DNA of 63,581 bases, filler included, from Craspedostauros australis (lineage: Eukaryota), in assembly GCA_030167865.1 (NCBI GenBank). It is 8 parts of 8 records of this genome, joined end to end, with 100 filler letters (N's around TTAATTAATTAA, not from the genome) between each part and the next. Parts side by side here need not be neighbours in the genome. Positions count along the whole stretch, not along the records: positions 19,810 to 30,334 come from JALAGF010005417.1; 7 more parts are not named here. One strand, 5' to 3'. The translations under genes were made by a program, and so were the position numbers. The notes below the pieces were generated by a model that saw only the letters and a program-made list of their open reading frames with translations, did not search any database and was not told where the DNA came from. The stretch's first letter is position 1; each line of letters begins with the position of its first letter. Below, piece after piece: positions 1 to 63,581 of this stretch.

Positions 1-2539
1 GGCGACAACGAACATCTGGCAGTTCGGATGATATGAACGCAGCCTCGAGTTCACGCGAAACCAACTCAAATGCGCACTCCACTGGTACTGGTTTGCAACA
101 GTGCAACGGCTCACCTTCCCGAATGCATGTCCGAAGAAGTTCGCGAACACCAAATCAACGTGGCCGTAGCCAATCGACACCACGTGGCGAAGATCGGCGA
201 AGATCAGCGAAGGAAGTCCTCCGATGAATGATCACCATCGGCGCGACAACGAAGCAGATCAAGAGGACATCGAATTGACAGCGTCGAACGGCACAGCAAT
301 GAGCGAGATGACAATGGACGAGATGGCAAACAACAACATGGCAACAAACGTTCGTCATCACGCGGAGCCCTTCAATCAAATCGCCGTGGACGAAGCAGAT
401 CGTCAACTCGCGATACTGTCTAGCATGAGAAGCTGTCTTACACAAAGCCACTGCGATTCACACCAAAGAACGCGGTCAGGAGCAAGAGCGCGTCTCAGTA
501 CCACGATCCCTTGATGAACGGTACCAAAACTCCCACCCCGTGATGCATCACGACATGATGGGATGGAATGAGATGTGTGGGCCGCTCCGTACTCGTATCA
601 TACTCATAGAGGTATGGTAGATCCACATCCCTGTATGTAATACACCTACGAATAGACTGTAATGCTCTGTTATATGTAGGATTGGAACAGTACCGCATGC
701 ACTATATCTGCTCGTGCAATAGAATGCTGTGATGAAGGCACCGGATGTTTCAAGAGATTGAAGGGCTGGATACTGCTCCAATGCTGCCTTTGCCTTGTCT
801 ATGACTAGTCTGGTCCACTCTCTACGATACATACGCACACAAGGATGTTCCTGATGTCATGCACCAGCAGATAGGACGCCCGTGGTTCCATCCACACTCC
901 GCCATCAGCATCGTTGTTGGTTCATTGCGCAGACAAAGGACGCATGGCAGCAGCATGTTCACAAGCCATGCGGTCGTCGCCGTGCCGCCGGATTCGCACA
1001 CAGAGCACTCTACTCCAAGTCACACTGCCAAGCAGATTGGAAGCGACAGTACCGATGCCAGCCAATCCAAGTTTGTGGAAGAGACGATCTACAAAGAGCA
1101 CGCGGCGAATAAGGTAGAGGGACATGATGAGAAGCCGCGAGGAGCATGGTTGCTGTGCGGTTCCATTGACCGTCCCATATCGTGCTATCATCCTCGTCTC
1201 TCCATGAGTTGCACTCCCACCATTGCGCCAAAACTGAAGTGGGGACTCTCACCAAGTCCCAGAAGGAGCGATCACTCGTTGTTGAAGCAACAAATGCAGG
1301 GGTCACCATCCATTCCAATCTTCGAAGCGAACAGTACCAGCGTGGCGGAAGACAAGAACCGACGAGCCAGCGCAGTCCAAGCATCCAGCCAGCTTGGCGA
1401 GCAACAGAAGAAACCAACGAACCAACGAGCAATCCCATGCAGAGTGCGAGTGCTGTATTGCGGATCATGGTTGACACAGAGTTTTCGTATGGTAGAAGAA
1501 GCACGCGGTCAGCGATCCATGGCCCATGCGCACCGTATGCCCACATGTCCTCCTTCGTGGTGCTCCCAACTTGTTCGTGAGGTGGATGTTCCTGTCGATT
1601 GCCTTGATTGAGCATCGATGCTCTGGAAGTCACGAGCCAAGACGGCGGTGCTTCTGCCTGTGGATAGAACGCGCATGGTATTGTATGTTGGTGGTCCATG
1701 CAGCAGGAATAGTGGAGGCGGCACGGTATCGCTCCGCCTGTTGATTGCTGAACATGTCACCCCATCCCAATACGCAATGTGATGTTGGTTTGATGTTGAG
1801 GACTCTTGTTGCCCACGCGGATGGTGATGGTTGCAATGTGGTGGGATGGCAACTAGTCAAATCCAAATGAGGTGGGTCGCAACCAACGAAGGCAACCAAA
1901 AAGGCAGTCACATCGGTGGCTTCATCGTTGTTCGAGGCATTGGTTCGAACCTCAAGTTGGTGCTTGCGATGGCAGGCGGACAAGGGTCAGAGGTCTTGCA
2001 GATGCCACGATGACACAAGCAAGCGTGGGCCATGGTGTGCATGGTGGTCGTGATGACAGCTCTCTCTGTCTCTCTGTATCTCTGCCTCCAGAGACTTCCA
2101 CGTTGTTTGCTTCGAATTGATGTTGTGTTGGTCGTAGTCGAATCAGTCGAAGATTCGGGTTTTCGAAGATCCGCAAAAGAGAACTCTGTTGTGGTGGGAA
2201 CATGTTTCCTTCCTTCTTGTTGTTGTCTGTGTCCATTTCCGTGATGGATGAGAACAGAAGGATCCAAACCGCACAAACCAGAGGGTGTGGTCAAGAGAAG
2301 GAGGCAAACACAAACAACAACACACACCAATCAACCCCATAATCGAGCACATCAACAACAGACATCGAATTGCCACTCATACTACTATTCATCACACAGC
2401 TCATGGTACTCATAACAATACAAGCTATTGAAGACACACTATCGATATCTCTGCCATAGGCATAATAGCTCAAACTGCACACTTCCTCGACAGCCAATTC
2501 AACGCCAATCGTCCAGCAATCATCCACCATCCTCTCAAG

Positions 2540-3922
2540 ATGCCGAATGCTGCGAACTATCAACTCAATGTTGCTGCCATGGCAGGTCAATTGTCGGTGT
2601 TGAAGGAATGGAAGAAGCGGACCGAGACGCAGAATGAAGAAGTTGATTTCAACAAGGCTACAGCCTTCATGGGTTGCACTCCCCTTCATGAGGCATGCAG
2701 GTACGGCCGGCTGGAGTGTGTGAAGTACCTCGTCGAATCATACAGGGCCAAAGTCGACTGCAATGACTACAGCGGTTCCACTCCCCTTCATCGGGCAAGC
2801 TCCAACGGTCACCTGGAGTGTGTGAAGTACCTCATCGAATCATGTGGGGCCAGCATCAACCGCAAAAACAACGATGGTTGGACTCCCCTTCATTGGGCAT
2901 GTCACGAAGGCCACCTGGAGTGTGTGAAGTACCTCATCGAATCATGTGGGGCAAACATCAATGGCAAAGACGACAATGGTAACACTCCCCTTCATCACGC
3001 ATGCATGGACGACCACGTGGAGTGTATGCATTATCTTATCGAATCAGCCAATGCCGACATCAACATCCAAAACAACAGCAACAATACACCCCTCGATTTC
3101 ATCGATGCAACACTTCGAATCATTTTTCACCGTCTCGATCATCTGAGTCACCGCAACTCACAACTGCAACAACGCTTACAACAGAACGAGCAAGAGATCG
3201 AACAACTGAAACAGCAGTTGGAACGAGGGGAGGAAGAGAAGAAACAGAAGGACCAGGAGAACGAACAACTGAAACGGCAGTGGGAACAGCAGAAGGAAGA
3301 AATGCAGCATATGCTCTTGAAATCTCAAAGGGAGAACGAACAACTGAAACAGCAGTTGGAACGGGAGGAGGAAGAGAAGAAACAGAAGGACCAGGAGAAC
3401 AAGCAACTGAAACGGCAGTTGAAACAACACCTCAAGATCAGCATCGACCAAGATCGTCGCGCCGCTATTCGTACCGAGGCCATCACAGACATTACCTTCC
3501 TTTGCGGACAAGGGTACGATCAACAAGCAATCAAGGCAAACTCCGCGGTCCTCATGGTCACTGTCCCATCCATTCAGGCATTGATCAACTCTGGAATCCA
3601 ACATCAATGCGCTCACGATGGTGCCCATGATGTCGCTCACGGAGGAACTGAACCCATCCAAACCACCATCCCTCTTCCCAACCTTCAACCAAAACACGTC
3701 CGATACGTCCTCCAATGTATCTACACAGGTGAGATATCCTTCAACAACAACACTCATAATGGCAACGCCAATGCAGATGCCTCTAATCAGCCAACTCCCA
3801 TCCTCACTGGACAGGACGATCTGCAACAACTGATCCTTGTTGCCAACGAGGTCGGCTTCTGGCGACTCAAGTTTGTTTTTGAAGCGGACTTGGCCTGCAA
3901 ATATGTCACAGAGGAAACATGA
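2540..3922 (+). CDS. Ankyrin-repeat / coiled-coil / BTB-POZ protein (main ORF, C-terminus frameshifted)
   Basis: 460-aa ORF. Four TPLHxA..GHLECVKYL ankyrin repeats at exact 102-bp spacing (ccccttcat at 2681, 2783, 2885, 2987). Q/E/K-rich coiled coil with a 138-bp internal duplication (3201 vs 3339). BTB-like DITFLCG..IKANSAVL..VLQCIYTGEI..LILVANEVGFWRLKFVFEADL. Confidence 0.85.
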   Translation: MPNAANYQLNVAAMAGQLSVLKEWKKRTETQNEEVDFNKATAFMGCTPLHEACRYGRLECVKYLVESYRAKVDCNDYSGSTPLHRASSNGHLECVKYLIESCGASINRKNNDGWTPLHWACHEGHLECVKYLIESCGANINGKDDNGNTPLHHACMDDHVECMHYLIESANADINIQNNSNNTPLDFIDATLRIIFHRLDHLSHRNSQLQQRLQQNEQEIEQLKQQLERGEEEKKQKDQENEQLKRQWEQQKEEMQHMLLKSQRENEQLKQQLEREEEEKKQKDQENKQLKRQLKQHLKISIDQDRRAAIRTEAITDITFLCGQGYDQQAIKANSAVLMVTVPSIQALINSGIQHQCAHDGAHDVAHGGTEPIQTTIPLPNLQPKHVRYVLQCIYTGEISFNNNTHNGNANADASNQPTPILTGQDDLQQLILVANEVGFWRLKFVFEADLACKYVTEET

Positions 3923-4263
3923 TAGACACGCTGATATTTGCCAATCAATACAACTGTGTGGTGTTGAAGGATGCAGCAACGAGAATGGCAGCTGAAAGTG
4001 AGAAAGATATGTTCACTCATCCAGATTTCAGCAAGCTGATTCCACATCATCAACTGATGGGAGACATTCATTTCCTTTGCAGTGGGGGAGCGGAGAGTGA
4101 TGGTATTGATGACGAGTACAGCTGTATGTCCATGATGGAGTTGTACACGGTTGTATATGAGAACAAATGGAGTCATACATGGATCGGGCGACATTGGTGG
4201 GCTTCGTCCGCTCTATGAGAACCAATTCTGTGAGAACCAATTGATCCAACGTGATTGTGGTGG
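3919..4263 (+). pseudogene. Frameshifted post-BTB (BACK/BPM-like) tail of the ankyrin-BTB gene
   Basis: IDTLIFANQYNCVVLKDAATRM is the helical segment expected after a BTB domain. Adding one base at about 3919 (gaa aca [g]tg ata gac) restores ETVIDT in frame. Confidence 0.6.
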
Positions 4264-5918
4264 ACGTCACTACCGAGGAAGAGGTGTGAAGTAGTTCACT
4301 CCAGAACAGCGCTTGAGGAGCGAACGCTTCATGCAGTGGAGGAGTGCAGATGACAAAGTCTGAGCAATTAGATATCAATCAACTTTATAAAGAGATCCTT
4401 CAGACTCGTATGTCGTGAGACCTGCACGAGTAGTCGCCGCGCAGTCACGGTGCAAGGAGATGACTAGTGATCAATCCGATGCCGCATCGCACCTGTCGAG
4501 TCATGCACCAATTCAGCACCAACGCTCGTGTTGAGTGAAAAGATGAAAGTTGGTTTGCACGTGATGAAGAGAGTGCCGCAAGCGGAACTACCACAACATC
4601 AAACAATCACTCGATCATTGTTAAGTTCAGTTGCGCCGCGTTTTGTTGTGATGGGGAGACAAGATGGTTGTGAATGTGAGTGTTAATGTAGGTGGGCGAG
4701 GACCATGGAATATGAGCGCCGTGGAGCCAGCGCCGTAGAGCCTCCGCTGGATTCACGCTCATATTCGTCGTCACTACCCTTGATGTCTTGTTATACGTGA
4801 GCCGTTGCTCTGTTGTTCGGGCCAGCCATTGGGGCAGCAGATGAGCCAAGCAACGAAGCAAGAACCACGTGCCTCGCCAATTGCTCTTTGGTTATGCTTC
4901 ATGCGATCGCTCGCCGCCGGCGGAGTGCGCGAGGCTTGATGTGGTCCAACCACTTGGCTGGGTTGACGACTGCTCCGGCGTCCAAAGCGATGCATCTCAT
5001 GCGCAGCGCACCGATGCCATGCGATGCTTCGCTGCCAAGCCGTTGCTTTCCGCACGTCCGGACGAATTCGCCGCAGAGTGAGAGTCTTGCTCAGTGCTCC
5101 AGCTTGACAACTTGGGGATTGGCATCATCTGTCGGAAGATACGCGCAACCGAAGTCGACGCCAAGAGATCGCGCGCATCGTCCACATGACGCGTGGTCCG
5201 ACTTCAGCTCTCTCGTCCATCACCTGCCCTTTTCCGCGCAACGTTGGTGTCTGACTTGTTCAGGCGGCGGAATTGAAGCAGCGAAGACCGCGCCCATCAT
5301 CTCGGAGGTGTTTGTACCAATAGTCGTACGAGTAGAGGGCAGTGTGCTCGTGCGAGTATAGTGGTGATCAGAGACCATGGTGTGCGCTTAGTGTGCTGTG
5401 TTGTGGTGAGCGCGTCTCTTGGTTGTTGTTGGCGATGTCGCCACCTTCCACGATCTTCTTCTGGATTCTTGTTCTCATTTGTTGGTGTGGAGGTCGTACG
5501 TGTCTGGGTTGTGACGTCGCGTGACTCAATCTCGCTATGTGNNNNNNNNNNNNNNNNNNNNNNNNNNNNNNNNNNNNNNNNNNNNNNNNNNTGTCTGGGT
5601 TGTGACGTCGCGTGACTCAATCTCGCTATGTGTTGGTGTCTTCGAATGTCGTGGTTGTGTCGCAGCCTTGATCCAAACGTGGATACGGATCTTCCTCACA
5701 ATTTTAAAAAAGAACTGGAAACCACGAACTGCGTCAGCATAGCACCACAACAATCTCCTCAAGAGCAGTGAGCAGCATAGCACGGCACAGTCAAACCATC
5801 TATTCCATGGTTCGGTGCACCATGCCTACTCATGCTTCCTCGCATCTACCCACCGACATAATCACACTCTATCACAAGCTGTCTACTCTATTATATTACG
5901 CATTTACTTCTTGCCGCT

Positions 5919-8900
5919 TCACGCACTTGCCGTGCCTGTCGAACCTGCCGCGAACGGCACCGTATCAGTATCCCCACCAACCGAAGCAGCGACACCATCA
6001 GCCCGTGCCCCCTGCCGCATCTTCTCGGATGCCAACCTCAGCTTCTCAACCTTTTTCATTGCACCCCACTCCTCGTACAGCCTGATGGCTTCCGCCATGG
6101 CCAGAAGAGCGACGTCTCTCTTGCCCATCCTCACCAAGCACTCCGACAGCCGCTCATTCGCCAAGGCTTGTTCATTGATGCATCCGAGCTTGTCGGTCAT
6201 CTCGATGACACTCCTGAACTTGAAGAGGGCAAAGTCGTACTTTGATCGCAACATCTTGTGCTCCGCCTCCAGGAGGGCGAGTCTGTGGTCGCAGTTTGAA
6301 TTGCCCTTGTCTGCCCATACTTGCAGCTGCTTTCGGCATTTGTCAGCAAATTTGCGATATCGCTTCGCGTGGGCCTTGTTGGATATGCTGTGGGAGGCAG
6401 CGTAGCAGCAGACCCCGGAATAGCACGCGGCAAGCGGCAGGAAGGACGATCCAGCAAATACCTTCAGCTCCTCATCGAAGATTTTCACCGATGCCGAAGC
6501 TCCGTACTCGTACTCGCCGAGGAAAACGCCCTGCGTTTGCCGACATGACATCACCACAAGCGACACGAAATTGTCGTTTTCCTCCGCGGCGTTTCGGAAG
6601 AAGGCATCTTCGTCGAATATGTCTCCCTTCAGCTTGATGTCATTGTCCGAGAGACCGCGCAAGTTCCGTATTGATTGCCAAGTCACGTTGATGATGCTTC
6701 TTGTGTCCGCCCTCCGAAAGTCTTCCATGACCTTCGAGTACTTCAGCATTTCCTCATCGAGCTGAGGCAGCGGGACTCCGATGTAGAATCTCGTTTGCCA
6801 ATAGTACATGAGAGCCCGGATGGCCGAATCGACATCACCGCAGGCCATGCCCAGCTCGTAAGCCTCCCAAAAAGGCGCTGGTATCTCCCCCAGAGGTCTG
6901 ACCCAGTGCATGGTGCCCAGGCAAGCAGTGTACATCACCTGGCATTTGCAAATTTGGTTTGATTCGCGATCTGTTATGGCGAGAGCAACCTTGCAAATCT
7001 TGACTGCTGTTACGAAGTCTCCCATGAAGTACCCTACGAGTACGGCCAAGCAACTAAAAGCAGGTGCCGAGTATGGCATGATTCCGTACTTCAAGGTCCT
7101 GCGTACGCACTCGAGGATGATCAAAGGAAATAGGTCCGGCTTGAGGATGAAGGCGATGACGATTGACTTGTTGAGGGTCTTGACGATTGCCATTTGCGTC
7201 GGATCCTGTGACGCTGGCATGCTTCGAAAGGATTCCACGGTCCATTTTGATGCCACTCGCTTCATCTTCGACAGGCCAAAGATGAGTCGCATCTTTCTGC
7301 TGAAACTGCTCTTGGGCAGTTCGCAACCAAGCATGCTGAGCAGGTTGATGCACGTTGGTAGCGTCTCGACCGCCTTGTGTGCTTGAGATTCCGTGAATAG
7401 GACTTCTAGAAAGATATGATAGGTTCGGACCTTGTGAAGCAGAGGGCACTCAAGAGACAGGACGGCCGAACAGTACTCCTTGGCCTTGTTGGAGTCATTT
7501 ATGAGGTATGCGCACTCAGCTGCCGAGGCGTAGATATCCAAGCTCTCGGCGAAATGGCTCTTCCAATGATTGGTAGGCAGCATCCGCATGGCCGTTGCGA
7601 AGTACCGCAACGCAGCTTGAAATGCGGCGCACTCCACGGCGAGCTGGGCCGTCTTGTAGTTGAGCATGGCGATCCTCGCGCGGCGGTTGGATTGCTCCGC
7701 CGTGGCTGGAATCAGGTCAAGCCTCGTGTTGATGAGGCCCGCGACCATGTAGACGTCATGATCCTCCATCTCGCCATTGGAGAAGGAGGAGAGCAGGATG
7801 TCACCAACCCTATGCTGCAGCTCAGACAGCTTGTCTTGGGGTACCAACGCCAATGCTGCCTCCTGGATCTTGTCGTGGATGAAGGTGCATCGATCATCAT
7901 CGTTTCGCGCTTGGTTTGATGCCGCTCGCGCCTTCTCGGTCTTGGTTTTCGACTTGGCGCGCTTGGTTTGATGTTGGGAATGTTGCTCGATGAGACCTTC
8001 GCGTTCGCAGGTATCGAGGATCTTTTGTATGCTCTTATGCGATGTGAGGTCGACACGTTGCGGCGGCCGCTGCTTTCGTCTTGGCTCGGCACCACCCGGT
8101 TTGGGGTGCGCTGCGTTGTCCTCAATCAGCAGGTCTCGAAAGAACACCCTGTGATCGGAATGGATCGAAAATGCCCGAATCACAAGCATCAACCTCTTGC
8201 GCGAAAATGTGCATCCGAGGCACGCTGCAATCGGGAGTACATGATGAGCATCATCAACGCGATGCAACTTGTGCTTCATCAGATCCACAATGTTGTCAGT
8301 GGCAGACGACTCGGCGATGATTTTGCGTTCCTCCCAGAGCCACTTCATCCCACCAACCTCATCAAACCACAGCAGATCATCATCGACCAACGATTCCAGA
8401 AACTGCTTGACGAAGAAGATGTTGCCGCCCGTCTTGCGATGGACGATATCCGCGAGGCCGTTGACATCGTCATCCTTGTCCGGCAGCAGGATCTCGACGA
8501 GGATCTGCCGGACGCTTTGCTGCGGTAGGTCGCTCATGTGGATGTTGATGATGCGGATGGCCCGCTCTCGCTTCAAGTTCTCGAGAGTGTCGATCATGCC
8601 TTGCAGCGATTCATTCTGCTCCAGCTCGTTGGATCTGAAGCATCCCACGATCATCAAGGACGGGATTTCAGCATCCAGCGTCCACGTTTCGATCAGATCT
8701 AGCGACGCCTTGTCGGCCCATTGGATGTCATCCATCATGAGCACCAGCGGGCTGTGTTGGCAAATGATCTGCAGGAACCGCTTGAGCGTGTGCTTGATCC
8801 TGTCGGACTTCTCCTTGTATCCCTCCATCGCGGCAGGATTCCTCTCACCGTCGGATCCTATCGATAGGGTTGCAAGCGATTTCTGCTGGATCATGGAGTT

Positions 8901-9716
8901 ACTGCCAACCAGCTCCGTATTCGTGATGATGGCTGCGGCGTCGCTATTGTCATCATTATTGCTGTTGTCGACATTGCCGTTGTTGACATCGTCACTGGTT
9001 TCATGCCAGCTGGTCAGGTCCGCACCTTCGCTGTGCCGCGTGCCGACCGTGATGGCATCTTCGCCCGTCATCCACTTGTGGAGACCAGGGACGAGCTTGT
9101 GCAGCGTCCTCAGTTCTCTGGCCGACAGATTCCGGACCAGCGCCTGATGCACGCGTGAGACCCGCCTCGGATCGTCCATGGTTGCGCCGACGACGTCGTT
9201 CGGCGGCAGCAATTTGATCTGCTCCATGAGCTCCCCCATCGCATTGCGGATACCGGCGTAGGGCTCCTCCATTTGCTGTAGATCGAACTTGCCGCAGACG
9301 AAGAACGCGAAGCTTTCCAGGCAGTGCTGCCGGTAGTGCGTGGCGAGCTTGCTCTTGCCGGAACCCGACGGACCTGATATGAGGCACAGGGTCTTGGGAA
9401 CCTCGCCGTCGGCAGGTTGCTGCTTCAGCAGCTGGCGGATGGCGTTGGACATGATCCGCTTCTCCTTGTCGCGTCCCACGAGGCCCGCGCGATCGAAGTT
9501 GAGAGACTGCTTGGACGCGAGGTCGAAGGAGGAGTCGTCGTCCGTCACAGATACGTTGCTCGTTAGCTTGGCCTTCGACGTGATGATCTCCTTCATGATC
9601 TCCTCGCCCGGAGTTGGAGCGGGTGACTCCTTGCCTGTGGTCGGTAACAGAGGGGCGATGTCGCGGTTGGACGTCATCGTGTGCTTCGACTTCAGTTCGA
9701 TCATCTGCGCCGCCAT
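5919..9716 (-). CDS. STAND-type P-loop ATPase (AAA_16-like) with long TPR-like helical C-terminus
   Basis: Intronless ORF, likely ATG at 9716 (1265 aa). GLVGRDKE, Walker A GPSGSGKS, GKFD, Walker B LVLMMDDIQWAD, KTGGNIFF (GxP-like), FIHDKIQEAA (winged helix), then about 600 aa of helical repeats ending YEEWGAMKKV. Confidence 0.9.
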   Translation of the reverse strand: MAAQMIELKSKHTMTSNRDIAPLLPTTGKESPAPTPGEEIMKEIITSKAKLTSNVSVTDDDSSFDLASKQSLNFDRAGLVGRDKEKRIMSNAIRQLLKQQPADGEVPKTLCLISGPSGSGKSKLATHYRQHCLESFAFFVCGKFDLQQMEEPYAGIRNAMGELMEQIKLLPPNDVVGATMDDPRRVSRVHQALVRNLSARELRTLHKLVPGLHKWMTGEDAITVGTRHSEGADLTSWHETSDDVNNGNVDNSNNDDNSDAAAIITNTELVGSNSMIQQKSLATLSIGSDGERNPAAMEGYKEKSDRIKHTLKRFLQIICQHSPLVLMMDDIQWADKASLDLIETWTLDAEIPSLMIVGCFRSNELEQNESLQGMIDTLENLKRERAIRIINIHMSDLPQQSVRQILVEILLPDKDDDVNGLADIVHRKTGGNIFFVKQFLESLVDDDLLWFDEVGGMKWLWEERKIIAESSATDNIVDLMKHKLHRVDDAHHVLPIAACLGCTFSRKRLMLVIRAFSIHSDHRVFFRDLLIEDNAAHPKPGGAEPRRKQRPPQRVDLTSHKSIQKILDTCEREGLIEQHSQHQTKRAKSKTKTEKARAASNQARNDDDRCTFIHDKIQEAALALVPQDKLSELQHRVGDILLSSFSNGEMEDHDVYMVAGLINTRLDLIPATAEQSNRRARIAMLNYKTAQLAVECAAFQAALRYFATAMRMLPTNHWKSHFAESLDIYASAAECAYLINDSNKAKEYCSAVLSLECPLLHKVRTYHIFLEVLFTESQAHKAVETLPTCINLLSMLGCELPKSSFSRKMRLIFGLSKMKRVASKWTVESFRSMPASQDPTQMAIVKTLNKSIVIAFILKPDLFPLIILECVRRTLKYGIMPYSAPAFSCLAVLVGYFMGDFVTAVKICKVALAITDRESNQICKCQVMYTACLGTMHWVRPLGEIPAPFWEAYELGMACGDVDSAIRALMYYWQTRFYIGVPLPQLDEEMLKYSKVMEDFRRADTRSIINVTWQSIRNLRGLSDNDIKLKGDIFDEDAFFRNAAEENDNFVSLVVMSCRQTQGVFLGEYEYGASASVKIFDEELKVFAGSSFLPLAACYSGVCCYAASHSISNKAHAKRYRKFADKCRKQLQVWADKGNSNCDHRLALLEAEHKMLRSKYDFALFKFRSVIEMTDKLGCINEQALANERLSECLVRMGKRDVALLAMAEAIRLYEEWGAMKKVEKLRLASEKMRQGARADGVAASVGGDTDTVPFAAGSTGTASA

Positions 9717-10428
9717 GGTGAGAGTCTCAAGGTGTCTGCGTTTGTGTTCGTGGGTGGAATTGTGGGTGAAATTGTGATTGTGGCTGTGGTCGCGTCTGAG
9801 ATTGTGGTCAGGACTTGCGCTTGGTGCTTTCGCTTTCGGTGAGGTTGGTGGTTGGTCTCGTCGGTGGTGTATTAGCAGTCGAACGACCACACATACGAGT
9901 CAGGTACGTGTATGGCCTTTGCATTGGTGTTGGTAGTCTTGGTACCATTCTTGGTGTCGGTTTGGGCGTGGTGGCGCTGCGGTCTTCGTTGTGCGTGAAG
10001 GGAGGTGGAAAGCTCTTCCACAGACGACGATTGGACTTTGGCGACTTCACTCTTCTGGGATCAATGTCCGTAACTGGAATGTGCAGCCTTGTTGCGACAC
10101 AGGAATTCCAATTCTTGGTTCGTCCAAGCGGTAACATGATCCCATTCACCTTGGCCTCGAGAGAGAGGGTCACTCTGCCAATCGTTTCCATCCACACAAA
10201 GAGGGAAAGACACCTGAAAGGAGTTGAAGGCCACATCCGCTTCCTGGTCACAACACCAAGGACTTCAATCACGGCAACGAAGACCAAGTGTCGGGAGCAA
10301 ACATCGGGCGAGCGAAACAACACTCCAATCCAAGATGCCGCGGCGCATGTCTGCCTCAAACTATTTGCGTCTGTCCGCACTTCGGAACTGTCTATCGAGC
10401 GTCAGAGAAATCATTATTCATCACATTT

Positions 10429-10605
10429 TGTCAAACAGGAATACGTGTGAAACGGTTAAAACGAGGTTAACGTGCGAACACGGGTATCGCCCAACGACGG
10501 GAGAACAGTGTACTCTCTGACGGTCCTACACGACCCTAAAACCCTTATAATCTGAATCCTTTGGGTTTCCAACCCTCAATGACAATGCATGTGTGTGTTA
10601 ACTTG
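10429..10605 (+). repeat. 5' LTR of element A
   Basis: Starts TGTCAAACAGG, has TATA-like cttataa at about 10544-10550, and is about 95% identical to 17192-17365. Confidence 0.9.
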
Positions 10606-11074
10606 GTTTATCATTACGCATCCGCTCACGAGGGCCATGTGCAAGCACGCGGGGACCGCCTGAAGAGGCGATGACAATACTGGGACCCCGCTCTGAGGGT
10701 GGACCGCCGTGAGCCGGCACAGCTTGGAATCGTGTTGCATCCCCTTTGGCAATGATGTTCTGGTGCATTTTGGCCGGTGCCAGAGGGATGTACTCCCACC
10801 GTTCGCTTTGGCATGGTGTGGATGGCAAGACAAGGTGGACGCACCAACCGCAGGCCACGCGGAACCCCTACTGAGACACGCGCTCCTACTGAGTGAAAGA
10901 TCGTGTGCCTTGTCGCCACATCCGTGCTTCTCACCGTGGGTCGAAACATCGACACACACACTGCGAAACTCACATGACAAAACACGCCTTGTCCCAGCGG
11001 AGCTTTCTGTCACAACTTGACATCTTGTTTCTCTCCTTTCCCCTTTTGCACTCAACAACCGTACGACAGCCAAC

Positions 11075-12556
11075 ATGTTGACCAACAGCAATGAGATCCG
11101 TAACTACCTTACCAACGTCATGAGTTTTACCAAGGCCAACATCGGTGAGGCACTCAGTGCACAAGGACTCAACACCTTTGACGACCTTCTGATGTTCTCC
11201 GACAATGACTTAGAGAAGCTCTGCGATCGTATCCGTAAGGGAAGCAGCCTCGTCGCCAACCCAGGACAGACATCGGGCAATCGCTCTACCACTCCGGCGC
11301 AAATCAAGGATCCCGGAGTCACTATTGGATGGGTGCATGAACTGAAGCTCCGGAAGCTCTGCTATGTGCGCTTCCATTTCGATCGCATCCAACGCCCTTT
11401 CTCTGCTGCCGAAGCACCCATTGAGCGTCTCAACGCTCTCTGGTCCCTCTTTGAGGAAGAAGTCCGCGCGAAAGACTCACCTTCGATGGATTTGCCCGAT
11501 CCCCTCACTCGTTTGGACAACGTCCGCGAAACACTCGAGGACATCGCGAACTACCTCGAAAACACGCTCGGTGCAAGTGACACTCCCTTATCGTACATCA
11601 TCCGTGAAAATCCTCTCAAACCTGAAGACAGAATGCCAGCCGTCAACACTCCATTCGGCACCCTGTCCCTCAAAGAGGAGCTAATCGACCGAGCTGCCCA
11701 CGTAGGCCTCAAGCACAAGGCTGACAATGCGGCCATATGGCAGGTCATTCGCCACGTGACTCATGGTGGACCAGCATGGAATTGGGTGCAAGGCAATGAG
11801 CGATCCAGAGATGGACGCACTGCATACCTGACACTCCAAGAACACTACCGCAGTGACTCCTATCAAGTCCGAACCAAGGCAACCGCGACCGGCATCATCA
11901 ACAACACCTTCTACGATGGCAAGTCACGCAACTTCACATTCGAAACATACACCCAACGCTTGAACTCTGCCTTCGAAGACATGGCTGCATGTGGTGAACC
12001 GCTTGTCAAGGACGCCAAAGTCCGGCACCTGATGCATGGCATTCGTGTGCCACACCTGACCACCGCGTGTGACGCTATCATGCTCAACAAAAGCATCCGT
12101 ACCAGCTTCCCCGCCACCGTGAATGCACTCAGTGAAGTGATCAGCCGCAAACAGGCATCGACTCCCACGCGTCAAATCTCGTCCATGGGACGTAACAACA
12201 ACGGCGGCGGTCGAGGCGGTCATTACCGAGCCAACAAACCAGGACGTGGAGGCCAAGGACGAACCAAACAGTACAACCCCAACATGGTCATCACTGACCG
12301 TCACTATCTCCCTGAAGAGTGGGCAGTCATGTCGTCCGCTCAAAAGGCACGCGCATTGGAGTTGCGCGGCGCACGTGACAAACGCCGTGGTGTGATGTCT
12401 GTTGGCCGGGGCAACCCTCCCAAGCGTCCACGTGAGGACACGGACGGCCACTATGGGCCTCCAACTCCACCGAACCAGACCAACAGCACTGGTACCAATC
12501 AAACCGCCGGTATCGGTTCCATGATGTCTCGCTGCAACCAAAACAACCGTTCCTGA
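11075..12556 (+). CDS. gag: Gag protein of element A
   Basis: Uninterrupted 493-aa ORF directly after the 5' LTR and leader. Motifs PLSYIIR, DNAAIW, DGRTAYLTL, FYDGKSRNFTFETY, ITDRHYLPEEW are typical of diatom copia Gag. Confidence 0.85.
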   Translation: MLTNSNEIRNYLTNVMSFTKANIGEALSAQGLNTFDDLLMFSDNDLEKLCDRIRKGSSLVANPGQTSGNRSTTPAQIKDPGVTIGWVHELKLRKLCYVRFHFDRIQRPFSAAEAPIERLNALWSLFEEEVRAKDSPSMDLPDPLTRLDNVRETLEDIANYLENTLGASDTPLSYIIRENPLKPEDRMPAVNTPFGTLSLKEELIDRAAHVGLKHKADNAAIWQVIRHVTHGGPAWNWVQGNERSRDGRTAYLTLQEHYRSDSYQVRTKATATGIINNTFYDGKSRNFTFETYTQRLNSAFEDMAACGEPLVKDAKVRHLMHGIRVPHLTTACDAIMLNKSIRTSFPATVNALSEVISRKQASTPTRQISSMGRNNNGGGRGGHYRANKPGRGGQGRTKQYNPNMVITDRHYLPEEWAVMSSAQKARALELRGARDKRRGVMSVGRGNPPKRPREDTDGHYGPPTPPNQTNSTGTNQTAGIGSMMSRCNQNNRS

Positions 12557-15500
12557 TCGCAGCATGGAGGGAAACGACAGGTTACATCTGTCCATCTCTC
12601 TCTGTCATCTGACACGCCGCGAGCGGAGCTCGACTCACACGCCGACACATGTTGCTTCGGCGACACAGCGTATATTGTGCACACCACAAACCAGACTGTG
12701 ACTGCAACCCCCTTTCTTGACTCACTCGGGAACACCGACAACGTGCCAATCGTCACGGCAGCGATAGCATATGATGATCCCGTAACGTACCAAACAGTTG
12801 TTCTTTTCTTCCCACAATCGATCTACTTTCCTCGTCTTGAGCATCCGTTATTGTGCCCGAATCAGATGCGAGCCGCTGGTGTTGTTATTAATGATGTTCC
12901 ATTACTCATGATACATGAGGATGAACGGAAAGCGGAGGATCACTCAGTGATCTCCTCCCTTAACAACCTCCACATCCCGCTCCGACTACGCGGTACCATA
13001 TCGTACTTCCACACAAGAAAACTGACACGACAAGAAGTCCAGTCCAACCATTTTTGTATTCATGTCATGATGACACAGGAGTCCACCTGGGACCCAGCAC
13101 ACTGGTCGGCAGGGAATGACGAGGACGCCATCAGAACGACAGTCCCAACAACACCAACGTCCATGTCGCCAACAATCCTACGCGACATCAAGGCAGTCAG
13201 CGGAACGCAGTCCTCCAATCGAAGGGGGACAATCACGCCTGAAGCACTGGCACAACGCTGGCGCATTGGCGTTGATGCGGCTACACGAACGTTGCAGGCC
13301 ACGACGCACATGGCAATGTGTGATTTCCGCAATACAACAGGCACATGGCAACTCAACCCGTATGCCATGCAACTGCGCTATCGGCGCCTGAACACACAAG
13401 TGTACGCCGACACGATGCATGCGAAAACGAAGTCGATCCGTGGCAACAAATGTGCGATGATATATTGCACACCATTCCACTGGGTTCGTGTATATCTGAT
13501 GACGGAACGCAAGAACGCACACCTCACCCTTGACGAAATGTTTCGAGATCACGGCATTCCCCACACAATCATACCTGACGATTCGAAAGAACTCGTGGCC
13601 GGAGAGTTCCGTCGCAAACTGCACAAGGCGCAAGTGTCTATCCGTCCGATCGAGGCGTACATACACAATCAGAACCGTGCGGAGGCGACCATTCGTGAAC
13701 TACGTCGTCACTTTCGTCGCTTGATGACCTCCACTAACACGCCTGAATATCTATGGGATTACTACTTTGAATATTGTGCGGAGATCCGGAGCCATACAGC
13801 GCTGTCGGTATACGATCTACATGGAGAAACACCTGCCACCATCCTGTCAGGCGACACAGCCGACATCTCACACATTGCTGAATTTGCATGGTTTGACTTT
13901 GTCTGGTATATCAACATACAGGATACCTCCATGAACGTGAAACAACTTGGATGATACTTGGGGCCAAGCCGTTCTGTTGGCGAGGCCATGTGCTCGTACA
14001 TACTCACCGCCAACGGCGTTGTTGTCTCCAAATCCTCTGTTTTACCTCTCTCACACGATGACACGAACGACGATGTACTACAACAGAAGCAAACCGACTT
14101 CATGACCAAACTGAGCACCAAATGGAACAAACGCATGGAAGGCATGGAGCCAGACAACGATGGCGACGAAGTCAATGACACCGCTGCCGACATCGCATAC
14201 CTGCAGAACACCAAACCATTGGAATCCATCGTCGAACCCGAAGACGTCTCCAGCGAGGTGTATGATCGCTACATCACAGCCAAAGTCGTCCTGCCGACAG
14301 GGGACGAGATGCGATACGGCACTGCAAAATGAAGGAAACGAGATGCAGACGGCAACCTCATTGGCCATTCGCATGACAATCCGATGCTCGACACATCACG
14401 CTACGAGGTCGAATTCCTCGACGGGCATCAGGAAGAATTCAGTGCCAACCAAATCGCAGAGAACATCTACGCTCGTGTCGATGACGATGGCTATGAGACC
14501 GTCCTCATGGACGAAATCATTGACCACAAACACTTACCCTCTGTCTCTTTTGCTTCTCACAAAACCAAATCCACAAAAGGATGGAAAATATGCATACGAT
14601 GGAAAGACGGATCAACCTCATGGATACACTTGCGCGACGCGAAGGAGGCTGACCCTGTCCGTGTGGCTGAATATGCGGAGGCCAATCTCTTTGTCAACGA
14701 ACCGTCATTCAAGTGGTGGGTGCCACACACCCTCTGCAAGCAACAGCGCATCATCATGGCAACCAAACGGAGACAAGTGCGCAAACAAGAGATGTTCGGC
14801 GTTGCGCTACCGATCTCGGTGCGTCATGCGTGTTGGAAATCCGGGGTAACCCAGCCTTATTAGTTATATCTGGTTACCTATTCCTGTTGTTGTATTCTCA
14901 GAACTGTGAGCATAACATCTTCAGCTCTTCCAATTCCATTTGCCATAGCATGTATAATCCACAGTAACATCATGTCANNNNNNNNNNNNNNNNNNNNNNN
15001 NNNNNNNNNNNNNNNNNNNNNNNNNNNNTGTATTCATCGATCCTTTCATCAGGCATCTCCATCATGCATCTCATCATGCATATCATCATCTACATTCATG
15101 CGGTACGATTCCACAGTCATGCGTTTCTCTCTTGGTCTCCTGACACCAAACTTTACGATTGGTGTCATGATTGGTGTCATGGCTGATGCCCTTTCTGAAT
15201 TGTTCTAGTCCGCGTGTGGCACGTGTTTCGGTTCTCCAGATGGGGTGATCACAGACCTGCTGGTCATCGATGTTTCTCCTGTGACGTCGTTGTTTGGATC
15301 GTCGCGATGTCATGTTTGATGTTGGGACATCCTGTTTTTGCGTCGTCATGGTTTTTCTTGTTAGAGGAGGACAGGCTTGTTTTCTTGTCAAGACTGAGAT
15401 CAGTCACGTTCGTCTTGAGTCACGGGTGTGATGAATAGGACTCAAAGGTGTGATCAACAAGAGTTGACTTCAGTCGTGATTGATAATTTTGGGAGGTGCG

Positions 15501-17020
15501 GCAATCATGGGTATCTTGACAAAGTCGTACCCTCGATTCCTAACACATGCGTTGGCCATCGACGCAGAAACAGGCACTGACATGTGGTGCAAGGCAATCG
15601 AAAAAAAGATGAAAGCAGTGCGCCCTGCCTTCGACATCAAAGAGACTGACACCCCCAACCCAATCGGGCACCAGCCGACGTTCAGAATGCATACCTGAAT
15701 GCACCATGCAGAGAACGAATATACACACGATGCGGGCCCAAGTTCGGGTCCGATCAAGCCAAGATCGCCGTCATCTGTCGGGCCTTATATGGCCTGAAGT
15801 CCAGCGGAGCCGCTTGGCGAGCGCATCTGGCTGAGACACTACACGATTCGATGGGATATACATCCTGCCGCGCTGATAGCGACATCTGGATGAAGCCAGC
15901 TGTGGCAAGCGATGGGTCAGAGTAGTATGAATACGTGCTTGTGTATACAGACGACATCCTTGCGGTGTCGAAACAACCCCAGCGCATCCGAGATGCAATC
16001 GGCTCACACTTCTTCCTCAAACCGAGTTCCATCGGCCCTCCTACTACTTACCTTGGCTCCACTATTGCTCCATACCACATTGACTCTGATGCAACACGTC
16101 CCATATGGAGCATAGGATCATGAGCATACATACGAGCCGCCATCAAGATCGTAATGAAATGGCTCACCGACTGGCAAGGGCGCCAAAAGACAAGGGCACC
16201 CAGCGTGATACCGAACGGATACCGACCCGAATTGGATGCAACACCGTTGTGCAATGCAGAGGAGATGACATTCTACCAGCAGCTGATTGGGATCCTGCGC
16301 TGGACTGTTGAACTGGGTTGAATCGACATCTGCTGTGAAACATCCATGATGTCCTCATATTGTGCTGCGCCACGCACGGGCCACATGCGAACGCTCTTCC
16401 ACATGTTTGCCTATTTGAACTCACACGATCGTTCTCGTCTTGTCTTTGATGATGCATACGTTGACAAACCTGCTGTGATACAACCGGAGTGGGGCGACTT
16501 CTATGCCAACACCCACGAACAGATACCGAAGGACATGCCACCACGTGGAAAGGAGGTCCAGATGACTTGCTTCGTTGATGCTGACCATGCTGGCGACCAG
16601 GTGACGTGACGATCGCGCACTGGAGTCCTACTGTACCTGAACTCATCGCCCATCCTATGGCACAGCAAGAAACAAAACAGCATCGAGACATCCACGTTCG
16701 GCAGCGAGTTCACTGCGCTCAAGGTAGCGACGGAGATCGTCATCGGCATGCGATACAAACTGCGTATGATGGGCGTCCCTATAGACGGCCCCACCGACAT
16801 GCGCGTCGACAACCAAAGCGTCGTATACAACGCCTCACTCCCCGCATCACAGCTACGAAAGAAAGCCAACGCCAATGCATATCATTTCGTCCGAGAAAGC
16901 ATCGCGGCGGGTGTGATGACTGTCTCATACAAGCCATCAGAAACCAATCTCGCCGACATGCTCACAAAGCCACAATCGGGACCAAGACGAACCCTTCAGG
17001 CACAATGTGTTTTATTCTAA
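12557..17020 (+). pseudogene. pol: pol pseudogene (protease, integrase, chromo-like segment, RT, RNase H) of element A
   Basis: Same frame as gag after the TGA. Protease ELDSHADTCCFG about 12625; integrase YADTM..IPDDSKE..NQNRAEATIRE; RT ADVQNAYL, RALYGLKSSG, YTDD at 15944-15955; RNase H FVDADHAGD, STFGSEF, DNQSV, NLADMLTK. Stops at 13952, 14330, 15923, 16319, 16607, among others. Confidence 0.93.
14831..15545 (-). mobile_element. Solo LTR of a second copia family nested in element A pol
   Basis: Termini TGTTGGAA...TTCCTAACA, CATGCG duplicated on both sides (14825-14830, 15546-15551), and removal restores RHALAID in frame. Its minus-strand start matches the LTR start at 53728. Confidence 0.9.
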
Positions 17021-17191
17021 CATACAGACTGCGCGGCAGTACCCATGGATGGTCCGCCACGGATCCAATCCGTGGTGGATGGGATGAGCGCCCTGTGGTG
17101 CCCACGCATGGGGCATGCACCAGGTACATGCCATGTGAAGCGAAAATGTGACGATCCGACAGTCAGCAAAGCCACAGCGACTCGAGGGGAC

Positions 17192-17365
17192 CAAACAGGG
17201 ATACGTGTGAAACGGTTAAAACGGGGTTAACATGCGAACACGGGCATCGCCCAACCACGGGAGAACAGTGCACTCTCTGACGATCCTACACGACCCTAAA
17301 ACCCTTATAATCTGAATCCTTTGGGTTTGCAACCCTCAATGACAATGCATGTGTGTGTTAACTTG
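17192..17365 (+). repeat. 3' LTR of element A
   Basis: Follows the PPT; lacks the initial TGT present in the 5' LTR. Confidence 0.9.
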
Positions 17366-17725
17366 CGAGAACACGAACCAAAAAGGCAAACACAACACCA
17401 CGGTTCTGGAGATCCGCTGCCAACAGAGCGGCGACGATGGCGATCTCCGCGATGCCAGTCGCGAAGCTCAATGTCGAACACTCCAGAGATAGAGAGAGAT
17501 AGAGCTGGTCGCCATTTGGATGCATCGTCCGTTATTTGCATACAGGCAACGACATCGGTGCCACGACGCAGCTCAGAGAGGACATTGCTGAAATGAGGAT
17601 CTCCGTGTCATCGCAAAACTGGATCAAGGAGTTTTGCGACGAGAGACGATCGACGGCTGATTGCAATTCGCAGCAACGAACACATCACCGCAGTGAGCAG
17701 TGCATCCAATCGCGCTGGGCCAATC

Positions 17726-17897
17726 ATGAAGGGCAACAATGGAAAGGCAGCGCGGCGCAAGCTCGTGCGTCGGCTGGTGGTCATCGTTGCATTCTTCGCA
17801 ATCCTGATAATGTTGTTGAAGGCGCTGGGGATTGGGCGGCGATCTTCGTCCGGTCAGAATCTGCGCAAGCCACGCCCTGCTCATCACAGCGGTGGAT
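17726..17897 (+). pseudogene. 5' fragment of a probable type II membrane protein gene, interrupted by an LTR
   Basis: MKGNNGKAARRKLVRR (basic) + LVVIVAFFAILIMLLKALGI (TM) + polar stem, ending exactly at the TG of the LTR at 17898. Confidence 0.45.
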
Positions 17898-18766
17898 TGT
17901 TGGCAAGTTCCGCTCACGGTAACCTACGATCGTGGAAGATGGTGTTGGTTGATAGTCGTCTGTTTGCTATTTCATTACTTGGCTACTCCGATCCTCTCGG
18001 TGTACGCCCGTTCTCTTGCCCGATGCTCTTGGTGCTTCAATCTGTTTCGTAGATTCGGGCTCCGACTAGGAGTCGGTACGCGAGATGCTCTCTCGCTCTT
18101 CTCTCTTTACTCTCTCTCTCTCAACATCGTGTACTTGCGCTACACGATACCTCGTGTTCGATGCGTACTCCGCATTCGACACTTCGTTCATTCAGTACTG
18201 GCTCCTACTCCATGAGTACTCGCCATTTGAAGTTCACCTTCTGTATCCATGATGCTGATTCTCTTCGGTCATCGGATCTTCGCCTCCTGCTCTGACTTGG
18301 AGACAGATGTCGACGTGGTGACATGATGACATCCTGTCGACGTCAGTAAGTGTCCTTCTGCTCTCCAGATGTCACGTTCCATTGGTGATGCAGGAGTTTG
18401 TCAGATGATATCGTCATCTGAGGTTTAGTTGGGAAGTACCTCGAGATTCTCTTGGTACCATTGATGGATGGACGGACGATCTTTCAATTCTCTCAGAAAT
18501 CGTCGATTGCAAATTTCCTCCAGAAATCTTGCTCTTTTTCGTGTGTTCCATTTCTGCTGTAATTCTGACGAATCACAGCATACTATCGACACGAGTGTAG
18601 TTATACCGTCCAAGTGCGTATGAGAGAATANNNNNNNNNNNNNNNNNNNNNNNNNNNNNNNNNNNNNNNNNNNNNNNNNNCGTCCAAGTGCGTATGAGAG
18701 AATAGCGGGTGAACGATGCACATATACGCGTACATCTTGACATATACTCACATGTACATCTCGACA
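17898..18766 (-). repeat. 3' LTR of copia element B (LTR family B, copy 1)
   Basis: Minus strand reads PPT GGAAGGG (18767-18773) then TGTCGAGA...TTGCCAACA. Near-identical sequence occurs at 29830-30334 and 53448-53529. Confidence 0.9.
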
Positions 18767-18786
18767 CCCTTCCTGTGTGCATTCGG

Positions 18787-19709
18787 TCACTCGAATGTTC
18801 TCGATTTATCAAGGTACGACTTCTCATGTTCACGTTGCAAGTCGGCCTTGATGTTCTTGGTGAATCCGTTGCTTGTGTTCTGCTCGGATTTGNNNNNNNN
18901 NNNNNNNNNNNNNNNNNNNNNNNNNNNNNNNNNNNNNNNNNNNNNNNNNNNNNNNNNNNNNNNNNNNNNNNNNNNNNNNNNNNNNNNNNNNNNNNNNNNN
19001 NNNNNNNNNNNNNNNNNNNNNNNNNNNNNNNNNNNNNNNNNNNNNNNNNNNNNNNNNNNNNNNNNNNNNNNNNNNNNNNNNNNNNNNNNNNNNNNNNNNN
19101 NNNNNNNNNNNNNNNNNNNNNAAGGGCAACGTATTCTGCTTCGGATGAGCTGAGTGTGACGGCCTTCTGTGTCTTGGATCGCCAAAGGATTGGTACCTTG
19201 CACAGATATAGGATGAACCCTCCTACGCTGATTCTCGTGTTCTTGTCCCCTGCATGTTCGCTATCGCAGAAGAGCTCCATATCCCAGCCGTCGTCGTCTG
19301 GACGTGCTGGATGGATCTTCAATCCATAGTCCTTTGTATCNNNNNNNNNNNNNNNNNNNNNNNNNNNNNNNNNNNNNNNNNNNNNNNNNNNNNNNNNNNN
19401 NNNNNNNNNNNNNNNNNNNNNNNNNNNNNNNNNNNNNNNNNNNNNNNNNNNNNNNNNNNNNNNNNNNNNNNNNNNNNNNNNNNNNNNNNNNNNNNNNNNN
19501 NNNNNNNNNNNNNNNNNNAGTCCGTTATCTTCGGATGGTCGTACGATGATTTGACCCGGGGTTCCCAGTGTCGCGTAGCGTTGCATCTTCTCAACCTTGG
19601 TTCCGAACTCTTCGATGAGGTGTCAGATGAGATGTGGTTGACGCAATGTCGCTCTAGTCTTGTCATGGTTCAGTTCGATGTTGCAGCTGAGGTAGTCTCC
19701 GAGTCCGCG
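18787..19709 (-). pseudogene. pol: RT C-terminus / RNase H of copia element B (partial, gapped)
   Basis: LGDYLSCNIE..LRQPHLI*, FCDSEHAGDKNTRISVGG, WRSKTQKAVTLSSSEAEYVAL, NTSNGFTKN, stop at 18787 just before the PPT. Confidence 0.9.
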
Positions 19710-19753
19710 NNNNNNNNNNNNNNNNNNNNNNNNNNNNNNNNNNNNNNNNNNNN

Positions 19754-19765
19754 TTAATTAATTAA
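19754..19765. other. Artificial contig spacer TTAATTAATTAA (also at 30379, 51420, 53392, 55639, 59470, 61924)
   Basis: Identical 12-mer with stops in all six frames, flanked by N runs seven times. Confidence 0.97.
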
Positions 19766-19809
19766 NNNNNNNNNNNNNNNNNNNNNNNNNNNNNNNNNNN
19801 NNNNNNNNN

Positions 19810-22442
19810 GATACGCCTCTCTGCGGCGTTCTGGTGCTGGTGCTCCGGCTCGCTCTGATGATCAGCGATGGAGTACTGTCGGAGGATGTCTTGGACCTTG
19901 AATCCGATCTCGGATTTCGCGTTATCGGACATCAGGAGGTCAGGAGCTCCATGACACCGGATGAAGTCTTGGAGAGTGGAAGCGACTTGCTTCTCCGATG
20001 TCATGGGGAATCCTGCGGTGAAGCGAGAATCCACGGCCACGTATACTTGCATCATCGTGCTGCCACCATGGCCTGGCACACCATCGTCGTGTGCAGGTGT
20101 GTCAGAGAACAACGTGTCCATGGCAACAGTCTTGTGGAGTCTGTCCACGTTCGCGGCAGGGAATCTGGTCTTGAAGTGCTTCCTCATGGTGAACCGCTCG
20201 GAGGTGCGGTACCATTGGGATGTGCACTTGAGAGTGTCTTGGACTCTTCTGGCCGAGATCCATCCAAAGTACGGACGGAGGGCCTCATAGTCGATCTTTG
20301 GCTTCACGCGAGTGATAGCGCCCTGCTGTGAGGCACCGGTCTCACTGGTGAACACTTCGATGGAGTCCGGTGAGTGGACGCCGTCGTCTGGGGCACCATC
20401 GGAGGTCTCGTCCAGCAAAGTGAACTCGTGGTCGAGAGTGGATGGGTCCCACTCTTCGTCGGCAGTGAAATCCACGTGAGGGTACGTGTCAATCTCCTTG
20501 CGTGTGAGAGGTCTCATGTCCATGTAGGACAGGTCCTGTCGGATGGAGAGAGGGATCACATGCCCATCAGGCACGATGATTGTCTGTCTCCCTCCAGGGA
20601 GTTCGCGAGGACGCTCGTTGACATCGAGACCGAATGCACCGAGCTGATTCGTCGAGTGAATCGTCTTGCCCTTGCCATAGAGGGCGTATTGGTGAAACTT
20701 CGCAATGATAGGTCCCTCGGTGGACATGACGAGTCCAGCGACCGTTCCAATGTCCAGGTTGACGATTGCGGTGTCTCCAATTCCGCTGATGTCGGTGGTA
20801 TGGTTGGTACGGCTGATGATAGTCACATCATCGCCTGCCAATCCTCCATTCGCACCGCTGTCGATCAGGGAACCGGCCTTCGCAACATCGGTCTTGTTGA
20901 AGCTGTATTGCAGGACTATGGCCTGAACAGCATGGTAGATCTTGCCCTGGATGGCGACTTCGTCGGAAGTGTTGGTGTTGGTCGTGGCATTGGCCAACAT
21001 GCGCTTGATGGCATCGCCGGGGAGTTCGTCAGAACCGGCGCTGCCTGAGGTTGAGGTGGACTTGGTCTGCCCACCACCCCCATTGCCAGTGGCGGATGTC
21101 TTGTTGGCCTGTCTGTTCGATGCATCCCTGGTGTACTTGGGGTCCCAAGTACCCTTGGACTGCATGTGAGCCTTCTTCTGATCCCAGGTCATTTGCTTCC
21201 ATTCGTTGTCTGGGATTCGCTTGTTCGTGTTCTTGTTCTTGGATTGGTTGGTCTTGTTCTCGTTGTTACTTGCTTCCTTGTTTGTGTTATTGACTCTGCG
21301 CTTGGCCTTGTTGCGTGGGATGCGCAGGTCATTGCGCTGTGCGGATCTGCGCACAACACCAAGGAAGGCATCGAAGTCCAACCTGAAGTTGGTCTTTCCT
21401 GTCGCNNNNNNNNNNNNNNNNNNNNNNNNNNNNNNNNNNNNNNNNNNNNNNNNNNCGCCAAGTTGCTCTGGAGAGCATCGGCGTCGTCAAGGGAACGGAA
21501 GAGGTCAGCATCAGGGGTGATGGCCTCCTTGAGCCACTGAAGCTTCCAGTCCTCAGAGACAGGTGCATCCTGGATCTCTTCGAGGTCGTTGATCTTGCTG
21601 AGCCAGCTGTTCACGAAGGCTTCGCGGCTGCTGTTCCACGAGTGGTTCATCTTGAGGTTCCGGATCTCCTCTTGGATCAGCTGAGCCTTGTTGGCTGCAG
21701 CTACTCCGGTTGCATACTCTTCACGGAGCATGGTATACACCCCATGACCGTTCTCGTCATCGGCGTATGCCTGGAGACAGTTGCGNNNNNNNNNNNNNNN
21801 NNNNNNNNNNNNNNNNNNNNNNNNNNNNNNNNNNNNNNNNNNNNNNNNNNNNNNNNNNNNNTCTTGGGTCGGGAGGTACTCGGGGTCTACGACGTTCTTC
21901 ACACCGTGCGCTGCAGCGGTGGCTCGGAGACGTCGGTCGAAGACCATGAACTGGTCATCACTCTTCAGGATCGGATAGTCGCTGAGGTTTCGCTTGATGC
22001 CCTTGTCGAAGGCAGCGGCTCCATCAGAGACAGGTTCAGTAGGTGGTGGTGGTGTCACCATGGATGACATGGTGGGTTCGGGTGTCGGTGTGGAGGCTTC
22101 CACGCGTTTCTTGAGTTCAGCTCTCATGAAGCTCTGGAGCCTCGCAGCATTCAGGTCAAGCCAGACGGAGTCGTCGTCGTCAGCTTGCGCGTCATACCAC
22201 ATTGGGAGTGCGAGGATCTTGCGAATGTGCAACGCAGTCAATCGACATGAGTATGGGTCTCCCGAGGTGGGAGTGATGTCGCGATGAAGACCGTCGAGGT
22301 CTTCCTTGGTGAGGAAGGTGAGGTCGTCAACATTCTCCACCGCTGCGTCGATGATAACGCGGCGATGGTCGGAGTCGTCGGAGATACCCACGGCCTTGAG
22401 GACGTGGTTCAGGATGGTGATGGGTTCGGTGGGTTCTGTCAT
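19810..22442 (-). CDS. gag-pol: Gag-protease-integrase polyprotein of copia element D (3' truncated by contig end, gapped)
   Basis: ATG 22442. Gag FDKGIKRNLSDYPILK..ATAAAHGVKNVVDPEY; protease LIDSGANGG; integrase MDTLFSD..LMSDNAKSE..SEPEHQHQNAAERRI. Frame changes occur only across N gaps. Confidence 0.9.
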
Positions 22443-22444
22443 CT

Positions 22445-22612
22445 TGTTCGGTTCGGTTCGTCACGGAGAAGCGGATACGCTGTGCTCGGTGTGTTCGTTT
22501 GCGATGCCTTTGGTGGCTCTTGCTGTTGTTCGGTTCGGTACGGAGAAGCGGATACGCTGTGCTCGGTGTGTTCATGTGCGCTGCCTTAGAAGGCTCTTGT
22601 TCTTGTTCGGTT
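22445..22612 (-). repeat. 77-bp tandem repeat (about 2.2 copies) in the leader of element D
   Basis: acggagaagcggatacgctgtgctcggtgtgttc occurs at 22463 and 22540, with a partial third copy. Confidence 0.85.
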
Positions 22613-22690
22613 CTTGCTTCACGTCGTCACGTGATGCAATCGGTTCGGTGCTGATGGGATCAGCTCGGTGGGTTGGAGGGGGGTTCACTC

Positions 22691-22718
22691 AGTCAGGTCA
22701 GGACGTAGTGCTTGCGAC
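22691..22718 (-). promoter_or_regulatory. Putative primer-binding site of element D (complementary to an internal tRNA segment)
   Basis: Immediately follows the minus-strand LTR end AGATTAACA. The plus strand reads AGTCAGGTCAGGAC-G-TAGTG-CT-TGC-GA-C, resembling tRNA positions about 14-39. Confidence 0.6.
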
Positions 22719-23098
22719 TGTTAATCTGTTATCTCGTTATCGTACACAGCGAAATCACACGATTCCTTCAAGAGAGATCAAGTTAATAGAGCTAAACTAG
22801 CAGTTAGGCTAAGGAAGGATTTCCTGGAACACATGACTCGTTTTCCCACGAATCGGTCTGAACCACGTTTTGGACATAACCACGTTTGGAGCAGGCACAA
22901 GTCTTCGAAGAACCTCTTTGGAGTCCAGGACCCATGGAAAAAGGGTCCCAATGACTGGGTCATCGGAACCCCTCCCCACCAACAACTTGATGCCAATACA
23001 AGACTGCTGGATCCACGGTACAGTTCCACGTGGGAATACACGCAAGATGACCTTCGCCCAGCTTCCAACTTGATGGAGGGAAACTTTCCCCTGGTACT
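22719..23098 (-). repeat. Probable 5' LTR of element D (outer boundary unresolved)
   Basis: The minus-strand end ...AGATTAACA at 22719 precedes the PBS, leader and gag. No second copy is available to define the start. Confidence 0.55.
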
Positions 23099-23237
23099 NN
23101 NNNNNNNNNNNNNNNNNNNNNNNNNNNNNNNNNNNNNNNNNNNNNNNNNNNNNNNNNNNNNNNNNNNNNNNNNNNNNNNNNNNNNNNNNNNNNNNNNNNN
23201 NNNNNNNNNNNNNNNNNNNNNNNNNNNNNNNNNNNNG

Positions 23238-23407
23238 CACTAATCTCATAATCCGCACGTTTCTTCACCATCTACCAGTATTCTAAATTGACTACTTGTG
23301 GAACAGAAGACTCTCGTCCGGATCTCTTGCCAGTCAAGCCTCTGCCTACAGCTAAAGAACAGCCAACAAGACAACAGCCATTACGTTTGGGCTCTATTAG
23401 ATTAACA
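23238..23407 (+). repeat. Probable 3' part of the 5' LTR of element E
   Basis: Ends ATTAGATTAACA, the same terminus as the element D LTR, followed by GT and a gap, then an ORF start at 23496. Confidence 0.55.
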
Positions 23408-23495
23408 GTNNNNNNNNNNNNNNNNNNNNNNNNNNNNNNNNNNNNNNNNNNNNNNNNNNNNNNNNNNNNNNNNNNNNNNNNNNGACCTCTGCAAG

Positions 23496-26400
23496 ATGAC
23501 TCGTACCAACCGCATCGTTCCCTCCACCAGGGGACCCTCCAAGAGGAGCCCAGGTGATTTGACCGATACCTTCGAGACCGACCCCAAGGACCCGAAGGAC
23601 CCCAGCCTCTCTGTCCTCCTCAATGACACGGCAGGCGCCCTGATGGATGGACCTTCGTCACTCTTCCCCACTGAGATGGGAAAGAAGTTCATCGAAGCAA
23701 CCTTCGGACACCCCATCATCGTCGACGCGTGGAACCGAAAGGAGAAGACCCACGACGACGAAGTGGTGTGCCATGTCCACAAGACCACCTGGGACGCATT
23801 CACCAACCTCAAGCAGTACTTTGGGATCAGTATCGAGACCTCCATGGTTTTTGGCCTCTTCAAAACCAGCGCACTCGCGATCAAGAAGACACTCCCCGAA
23901 CTACTGACCACCATCCACGAAGGGACCCCAACCATGGTCCCTGGAGCCATCATGATCAACTTCACGGACCCGGACGACGTCGCAAGACACTTCGAGACAG
24001 GACTCCTCGTCTACCACATCGCCGAGTGGGTAGGATTTATCAAAGTCAACAGAGACTCATCCCTCGACCAAACTCTCAATAGGATGTTCATCGACGCAGA
24101 AAGCACCGAGAAAACGATGATGGCCTTCGACCGATTCGAAAGACGCGGCAGGCGCACGCACAATGGTGAGTGGCTAACTGCTGTCGTGGAGTACAAGACA
24201 TCCCTTTCTAACCCCACCTCCATCAGCACCTCGACCAGATCTGAAACCTCAATCCTCAAGACAGGACGAGACAGCGACAGCCGCCCAGGAGGTACCCCCT
24301 CTGGGTTNNNNNNNNNNNNNNNNNNNNNNNNNNNNNNNNNNNNNNNNNNNNNNNNNNGTCGACGCGTGGAACCGAAAGGAGAAGACCCACGACGACGAAG
24401 TGGTGTGCCATGTCCACAAGACCACCTGGGACGCATTCACCGACCTCAAGCAGTACTTTGGGATTAGCATCGAGACTGCCACGGTTTTTGGCCTCTTTAA
24501 AACCAGCGCACTCGCGATCGAGAAGACACTCCCCGAACTACTGACCACCATCCACGAAGGGACCCCAACCATGGTCCCTGGAGCCATCATGATCAACTTC
24601 ACGGACCCGGACGACGTCGCAAGACACTTCGAGACAGGACTCCTCGTCTACCACATCGCCGAGTGGGTAGGATTTATCAAAGTCAACAGAGACTCATCCC
24701 TCGACCAAACTCTCAATAGGATGTTCATCGACGCAGAAAGCACCGAGAAAACGATGATGGCCTTCGACCGATTCGAAAGACGCGGCAGGCGCACGCACAA
24801 TGGTGAGTGGCTAACTGCTGTCGTGGAGTACAAGACATTTCTCTCTAACCCCAATGCCACCAGCACCTCGACCAGATCTGAAACCTCAATCCTCAAGACA
24901 GGACGAGACAGCGACAGCCGCCCAGGAGGTACCCCCTTTGGGTTCTCATCCCTAGCCGGTGGAGCCGCCCCGGAGTGCACCTCGGGCACCCTCCCTGACG
25001 AAACCCAACTCTCTGGTATTGCTGAGCGTGGATCCATGACGACATCCCCAACAGCAACCGATGCCTACAGCGACAACCCAAATGCTGCAGGTACCAGCCC
25101 CAGCAACGACAACGACCAGCACCCGGACACCAACGAAACTACCGGACCAGCCACCAAATGTGGACCCGATGGAAGGATCAGAATGTCCCCCAACGTTTGC
25201 CCCACGACTATTGACGGTCACGGTCGCAGACCACCTGAAGCCAAGGCAGTAACCTTCGCCCATGGGACGACTACCAGAGATCCAGGAGACACTGCCACAT
25301 CTCGGATGACCCACCAGGAGAAAGGTGGGAACCGTCCAGCGAGCAACCGAAGCTCATGGGACCATCATGGTACCATGGGCAACCCACCACCTCACGGTAT
25401 GGCCAGCTACCATAACCACGACGGACGCGAACCAACAATCCGAAACCCAACCGCCAACACAGGAGCGAACCATGGAACAGATCATCTGCATCACCAAGAC
25501 CCTGGACCCAATGGTAACCATGGTCACACCAACGACGGACCCCATGGATACCCACCCCGCATGGATACCTTCCACGCACATAGGAGCCCACGCCCAGCAT
25601 ACCCACATCCACATCCAGGAGGATTCCCATCCATCGGAATCCCTGTCCACATGGGATACCCCCCAAACGGAAATGTAGGCTACCCGACTGCCCTGAGAGC
25701 TTTCATGCCTGTTGGAATTCCCCAACCTGGGTACCCCCCAAGACCACCAGGACACGGGAACCAAGCGACAGGTCATGGCGCGAACCGAATGGGACCAGAC
25801 CCACACGTCTTAGGTCCTGACACCCACCATGGGCACCACGCATTTGGGGACGCACCCCATCAGGGAGGCACCCATGGTGATACCCCAACTCCTCCCGCCA
25901 AGCTGACGAAGCGGCGCCCCAACCCGAACGCCACGAGCACCAGTCCCAATGACGACCACAACCTGCACAGCATCACCAGCAAAGCTACTGGATCAACCAA
26001 CGAGCGCGGACCCGACGAAAGGAGCGGACTGTTCCTCGACGTGAACCCCGCTACTATTGGCGGACATGATCGCAGGCCACCCGACGCCAAGGTGGCAACC
26101 TTCACCCCCAAGACAACCACCAGGGACCCAGGAGATCCTGCCGGACCCCGAGTGACCCACTCAGAGAGCAGTGGGAACCGCCCCGCGGACAACCGGAACT
26201 CATGGAACCATCATGGTACCATGGGCTACCTGCCACCCCATGGGATGGCCAGTAACCATGGCAACGGCAGACGCGAACCGACGAACCAAAACCCAACTGC
26301 GAACGCAGGCATGAACCATGGAACGGGACAAATACACTGCCATTTTCTCAATCCCTATGGCATCTACAGATATGACAACACAGTGTGCCATGGATACCCA

Positions 26401-29400
26401 CCTAACATGGGGCCTCCTCACGCATATGGCCAACCACATACGGCGTATGCGCAACCCCACCCAGAAGGATTCCCGCCTATTGGAGTCCCTGTTCGCATGG
26501 GATACGTGCCAAATGGAAGTGAAGACAACCAAACAGCACCAGGTGCCTTCGCACCTATTGGAAACCTCCAATCAGGGTACCCTCCAAGACTAACTGGATA
26601 CGGACACCAGGCAACCGACCATGGAACCCACCATGGAGGGCCAGGGCCAGGACCGCACATTGAGGCACCCAGTACTCGCTGTGGGCAACATGTACCTGGG
26701 TACTCTCGCCATCAGGAAGCCAACCATGGTGAAACCCCGTCTGTGTCAGCCAAGCTGGCGAAACAGCGACCCACCCTGGACTCCATCAAGTTCACGGGCG
26801 ATGCGGTTTCCCTCCAAGTGGTGAACCACCAAACCCGGACAAGCGGAACTGTCCTCGACACGGTCTCCACGGAACATTGGGCATCATTCCCCACATCAGG
26901 AACAGGAAGACAGTATCGAATGCCTGATGAAAACATGATCATCAACCTGGAGATGAGGGATGCATTGATGACATTCTACGTGATTCCTATCATGAAAGAT
27001 GACGAGGACCTCCCTCCGCATGACATCACCTCGAAACAGGAATGGAACCCACCAGACCACCAGGGTGGGCTTGAATGCAACGTCCCCATGAGTTGCTATC
27101 TCACCAAGAATCCGAACGGAGGCAACAAGACCTTCGATTGGAGTGGTTTCCATGATGACCAATACGACCTTTCGCCAGCAACCCCAGAGGAGAATGGTCT
27201 GGCCCCGACGCATGACGATGCCGGAACCCCACCGCATGCAGCACCCACCATCGAAGAGGAACCTCCCGCGACAGGGGAGCTCATGATGACAGCCGGCTCC
27301 ATCGAACCAATGGCACACAAGCCCCATGAGGAGGACGACTCCAATCCAGGGCCATCGCACCTTCTTTGTTCGTCGGGACCACCATCCTACCAACAAATGG
27401 ATGACGGCCCCGAAGAAAGGGGAGGGAATGGGAGGAACAGGCAAGAGAAGCGACCCCCCTTTACCATCAACGCCAGAAAGGACATCCCTTGGAGGATCAA
27501 TTCCCACAGGACGAACCAATCTAAAATCAAGACCATCTGCAAACGACAGGACGCTGTGGAGAACCCCACGCATGGATCGAACCTGGGCGCTGCTAGGAGT
27601 GCCACGAAGTCAAAAACCGGGCTACGACATACACTGATGGACCTCGCACTACCCATTGATGGACCAGCAATCATGATGAGAGACAACAAGGCAATGTTAC
27701 TGAACACCACGGCCCCTCCATTGCCCTTGAAGAAGAAACACTGCTCCTTGGCATTCCACCAGGTCCGAGAGTGCATCGCCGCAGGTATCATCGTACTCTG
27801 GTGCATTACTTCAATCAACAACACCGCTGACATGCACACCAAACCACTCTCCAAAACCCCCTTCCGTCACATCGCATCGAAGACGGTCCTCAGGAACTTA
27901 ATATACGAACCAGGGCCCTACCATGAAATCGTATCCCCCGCGAAACCGCGCGCCAAGGTCACCAGAGCGGAAGACGACCCCGACCTGCCAACCGATCGAC
28001 CAGAGGAGCAATCATGCCACAGCAAGAGACGCACCGATACAAGAAACATCAATGTCATCCGGTACCAACAAACACGCATGGACATCAGCACATCGTCAAC
28101 TACCCTCTGGCTCGCGAGAACTCGACGGGAGCCGACCCCTCTAGAGAGGTCCCGGAGAAGGCCACCCAGACCTGTCACACCGATCGCAATCACGTTGGCC
28201 GAATCCAACCGACGGGCCCCACCGAGTTTTGTTGTCGCATGCGACATGCCCGATATCCTTGCCACGACTAACAATTACGAGCCGAGTAATGGACCACGTG
28301 ACAATTTTCGTCACCAACCCGTCGACGCATCACCAACGGATCCCGCAACAGAATCCAGCCCACTGCCAGACACCAATTATTCATTGACATCGGGAAGTTT
28401 GACGCCTCGGATTTTCATCACGCCGGAACACGTTGCCAGCTCTCAGGTACTGTACCCTACAAGGAAGAAGGGAACCTTCCGTGGAATTGTCACAGGCTAC
28501 AGTGGTCACAGGGCCTGTATCACCTGTACCAAGGGCAACAGGAAGGTCCATGCTGACACCATGTCCTATGCAGACAGCCAATCCGTATTTCCGCTTTCCC
28601 TCTATGAATATCTCGATGAAGACCTCAAGGATACCGAGGCCCCCAGCATCGCGATCGCTGATGGACAGTATTTCTACCCAGCTGACGATGGCGCATGGGC
28701 AGAGAAACCCAGCATGGACAGATCCACGAATCTGAGATCATCGACCTGCCACTTCTTCAGTTTGAGGAAGAACTGCATTCCTGTCATCCTCGCACGAGCG
28801 AAGCAGACACAAAGTATCCAGAACCAGAGCGACCCCATCGCAGTGAACTTGGAACGGACACAGGCAGCACTCAAACAGGATCCTAGTCTACCCATCACCG
28901 AGGATGAGATAGTCAACGGCATCCCTGAAATCGATGACCGACAACCCTGCCTCAAGGAAGGAGAGACAGTCAATGGGAAATTCCTATCAGAGGTTCCAGA
29001 AGGGTACATCGATCAGGAACCCGCAGCAACCAGCGCAGCCAAGCCAAGGGAAACCACTGACACAGAAGCTGCAATTGCACAAGGAATTGTCACCAGCTCA
29101 CTGCCCATCCCCAGGCCATCAGTCCAACGCTCCCAACACACGTCGCCACCACCCAAGATCTTGGCCGGTACTCATGATAGGGGAGTCTACATTGACAAGT
29201 ATAGACCACTCCAGAAGGCCCCAGATCCTTCCAACAAGAAGGACATGCCAGAGTCAGAATCTCTGGGCATCGAGGAGTCGACACCCATCTACCGACCAGA
29301 CAAGATCAACCCAAACCAGGCGCATACCCAAACCACCCATGCCAGCAACCACATCGACGACTGTGGCGACTCCCCAGATGAAAGAGAGACCCTTGATGAA

Positions 29401-29829
29401 TCAGTGGGAACACCATTACCACCCAGGAGCCCAGAGATCATGGTGAGGATCTTCGATGCTCCCAATCAGCCCAGGAAGATCGTGACGAGCCCATCTCTAC
29501 GCCCAGCAACCAGACCAAGGCTGGGAGAGGAGCATTTGGATATGCACCCAATGCCATTGACCCCGCAAGACGGGTCGGTGACCGGAAGATCGTTCTCCAT
29601 GACGGAACCAGGTGCCAAGGAGGCCACCAACCCAAGGAAGAGGACCAGAATGGACCTTCCCATGCCAGAGCCATCCCCATCCCCAAGGCGACTCCAATCC
29701 TGCAACGTCATGCCAAGGGCACGAACGACAGCCATGAACTACATGCCCAACCATCTGTCCATCCTTGACCCTACCAACAAGATCAGAGCAGTCCCCCGCA
29801 CTGATCCCAGATCGGACCAAGCCACCCAA
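23496..29829 (+). mobile_element. Element E: internally deleted copia derivative encoding one long chimeric ORF (gag-like N-terminus, duplicated Pro/Gly/His region, protease tail, RNase H tail, unknown C-terminus)
   Basis: Stop-free frame 24400-30003, with its 5' part at 23496-24307. GRQYRMPDENMIINLEMRDAL..LPPHDITSKQEWNP (about 26900-27050) aligns with the post-protease segment of element D. LRHTL..PIDGPA..DNKAM..LKKKH..AFHQVRECIAAG..NTADMHTKPL (27622-27860) is a copia RNase H C-half. No RT or integrase motifs. Confidence 0.8.
25075..26772 (+). repeat. Diverged in-frame 846-bp (282-aa) tandem duplication within the element E ORF
   Basis: NPNA..TTTRDPGD..SGNRPA..HHGTMG..HGYPP..GYPPR..AKLxKxRP occurs twice, starting at 25075 and 25921. 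Confidence 0.9.
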
Positions 29830-30334
29830 TGTTGGCAAGTTCCGCTCACGGTAACCTACGATCGTGGAAGATGGTGTTGGTTGATAGTCGTCTGTTTGCT
29901 ATTTCATTACATTGGCACTCCGATACTCTCGGTGTCCGTTCGTTCTCTTGCCCGATGCTCTCGGCGCTTCAATCTGTTTCGTAGATTCGGTCTCCAACTA
30001 TGAGTCGGTACGCGAGATCCTCTCTCGCTCCTCTCTGTATTTTCTCTCTCTCAACATCGTGTGTTCGTGCTACACGATACTCCGTGTTCGATGCGTGCTC
30101 CGCATTCGACACTCCGTTCATTCAGTACTGGCTTCTACTCCATGAGTACTTACCATTTGAAGTTCACCTTCAGTACCCATGATCTTCATGGGTCATCGTA
30201 TCTTCGCCTCCTGCTCTGACTTGGAGACAGCTGTCAACGTGGTGACATGCTGACATCCTGTTGACGTCAGTAGGCGTCCTTCTGCTCTCCAGATGTCACG
30301 TTCCATTGGTGATGCAGTAGTCTGTCAGATGATA
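29830..30334 (-). repeat. LTR family B, copy 2 (partial), inserted into the element E ORF
   Basis: TGTTGGCAAGTTCCGCTCACGG... is colinear with 17898-18410 and runs to the contig end. Confidence 0.92.
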
Positions 30335-31081
30335 NNNNNNNNNNNNNNNNNNNNNNNNNNNNNNNNNNNNNNNNNNNNTTAATTAATTAANNNNNNNNNN
30401 NNNNNNNNNNNNNNNNNNNNNNNNNNNNNNNNNNTCGACTCGACATCGACCCATCACAGGAGCTGACACAACAGAGAGAAACGCTCCTGCAGCATCGCCA
30501 GGATACTGTCGGACTATGTTCCTCTCAGCAGATCAAACCCACACGATCAATCCTTGCACAGCGGATGGGTCGGCCTCGGCAGGTCAGTCTGAATGAAATG
30601 TTTCTCGGAACTGATCCGTTATGCAGCATGTGATCATCGTTGCCCTTCCTGTATCTATTATGCAAACGCCCCATGCCATCCAAACCGCATACATGATCTT
30701 GCAAAAAGTACATGATCTTGCATTCATTCGCTATGCTATCCCATCCGTGATCATGGCTATGGCATGCCATGCCATGCAGATACAGACGGTAGTCATGGCT
30801 TGGCGACAACAGAGGCCGAAGACCACGTATTGGTCAGAAAACAGGGCTGTCCCCACGTGTTGCGTACATACGACCTGCGAAACAGGAGCACATGATGTGG
30901 CTAAAACAGAGATCGTTCGGGCAGATCCCTTGTCCTCACAAAATCAAAATCTGAGCAATCAGAGAGAAATCACACGGAGAGCCACCAACGGTTGTTCACG
31001 ATCAACCAACAACCTTCAACGATCCAACATCAACTAGCCAACACCAATAATCAGCCAACATTCAGCCAACCAACCATCAAG

Positions 31082-31994
31082 ATGAAGCTCCTCTCTATCC
31101 CCTCTCTCGCCTTCGCCATGGTGACTGCGTTCAGCATTCAGAACGACAGTGGCAACACCAGCGTTGACGGATTTCCGGTGGGATTGACTCCATCCATCAC
31201 TATGGCTCGTCGTGCTCAGCCAGCATCGATCGCTGTGTCATTCCGTGCCAGTCCATCTGCACTCAGAGCAACAGAATCCGCAGCAGCAGCGGCGGTCTCG
31301 GACAACCTCGGCAGTGGCGATGTTCATACAAGCTCAATCTTGCTGGATATTTGGGACGACGCCCAAGTACGTACATGATTCTATGAGGTCGACGTGCAGC
31401 GATCATTGCTGCGCAGATGTGAATGTTGATGAGCGCACTGGCCACGACGTTGCATTCGTGGATCGTGAAGTGATCTTATTTTCGGAGATCCGGGAGGTGT
31501 GTTTGCCGATGGCCACATCGATGGGTTTGGGGGGACGTCGAGCGATATCTCACCATCCACTGCAACATGCGATTCTTGCAACGAACATCCTTTCCTATTG
31601 ATATGATATTTTTCCACTTATGTGCATGTTGTCAATGCAGGCGATTGTGCAGGCCATTCAACTGACACCAACTCCAAATACTGAAAGTAATGCGGTCAGC
31701 ATATACTTGGGAAACCCTGACAATCGTCAGAAAGTCGAAACACTTGCCACAGAGTCATACGAGTTCGCAGCTGTGATCATGGAAGTGAAGCTCGAGTACG
31801 CCCCATTCTCCTTTGAACACATCAGGTTGAATCAAATTGGAGGAGACCTCAACCAGGCCAGCCAGGAACTCAGCAGCATCCTGGCCGCATCAGAGTATTC
31901 TCGTCTGATTGGGACGTTGCAGGACATTATTTATGACCTCACGCGTTATTTCATTGTCACTGACTCCAGGAATGTGCCAGAACCTACCAATTAG
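31082..31994 (+). CDS. Two-exon hypothetical protein (about 212 aa) with signal peptide and probable plastid transit peptide
   Basis: Exons 31082-31366 and 31641-31994 joined by a phase-0 GTACGT..TGCAG intron. MKLLSIPSLAFAMVTA-F signal is followed by an S/A/R-rich segment ending SPSALRA. Confidence 0.65.
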
Positions 31995-33682
31995 TAGAGC
32001 CGAGAGTATGCTCTCATATAACTTGCCATACTAGTCCATATTGGTGCAATCGCTGCCGTTCCTTTGCGATCCATCCAAGAGCATGCTACAAGGTTCACCG
32101 TGCTAACGTATTCCATTCTGTCTGTTCCATAACCCCACGTAGGAAAAGTGGCGTGTCCTCGCAACGCTCAGGGGTGACCGATCCTGCATTTGCCATGTTG
32201 TGGGTTTGGGCATTTTTCTTGTTTACGACCTATCAACCTCCTTTTCTCCGTATAATCACGAACCACTAACTACCTGATTCTCTAATCTCCACATCTGTCA
32301 TGACGATTATCCGCTTGCTCAAGCACCAGCTGCAGAGAAGTGGCCTCGCCACAGCCCCCGGGCTGCATCATAAAGTACTTTCCACCAGCCAAGGGCGTTT
32401 TGTTAGTGTCAGGTGCGTGAGTGGGGTCCCAATAAGTGATTACTCCATCCACATGAGTAACGTGCCCGCTGCATCGGTCGAGTACTTCATGATATAGTAT
32501 TATATAATATGATATTATGGTTGATAGTATAATATTCTAGATTACATGCATGCACAAAATACACGAAAACAATAACGAGAGTGAGACGAAGATGATTCCA
32601 GCCATTACTCCTGTCTCTCAAGAGAGAGTATGCTCCTGCAATGATATGTAATATCATATAATACCATAGAGCATTGGATACATGCCAGCGTAGAGCTATA
32701 GTTGCTTCAGCCAATGAACACTTGTATCGAACGTATAATATCATATTGGTACTGACGTTTGGTGTTGGTGGTCGCCCTCGATACTCTCGGTAGTACATGT
32801 TAGCGACGTCAACTCTCCAGTTGTTGTCGTGTTGGTATGGGCGCAGAACTGCAGGATAGCATTCTAGGGACTTGTTAAGTTGTCGTAGAGTGGCCACCAG
32901 CTCTCATTGTTCTGGTCACAATCCATAGTGTACTGACGCCGTGAGTGATTTGCTTGCCTACGACTACTCTGCTCCAACGAGAGCACATTCACGATTGCTC
33001 TCCGGAGAGAGGTCTTTGTGGAATACGGCTACTCATGCCATGCTTCCAACCCTTTTTGTGGAAGAAACAAGCCAGTAATTTGCGCCCCGAGCAGAGATGC
33101 TGCAAAGTACTTGAATCGGTGCCTTCCACGTTGGCGCTGCTTTTCAGTATCTCTAACTTTGTTGTTATAGCATGGCAACCAATCATGTTTGACGCTGACA
33201 CGGTTTGGAACAACATCGAAGCACAGAATCAGATCGCGTCGCAGAAACACGAACAAGTGGTCCTCTCATCCTTGGATGTGGAAGGCGCGCACAGTCTCCC
33301 ATCATCACACACGCCAACACAACTCGCATGTGTTTGTACGAGTATAGCAGGCCGTAAGTCATGCCATGCATGAAACGAAGAATACAGAGCGCCTCCACGC
33401 TGATGCCGCCCCTCTTTTGGCTTGCACCGTCCAAAAGGTCGCGTGTGTGGCAATACGAGGTATGGGACGTACAGAGAGGCGCCGTCTTCGTTCTTGGCAC
33501 CTGAGGTTGGAAAGCAAGGACCTTCGCCGCAGCACCATCCAACGCATCCATCCGAAGCGAAGCGATGCGATGCTGACTGGAAGCCATGCACAGAAACGAA
33601 CACTTGAGGATGGAAACGGAACTCACAATCAACAAAGCATGACAAGAAAGAAAATCACAGCAACACGAACTGAGAACAACGG

Positions 33683-33709
33683 CAACAGCAACAGCAACAG
33701 CAACAGCAA
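33683..33709 (+). repeat. (CAACAG)n microsatellite just upstream of the cyclase start
   Basis: caacagcaacagcaacagcaacagcaa. Confidence 0.8.
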
Positions 33710-33720
33710 AGGGTACAGGA

Positions 33721-36700
33721 ATGACGTCGACGATGACAACCCAGTTGGACGTCGAGATGCAAGAGTCCGCAAGATCACAGCTGAATGCCCAACTCGGTTC
33801 GAATAGCGTTGCGGCTCCATCTTCCCACCAGGATATCGATGAATCGTCCACAAATTCCGAGGAAGAAGGGTTGGGGGTGCTGTCCGGATCTGGTCAGTTC
33901 TCTGTCGAGTCGTCGGACCAGCACACCAGCACGCGGATGGGCATCAAGCAACGGGCCGCCATTCACGAACGACGGACGCTGGCCAAGAAGGAGACCAGGA
34001 TCATTTGGATGCTGCGTCTTTTCGTCGCCGTCGCTCTCATCTTCTTCGCCCTCAGCGCTTCCTTGAGCGTGTACTATGTCGTGTCCGACCAGGAGAACGA
34101 CGACTTCCGAGAGCAGTTCAGCTTCCATGCAGCGCGTGTCATTGAAGCATTCAACATCGCCATCCAGGCCAAGTTTGCCGCGGTTGACAGTCTCTCGGTG
34201 ACCTACACATCCCATGCTCTGTCCACTGGATCGACGTTCCCCAACGTCACGCTGCCGTACTTTGAGTACAGCGGAGCTGCCACGCGCATTGCTGGCGATG
34301 CGATCGTCGTATATTTCGCGCCATTGGTCATGCCCGAACAAACGGATGAATGGCTTTCCTACATTAACACTCAAGAGAACGAGATTCTGAGATCGATTCG
34401 GAACGAGCAGGCCGAGAAAGAGGTTCAGGATGAACTTTACGGACACCAGCAGATCCCGATTGGGTATGCAGAGGACTCGTCGGAGGACCACCTCATCCCG
34501 CCAGAGATTTGGAACCTGTCGGACGAATACAACAAAACCAAGGTACGCCCTCGTTGGTGTCTGTCCGTCTGGCTGGCTGTTACTCAGCTCCGCCATCCAT
34601 CATATCTTGCGTCGAAGCTCAAGTTCGATCAGCATCGCAGATGGTCATGTCATGAACTTCTGCAGAGAGTGTGCAATCGTGTGGACGGTGATCGGCCTGT
34701 TTTGCACGATTCGAATGGATGTGTGTCGCTAACCCATTCTCTTGTATTCCTTCTCACGCGCTTTTCTCGGATGGGATGCACAACACTACTGCACACTTGC
34801 ACCGTCCTCGTACAACACGGCCACACCATCACGCTTGCGCTGAGCAGTCGGATGGATACTTTTTCCCAGTATGGCAGGCGACGCCTCTGTTGCCGGAGAA
34901 CGCGCAGAGCATCGGGTTGGATCTGGCCCATTCATCTTTTGCGGAGGACTCTCTTGGCGTCGTGCGCAACTATTCGCATGCGTCGTTTGACATAATGACT
35001 AACTTGGAAGATGTGGACGGCAACGACATGAGCGCAGCAGAGATGTACAATCTCTACCTCCAATTTGGGCAATACAGGCACAGCGCGGAAAGCTACAAGT
35101 CGGACCCGATGACATCGCTTTCATTTCCAGTGTTCGACACCTTCGGGCCAGACAGAAAGGTTACGGGTGCGCTCTTCACAACCATGTACTGGCGCTTGTT
35201 ACTCCGCAACATATTCTCGGACAACGTCAAAGGGTTGCTTTGCGTGCTGAGCAATACGCAAGGACAGTTCGCGTCATATCAGATCGATGGATCCGACGCG
35301 ACCTTCCTCGGCCTGGATGATTTCCACAGCGCCGAGTACGAAGAAATGTACGAGGAAATAGATGTCGCGCAGTACATGAGAAACAACGCGAGCGCGGAAA
35401 CGAGGACGTTCACATCCGTCGATCTCAGCACCGCATTCATCAACTACAAGATCCGTGTATATCCAACGGATGGGTTTAAGGATGTGTACGTGACCAACGC
35501 TGCCCAAGTCGAAGCGATATCAATCGGATCGACCTTCATCGTGGCCATGATCATCTTCATCATCTACGATTGCTGCGTGGAACGGCGTCAACGCATCGTC
35601 TTGGACCGTGCCGTAAAGTCCACTGCGTTGGTGTCGACGCTGTTCCCCGAAAATGTCCGCGAGCGGGTCATTAACGATGGTGACAAGCGCAAGGGAAGAG
35701 GCAAAGGATTGGTGGGAGCTGCACCCCAGTCAAATCGGGTGGCCTTCAAGGCTTCCAACGTTTCTGCCAATCAGATGATCGGGGGGCCGCCGATCGCTGA
35801 GAAGTTCCCCGAAACCACCGTCTTCTTCGCCGATCTGGCAGGCTTCACCAAATGGAGCTCCAGCCGAGAACCGGAGCAGGTCTTCCAGCTTCTGGAGACC
35901 ATGTTCAAGGCCTTTGATTCGATTGCGTTGAAATGTGGTGTTTTCAAAGTCGAGGTGAGTCCTGTCCATGTGATAAGTGGCTGGCAGCCTTTCTGTATTT
36001 GCGACTCTTCACTTTTGCTGGACATGACGAACTCGTTCTCACATCTCCAGAGAGAGCATCATTTCTATTTCTCTGGTTCGTGTGCGTTGTGAATGGTGAA
36101 TTCCTTCTCGTTTCTCTTCTTCTCTGTGTCTTCTTGCTCTGTTGATTTGCAGACTATCGGAGATTGTTATATGGCCGCCACAGGCCTTCCAGGTAAGTGA
36201 ACGGAGTCGCGTCGCCATGGATTGAAGGCCTTGATGTGATCGGGCCGCATTCTTTTCTGCGTGGTGATGGTGCATACTTTTTTCTCAACGAATTCCTCGC
36301 ATGAATCTCCGTTACTCCGCTCTACTTGCAATCTCTGCGACCCCATGCTCTTCTATTATATATCCCTGCATTCGCAACACAACGACGCAGAACCACAAAA
36401 GGATCACGCTGTCCGGATGGCGCGGTTTGCTCGGGACTGTTTGCACAAGATCGCGCAGCTTGTTGACAATCTGGCCGAGCAGCTTGGGGACGACACTCGT
36501 AATTTGACCTTGCGAATTGGAATGCATTCTGGCGGTGTCACGGCCGGTGTGTTGCGCGGAGACAAGTCGCGATTCCAGCTGTTCGGCGACACCGTCAATA
36601 CGGCTTCGCGTATGGAGAGCACCGGGATTCCCAGCCGCATTCAGGTATCCCAAACCACTGCGGATTCTTTGATATTGAACGGCAAGGAAAGGTGGTTGGA

Positions 36701-36884
36701 ACCTCGAGACGAGAAGGTGTTTGCGAAAGGAAAGGGAGAGATGCAGACGTATTGGATTGATACGGAGAGCCGTTCGTCGTCTGGGAAATCCCGCAGCTTG
36801 ACGGCATCAAACCTTGAGACGAGGCAACAGCCAACAACTGACGAAACATATTCGTCGGTATTGGTACCTGAGCAATCAGGATAG
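33721..36884 (+). CDS. Membrane-bound class III adenylate/guanylate cyclase (TM - extracellular CHASE-like region - TM - cyclase), 4 exons
   Basis: Exons 33721-34542, 34848-35954, 36153-36192, 36391-36884 with GT-AG introns splice in frame. Motifs FADLAGFT, FKVE|TIGDCY, LRIGMHSG, RFQLFGDTVNTASRMES, KGKGEMQTYW; two hydrophobic helices. Confidence 0.92.
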
Positions 36885-37482
36885 GGTGCATAGATTGGTA
36901 CATGTGCATGCACAGCTCAAATGAGATCTACACGCTGCGCTCCGGGATCTATTGCCCAAGTTCCGTGAAGCACTACTTAATCGTTTTACATGTGCCGTGA
37001 AGCAGAGCCGAATGAGAATACGTTTGCAACTAAATCATAAGTTGCAGTTTGACGCATCAGAGGATGTACCATGCGTGCATAAGTATGTGCCATGAATAGG
37101 GTCGGAGATCTCACCCAACAGAATCATCGGTAAGACTTAGCACCGCCATTCGCTCTCATCTGTGCCACATGGTCACGATCGCCTCATCGGCAAACTGGCA
37201 TCGTCGAATTGCGCGCGCTTAGCGGCATCCTCCTCACCAGACTTCCGAGCCTCGGCCTTGGCATCCGTCCAGGTCTTCAGGCTGGTGTTGACCAATCGAA
37301 GTACGAGCACTGTGCTTCCCGTAATGGAGCACGAATGAACCGGTGTTCATCCCACAAGCGCACCAGCAACGTCACAGCCATCGCCATGGCGCCTCATTTC
37401 GTTCTCGTAATGTTATGGCACCACTCACTCAAGCATGCATTACCGCAACTGTCTTCGACGACTCTGCGTGAATGCAACACCG

Positions 37483-39498
37483 CTACGACTCGCCCAACGA
37501 CCCTGGATACAGGATGGTCAGCACACCGACACGAATGGAATACAGGATGGACCCGAACGTGACGAAGAGAAAGACGAAGCCACCGATCTTGGACGACCGC
37601 GAATCATGCTTGAGATTCATGAGCTCATCTTTCGTGTGCGGCAGACAGCACACGAAGAGAATGCCGGACAATTGCAGGACGGTGGTGAGGATGGTGAGGT
37701 TGGTCATGCCGACGTAATCGCCTTGCTGGATGGTGGTTTTGGAGACATCCCAGATGTTGAGTAGGTTGGCCGAAATGGCCGAGCTCAAGGTGAGGGCGGA
37801 GTTGTTGACGGTCGTGAACATGGCGTACGAGGCGCCCTCGCTGCCCGTGGGACACAGATGCACCATCATGATGGTGGTGGGCAGGAATTGGATGCCGGCG
37901 ATGAATTCGGCGAAGACGTCATCACCCAGGGCGAACCAGAAGGGCGGGATGCCGAAGGTGGTGCCCTCGATGAGGAGGAGCTGCAGGAAGGAGAGAAATC
38001 CGTTGAGCATGGTGCAGGCGATGTAGATGGTGCGCCAGCTCCACTTGATGAAGTAGTACTTGTAGGTGACGACGCCCACGTAGAGGAGAACGAGGCTGAC
38101 GTTGAGGAGGATGTTGAGCTGGAAGGAGGTGAATCCCAACCCCGTGACAAGGAACTCCCTCCACGCGCCGTTGCCGACCTGCAGCACGTTGTAGATGTAG
38201 ACGAAGGCCAGCGGTTGCCAGACGGCGCGTGAGCAGACCGTGTTCCATATCTCCGTGCATTGCTGGCGCACGGAGGGGATGGTGTGTTTGTGATGCGGCG
38301 GTTCGTTGTCCTCCGCGGCAAGGGGTGATCTGTCGTGGGCGGTATTGTTGGCGCTGGCCACGACGACCGTGGATTCCTGAAGGAACCAGATGAAGGGCAG
38401 CGTGCACAGAGGCAGCATGGTGAGAAGGAAGACGATGGCAGGCGCACCCATGGTCTTGTAGAGGATGGTGGAGAAGGGAGACGCGATCATGGACCCGAAG
38501 AAGCGGTAGGAGTAGCACGTGGACTGCGTGTTGCCTCTGGCATGGACCGGCTCGAGCTTGGCCTTCTCCGCCACGAGCGAGTCGCCCATGACATCCGCCA
38601 TCCAGAATCCCGTCCCGAAGAGCAGGAGAGACGACGCCAGCTTGGGTATGGGCGGCGCCTCTGCAGGTGGGATGGGATGGCCGTCGTCATCGAACTGCTC
38701 GAAGGAGAGGTCTGAGGTCATGGAGAGCCAGAGCATCGCGGCCGAGGCCATGCACCAGCCGATGACCATGTATGATTTGCGGCGCTTCCCGCAGAAGGGG
38801 ACGGTGTCGCTGAGGAAGCCGAAGAAGAGCTTGAAGCTGGCAGGCAAAGAGCGCACGGCGGACACCATGGTCTGCTGCGCCTCGGAGGCATGAATATCGC
38901 GGGGATACGCGTTGATGAAGGGACCCGACAGGCCCTGCAGCAGCCCCACCATGAAGTAGCACATGGGAATGGCAATGTTCTCCAATCGCAGCAGCTGGCA
39001 GGATCTGGGAATGGCGGGTGGGAAGAAGAAGTCGTGCAGGTAGGATTGCTCCTCTCGTGACAACTTGAGGATTTCCTGGTCGACGAAATGATCGAAGCCG
39101 AGGTCCGACTCATCTGTGTCTTCGCTGTTGACCATGGTCAGCGGTCGCAGCTCGATGTTCTCGCTTGTTCGAGAGTTGGCAGACGACGACTGGCTTTGCG
39201 TCTGGGACAGCGATCCAGCAGGCGTGATCACTTCTGCGCTCGCACCTCCCGTCTTGTCCAGGCTCAGGCTGTGCATCGTGCCTCTCCTTCTTCTGTTGCT
39301 GCTACTGTTGCTGCTATTGTTGCTGGTACTGTTGCTTGTGCCGGTTCGTCTGTTCCGAATGGTCCTTCCCCTGTGCTCGTAGTTGGATCGTCCACCACTT
39401 GCGCTGGCACTGGCACTGGCACTTGCACCTTGCGCTGTAGCTGTGTTGGCACTCTTTGTTGTAGCACTCCTGTGGATCGGCAGCAGACTGTTTTGCAT
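37483..39498 (-). CDS. BT1-family folate-biopterin transporter (MFS-like)
   Basis: 671-aa intronless ORF with about 12 TM helices; LPASFKLFFGFLSDTVPFCGKRRKSYM, ADVMGDSLVAE, LCPTGSEGASYAMFTTVNN. Confidence 0.9.
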   Translation of the reverse strand: MQNSLLPIHRSATTKSANTATAQGASASASASASGGRSNYEHRGRTIRNRRTGTSNSTSNNSSNSSSNRRRRGTMHSLSLDKTGGASAEVITPAGSLSQTQSQSSSANSRTSENIELRPLTMVNSEDTDESDLGFDHFVDQEILKLSREEQSYLHDFFFPPAIPRSCQLLRLENIAIPMCYFMVGLLQGLSGPFINAYPRDIHASEAQQTMVSAVRSLPASFKLFFGFLSDTVPFCGKRRKSYMVIGWCMASAAMLWLSMTSDLSFEQFDDDGHPIPPAEAPPIPKLASSLLLFGTGFWMADVMGDSLVAEKAKLEPVHARGNTQSTCYSYRFFGSMIASPFSTILYKTMGAPAIVFLLTMLPLCTLPFIWFLQESTVVVASANNTAHDRSPLAAEDNEPPHHKHTIPSVRQQCTEIWNTVCSRAVWQPLAFVYIYNVLQVGNGAWREFLVTGLGFTSFQLNILLNVSLVLLYVGVVTYKYYFIKWSWRTIYIACTMLNGFLSFLQLLLIEGTTFGIPPFWFALGDDVFAEFIAGIQFLPTTIMMVHLCPTGSEGASYAMFTTVNNSALTLSSAISANLLNIWDVSKTTIQQGDYVGMTNLTILTTVLQLSGILFVCCLPHTKDELMNLKHDSRSSKIGGFVFLFVTFGSILYSIRVGVLTILYPGSLGES

Positions 39499-40003
39499 TC
39501 GTTATGTTCTTCCTCTTGTGACGTCTACTCTCCTCGTACAGTGTTGAGGGTTGCCTCTCTCACTCTCTTTGTCTGTGTGTCTGGGATTCCATCAATGATG
39601 AAAAGAGTGACCAACAACCAGCAAGAAAACAACCACCAAGAAAGCAAGAAGACGCAAAAAAGTGCCGTGCCGTTGGCAAGAACAAGAAACGAACGGAAGC
39701 AACGGCTCTCAGGCGTCATTGTCGGTTCTTTTTGGACGAATTTTCCACGATCTCCACGATGGCGCGCCTCGCTGAGTATTCGAGTGGGTCAATGGGCGAA
39801 CAACTTGCTTCATGATTTGACCAGTCCGATTGCTTGTCACGTAACATCAAAATCTTCCGAGAAATGATTCCAACGAGGATCTCCACGAGAGAGATCGCAA
39901 TCTGCATCCAACAAGGGGGAGGGCATCACACGAGGACTCCAATGTGATCACAAGTATTATAATCACAATAATAATCATAAGCATTGATCATAATCCAACG
40001 ACC

Positions 40004-40714
40004 ATGGCATCGTCTCCTGACCAATCCGAATCGCCACAACAGCAACAAAAAGACGACAACGATGACAGCGAGAAACCCTTCGTCACGATCCACAAGACGC
40101 CCATCTACTTCGATGAAGATTGGAACGTCGGCATCGGTGGCGGATTGTGGACGACGGGAGCCGCGTGGATGCAGTACATTCAATCCCATCATGCGCTGCT
40201 GCGACGCAATCTGCGACGATCCACGCCACTGCGCGTTTTGGAATTGGGCAGCGGCAACGGATTGCTGGCCGTCTGCTTGGTCGCGATCGATGCATCCCTG
40301 TTTGAGACGATCGTCATTACAGATTTCGCCGATCATCTGCCGTTGATTCAGCACACGGTGGATCGCAACGCGCAGCATCTGCCAGCACACAAGTTCGTCG
40401 TGCAGGTGCATGAATGGGGCAAGTTCGATGGTGATGCGCCGCAAGGGACGTACGATGTTATCATTGGATCCGATGTGGCGTACCGCGACGAGTTGCACGA
40501 TCCCTTGATTGCGTCGTTGGTGCAGTTTGCCAATGCCGATACCATCATACTGTTGGGGGCCACGATGCACGATACGCGACCCATCTTCTTCCGCAAGCTG
40601 CATCAGAATGGATTTCAATACGAGCGCATCGCGGATCATCATTTGCCGATTCCATTTCGCGGTATGTCATTTGGGCTGTTTGTCATTCAGAAGAGGGAGC
40701 AGAAGTCGGCATAG
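40004..40714 (+). CDS. METTL21-like (family 16) SAM-dependent protein lysine methyltransferase
   Basis: GIGGGLW, motif I VLELGSGNG, post-I VITD, motif II YDVIIGSDVAY (DxxY), HEWG. Confidence 0.88.
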   Translation: MASSPDQSESPQQQQKDDNDDSEKPFVTIHKTPIYFDEDWNVGIGGGLWTTGAAWMQYIQSHHALLRRNLRRSTPLRVLELGSGNGLLAVCLVAIDASLFETIVITDFADHLPLIQHTVDRNAQHLPAHKFVVQVHEWGKFDGDAPQGTYDVIIGSDVAYRDELHDPLIASLVQFANADTIILLGATMHDTRPIFFRKLHQNGFQYERIADHHLPIPFRGMSFGLFVIQKREQKSA

Positions 40715-40914
40715 CTCGTAGAGGCGGTGGCAACATGATGCGACCCATCAAATGCTGGCCGTACGAGCTTGATGTCGTAAATGCAGCATAATGGAGTTGA
40801 ACCAAGCGTGTGGCGCATGCACATACTCTGCGACTACACACAAAACAAGAACGTAAAATACGACATTTCAGGTCAGAAACTCATTGAGCTACGTCACCCA
40901 CCGCATGTCACCTA

Positions 40915-43782
40915 TTACACCGCAGCTTGCCCTTCCCCGTCCGACAGCCATTTCTGCGCCGTCTGGTGAGCACTTCTGTAGGAAGGATTCTTGAGCAACG
41001 GCGGCGTCAATCCATCTTGGAAGCACGGCAACGTCACGATGGAGATGCCCAACGCGCGCAGCTTTTCATTGCTCTGCGGCTGCATCGCATCCAACGACGT
41101 CACGGCCTGCAGGAAGGACGACATCAATCGTTGATCCGCAAACACCAACTGCGGATCGGAAATGAGATGCATGCCCATCGAATGGGGCGACGTGCCTTTC
41201 AAGATCGCCTTGTACATGCTCCCCACCAACTTGTACAATCCTTGGCGCGTGTGGTCGTCATCCACGCCCGACGACGCGCTGCGCAAGATCGCGATCACCA
41301 GCGCTGACAGCGAATCGACCGTCGGTCGCCATCGTGTCTGCTCCTGCTGCTGTATGGCCATCTGCCACGTCGAGATGGCGACATCACTGCGGCGAGATTT
41401 GCCTGCTGCACGAATAACCTCGCGGTACGACACATCGTTCGGCTCCATCGTCACGCATTGCTGGATTTCTTGCAGCACCTCTTGGGCACGTCCGACGTCA
41501 CCGGCGTTGGCGCAGGATCGCAGAAGAGCGTTGTAGCATGCCAGGTCGGGCTGGGCGCCGACGGTCTTCATTTCTTGGAAGACCAGGAAGGCCTGCATGA
41601 CTTCGTCGTCGTATCGTCGGCGTTTGTCCTTGTGTTGTTGCTGGGACAGGCTCACGATGAGCTCAGTGTACACCTCGATGGCCTTGGTCGCGTCGCCGGA
41701 TTCTGCGCCCGTCTCATCCATCTTTGTGGCACCACTGCTATTGCTGCCGTTGTTGTTGCCGTTGCCGTTGCTGCTGATGTTCACGGGAAGTGGTGGTAAC
41801 ACAATGGATGGGTTCGGATCACTGACAATGGTCGGCTGCTGCGCAGTGTTGGTGCTTTCGGACTTGACCAATCGACTCGCGCTTGTCATCAACGACGTGT
41901 ACATGACCTCGCTCGGTGCGATGCGGTACTTCTTCATGTATCGCAGCACGTCGATGGTTTCCGAGAGACGGCCGTCCTTCAGCAAGCAATCTGTCAAGCA
42001 CCCGCATGTTATGGTGTTGGGATACACGCCGTAGTTGGGCATGGAGTAGAACAGCTTGATGGCCGTGTCCAACCGACCAGCCTTGCCACACGCGTTGATG
42101 GCCGCCGTCCACGCGCCCACCTCGTTGGGTAGGATCGTGCCCTTTGGGTCCTGCGCCTTCTGATCCATCATCATGCGCAGTCCTTTCAATGCGAGATCGC
42201 TACGACTGCACCGGCCGCACACGTCGATCAAAGCCGAATACGTCATGCCGTTCGGGCGGATGTTGCGCCGTTGCATCTCCTCCAGCAACGTGAATGCGAC
42301 AGTGGGATCGTTGACGCCGCTGATGGCGTTGGCGCGACGTGCGACGGTGGCAATGAGGGTGGTGTAGGAGCGCGTGTCAGGCCACAGACGGCGGTTGCGA
42401 TTTTGGAGCAGCGTCGTGTGCACGTCCATCGCTGCGTCGAGGTTTCCGGCCTTCTGGCATGCATCCAGCAGGGTGTTGTACGTGACGAGGTTGGTTTCCA
42501 TCTTGGGAACGTCCACGCCGTCACCGGATTCCATTTGATCCATTAGATCCATCGCAGAATCCAGATCGCCCAGTTTGGCGTAACAGTTCATGAGGATGTT
42601 GGCTGCCTTGACGTCGGGCACGATTGTGTCAGTCTCTGCTGCTGCTGTTGCTGCTGCTGATATTGATACTGATGCCTTTGGTTGAGCGCGCGCTGTGGCC
42701 GCTGCTGCCAATGATGACGTTGATGCCGCGTCCATGGAAGATGGTGGCTGTGATGATGAGAAGAATTCCTTCTGCGTGCGCATCAGGTTCCACAACCGCA
42801 ACGCAACTCTTGGTTTGCCATGCTGCACGGCACGCGACATGAGGGTGGAAAAGGTGACGAGCGTCGGCGATGGCACCGTGAAGGGCACATAGCCGCCCTT
42901 GTACGCGCGTTGCACCATCATGCCAGCCTTTCTCATCCTGACAAACATGCGCAGGGAACGCAGCAGATCGCCACCGTCACCAAAGGTCGCCATGGCAGCA
43001 TTGCATTTGCGAATGGGAGGAAAGGACAGCGGCTTGGTTTGATGTGCCGTAATCTGTGTGGGCGCCAGATGGTGCGGTTCCGTCTGCAATCGATGCATTG
43101 CACGTCGCAGGAGTTCTTCGGTCTGCGTCGCGTCGTACCATCGGTCGCTCGATCGCACCTCTTCTCCTCGCAGACGCTTCCGTCGCTTCACAAACGGCTT
43201 TTGCTTGTACTGTCGAGGTTGTCGATTGCCTCTCGTATCCGTAGTATTCGGTCTTCCTTGCCTTCTGCCGTCGTTTTCCTTGTAGTTTCCATGCTTGCGA
43301 TTGCCATTGCCTCTGCTGTTGCCTCTGTTGTTGCCCCTGTTATTGCTAACATTGTTGGACTGACCATTGTCATATGAGTTCCATCTGTTGCTGCTACTGC
43401 TGTCGCGGCCAGCTCTCGGTTCCACTTCATGCTGTGCAGTCATTTTGAGTGGCGATGTCATGCGGCGGCCTGACTTGGATCTGAATCGATCCAACGCTGT
43501 GTCAATGCCGCCCTTCCTGTTTTCGTCAATCCCATCTTGTAGTTGGAATGCCACTGTCCTTGATTGGGAATGGTGACGTGCAATGCGCTGCTGACTGTGC
43601 AGATTGGACGATGATACGGGTATTGAGGAATGCCTTGCAGCTGCCATTGTCGCTCTGAAAGAGAATGCGTCGGCCATCCAGCATAGCTGCGGCAGTATCA
43701 CCATGCTGCAGACACACAGCACAACTCTCTGCATCGTGATCATCGGAAGCCGCCTCGTTGCGCGCCTCGGTGAGGAAGTCAT
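40915..43782 (-). CDS. Pentatricopeptide-repeat (PPR) protein, probably plastid-targeted
   Basis: 955-aa ORF with 35-aa repeats such as PTLVTFSTLMS, NLVTYNTLLDACQKAG, PNGMTYSALIDVCGRC, PDLACYNALLRSC. N-terminal hydrophobic stretch followed by ADA-FSF. Confidence 0.92.
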   Translation of the reverse strand: MTSSPRRATRRLPMITMQRVVLCVCSMVILPQLCWMADAFSFRATMAAARHSSIPVSSSNLHSQQRIARHHSQSRTVAFQLQDGIDENRKGGIDTALDRFRSKSGRRMTSPLKMTAQHEVEPRAGRDSSSSNRWNSYDNGQSNNVSNNRGNNRGNSRGNGNRKHGNYKENDGRRQGRPNTTDTRGNRQPRQYKQKPFVKRRKRLRGEEVRSSDRWYDATQTEELLRRAMHRLQTEPHHLAPTQITAHQTKPLSFPPIRKCNAAMATFGDGGDLLRSLRMFVRMRKAGMMVQRAYKGGYVPFTVPSPTLVTFSTLMSRAVQHGKPRVALRLWNLMRTQKEFFSSSQPPSSMDAASTSSLAAAATARAQPKASVSISAAATAAAETDTIVPDVKAANILMNCYAKLGDLDSAMDLMDQMESGDGVDVPKMETNLVTYNTLLDACQKAGNLDAAMDVHTTLLQNRNRRLWPDTRSYTTLIATVARRANAISGVNDPTVAFTLLEEMQRRNIRPNGMTYSALIDVCGRCSRSDLALKGLRMMMDQKAQDPKGTILPNEVGAWTAAINACGKAGRLDTAIKLFYSMPNYGVYPNTITCGCLTDCLLKDGRLSETIDVLRYMKKYRIAPSEVMYTSLMTSASRLVKSESTNTAQQPTIVSDPNPSIVLPPLPVNISSNGNGNNNGSNSSGATKMDETGAESGDATKAIEVYTELIVSLSQQQHKDKRRRYDDEVMQAFLVFQEMKTVGAQPDLACYNALLRSCANAGDVGRAQEVLQEIQQCVTMEPNDVSYREVIRAAGKSRRSDVAISTWQMAIQQQEQTRWRPTVDSLSALVIAILRSASSGVDDDHTRQGLYKLVGSMYKAILKGTSPHSMGMHLISDPQLVFADQRLMSSFLQAVTSLDAMQPQSNEKLRALGISIVTLPCFQDGLTPPLLKNPSYRSAHQTAQKWLSDGEGQAAV

Positions 43783-44731
43783 GATGCCGTCCTGATGTGC
43801 TGTGTTTGACTACACTGTGCTTTACTGGTGTTCTGCTCTGTCGGACTCCATCCAATTCCAAATCCTACTACTGTGAACGAGACGGCGAGGGTGCGGATGA
43901 TGCGATCCAAAGGAGGCGAAGCTGATGGAAATCCTCTCTGATGAGACGATGATGCCTGTCGAAGTCTCCGCTGTGAGAATGGTGCTCTGCAAGCCAGAGC
44001 TGGACCTCCAAGGTGGGGAACAATCGCAATTGACAGGTGGCAGTTGTGTACGAGCTACGAGTATTCGTCTGGTACAACGGCACCGCAAGTACACTGTCGC
44101 TGTTGCCTCTCTCTTGAGTTGCAGACTATCTTGATTTGTGCTCCCTCCTCAGCGTGAATACCATCAACTAATGCAGGTACGATCCATGGACTATCTGGAA
44201 TAATATAATATGATAGTGTACAACGACAGCGACGACACCAATGTTGACGCCAACACATCAATGCCATGTGCCATGTGCTGTGTGTCATGTGTCGTCCGCC
44301 ATCAACCACAACAAGCACAGAGATTCGAGAACAGATGGCGAAAACACACACACATCAAAAAGAAACGAGAAGAGAGAGATGCAAACGGTTTTTCCAAGTT
44401 TTTGTGGTGAATCTTGAAAGATGTCGTTCCTGGCCATCGTCTGGCCTTCGACAGAGTCAGGGATGTCCACAAGATGCACGACTGAAAATTGTGACGACAA
44501 CCAACACAACCAACACCAACAAATCATCCACAAATGACAACAACCAACGACTAAAAAAGAGAACACCTCGCTCGTACTCACGGGCCTGCAGATCGTCACG
44601 CGGTGACGTCAAGTGGAGATCTTTGACGACATCCGTGTGGATCGTCCAGAGAGGCCTTTCCTTGCCGATAGGTACTCGCGCGGGCACCATGCCCGTAGTC
44701 GTAGTTGTACTCCACAACGGAGACTTTCAGG

Positions 44732-46483
44732 ATGAGTGAAGCAACGAAGGCGACCATCCTGCCAGAACTCTCACGGACTTGGAAGTACCATCATGACGCA
44801 AACTATGAATCGGGTTCGACAGACAATCAGGATACGAGCACGACGGAACCAGCGAGCAAACGGTTGAAGCGGCTGACCGAAGATCGCAAAGAACCACAGC
44901 AACAGCAATCAACTGACGCAGCATCGTCACCATGCTACGAGATCCGATCCATCCCATCCAAAGGCGGCATCGGCATGTTCGCGACGCGCGGTATCGCATG
45001 CGGCGATCTCATCATCGCGCACGAACGTCCAATCGTGGCGGCGAGGCATCATCCCGTGTCGCGCAACTTCTGTTTTGCCTGCTGCGCACCTGTGGGATCC
45101 TTGCAGCAGCACGTTCAGGACGATGATGTGGACTTGCAATTTGAGACGTACTCCACCAAGGAGGATGGCACCAGCTGGTGTTCGGCCGCGTGCTACGCAG
45201 CATCGCGGGTGAGGCATGTTATGACTGCGCATGCCGACGGCGGCACGAACGCATCCAACAGTGGTGAGATGAAGAGAAAGATGGATGCGGCAACACCAAA
45301 TCAACGACGAGGCGGCGACAGCAAAGTGGAGGAATTCATCCGGGCGTTGGATGTCCATGACAGCGATACGCACCCCCTGCTCTTCCGTTTGGCGTTCCAT
45401 GCCATTATCCTCATCATCGCCACGCTTGTGAAGAAGGAATCGACAACAAATCTACCACCCAATGATGACGATGACGACGACGATGACGATGACGATGACG
45501 ATCGACTCATTGTGGATGGGATCGCCATCCCTGGGCAATTCGAGCCTCTCTTATGGTGGAACGATTACGGATCCCATCCATTGTGGTGGAACATTGCTAC
45601 CAAGACTCCCAACGCATTCAAACGAAGGTTGGTTCAACAGTTCTGCGACTGCCTTGCGCATGATCTTCCCGCCGCCAAGTCGATCTGCCAACGTCCCAAC
45701 TCCATCGGTGCGCTATTGGGCATGCTGCAATGCAATGTCATGGAATTCGAATATCCATCGCCCAGCCAACAGTACCTTGAGATGATGCAGGAAGAACCAC
45801 CCCACGATCCGCAACTCGCAGCAGGAGCAGGAGCAGCCTCCGTGATCGGATCGGGGTTGTATCCTTTGCTGACATTGGCGAATCATGATTGTGCGCCCAA
45901 TGCATCGATCGAATTCTTACGAGAATCGAATCATGGATCGATGGTGGCATTGCGCAACATACGCGCAGGGGAGGAGATCACCATTACGTACGTGCCAAAT
46001 GGAGGCGATTGCGTGGACGAAGGTGATGATGATGAAGATGGCGACATTGATGCCAGTGATCGATTTCGGTATTACCAACCAACGAGGACGTGGAAGTACT
46101 TGAATCAAGTGATGACGGGAGACGAAGACACAGACGAGGATAGTGATGGTGATGATGATGGAAATGAATATGAATATGATGAACACGATGAAGGCCATGC
46201 TGATGCTGAAGAGATGGGAGTGGAGGGGACTCCTGGTGATGATGATTCTCAACGATCAGACCGCGATGAGCCTACGAGAAAGAAAGCTGAAGAGGAGGAG
46301 GAGGATTCACTGAGTGCTGAAGGCAACGATTGGAAGCAACGGCAGGAGTGGCTGACAGCGTACGACTTCGAATGCTGCTGTCAACGTTGCAAAATGGAAG
46401 GCAACAAACACAACCAAAACCTCGAAACAGGACTTGACTCGAGCACGAGGTGTTTTGATGCCGCGAGTCGTCGTCCACGATAG
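44732..46483 (+). CDS. SMYD-like split SET-domain lysine methyltransferase
   Basis: GIGMFATRGIACGDLII, CxxC..WCSxxC (MYND-like), GLYPLLTLANHDCAPNA, ALRNIRAGEEITITY, post-SET FECCCQRC. Confidence 0.9.
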   Translation: MSEATKATILPELSRTWKYHHDANYESGSTDNQDTSTTEPASKRLKRLTEDRKEPQQQQSTDAASSPCYEIRSIPSKGGIGMFATRGIACGDLIIAHERPIVAARHHPVSRNFCFACCAPVGSLQQHVQDDDVDLQFETYSTKEDGTSWCSAACYAASRVRHVMTAHADGGTNASNSGEMKRKMDAATPNQRRGGDSKVEEFIRALDVHDSDTHPLLFRLAFHAIILIIATLVKKESTTNLPPNDDDDDDDDDDDDDRLIVDGIAIPGQFEPLLWWNDYGSHPLWWNIATKTPNAFKRRLVQQFCDCLAHDLPAAKSICQRPNSIGALLGMLQCNVMEFEYPSPSQQYLEMMQEEPPHDPQLAAGAGAASVIGSGLYPLLTLANHDCAPNASIEFLRESNHGSMVALRNIRAGEEITITYVPNGGDCVDEGDDDEDGDIDASDRFRYYQPTRTWKYLNQVMTGDEDTDEDSDGDDDGNEYEYDEHDEGHADAEEMGVEGTPGDDDSQRSDRDEPTRKKAEEEEEDSLSAEGNDWKQRQEWLTAYDFECCCQRCKMEGNKHNQNLETGLDSSTRCFDAASRRPR

Positions 46484-46881
46484 CAAAGGGTAAGTCATAT
46501 TACTCAACACATTGTTATGAACAGATAGCTATTTACTTCTCAAGTCAATTGGTTGGTTCCTCGTATTGATTCTCTGGGTTGCAATGCATCCGCCCATGAT
46601 CAATCAATGCTTGTGTTGTTGCTGTTGTTGCTGCTATGACATAGACGTTCACCGCAGGTGAAGGGGTGAAATCCGAGGAGGGCAAACTTGGGTTACGAAG
46701 AGAAACAGGCCGGGAATGGATAGTAAAGAGACAGTGATCGTTTTTTGTTCCCCCACTCGTTCCAGAGCGTGGGTCGATCGTACATACACACAGCAGCGCT
46801 GGATGCCCTCCTCTTTTCCTCGGAACAACATTGGTATTGTTTTTTGTGCGTTTGCGCACACCTCATGCGAGCGTCGCGGAT

Positions 46882-49800
46882 CTACAAGTCGACGATATCT
46901 GGCTGCTGGTGTTGCTGGCGCAAGTACGATTCAGGCATGCTGGCCGTTTGTGGGACATCCATGTCGGCATCCGCATAAGCAGTGTGGCTGCGCATGCTTT
47001 GGCTACGCATCGTCTGACTTCGCATGCTGACGCTGTTGTCATCCATGGTAGGTTCGATGTGGCCGCTGTTGTGTGGCGAGATATCATGGTCGCCATCATC
47101 GTCGGAATTGTCAAGGATCTCGTGGAGACTGTCGTTCGCGGCAAGACCGCGTTTGTTCTGGACGAGATCGTCGACATCGACATCGGTGTCGTCAATGTCG
47201 TTGTGTTCCTCGAAGATGTCATCCAGACTGTCGTTGACCGTGATGACATTGGTGTTGTCGCTGCGGTGGTGAGTGTTGCGCATGGTGTGATCATCATCGG
47301 TGTAGATGTCGACATCCATAAGCTCATCATTCTCGTTCTCGACGACGGCGACGTCGGTCGGTTGAGTCATGATGTGGCGGTCGGCATCTGCACCTTGGTC
47401 TTCCTCGTCTTCGATGTCGTTGTGGATGTCATCGTGAAGAGTGTTGTCGTCTTGCTGCTCTTCATTGAACAATTCGTCGTCCTTGTCAGCAACGACGTCG
47501 TCTCTCATGGATTCGTCGACGATGTCATCCATTTCGTTGTCATCAACGTCCTCATCATTGCTGTGGCCGATGCCGCGGCTGTTGATGTTGTTGTTGATGT
47601 ATTCGGTCTTGTTGTTGGCGCCGGTTTGGGCGTCCATTTCATCCATGGACGACACGATCTCGGGCATGTCCAGGATGGATTCATCGTCATCAGCATCGCG
47701 TGGTTCGTTGCTGTCGTTCGACATCAAGGAAGTCTTCCGTTCTTCGTTGGAGCCGCCAGCGGCGAGGACAGTCGTGTCGGTGGATTGCACATCGAATTGC
47801 TCCCCATATTCCGGAGGGGTGGCATTGGGGTCCACTCCGGCTGCGGCAGCCGCGTTCTCGACGTCTCGGAATGCCTCGGAAGCGGTCTTCTTCGGGGATG
47901 GTATGAAAGTGATGTTGTCGCCTCTTGTGGCTTTGCAGATCTTGCACAGTGCGCTCTTGCAGCTGTGCACATTCATCGTGGAATGCTGGATGCCAAGATC
48001 CCTTGAGTTTGGTGCGACGAGGACATCGAGACCGTCGTCGTAACTGAGTGCATCCTCGTCGGTTTCCAGAGACAGGCTGTCGAGGGTCGGTGATCGCATC
48101 TGGTTGTTGGGGTCGTACCTGCTGTATTCGTTGATGGTGTCGAGGCCGGTGTCGAGACCGCTCTCAAGCTGATCGTCGCCACTGTCAGTGTCATCGTCGC
48201 CCATCGCACCGACCATGCCAGCAGCCATGCCGCCGGCCATCATGGCACTTCCCATACCACGGGTCAGGCCCGTGTCAAGTCCGTCACCCATGCCGTCGTC
48301 CATGCTGTCGTCCAGGCTTCTGTCGGCGTTCATGGGGGAGGAAGAGTAGAATCCGTCCATTCGGGTCTCGTGGCAGTGTTCGCAGTTGGTGGACAGGTAG
48401 CATGCTCCACCACGTGTGAAGTGGTACATGCCATCGTGGTAGGATCGTGGAGGGTCGCCTGTGCCGACGAGGACATAGTCTTGGTCGACAAGGAGCTGTC
48501 GATGGGCAACGACCACAGTTGACTTGCGCTTGCTGACCATGAGGAAACCGAAAAGAGCGAGGAGGAAGAGGGGGATGGCTAACGCAACTGCCAATCCGAT
48601 ACCGTCGTCGCTGTCATCGCCATCCCCTTCGTCTGTGTCGATACCGCGGGTGACGTTGCCCGAACCGAGTCCGCCATCGCCATCATCACCATCGGTGCTG
48701 TCGTCGCCGCCGCCGACGCTGCCTCGCGGAGGTGCCACCACAATGATGCCACCGCCGCCATCATCTGATGTGTTGGTGTCGGTGCCGTTGACGTCTGTGG
48801 AATTCGATCCGTCGTCGATGCTGTCAGTGGAGTTCCCTCCAGTACCATCGCCTCCGGATCCATCAGTGGAGTTTCCTCCGGTACCGTCACCGCCAGATCC
48901 ATCCGTGGAGTTGCCTCCATTGCCGTCGCCACCAGAGCCATCGGTGGAGTTTCCTCCGTTTCCGTTGCCACCGGATCCATCCGTGGAGTTTCCTCCAGTG
49001 CCGTCGCCACCAGAACCATCGGTGGAGTTTCCTCCGTTTCCGTCACCGCCAGAGCCATCGGTGGAGTTGCCTCCGGATCCATCCGTGGAGTTACCTCCAG
49101 TACCATCGCCTCCGGATCCATCAGTAGAGTTGCCTCCAGTACCGTCACCGCCCGATCCATCCGTGGAGTTTCCTCCAGTACCATCGCCACCAGATCCATC
49201 AGTGGAGTTTCCAGCAGTACCGTCGCCTCCGGATCCATCCGTGGAGTTACCTCCATTGCCGTCGCCGCCAGAACCATCGGTGGAGTTGCCTCCAGTACCA
49301 TCGCCTCCGGATCCATCGGTGGAGTTTCCTCCATTGCCGTCGCCACCAGAACCATCAGTGGAGTTGCCTCCGTTTCCGTCACCGCCAGAACCATCAGTGG
49401 AATTGCCTCCAGTACCGTCACCGCCAGAGCCATCGGTGGAGTTGCCTCCAGTACCGTCACCGCCGGATCCATCAGTGGAGTTACCTCCAGTACCATCGCC
49501 ACCGGATCCATCGGTAGAATTGCCTCCGGATCCATCCGTGGAGTTTCCTCCAGTACCATCGCCACCAGATCCATCAGTGGAGTTGCCTCCGTTGCCTTCG
49601 CCTCCGGATCCATCCGTGGAGTTTCCTCCAGTACCATCGCCTCCGGATCCATCGGTGGAATTGCCTCCAGTGCCGTTGCCGCCAGAGCCATCGGTAGAAT
49701 TGCCTCCAGATCCATCAGTAGAGTTGCCTCCAGAACCATTGCCGCCGGAGCCATCGGTGGAGTTGCTTCCGCTTCCGTTGCCGCCAGAACCATCAGTAGA

Positions 49801-51375
49801 GTTGCCTCCAGTACCATTGCCGCCGGATCCATCGGTGGAGTTGCCTCCGCTTCCGTTGCCGCCGGAGCCATCGGTAGAGTTGCCTCCATTGCCGTCGCCA
49901 CCAGATCCATCGGTGGAGTTTCCTCCAGTACCATTGCCGCCGGAGCCATCGGTGGAGTTTCCTCCAGTACCATCGCCTCCGGATCCATCAGTGGAGTTCC
50001 CTCCATTGCCGTCACCGCCAGAGCCGTCGGTGGAGTTGCCTCCAGTACCATTGCCGCCGGATCCATCGGTGGAGTTGCCTCCGCTTCCGTTGCCGCCGGA
50101 NNNNNNNNNNNNNNNNNNNNNNNNNNNNNNNNNNNNNNNNNNNNNNNNNNNNNNNNNNNNNNNNNNNNNNNNNNNNNNNNNNNNNNNNNNNNNNNNNNNN
50201 NNNNNNNNNNNNNNNNNNCCATCAGTAGAGTTGCCTCCAGAACCATTGCCGCCGGAGCCATCGGTGGAGTTGCTTCCGCTTCCGTTGCCGCCAGAACCAT
50301 CAGTAGAGTTGCCTCCAGTACCATTGCCGCCGGATCCATCGGTGGAGTTGCCTCCGCTTCCGTTGCCGCCGGAGCCATCGGTAGAGTTGNNNNNNNNNNN
50401 NNNNNNNNNNNNNNNNNNNNNNNNNNNNNNNNNNNNNNNCCTCCAGTACCATTGCCGCCGGATCCATCGGTGGAGTTGCCTCCGCTTCCGTTGCCGCCGG
50501 AGCCATCGGTAGAGTTGCCTCCAGTACCATTGCCACCGGAGCCATCTGTGGAGTTGCCTCCGCTTCCGTTGCCGCCGGATCCATCCGTAGAGTTGCCTTC
50601 AGTGCCATTGCCGCCAGAGCCATCAGTAGAGTTGCCTCCAGAACCATTGCCGCCGGAGCCATCGGTGGAGTTGCTTCCGCTTCCGTTGCCGCCAGAACCA
50701 TCAGTAGAGTTGCCTCCAGTACCATTGCCGCCGGATCCATCGGTGGAGTTGCCTCCGCTTCCGTTGCCGCCGGAGCCATCGGTAGAGTTGCCTCCATTGC
50801 CGTCGCCACCAGATCCATCAGTAGAGTTTCCTCCAGTACCATTGCCGCCGGAGCCATCGGTAGAGTTGCCTCCGCTTCCGTTGCCGCCGGAGCCATCGGT
50901 GGAGTTGCCTCCGCTTCCGTCGCCACCAGATCCATCGGTGGAGTTGCCTCCAGTACCATTGCCGCCAGAACCATCGGTAGAGTTGCCTCCGGTGCCGTTG
51001 CCGCCAGAGCCATCGGTAGAGTTTCCTCCAGTACCGTCGCCTCCGGATCCATCGGTAGAGTTGCCTCCGCTTCCGTTGCCGCCAGATCCGTCGGTGGAGT
51101 TGCCTCCAGTGCCGTCGCCTCCGGAGCCATCGGTAGAGTTGCCTCCGTTTCCGTTGTTTCCATCACCACCAGATCCATCAGTGGAGTTTCCTCCAGTGCC
51201 ATTGCCGCCGGAGCCATCGGTAGAGTTGCCTCCGTTTCCGTTGCCGCCAGAGCCATCAGTGGAGTTGCCTCCAGTACCATTGCCACCAGAACCATCGGTA
51301 GAGTTGCCTCCGTTTCCGTTGCCGCCAGAGCCATCGGTGGAGTTTCCTCCAGTACCATTGCCGCCGGAGCCATCG
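46882..51375 (-). CDS. Large type I membrane protein with Gly/Ser/Asp/Asn tandem repeats and Cys/His cytoplasmic motifs (5' end missing)
   Basis: The frame of ORF 46882-48741 stays open upstream as ...STDGSGGDGTGGNSTDSIDDGSNSTDVNGTDTNTSDDGGGGIIVVAPPRG. TM IGLAVALAIPLFLLALFGFLMV + SKRK; YLSTNCEHCHETR and VHSCKSALCKIC; Asp-rich tail. Confidence 0.85.
48826..51375 (-). repeat. 39-bp coding tandem repeat array (DGSGG[D/N]G[T/N/S]GGNST), about 60 units with occasional 24-bp units
   Basis: Plus-strand unit ccatcggtggagttgcctccagtaccattgccgccgga repeats to the contig end; variation is mostly at third codon positions of the minus frame. Confidence 0.95.
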
Positions 51376-51949
51376 NNNNNNNNNNNNNNNNNNNNNNNNN
51401 NNNNNNNNNNNNNNNNNNNTTAATTAATTAANNNNNNNNNNNNNNNNNNNNNNNNNNNNNNNNNNNNNNNNNNNNAGTATCCGTAGTACCCGCAGCGACC
51501 ACACTGGTAGTACCCGCCGCAGCAACCGCAGCAAGAGCAGTCACAGCGCCAACAGCAGCTGCAACAGGAAGAGCAACATGGCATACTACCACGATGATGG
51601 TACCGATAGTGACAGCAGCATTTTGTCCGAGGTGAGCACCATTGCAGATGTCAATGAGCCAACAACCCCCAGCAANGACACCTTCTTCTCCTCCAATGAA
51701 GACTGATGAGCTCGAATGACACAACACAGTAGCGAGCGCAGAATCTACAAANTAAGCCTGCGCTCATGACCCGAACGGCTGTCCACCACGAAACAACCGT
51801 AACAATAATTAGCAGTAACAAATCACACACATTCCACAATCGTCTTGCCTGTGCGCCATTTTTCCGTGTGCCCCTGTAGTCCATTGAGTCATTCGATAGT
51901 TCGTGCGTGTGCCAAACTGTGCCGGATCGCAGGGTGTGCCTCCAATGGC

Positions 51950-52708
51950 CTGGGGCTTCCGGTAAAACGGACTATCGGACTAACGAACGGCATCACTATT
52001 TGGTTAACGGATAATGTTANNNNNNNNNNNNNNNNNNNNNNNNNNNNNNNNNNNNNNNNNNNNNNNNNNAACGGACTATCGGACTAACGAACGGCATCAC
52101 TATTTGGTTAACGGATAATGTTAGTCGTGAATGCGAAATGCTTAGTCCTGGTTTGAATGTCGTACTTGGATTTTATAGTTTTATCAATCCGTGATTGAAT
52201 TGTCTCTAGCCTACAGCGAAAAAATACACCCTAAAATAAGGCACCTTTTGAAAAGATGCCCTATTTAGGGCACGTTTTGTTTCACAATAGCCCAGCCAAG
52301 ATGGGCACATTCCACAAAACCATCAACGGGGAACAATGTGGACGTCTCTGAATGACGAATCAGAACATTAATACTTATCGTCATCTTGGCGTGACATGAC
52401 TTTGATAATCCTCTGTCGTCACGTTGTTGCACAAGATTTGCTTTTGCTCTTTCTATCGTCCAATCGGCTGCGAACAGCGACGTGTGGATGAGGGAGAAAA
52501 GATGCCCTATCTAAGGCACGTTTTGAAAAGGTACCTTAAATAAGGCACCTTTTGACATCACTCGGATACGAGTCGCGAGTGGCGACAACAATGTTGGAAG
52601 CACACGGCAACCAAGACTAATACAATCGCACTCACGACTATCATTGTTCGTCAGTCCGTTAACAACACGTCCGAGCCACCATGTCCGTTAGTTTACCGGA
52701 AGCCCCAG
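51950..52708. mobile_element. Non-autonomous TIR element (MITE), possibly PIF/Harbinger-like
   Basis: Perfect 17-bp inverted repeat CTGGGGCTTCCGGTAAA (51950-51966) / TTTACCGGAAGCCCCAG (52692-52708), subterminal aacggac motifs at both ends, AT-rich and non-coding interior. Confidence 0.8.
52221..52554. repeat. Four palindromic 29-30-bp units (2+2) inside the MITE
   Basis: AAAAGATGCCCTATTTAGGGCACGTTTTG-like units at 52221, 52251, 52497 and 52526. Confidence 0.85.
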
Positions 52709-53447
52709 TCACGCACTTCCCACAGTACACCACACAAACACCATGATCTCCAACTCCCACAATAGCAACACCTGGGACACTCGGCAAATGCATCAACCTC
52801 GACGGCATTCGACTAATTCGACCTCATCGCTCTTCTCCTTCAATTTTTCGCTTCGTTCTCCTCTTCGAAGGCCATCATTGTAAAAAGTACGTTGGGAATG
52901 ATACGTTAAATAATTGCTCTCATTTAAATGTCAATGACATGTACACAGGCATACTCATAACATATTGATATTTGTTGTTCAAGCTGTCGAGTCCCGCGCA
53001 ACTCCTCTCCAAAACAAAAAATGGAAAGCTCAATGGAAAATGGATTTCGCTTTTCCATTAATTGAAAGCCAGTCCCGATAATGTAAAAAAAATTGATAAT
53101 GGAAACGCGTTTTCAATTAATTGATTTCGCTCCAAAAAATGGAAAGCAATTGGGCCCAGCGCAATTCTAAAAGGCCAACCTCAATCACTCGTGAATGACG
53201 TCCCACAATGACATTCCATCTCAGCCAGTCTTCTCTGCCCACGCAACTTGACAACAGATGATCACCAAACAAACACAGCAACATGAGTCTCAACACCCGA
53301 GATGACAAGGAATAAGCACAACAATAGTGGGCTAATTTTGTTACTATNNNNNNNNNNNNNNNNNNNNNNNNNNNNNNNNNNNNNNNNNNNNTTAATTAAT
53401 TAANNNNNNNNNNNNNNNNNNNNNNNNNNNNNNNNNNNNNNNNNNNN

Positions 53448-53529
53448 CGTAATGAAATAGCAAACGAACGACTATCAACCAATACCATCTTCCACGATCG
53501 TAGGTTACCGTGAGCGGAACTTGCCAACA
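53448..53529 (+). repeat. LTR family B, copy 3 (terminal 82 bp), inserted in the 3' LTR of element C
   Basis: Reverse complement of 17898-17978 with few mismatches; ends CTTGCCAACA. Confidence 0.9.
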
Positions 53530-53728
53530 CAATTCGCCATCGTCCTCAAAACATGTCACATCATTAGTCTGTCCGTCGTCCGTCACACTCTTGACACACA
53601 GAGGAGGAGGTCCACAATCGACTTGGGAGCGTGTCCGACTTTGTTAGATCGGTCAGTCTATTTTTGGTATTATGGGAGGTGTGGCAATCTAGGATAACAC
53701 GACATAGTCGTACCCTCGATTCCTGACA
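53530..53728 (-). repeat. 5' part of the 3' LTR of copia element C
   Basis: PPT GGAAGGG (53729-53735) then TGTCAGGAATCGAGGGTACGACT; homologous to the start of the solo LTR at 15545. Confidence 0.85.
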
Positions 53729-53799
53729 CCCTTCCATTGTCGCATCGACATCATACCATAGACTCCACACTCCATCACTCTCTTGNNCCACCATCCCTC

Positions 53800-55594
53800 T
53801 CACTCTTCTCGGTCCACTGCTGACCGAGGCTGGATGATATCTCCCTTGTGTCTGTCGTAGATCTCCTTCTTCGTGTTCTTGGTGAAGCCGTCTGCGATGC
53901 TGTCCTCTGAACGTACGAACCGGGCTCTAGCCTCTTTGTTTGCAATCAGCTCTCGGATGAAGTGATGTGGGATATCGATGTGTCTGGTTCTGGCCGATGT
54001 AGATGGGTTGGAAGCGATGAAGATTGCTCCCACGTTGTCAACCATCACGTCTGTCGGCNNNNNNNNNNNNNNNNNNNNNNNNNNNNNNNNNNNNNNNNNN
54101 NNNNNNNNNNNNNNNNNNNNNNNNNNNNNNNNNNNNNNNNNNNNNNNNNNNNNNNNNNNNNNNNNNNNNNNNNNNNNNNNNNNNCTCCAGATGATAGGCA
54201 CTCCCTGTAGTAGGACGAGGTGTCCTCCCACACTGATGCGATTGTCCTTGTCACCAGCGAACTCGCTGTTGGTGTACACCACAATCTTCCATGCATCGTT
54301 CTCCAAGGGTTTCGGTCTCATCTTCAAACCGTACTCTCTCGTATCCGACACAAACTTCATGACTCTCAGCATCTCCTTGTATGCTGCGGCTGTTGGTCCA
54401 TCCAACACCTTGGTCAGTTCTCACACTGCATTGGCGATGTCGGGTCGTGAGTGTTTCACCAGGTACAGCAGCATCCCCACTCCGCTTCGGTAGTTGCTGT
54501 GTCGCTGCTTGTCGACCTTTGGTGAGTCACTCTCTCTCTGGATGCCTTGTCCNGGCGTCCCTGGTGTNCCGTATCGTTGCAGCTTCATCACATCNTCCTT
54601 GAAAGTGCTGACAATGTTGTTGATGATGTGCGGTTGGTTCACCCAGCAATTGGTCTTGTCGTGGTTGAAGTTGATCTTGCAACTGAGGTAGTCTTCGAGA
54701 TCTTCTTCCACCTTGATACCGAATCGCTTTGCCTTGATGTCCCCCACGAGGTCCTTCAGCTCCNNNNNNNNNNNNNNNNNNNNNNNNNNNNNNNNNNNNN
54801 NNNNNNNNNNNNNATCCCCGATGCACAGGCAGTCGTCGACGTAGGTTCCGATCAGTAGCATTCTCCCTTCCTGATTCCGAATCAGGAGGCATGGATCAAC
54901 CTTGCTTTGTCTGAATCCCATTTCGATCAGGATGTCGACCAGCTTTTTGTTCCATTGCCTGGCGCTCTGCACGAGCCCATAGATCGTCTTCTTGAGCAGC
55001 AAGCATTCATTGACTTCATGCCTCATGCCTTTCGGGCATTGCATGTAGATCTCCTCTTCGAGATCCCCATGCAAGAACGCTGTCTCGAAGTCGATGATGA
55101 TNCAGTCCATTCGAAGAAGCATCTTCATGGTTAGCATCACTCGGTAGGTNGCGTCGTGGATCACNGGTGCNTGATGCGCTGAGAAGTCGACTCCTGCAAT
55201 CTGGGAATACCCACATGCAACCAATCGGGCGCGGAATACGCCGTTCCTCTTCTCCTTGAACACCCACTTGGTCTTCACGCATCGCCGATCGTCTGGCATC
55301 TCGCTCTTCTTGATCTTCTGCCACACTCCTCTTCTGGCCATGTCGGTGAATTCCTTATTGATGGCTCCACGCCACTTCTCTCTCTTCTCGGGATTAGCAT
55401 GATCCCAGCACTCCTCGAACGTCGTTGGATCCAACATCACGGCCGTATTGGCTTGTTCGGACCACTCACCATTCCGTTCGTTCTCAACGTCCTGACTCGC
55501 AGCGATGAAATCGATAAGTCTCATCCTCCCTTGGGTAGTATCGATCATCATGCCGGCGACGTCCCTGTTGAACATCGACCCATCTGTGTGGAAG
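53800..55594 (-). pseudogene. pol: RT-RNase H of Ty1/copia element C (partial)
   Basis: KWVFKEK..FRARLVACGYSQ, DFETAFLHG, KTIYGLVQSA, YVDD, SRPDIANAV*ELTK (TGA at 54421), DNVGAI, RTRHIDI, ADGFTKN. Confidence 0.93.
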
Positions 55595-55694
55595 NNNNNN
55601 NNNNNNNNNNNNNNNNNNNNNNNNNNNNNNNNNNNNNNTTAATTAATTAANNNNNNNNNNNNNNNNNNNNNNNNNNNNNNNNNNNNNNNNNNNN

Positions 55695-58600
55695 GGACCT
55701 GCTATATGCGCCATCATCAACAAGCATCTGAAGGCTGCAGGAGTCGAAGGCGAAGTTGGGGGAAGAGTCAGGGCGGACAGAATGATCAGTCAGGAATGGC
55801 AAGATGCTCATAAAGCTATGGGGAGGAGTTTCAAGGTGCAACCTTGGCAAGCTCTCAGGCTTGAAGCTGACAGCCGCTTCCATGTGAGAATCGNNNAAAT
55901 CCTCTGTGAGATGTTCAATGACATCTCCAAGATTGGGCCAGGAGAACTCTGCAACAGATTCATCCCCCATCCAATGGCAATGACGTTGGGCCCATATGGA
56001 GTGGCAGCCATGAAGAAGATGCTACGGAAACACAAAGTGGTACTGGGAAGGATGGTGGAAGTGCGAATCAGAGGGGTCGAAGACCTTGATGAGCTGGACA
56101 CAACGGATCCAAGGAACCACTGAGATCGAACCTTGCCAATCAGGTGCATCTGATCACAAAGAGGCCGGTGTTTATCCATGTTGACAAGCAGGAGGTGCAC
56201 TGGAATGGCGAGACCGACATTGCCTACACATACATGCTCCCAGAGCATCTGGTGAGGGCAGAGGCAATCGTAAACACCCTGGCAGTGAGGTGCATGTGGG
56301 AAGTGGGAGCCACCAGCGCGAACTGGTTCACTCTGACTGAGCTAGCCAAGGTGCATCAGGTGCAGTATGACAAGGAGACTGGGAAGTACGTGGTGGTCCA
56401 GATCGAATCGATGTTGATGGTGGCAGACAAATTTCCGGATGTCGACATCAAAGGACTTGAAGTGGTGGAAGGATTGTCATGTTGACTGCTGACGCTTGAC
56501 GACAAAAGTGCATACTCGTTCACGACGCACACCAGTCAAAAAGGGACGGCGCTCGGCAAGCCTATCAAGTTGGTCATGAAGCGATGCATGGTGGAGGCTC
56601 CTGCGAGCATCTTACCAGGCCGTGGCGACAAGTGCAGGTATGATGCAAATCTTCCAGGCGGTAGGAAGCAAGTGGTCAATGGTGGTTCCACAGTCATGGT
56701 GGGCAAGTGTGGCCAAATAAGCATCTGCAGCACAGCTGGAAGTGCGAATGGTGGAGGATCTGATACAACCAAGGAGGCAGGGTGATCGCCCGATAATGGA
56801 AGCCATTGCGGAGCTGTGCAACAGGGAGGAAATGCGACAAGTGAATCTGTGTCGAAGGTCAATGAAGTTGTTCTGGATGTCTGGGATCGTTACGGCGGAC
56901 GGAACAGGCATTCTGAAGGTGGTCCTTGAAGATGATGGAGCGATGGTGGAAGCCAGTGAAGTGAACGTGCCTACNNNNNNNNNNNNNNNNNNNNNNNNNN
57001 NNNNNNNNNNNNNNNNNNNNNNNNGGGCAACATGGAGGTCCAAGCTCAAGGAGATGCTGGGTCGGAATAGCGTGCTTCAGGATCGTTTACGGCTGGGCAA
57101 GTGGAGCAGGGCAGGCAGTGTGGCCTCCATGAGGTAGAATAAGCAAACTGGGAAGCTTCAGGTCCATGGCGATGGATGGATGGATGGAATGGAGGGAGGT
57201 TCCAATGAAGTCAAGAAGGAAGCTGTTTTGGCAAGTGCCAGGAGTGGTGGGAAATGGAGAAGGGTCCCTGTGGATGGCTACAAGCAAGGAGATGGCATAC
57301 GGATGCTGACAGTTGGTGAATGGGATGATGCCGTGGTGGCAGATACCCAGGGGACGGAGAGTGTCTGGGAGGATCTTGGCGAAGCCGAGTTGTGGGCTGT
57401 GAAACACATCAGATGCGAGGTCGACTGGAGAGATATGGCCCAGCGTATACGAGAAGAGACAGCGGTTGGCAGAAGTGACAGGTCTGCCAGAAATGGCAAG
57501 GGAATGGCGGCATGGGTGATGGCCACTGATGAGACTCTGGAGGTGATGGTGTTTGGAACCTTTGAGGCTCCATGGAGGGAGGACCTGACATCGTCCCAGC
57601 GAGCGGAGTTGGCGGGAATTTACGGCGCGCCAATGAAGGTTTGGGAAATGAAGGAGAGGTTTGGAATACAAGACGGACGGGGGCGCTGAAGCTGTGACAA
57701 CCTGTAAGCCCTGAAGGTGCTGGAGTGGGTACATGAACCGAATCTGGCGAGTCCTGGTCACGACATGATGGTGGCTGCCATGAGGGTCCGAAGCCAGCTG
57801 AATACAACGTTTGTGGGATGACATGTGCATGGGCATCAGGACGAGCACAAGAAGCCTGACGAACTTGATGTGTGGGAGCATATGAATGTCATTACGGACC
57901 GGATCGCAGTACAGCGATGACGAATGCTCGAAGAGGGTGATGCGTAAAGCTCTCACCAGAACACAGGGACGTGATCGTGGCACATTGCAAGACAAGGCGT
58001 TCGCAGGTCGAGCATCATGTATGCCAGTGTTGTTGGAGATGTGGTGGAGGCGGACATAGCGAGGGTCAGGGTGGAGCGAAGCATGAAGGTGATCGGTGGT
58101 GATGCCAACAAAAGCGTGCAACAACGGGTGGCAGGCAAGCTCACCAATACACAGAGGGTGCTCACCATGGAGCTCACAATACAGGAGGTGGCTGTGGGAA
58201 TGCAGATGGTTTGGTAGAAGGCAAGGATGAGTGACAGCTGCCCCAGGTGCGGCAAGATGGAAACTCATGGCCACTTCTGGGTCTGCTACTCACTGGAATC
58301 GATGGCGTTTTGGAAAGTGCAGCGGAAACGGCTGAGGATCACGATGTGGAAGATGCCAACTCATCCTGCCATTGCGATAATACAGTTGAGCAATGTCAAG
58401 CAAGTGTTGAGAGGGCTGGGACCTGTTGGACGCATATGCGCAAACTGGGCTGAGGCAAAGCTGATGGACAATCAACAGGAGGCAGGATGGGATTGGCTGG
58501 TCACGGGCGTGATCGTGGGGTCATGGACCGAGTTACAGGAGCAGTACTATGCGCAAATTGGTCGCAGGCTGTCCACAGCAAGGTGGGCGGCATGGATCGT

Positions 58601-58920
58601 GCGCAAGCTCTGGAAGTTGGCATGGGAGCATTGGCACCAACGCAATCAGGCGATGCATCGCACTGATGAGGGGCCAGAGGCTCACATGAGGCAGGTGGTG
58701 CGAGACTACAGCTCAACCCTGCAAGACGCAGCGCAACTACGAGGGGCAAGCATGGCTATGTGGGCCTGACTACAGCTGTCAGGCAAAGGAGCCACAGCTA
58801 TGGGAACGGTCGCAATATGGTTTGGACAAGTGCACCGAGTGCTGCAGATACCAGGCAATAAAGTTCCTGTTGAAGTCTGAACTTGGCTCCGCCGATGGCG
58901 GTAGCTGGCCATCGTGAACG
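55695..58920 (+). mobile_element. Degenerate non-LTR retrotransposon (RNase H-bearing LINE, Ambal-like): ORF1 remnant plus ORF2 C-terminal half
   Basis: ORF1-like PVFIHVD..EAIV..L..G..NWFT..YDKETG (56144-56485); post-RT PRRQGDRPIM..VNLCR..SGIVTADG; RNase H SDRS, SSQRAELAGI, CDN, VHGHQD; CCHC CPRCGKMETHGHFWVC; QQEAGW..W..Q..YY..LWKLAWEHWHQRN. Many stops and frameshifts. Confidence 0.8.
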
Positions 58921-59765
58921 AGGCTGTCCCTGGATTTCCCTGTGTGAGTACACAAATACATACACCTTACATATTACCAGAGAGCCACGAATAGTGGAGA
59001 GCAGGATAGGTGGAGGCTGTTGTGATCCCCTGAGCGTGCATACATATTGACTTGATAGCCATTCTGCCTCGTGCCCTACACGAGATAAAAGCGGGTGGCA
59101 TAAAAAAGTTTACAGCGCAGGCTGGGCACACACTAATCAGCTTAATCCATGAGCTATATGTATAGTGCAATGGAGCACAGTGACTTATCCTTTGGTATGT
59201 AAAATATATTTTATTGAAGACATAGGTTTGTTTGTAAATACAAAGTCCTGCTGAACCTGCTTTGCTCCCATGGACATGGGACGCCAAGGCCATCTACTGA
59301 GCCGTTGGCATGGTGTGGAAAGAGGCTGGTGGCGGCAGCGTTTTTACTTGTTGTTTCTGGTGTTGTGATGTGAGTGCTTGCAGGTTCACTGACACTGAAA
59401 CAAGAAGTTGAGAGGAGAGCAGATGNNNNNNNNNNNNNNNNNNNNNNNNNNNNNNNNNNNNNNNNNNNNTTAATTAATTAANNNNNNNNNNNNNNNNNNN
59501 NNNNNNNNNNNNNNNNNNNNNNNNNCAACAGCAACAAAAACAAACACAGGGGCGGCATCGACGCTCATGATCCCAATTGGATCACACCATCATCATCATC
59601 ATCATCATCTGTAGCACCACATTCCAAGAGTGAAAGCTCTGTCTTGCTTGCTATCAACTATTCCTTATCACACAAGCAACTGCTTCCATCCGAGTACTGC
59701 AAGCAACAGCAAACATCAACCATCACAATTGATACGAATACAACAACCCTCATTGCCCTCTGCCC

Positions 59766-61879
59766 ATGGTTCATGTCGGGGATTTGATCGCTTTGACCAC
59801 TGCTGTCACAGTGAATCGAAAGCTGCTACCCAAAGGCCAGTACTATGTCCAAAGCTTGAAGACGAAGAGAGCTGATGGCAGCATTGTCGATCGAAACGAC
59901 GGCCAGTCTCCTGCATCCGGAGATGAGCTGATGCTTCAAGTATCGCCAATGATTGGGAGGAAGCACGTATACCTCGTCCCAGAGTCGGTGTGTGCTCCCC
60001 ATTTTCTTGCCACCAAGGCCAGGAGACGTCCCAACATCAATGTTGAAAGACCATCTCTCCTATCACCGCAACACAACTCGCTCATTGCGATTGCAGCAGC
60101 AAAGAAGACATCCAGCACACCCACATGCAAGAGAACACTGGACGCGCAACAAGCCAAGGTTGAGCGCCTCATCCAACGTGCGACAGAGGACAAGGATGCG
60201 GTACTTGCAGAGCTTGAACAAGGAATGAAGAAAGGTCAAGCTTCTTTGGGATGGCTGCGGTCGGATGCGGACACACACAGACCTCTGGGAGACTGTCGGA
60301 AGAAGCAGTTGACGTTGAAGGACAGGACCAACTATATGGTGCTCTGTATCAATTTAGACTCGTCCCAGCGCGCAAGGAAGCTCATCGCACATGCATGGGA
60401 TGTGGATCCGAGCACACTGTATCGCCATTTGAAGAAGTTCCAATCAAGTGGATTGGTGGAGCGAAAGAAACGGAAGGACCATGGTGCCAATATCATCGTC
60501 AACGCAACGATGCAGCGTCGAAACTTCACTCCTCTAGCTGCCTTTGAGAAAACATTTCGGTCTGACCATGCTGGACACTTGATTTCAAAGAAGGATATTG
60601 TCGCCGCATTCGCAGACGCGTCGCCAGTGGAGAAGAAGTTGGCCGCAGCACAAGCAAGTGAATGGATCCACCGCGGAGTCACATTGGAAACCGAGCTGCA
60701 GCAGGTATTACAGCGATGCAATGGTACCCTCTCATGGGAGGATGTGGCCAATGAGCTTGCAGGCAGTGGCAACCCGCAAATTGTCAGTGCGGAGACCATT
60801 CGGCGTCATGTCATGTCTTTGAAAGGAAGCAAATACAAGCAGACCAAGATCTTGCCGCTCCTCACAAAAGCAACAAAGATACAACGTGTGACTTGGGCAA
60901 AGGAGTTTTGTGTATTCTGGGCATCGGCCAAACAATTCAACAATACCCAAGTGGTGATAGCCCACATGGACGAGAAGTGGTTTTGGGTGATTGTATCTCG
61001 CAACAACATCAAAGAAGTTCTTGAGTACGGTGTCCTCCCAATTGTCCATCACACCCACCATAAGAATCATCTAGGCAAGACCATGGTAATTGCAACAACT
61101 GCATTTGCACCAATCAACAACTCATTCGAACTTGGGGGCAAGGCCTATCGTGTCACCTTTGAACGTGTGGGGCGCATGAAAGAGGCTCTTGTGAGCACTT
61201 ACAAACAAGTGATCGACAAGAATGGGAAACGTCGCCATCCTCACGTCCCAGAGAACATTTTGCGAGTGAAGGGCCAATTCTACTTCGAGGCCATGGAGAT
61301 TACTGGGAGCAAGAAGGAGTACAAGAAGAAGCCAAAATACGACCTTGTGAGTTTCTTCCGCAACCATGAAATCCCCAACCTCGAAAGGCTCTGCATGAAG
61401 ATTGGTTTGGAAACGGGAAAGAGAGTTGTTGTGCGTTATCAAATGGATGGAGCCGGTCCCCACCAAGATACATTGCTGCTGGCATTCCTTACAAAGCAAT
61501 TCGATCAACGGGGATGGCATTATCGCATCCAACCGCCAAATTCTCCCATCACAAATGTGAAAGACGAAAGCATATTTCCTGCATTATCAAGACATGTCTC
61601 GTCGTCCCAAGGTAAGAACAACGGAAGCCAAATTTTGACAACTGATGCACTGTGGAAGGCCTGCCAACAGTGTTGGGAAAATTTGGAGATGGACAAGGTC
61701 GCTCGCGCGTACATCCATCACCATCAAGTGGCGTACGCCATCTTGGAGGCAAAAGGAGGAGATGAATTCGTCACAAAGAGCAGGGGACTACGTATGGGTG
61801 TGCGACAATTGTGCGTTGCATCGAAAGATGAGGATGGAAAAGTGGTTGGCACACGAGTGAAAACGCACGACGAGACTGC
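59766..61879 (+). CDS. Tc1/mariner-superfamily transposase, DD38D (3' end cut by contig end)
   Basis: More than 700 stop-free codons. HTH-like AHAWDVDPSTLYRH and WEDVANEL..VSAETIRRH; HMDEKWF (D at 60969), YQMDGAGPH (D at 61446), QPPNSPITNVKD (D at 61563). Confidence 0.88.
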
Positions 61880-61979
61880 NNNNNNNNNNNNNNNNNNNNN
61901 NNNNNNNNNNNNNNNNNNNNNNNTTAATTAATTAANNNNNNNNNNNNNNNNNNNNNNNNNNNNNNNNNNNNNNNNNNNN

Positions 61980-62620
61980 CTTGTCTTGGAATGTACCATG
62001 TGCACATCCCTGTGTTCTGGTGGAAGCTCCACTCATCACCCTCTTTGAGCATTTGCCATTGCTTTCCTGCAAGCCGCTATTGTACCTAGCATGGTTCTGC
62101 ATGGCACTCCTGGGATTCAATGCAATCATCTTGTCCTTGCATGCTGCAACTTCAGCACTCCTGCAAGATAGACCATCATTTGGATTGTGGTCATGGCTGT
62201 GTTTCCATATCGGATTTGAGGGTCCTCACCCATGACACACCATGGCCTACATTCGGTCAAGTGAATGAAGAACCACTTCTCATCTACGTTGTTAGACTTG
62301 AGAATTGGCAGTATCGTAGGAAGAACACATCCTTCAGCAATTGATCAGATCAAGAAGGAGGCATCCACTGTAAACTCTGTTGGAACTTGAATGCTATTAC
62401 AAACTTAAGAGTTGTGAGCTTACACTCTGACCTGTGTTCATGTCCATGCTGTTGCTCCTGCATTCCTGTGTTCTGCATGCATTGGATAGGATCGTTGCAT
62501 CTTTAGGTTCACCTGACTCAGGCAAGTAGCCATCTCACAGTACTGTTGTTCTTGCGTCATACTTTGTCTATGGTACTATGCTTTCATGCATCCTCAATTT
62601 CGTTTCTCGTTGAGCTATTC
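61980..62620 (-). pseudogene. Degenerate plant-type mariner transposase fragment
   Basis: Minus strand reads NVDEKWFFIHLTECRPWCVMGEDPQIRY...IQMMVYLAGV (DEKWF at 62270-62284), matching DEKWF..GExP..KVMFLAAV, interrupted by stops. Confidence 0.65.
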
Positions 62621-63581
62621 ACTTGTAACACACACCAATTTCATTGTTCGAGTTGGCTCAGGATATGATTGAAACACACAACTACGCTAGAACACGAGGG
62701 AGAGAGCTGTGCGGAATAAAGCACAATGCAGATATACATGGACAACATCATCCAAACTCTGAAACAACCCAACATCTTCGATGTGATTGATACAGAATTG
62801 TACACAATCTGCCTTGTGCTTCTCTGTGAGTCCAATTATGCTTCCAATACAATGCGTTGTTGCAATTTGCAAGTGGAATAGCATAGTTGGCGGCACACCA
62901 AAGGCAGCAGCAGCTGTACAAAGGAGTTGCAGCATTGTTGCCATTAAGGTGCCATTGGCTCTCTTTCAGGTCCTCTTGGCCCCACTTCTGGGATCAACCA
63001 CAAGCATCAGCATGAGGCAGCAACCTCCAAGACAATTGGAAGTAGGGCCACCGCTTTTCTCACATCCATCATCATGATCTGGACTGTGGTGCAATGGACA
63101 TTTTATCGCGCTGCCAGAAGATTGAGTACCCTGTCCTTGCAACAACCATCAACTTGCGGCAGCAAGACCGTCACCATGATCTGAATCCTTTTGTCTGCAC
63201 AGAAGTCTTTCCTCTTCTTGTGTACCATCGATTCCAATCTCTAGATGAGACTTGTAACAAGAAGTACACAAAAAGCTCTTGTCTGAAGCTGCACAGTGAG
63301 GAATTGGTAAGGTGAATCATGAAGACTGTTGATGACAACAAGTTGGAACAAAACAAGCAAGTTNNNNNNNNNNNNNCACAGCATTCACTAATTTGATGCA
63401 TACAAGAGCGGTGAATGAACGCAAGTAGAATGCGGCAAGCCCTGTAACATCGAGCACCTTGATAGTGGCGGTAGGTAGTCATGTAGTCTAATTCAGAATG
63501 GAGTATTATGCTGTATTGCGATCATAATGTGCAGCAGGGCAGTCTCAAAATGACGACTCGTAGATCGCGACAAGCAAGCCT

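Follow-up and report, generated by a model that had tools for sequence, protein, structure and literature searches.

Within a 63,581-nucleotide window of the Craspedostauros australis genome (GenBank assembly GCA_030167865.1), the window being the whole stretch of DNA analysed, the plus strand carries a very long open reading frame. With a probability of about 0.55, we read this region as a non-autonomous element that descends from a Ty1/copia LTR retrotransposon through internal deletion, with a frame kept by selection on the element lineage. The anatomy comprises a probable 5′ LTR, an orphan N-terminus, two copies of a 282-aa repeat, a protease tail, a linker, an RNase H that is catalytically dead, and finally a tail of 642 aa. 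In terms of copies, the reading is based on one locus and a 587-bp second version (97.3% identical; haplotype or paralogue); because the copy is truncated and the assembly fragmented, this is a lead rather than a result. Residue numbers below refer to the ORF protein.

22719..23407, plus strand: putative 5′ LTR, TGTTAATCT...AGATTAACA, with 9-bp terminal inverted repeats
23410..23483, no strand: 74-N run at the expected primer-binding-site position, unreadable
23496..24307, plus strand: N-terminal coding part carried by the left sub-contig (first ATG, 270 codons); the last 587 bp recur at 24358–24944
24308..24357, no strand: 50-N assembly gap with 97.3% identical flanks
24358..25068, plus strand: orphan N-terminal region, residues 1–236, in Gag position, no detectable similarity
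25069..25914, plus strand: repeat R1, residues 237–518, low-complexity, rich in P, G, H, T and N
25915..26760, plus strand: repeat R2, residues 519–800, sharing 52% of amino acids and 69% of nucleotides with R1
26824..27075, plus strand: remnant of the copia protease C-terminus, residues 822–905, polyprotein profile columns 57–134, 8.1 bits
27076..27504, plus strand: acidic, P-rich linker of 143 aa, residues 906–1048, where some 1000 profile columns, those of integrase and RT, are missing
27505..27903, plus strand: degenerate RNase H domain of the Ty1/copia type, residues 1049–1181, hmmsearch, 133 bits
27904..29829, plus strand: open C-terminal tail of 642 codons, residues 1182–1823, hydrophilic, rich in P, T, R and S
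29830..30334, no strand: start of an unrelated LTR/TE terminus (TGTTGGCAAG...), which cuts the frame; identity to 17898–18410

The plus-strand frame is free of stops over 24178..30003, which makes 1941 codons if the 50-N run is counted in, and its N-free part, from 24358 to 29829, comprises 1824 codons with zero stops, against 46 and 60 stops in the other two plus frames. Counted over 24358–30003, stops numbered 1 (the terminal one), 49 and 61 in the plus frames and 39, 41 and 78 in the minus frames. The terminal stop at 30001–30003 lies inside the foreign LTR. The preliminary description had named a possible undoing of its own proposal, namely that the T-poor composition alone could give open frames of this length. 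In 500 composition-matched simulations for each null model, the longest frame reached 325 codons with mononucleotide shuffling and 386, 538 and 506 codons with Markov models of order 1, 2 and 3, respectively. Nine segments of the frame, tested separately, were all open (P_open 0.005–0.06). Simulations and per-segment values together ruled out composition as the sole cause, and the length of the frame is beyond chance expectation. Openness alone is nevertheless unremarkable here, because the neighbouring minus-strand copia element B (19810–22460) also shows no stop over about 876 open codons, its reading frame merely shifting at the N run 21406–21455. The assertion that elements A, B and C and the LINE all carry nonsense mutations thus held for copia element A (10432–17365; stop at 12554–12556), with broken RT frames among other TEs here, and failed for the stop-free element B.

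The window consists of contigs strung together by N44-TTAATTAATTAA-N44 linkers, and the region itself contains N runs at 23099–23236 (138 N), 23410–23483 (74 N) and 24308–24357 (50 N). The sub-contig ends on either side of the 50-N gap (23721–24307 and 24358–24944) differ at 16 positions in 587 bp without any indel. From this alignment, the gap most likely marks overlapping ends, from two haplotypes or from two copies, that the assembly left unmerged. Duplicated flanks also occur at two other 50-N gaps, where 5501–5541 equals 5592–5632 and 51966–52019 equals 52070–52123. The frame had originally been described as starting at 24400 and running without a stop to an LTR insertion at 29830. While its openness was confirmed, the apparent start near 24400 is an assembly artefact, since it arises from the two near-identical sub-contig ends. 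Overlapping both ends preserves the frame because an ATG at 23496 is in frame with 23721, the position that corresponds to 24358. The true frame therefore probably starts at ATG 23496, giving at least 1899 codons. At the other end, the described LTR insertion was recovered at 29830, with 90.9% identity over 514 bp to 17898–18410 and 96% identity over 81 bp to 53529–53449. The 3′ end of the ORF element is missing: the foreign LTR is followed by the contig end at 30334, within a repeat.

Such an assembly raises the question of whether any genomic copy carries the uninterrupted frame at all, or whether the contig merges multiple repeat copies, as a consensus into which they have collapsed or as a chimera of their reads. 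Small sub-contigs were chained across the three N runs, the contig ends inside a repeat, and the overlapping ends at the gap differ by 2.7%, so that at least two versions exist. Against our preferred reading as well, short-read assembly may collapse many copies into a consensus more intact than any of them. However, 24358–30334 is a single N-free stretch of 5977 bp, and a random chimera would seldom preserve the frame across all junctions. Other TEs of this assembly do carry stops (element A and the broken RT frames), therefore the assembler does not polish every repeat open. We regard an assembly product as very unlikely.

The relationship to Ty1/copia elements was apparent from two remnants. 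Against a profile of 16 copia polyproteins (1285 columns), only columns 57–134 (protease tail) and 1135–1261 (RNase H) matched, and they did so collinearly. The protease tail scored 15.3 bits against a protease profile, where none of 718 scored shuffles (of 1000) reached this score (maximum 4.4), and it was 32% identical to element B. Only positions 90–160 of the 194-position profile aligned, and the active-site half with D[ST]G/H was not detectable, although a 'DSI' at residues 806–808 may be a relic of the active site. The profile match and the shuffle test thus bear out a protease region reduced to its tail. No Pfam match to integrase (rve) or RT (RVT_2) was obtained at E ≤ 1, and profile columns 134–1135 remained unmatched.

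RNase H, said in the preliminary description to be present as its C-terminal half only, in fact aligned over nearly the whole domain (residues 1051/1052–1178/1181), with a degenerate N-terminal third. An hhalign comparison with the 16 polyproteins gave a probability of 99.5. In the alignment, Arg1039 takes the place of the first catalytic Asp; Asn1074 stands instead of the catalytic Glu (GSE to GSN), and eight residues are deleted in frame, while the motifs DN and AD..TK are kept. Judged by its residues, the domain is catalytically dead. It retains 16 of 23 invariant columns, compared with 23 of 23–25 in each of the 16 relatives (leave-one-out), and its identity to these relatives amounts to 28–40%, versus 37–62% among the relatives themselves; compared with copia element A of this window, its identity is 40% over RNase H. 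A phmmer search with residues 800–1823 against 1.84 billion representatives yielded 1570 matches at E ≤ 0.001. The 150 listed all fell on residues ~1047–1234, with no homologue outside RNase H among them. Six of seven relatives scanned carried Pfam RVT_2 upstream of the match. Of the features of an autonomous Ty1/copia element, RT, integrase and a protease active site were not found, and the set of four RNase H catalytic carboxylates is incomplete. The order of the remnants, protease before RNase H as in copia, marks the region as a Ty1/copia derivative; together with the lack of RVT_2 and rve matches, their collinearity supports the earlier label of an RT-less, integrase-less copia derivative.

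Upstream of the protease tail, the picture was different from the one first proposed. The N-terminus had been called Gag-like, a designation for which no search gave sequence support; nor is the supposed start of a Gag core, AKQRPTLDSIKFTGD, supported, as it lies just upstream of the protease-tail match. The N-terminal 800 aa gave no GAG family match in Pfam and no similarity to the gag of elements A and B, and a CCHC knuckle was sought in the protein of the element without success. Residues 1–236 had no homologue at E ≤ 0.01 among 1913 candidates of shorter length, and the best ESM Atlas score of the N-terminus (0.83) was below lead level. AlphaFold2 without an alignment was uninformative for the N-terminal 270 aa (pLDDT 32.8). 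Searches with the whole ORF returned no homologue among 5073 candidates of near length (E ≤ 0.001) or 6417 of shorter length. Scans of metagenome contigs gave 18 pattern matches with the ORF and 135 with the R1/R2 alignment, none of them confirmed. Pfam searches with the ORF, its segments, the other plus frame and three antisense ORFs produced nothing at E ≤ 1 bar one chance-level match (0.16), and a PDB sequence search produced no match at E ≤ 1. Like the N-terminal part, the two repeats and the 642-aa tail had no match in the libraries searched.

The 282-aa internal duplication was, by contrast with the Gag assignment, fully borne out: R1 and R2 (846 bp each) share 68.9% nucleotide identity and 149 of 288 aligned amino acids. 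Their comparison, the dN/dS check that had been proposed for the two repeats, gave dS 0.86, dN 0.34 and omega 0.40 (bootstrap 0.29–0.55; 0 of 1000 at or above 1), with off-frame controls of 0.84 and 1.03. Differences were distributed 87/78/121 over the codon positions (chi-square p = 0.0045). The octapeptide NPNATSTS occurs at residues 163 and 521, and the 24 nt that encode it differ at 6 silent positions between the two sites. In the 587-bp copies, 7 synonymous and 9 non-synonymous sites differ (omega 0.37, one-sided p = 0.049). A host-gene codon model favoured frame 1 in seven of nine segments, including all three tail segments, and was neutral for R1 and R2. Selection on the protein, as previously suggested, is thus supported at the sequence level for the repeat region by the omega of 0.40; for the remainder the indications are indirect, namely RNase H decay without a stop, the codon usage and the observation that a neutral divergence above ~2% would break the 1824-codon frame.

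These data also bear on whether the chimera could be a young accident, that is, a recent deletion derivative or a recombinant of co-packaged RNAs with an inherited coding signal and without selection on the chimera itself. Whichever reading is right, the ~2% limit requires the copy to be young or under constraint; element B is just as open, and the omega of R1/R2 could date from the gag of the autonomous ancestor, before the deletions. On the other hand, the RNase H lacks 7 of 23 invariant residues, two of them catalytic, and carries the in-frame 8-aa deletion. Because only 16 invariant columns are kept at 28–40% identity, the domain has diverged far beyond the neutral limit; an autonomous parent could not carry such an RNase H, and much of the divergence would therefore have followed the loss of function, stop-free. 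Furthermore, at least two large deletions and the read-through into the tail all preserved the frame.

The tail adds to both sides. A stretch of about 640 aa without matches had been reported after RNase H, and a tail of 642 codons is indeed present; its composition predicts 12 stops where none is seen, and the host-like in-frame codon usage speaks against an accident. Open tails of 100–300 aa past RNase H nevertheless occur in at least 11 of the 150 listed phmmer relatives, and part of the tail may for this reason reflect what T-poor sequence tends to do in this lineage, and not a new feature under selection. The tail had no usable match in the ESM Atlas, and AlphaFold2 without an alignment was uninformative for residues 1290–1560 (pLDDT 31.0). 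A resemblance to integrase relics noted by eye ('VHADTM') was discarded, since hmmsearch with the polyprotein profile returned no such match at E ≤ 100. On balance we consider a young accident unlikely.

An LTR-like end had also been claimed upstream of the frame, and AGATTAACAGT was located at 23399–23409. It forms an exact inverted 11-mer pair with 22717–22727, framing the putative 5′ LTR (22719..23407), which contains the 138-N run. About 90 bp separate this LTR from the downstream ATG of the ORF, and on its other side is the leader of element B. The sign of its GC and AT skews matches the strand of the ORF and not that of element B, and no TGG follows it on the element B side. Since the window holds no second copy of it, we infer its assignment to the ORF element, which we consider likely; it could instead belong to element B, and neither a 3′ LTR nor a PBS, PPT or target-site duplication is visible.

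The position of this LTR matters for the suggestion that the frame is a domesticated, host-serving gene, e.g., one whose product restricts autonomous copia elements in a dominant-negative manner, by analogy with Ty1 p22. The long maintained frame, an omega below 1, enzyme domains retained though dead and orphan N- and C-terminal regions would fit such a gene, and p22 is reported to be a truncated Gag able to restrict (PMC4599808). Yet the reading is disfavoured because an LTR with terminal inverted repeats adjoins the ATG, a foreign LTR interrupts the frame and the locus is nested among TEs. With this interruption, the complete protein cannot be produced from the locus. The existence of a second, 97% identical copy and the restriction of the 150 listed matches to RNase H likewise count against domestication, which we deem highly improbable.

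If the region is, as we favour, a deleted element under lineage-level selection, it would be unable to copy itself, and its reverse transcription and integration would depend on the enzymes of an autonomous copia partner acting in trans. Selection on the element lineage would preserve its open frame. The likely reason would be use of its own N-terminal, low-complexity protein in cis to join the particle-assembly sites of the partner; alternatively or additionally, an uninterrupted frame might protect the genomic RNA. The present copy would be young, disrupted by the foreign LTR and not itself functional. In Ty1, the Gag-derived p22/p18 of this copia family act on particle assembly of the partner (PMC4599808), and a further study describes a low-complexity, prion-like Gag domain needed for retrosome/VLP assembly (10.1101/2023.02.27.530227). 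By analogy, the two P/G/H/N-rich 282-aa repeats could work like this domain. A stronger version, in which a coding non-autonomous family or a host-tamed descendant maintains a selected, mostly disordered protein of ~1,900 aa that acts on particle assembly of the partner, appears quite doubtful to us. The dead RNase H would then serve as a binding module, and the protein would hitch-hike or restrict dominant-negatively like Ty1 p22. The ORF protein differs from p22 in having no sequence similarity to it, and p22 is the product of an internal transcript of an autonomous element rather than of a deleted derivative.

Non-autonomous LTR elements are usually seen as non-coding (TRIM, LARD) or Gag-only, and we know of no protein-coding 'parasite of a parasite' retroelement described in this protist lineage. 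The kind of element found here is already known; what is unusual is the length of its probably selected coding frame. If correct, a derivative without replication enzymes keeps a long constrained frame, including a dead RNase H and orphan regions, and retroelement 'parasites of parasites' would be able to evolve proteins of their own, offering a handle on how such proteins engage or restrict the particles of the partner. Barley BARE-2 was reportedly characterised by Tanskanen et al. in 2007 as lacking a functional Gag while keeping pol. The ORF element is the reverse, with the pol enzymes gone and the 5′ coding part kept; both would be defective copia elements dependent on an autonomous partner, which for BARE-2 is BARE-1 (cited in PMC13570524). 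The same paper describes non-autonomous LTR families of plants in which GAG/PROT or decayed POL remnants persist; of the 115 such non-autonomous families in sugar beet, 43 contained domain remnants, 15 of these with partly decayed POL. It also covers LARDs, which resemble the ORF element as large (over 4 kb) non-autonomous LTR derivatives without RT and INT. LARDs are described as internally non-coding, with a long non-coding internal domain, whereas the internal region here is one open, coding-like frame throughout. TR-GAG or 'semi-autonomous' plant elements share LTRs, the lack of RT and integrase, an ORF in Gag position and presumed mobilisation in trans. Unlike in these elements, the Gag-position region is unrecognisable as GAG, and a GAG ORF is not the sole coding capacity: the frame does not end after Gag/PR and continues for ~1,900 codons through the dead RNase H and the 642-aa tail. 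Moreover, the present host is not a plant, and the relatives are environmental copia polyproteins.

Autonomous copia elements of the kind represented by the neighbours A and B, together with the diatom CoDi lineages, are close known counterparts of the ORF element, for which 'CoDi-like' would be a tentative label. The protease tail motif and RNase H are shared, and the ORF element differs in lacking integrase, RT and the active-site half of the protease. The term 'non-autonomous' is absent from the CoDi paper (PMC2806351). A sense-strand skew of C over G and A over T is common to the ORF element and both neighbours.

The long open frame of the preliminary description is real, and its classification was right in outline, with several details corrected here. 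Plus-strand positions 24178–30003 form a single stop-free frame, 1941 codons long with the 50-N run at 24308–24357 included. Its product, P0001 (to which residue numbers refer), was translated from 24361 and comprises 1880 aa. Stop counts over 24358–30003 are 1, 49 and 61 for the three plus frames, the single one being the terminal stop, and 39, 41 and 78 for the three minus frames. The coding strand is T-poor (T 16%, GC skew –0.14 to –0.19, AT skew +0.23 to +0.31), which had been raised as a possible cause of the open frame. The longest frames in 500 simulations per model reached at most 325 (shuffle), 386 (Markov-1), 538 (Markov-2) and 506 codons (Markov-3), and composition thus does not explain the frame. 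For nine frame segments the composition-matched probability of being open was 0.005–0.06 apiece, and 12 stops were expected from composition in the final 642 codons.

The start of the frame depends on how its contig was assembled. The relevant features are:

19710–19809, 30335–30434, 51376–51475, 53348–53447, 55595–55694, 59426–59525, 61880–61979: 100-bp linkers, N44-TTAATTAATTAA-N44, with stops in six of six frames
21406–21455, 21786–21861, 23099–23236, 23410–23483, 24308–24357: N runs in the piece 19810–30334, which carries the frame and is itself a scaffold
5501–5632 and 51966–52123: regions of two further 50-N gaps with exactly duplicated flanks (41 bp and 54 bp, both 100%)

The linkers show that the window consists of separate contigs placed end to end, and adjacency across a linker is no evidence of genomic linkage. 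Exact end duplications at 50-N gaps are a signature of unmerged contig overlaps. On either side of the gap at 24308–24357, segments 23721–24307 and 24358–24944 represent the same 587 bp (97.3% identity, 16 differences, zero indels). Together with the duplicated ends at the other gaps, this points most likely to overlapping ends of two haplotypes or two copies that the assembly left unmerged, and not to a true 637-bp tandem duplication; a real duplication, with its period of 3n+1, would break the frame. An ATG at 23496 on the left end is in frame with 23721, which corresponds to 24358, where a codon of the long frame begins. With overlapping ends, the ORF would therefore span 75 + 1824 = 1899 codons, from 23496 to 29829.

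Pfam searches with the whole protein and with its parts gave zero matches at E ≤ 1. A phmmer search of residues 800–1823 against 1.84 billion representative proteins returned 1570 matches at E ≤ 0.001 (236 at 1e-10, 0 at 1e-30). All 150 matches listed covered query positions 248–435 (residues ~1047–1234). Where the relative is a full-length polyprotein, the match lies at its extreme C-terminal end (e.g., 952–1079/1091, 1311–1438/1468, 1307–1415/1429); Pfam RVT_2 was present upstream in six of seven relatives scanned. Judged by this homology, residues ~1047–1234 hold a Ty1/copia RNase H; the relatives are presumably CoDi-like. A copia profile from 16 polyproteins with the RNase H match gave two collinear matches, columns 57–134 to residues 822–905 (8.1 bits) and columns 1135–1261 to residues 1052–1178 (133 bits), and hhalign assigned a probability of 99.5 to residues 1051–1181. 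In a retest of the weak first match with a nine-sequence profile of the protease only, the score was 15.3 bits at profile positions 90–160, a value reached by 0 of 718 scored shuffles (1000 made; maximum 4.4), while the active-site half of the protease gave no alignment to the ORF. Residues 822–905 are accordingly assigned by sequence as the C-terminal protease tail, consistent with the reported absence of the catalytic half. A 143-aa acidic linker stands in for the approximately 1000 columns of integrase, RT and connection between the two matches, so that the description as an RT-less, integrase-less copia derivative was correct.

The statement that only the C-terminal half of RNase H remained had to be modified: alignment with 16 relatives revealed nearly the whole domain, with a degenerate first third. 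Only 16 of 23 columns invariant among the relatives are retained, while in a leave-one-out control every relative kept 23 of 23–25. Two catalytic residues are lost, the first Asp (Arg at 1039) and the Glu (GSE to GSN, Asn1074), and the TRRSxTG strand is gone through an 8-aa in-frame deletion; the DN, KKKH, VRE and AD..TK motifs are still there. Identity to the relatives is 28–40%, compared with 37–62% among them. The lost invariant columns and lower identity indicate that this RNase H is dead and that its divergence outpaced that of the domain in functional elements, with no stop or frameshift arising.

The remaining regions are orphans. The N-terminal region (75 + 236 aa) showed zero similarity to the gag of the neighbouring copia elements A or B and had zero relatives in the protein and structure libraries searched; its designation as Gag-like was based on position and was not upheld by sequence similarity. 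AlphaFold2 without an alignment was uninformative here (pLDDT 33). The reported 282-aa duplication was recovered as R1 (25069–25914) and R2 (25915–26760), with 68.9% nucleotide identity and 149 of 288 aa identical; both are rich in P, G, H, T and N (GRAVY about –1.1). The octapeptide NPNATSTS, encoded at 24847–24870 and 25921–25944 (residues 163 and 521) and in an altered third form at residue 239, marks where the repeat unit starts and hints at a third, partial repeat. Beyond RNase H, the 640 or so unmatched residues noted before proved to be a hydrophilic 642-aa tail, abundant in P, T, R and S; the libraries searched contained no relative, and no fold was predicted with confidence (pLDDT 31). 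Among the 150 relatives listed, at least 11 (P0008, P0012, P0018, P0021, P0034, P0038, P0043, P0046, P0072, P0100, P0142; environmental copia proteins) also continue 100–296 aa beyond the match, so that an open tail is not unique in the lineage, the 642+ codons being by far the longest among relatives examined. Those tails are hydrophilic, of low complexity and unrelated mutually and to the 642-aa tail; they may be a trait of T-poor 3′ regions throughout the lineage, or Pol may truly have a disordered C-terminal extension.

Comparison of R1 with R2 gave dS 0.86, dN 0.34 and omega 0.40 (bootstrap 0.29–0.55, 0/1000 replicates ≥1), against omega 0.84 and 1.03 in the other two frames, and the differences were distributed 87/78/121 over the codon positions (p = 0.0045). 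This constraint may be older than the deletions. The 97% versions differ by 7 synonymous and 9 non-synonymous changes (omega 0.37, one-sided p = 0.049), a small sample, and the two exact NPNATSTS copies by 6 silent changes in 24 nt. Because 3.3% of all possible single substitutions in the frame would introduce a stop, neutral divergence above about 1.7–2.1% would break it (P < 0.05); RNase H divergence since loss of function lies far above that limit. When codon usage was modelled on five host genes in the window, frame 1 was preferred in 7/9 segments; the three tail segments were among these, with in-frame scores of +0.07, +0.23 and +0.13 bits/codon and negative scores off-frame. The repeats R1 and R2 were neutral, and other TE ORFs, as positive controls, scored +0.08 to +0.39. 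Selection on the protein, as suggested before, is thus likely, the evidence covering only part of the frame; most of it is known from one copy alone, and when short reads are collapsed, the consensus can seem cleaner than every actual copy. A further argument had been that neighbouring elements carry nonsense mutations:

10432–17365: element A, decayed copia; 174-bp LTRs, 95.4% identical; TGG directly after the 5′ LTR
22460 down to the contig end (19810), minus strand: element B, copia gag, protease DSGA, integrase start

Element A is indeed decayed (in-frame stop 12554–12556, broken RT frames, RVT_2 fragment 15650–15922). Element B is likewise open, for ~876 codons to the contig end with a sole frame change across the N run 21406–21455, and the contrast therefore fails for B. 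Pfam rve recognised the integrase of neither A nor B. The leader of B contains a 77-bp tandem duplication (22451–22604, 87%).

At its 3′ end, the frame runs into a repeat (TGTTGGCAAG...) starting at 29830, which matches 17898–18410 (90.9% over 514 bp) and 53529–53449 (96% over 81 bp). Since the upstream flanks of these copies are unrelated, 29830 marks the end of a different element that has inserted into the frame, in line with the proposed LTR insertion. The stop (30001–30003) falls inside this repeat, and the contig ends at 30334; the copy is thus truncated and unable to make a complete protein. Upstream, the LTR-like end described previously was found again as AGATTAACAGT (23399–23409), which with an exact inverted partner (22717–22727) bounds the following unit:

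22719–23407: putative LTR, starts TGTTAATCT, ends AGATTAACA; TG...CA form with terminal inverted repeats

It sits between divergent coding regions, the element B leader and ATG 23496. Its skews (GC –0.09/–0.28, AT +0.10/+0.06) agree in sign with the ORF strand and are opposite to the B leader (+0.25, –0.46), and no TGG follows it on the B side, in contrast to element A, where TGG directly follows the LTR. The LTR thus probably belongs to the ORF element, whose expected primer-binding site position is an N run.

Taken together, the element is of copia ancestry, has lost RT, integrase and the protease active-site half, carries a dead RNase H and an adjacent LTR, is truncated by a TE, and retains a long frame that looks coding and shows signs of constraint. 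It probably represents a non-autonomous lineage copied by a partner's enzymes. Its frame would be kept open either because its product is used, most plausibly the N-terminal/low-complexity part, joining particle-assembly sites in a Gag-like manner, or because the unbroken frame shields genomic RNA from decay. The nearest working models come from Ty1, namely the prion-like domain of its Gag and the restriction factor p22. According to PMC13570524, some non-autonomous families retain GAG/PROT (TR-GAG) or POL remnants in decay; of 115 such families in sugar beet, 43 have remnants (28 GAG/PROT only, 15 POL remnants). The element fits this broad kind of non-autonomous LTR elements. It falls outside the TR-GAG definition, having no recognisable GAG and an ORF that runs on, and outside that of LARDs, its internal region not being non-coding. 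The protist literature covered was the CoDi paper (PMC2806351), on copia elements of diatoms, in which the terms 'non-autonomous' and 'deletion' are absent.

Elsewhere in the window, we observed long intron-free ORFs with host-type domains (ankyrin+BTB, AAA_16, guanylate cyclase, BT1 transporter, PPR, SET) and a tandem array:

2432–3922, 5919–9899, 34692–36092, 37483–39501, 40915–43809, 44705–46483, 59733–61931: long intron-free ORFs
46882–50598 (minus), 48579–51419 (minus), 48769–51423 (plus): tandem-array ORFs, no Pfam match

ORF 59733–61931 shows a weak Tc3-type transposase HTH, below the Pfam cut-off. The array (48820–51375, ~2.5 kb, 78-bp register, units 75–90% identical) has several frames on both strands that stay open for hundreds of codons.
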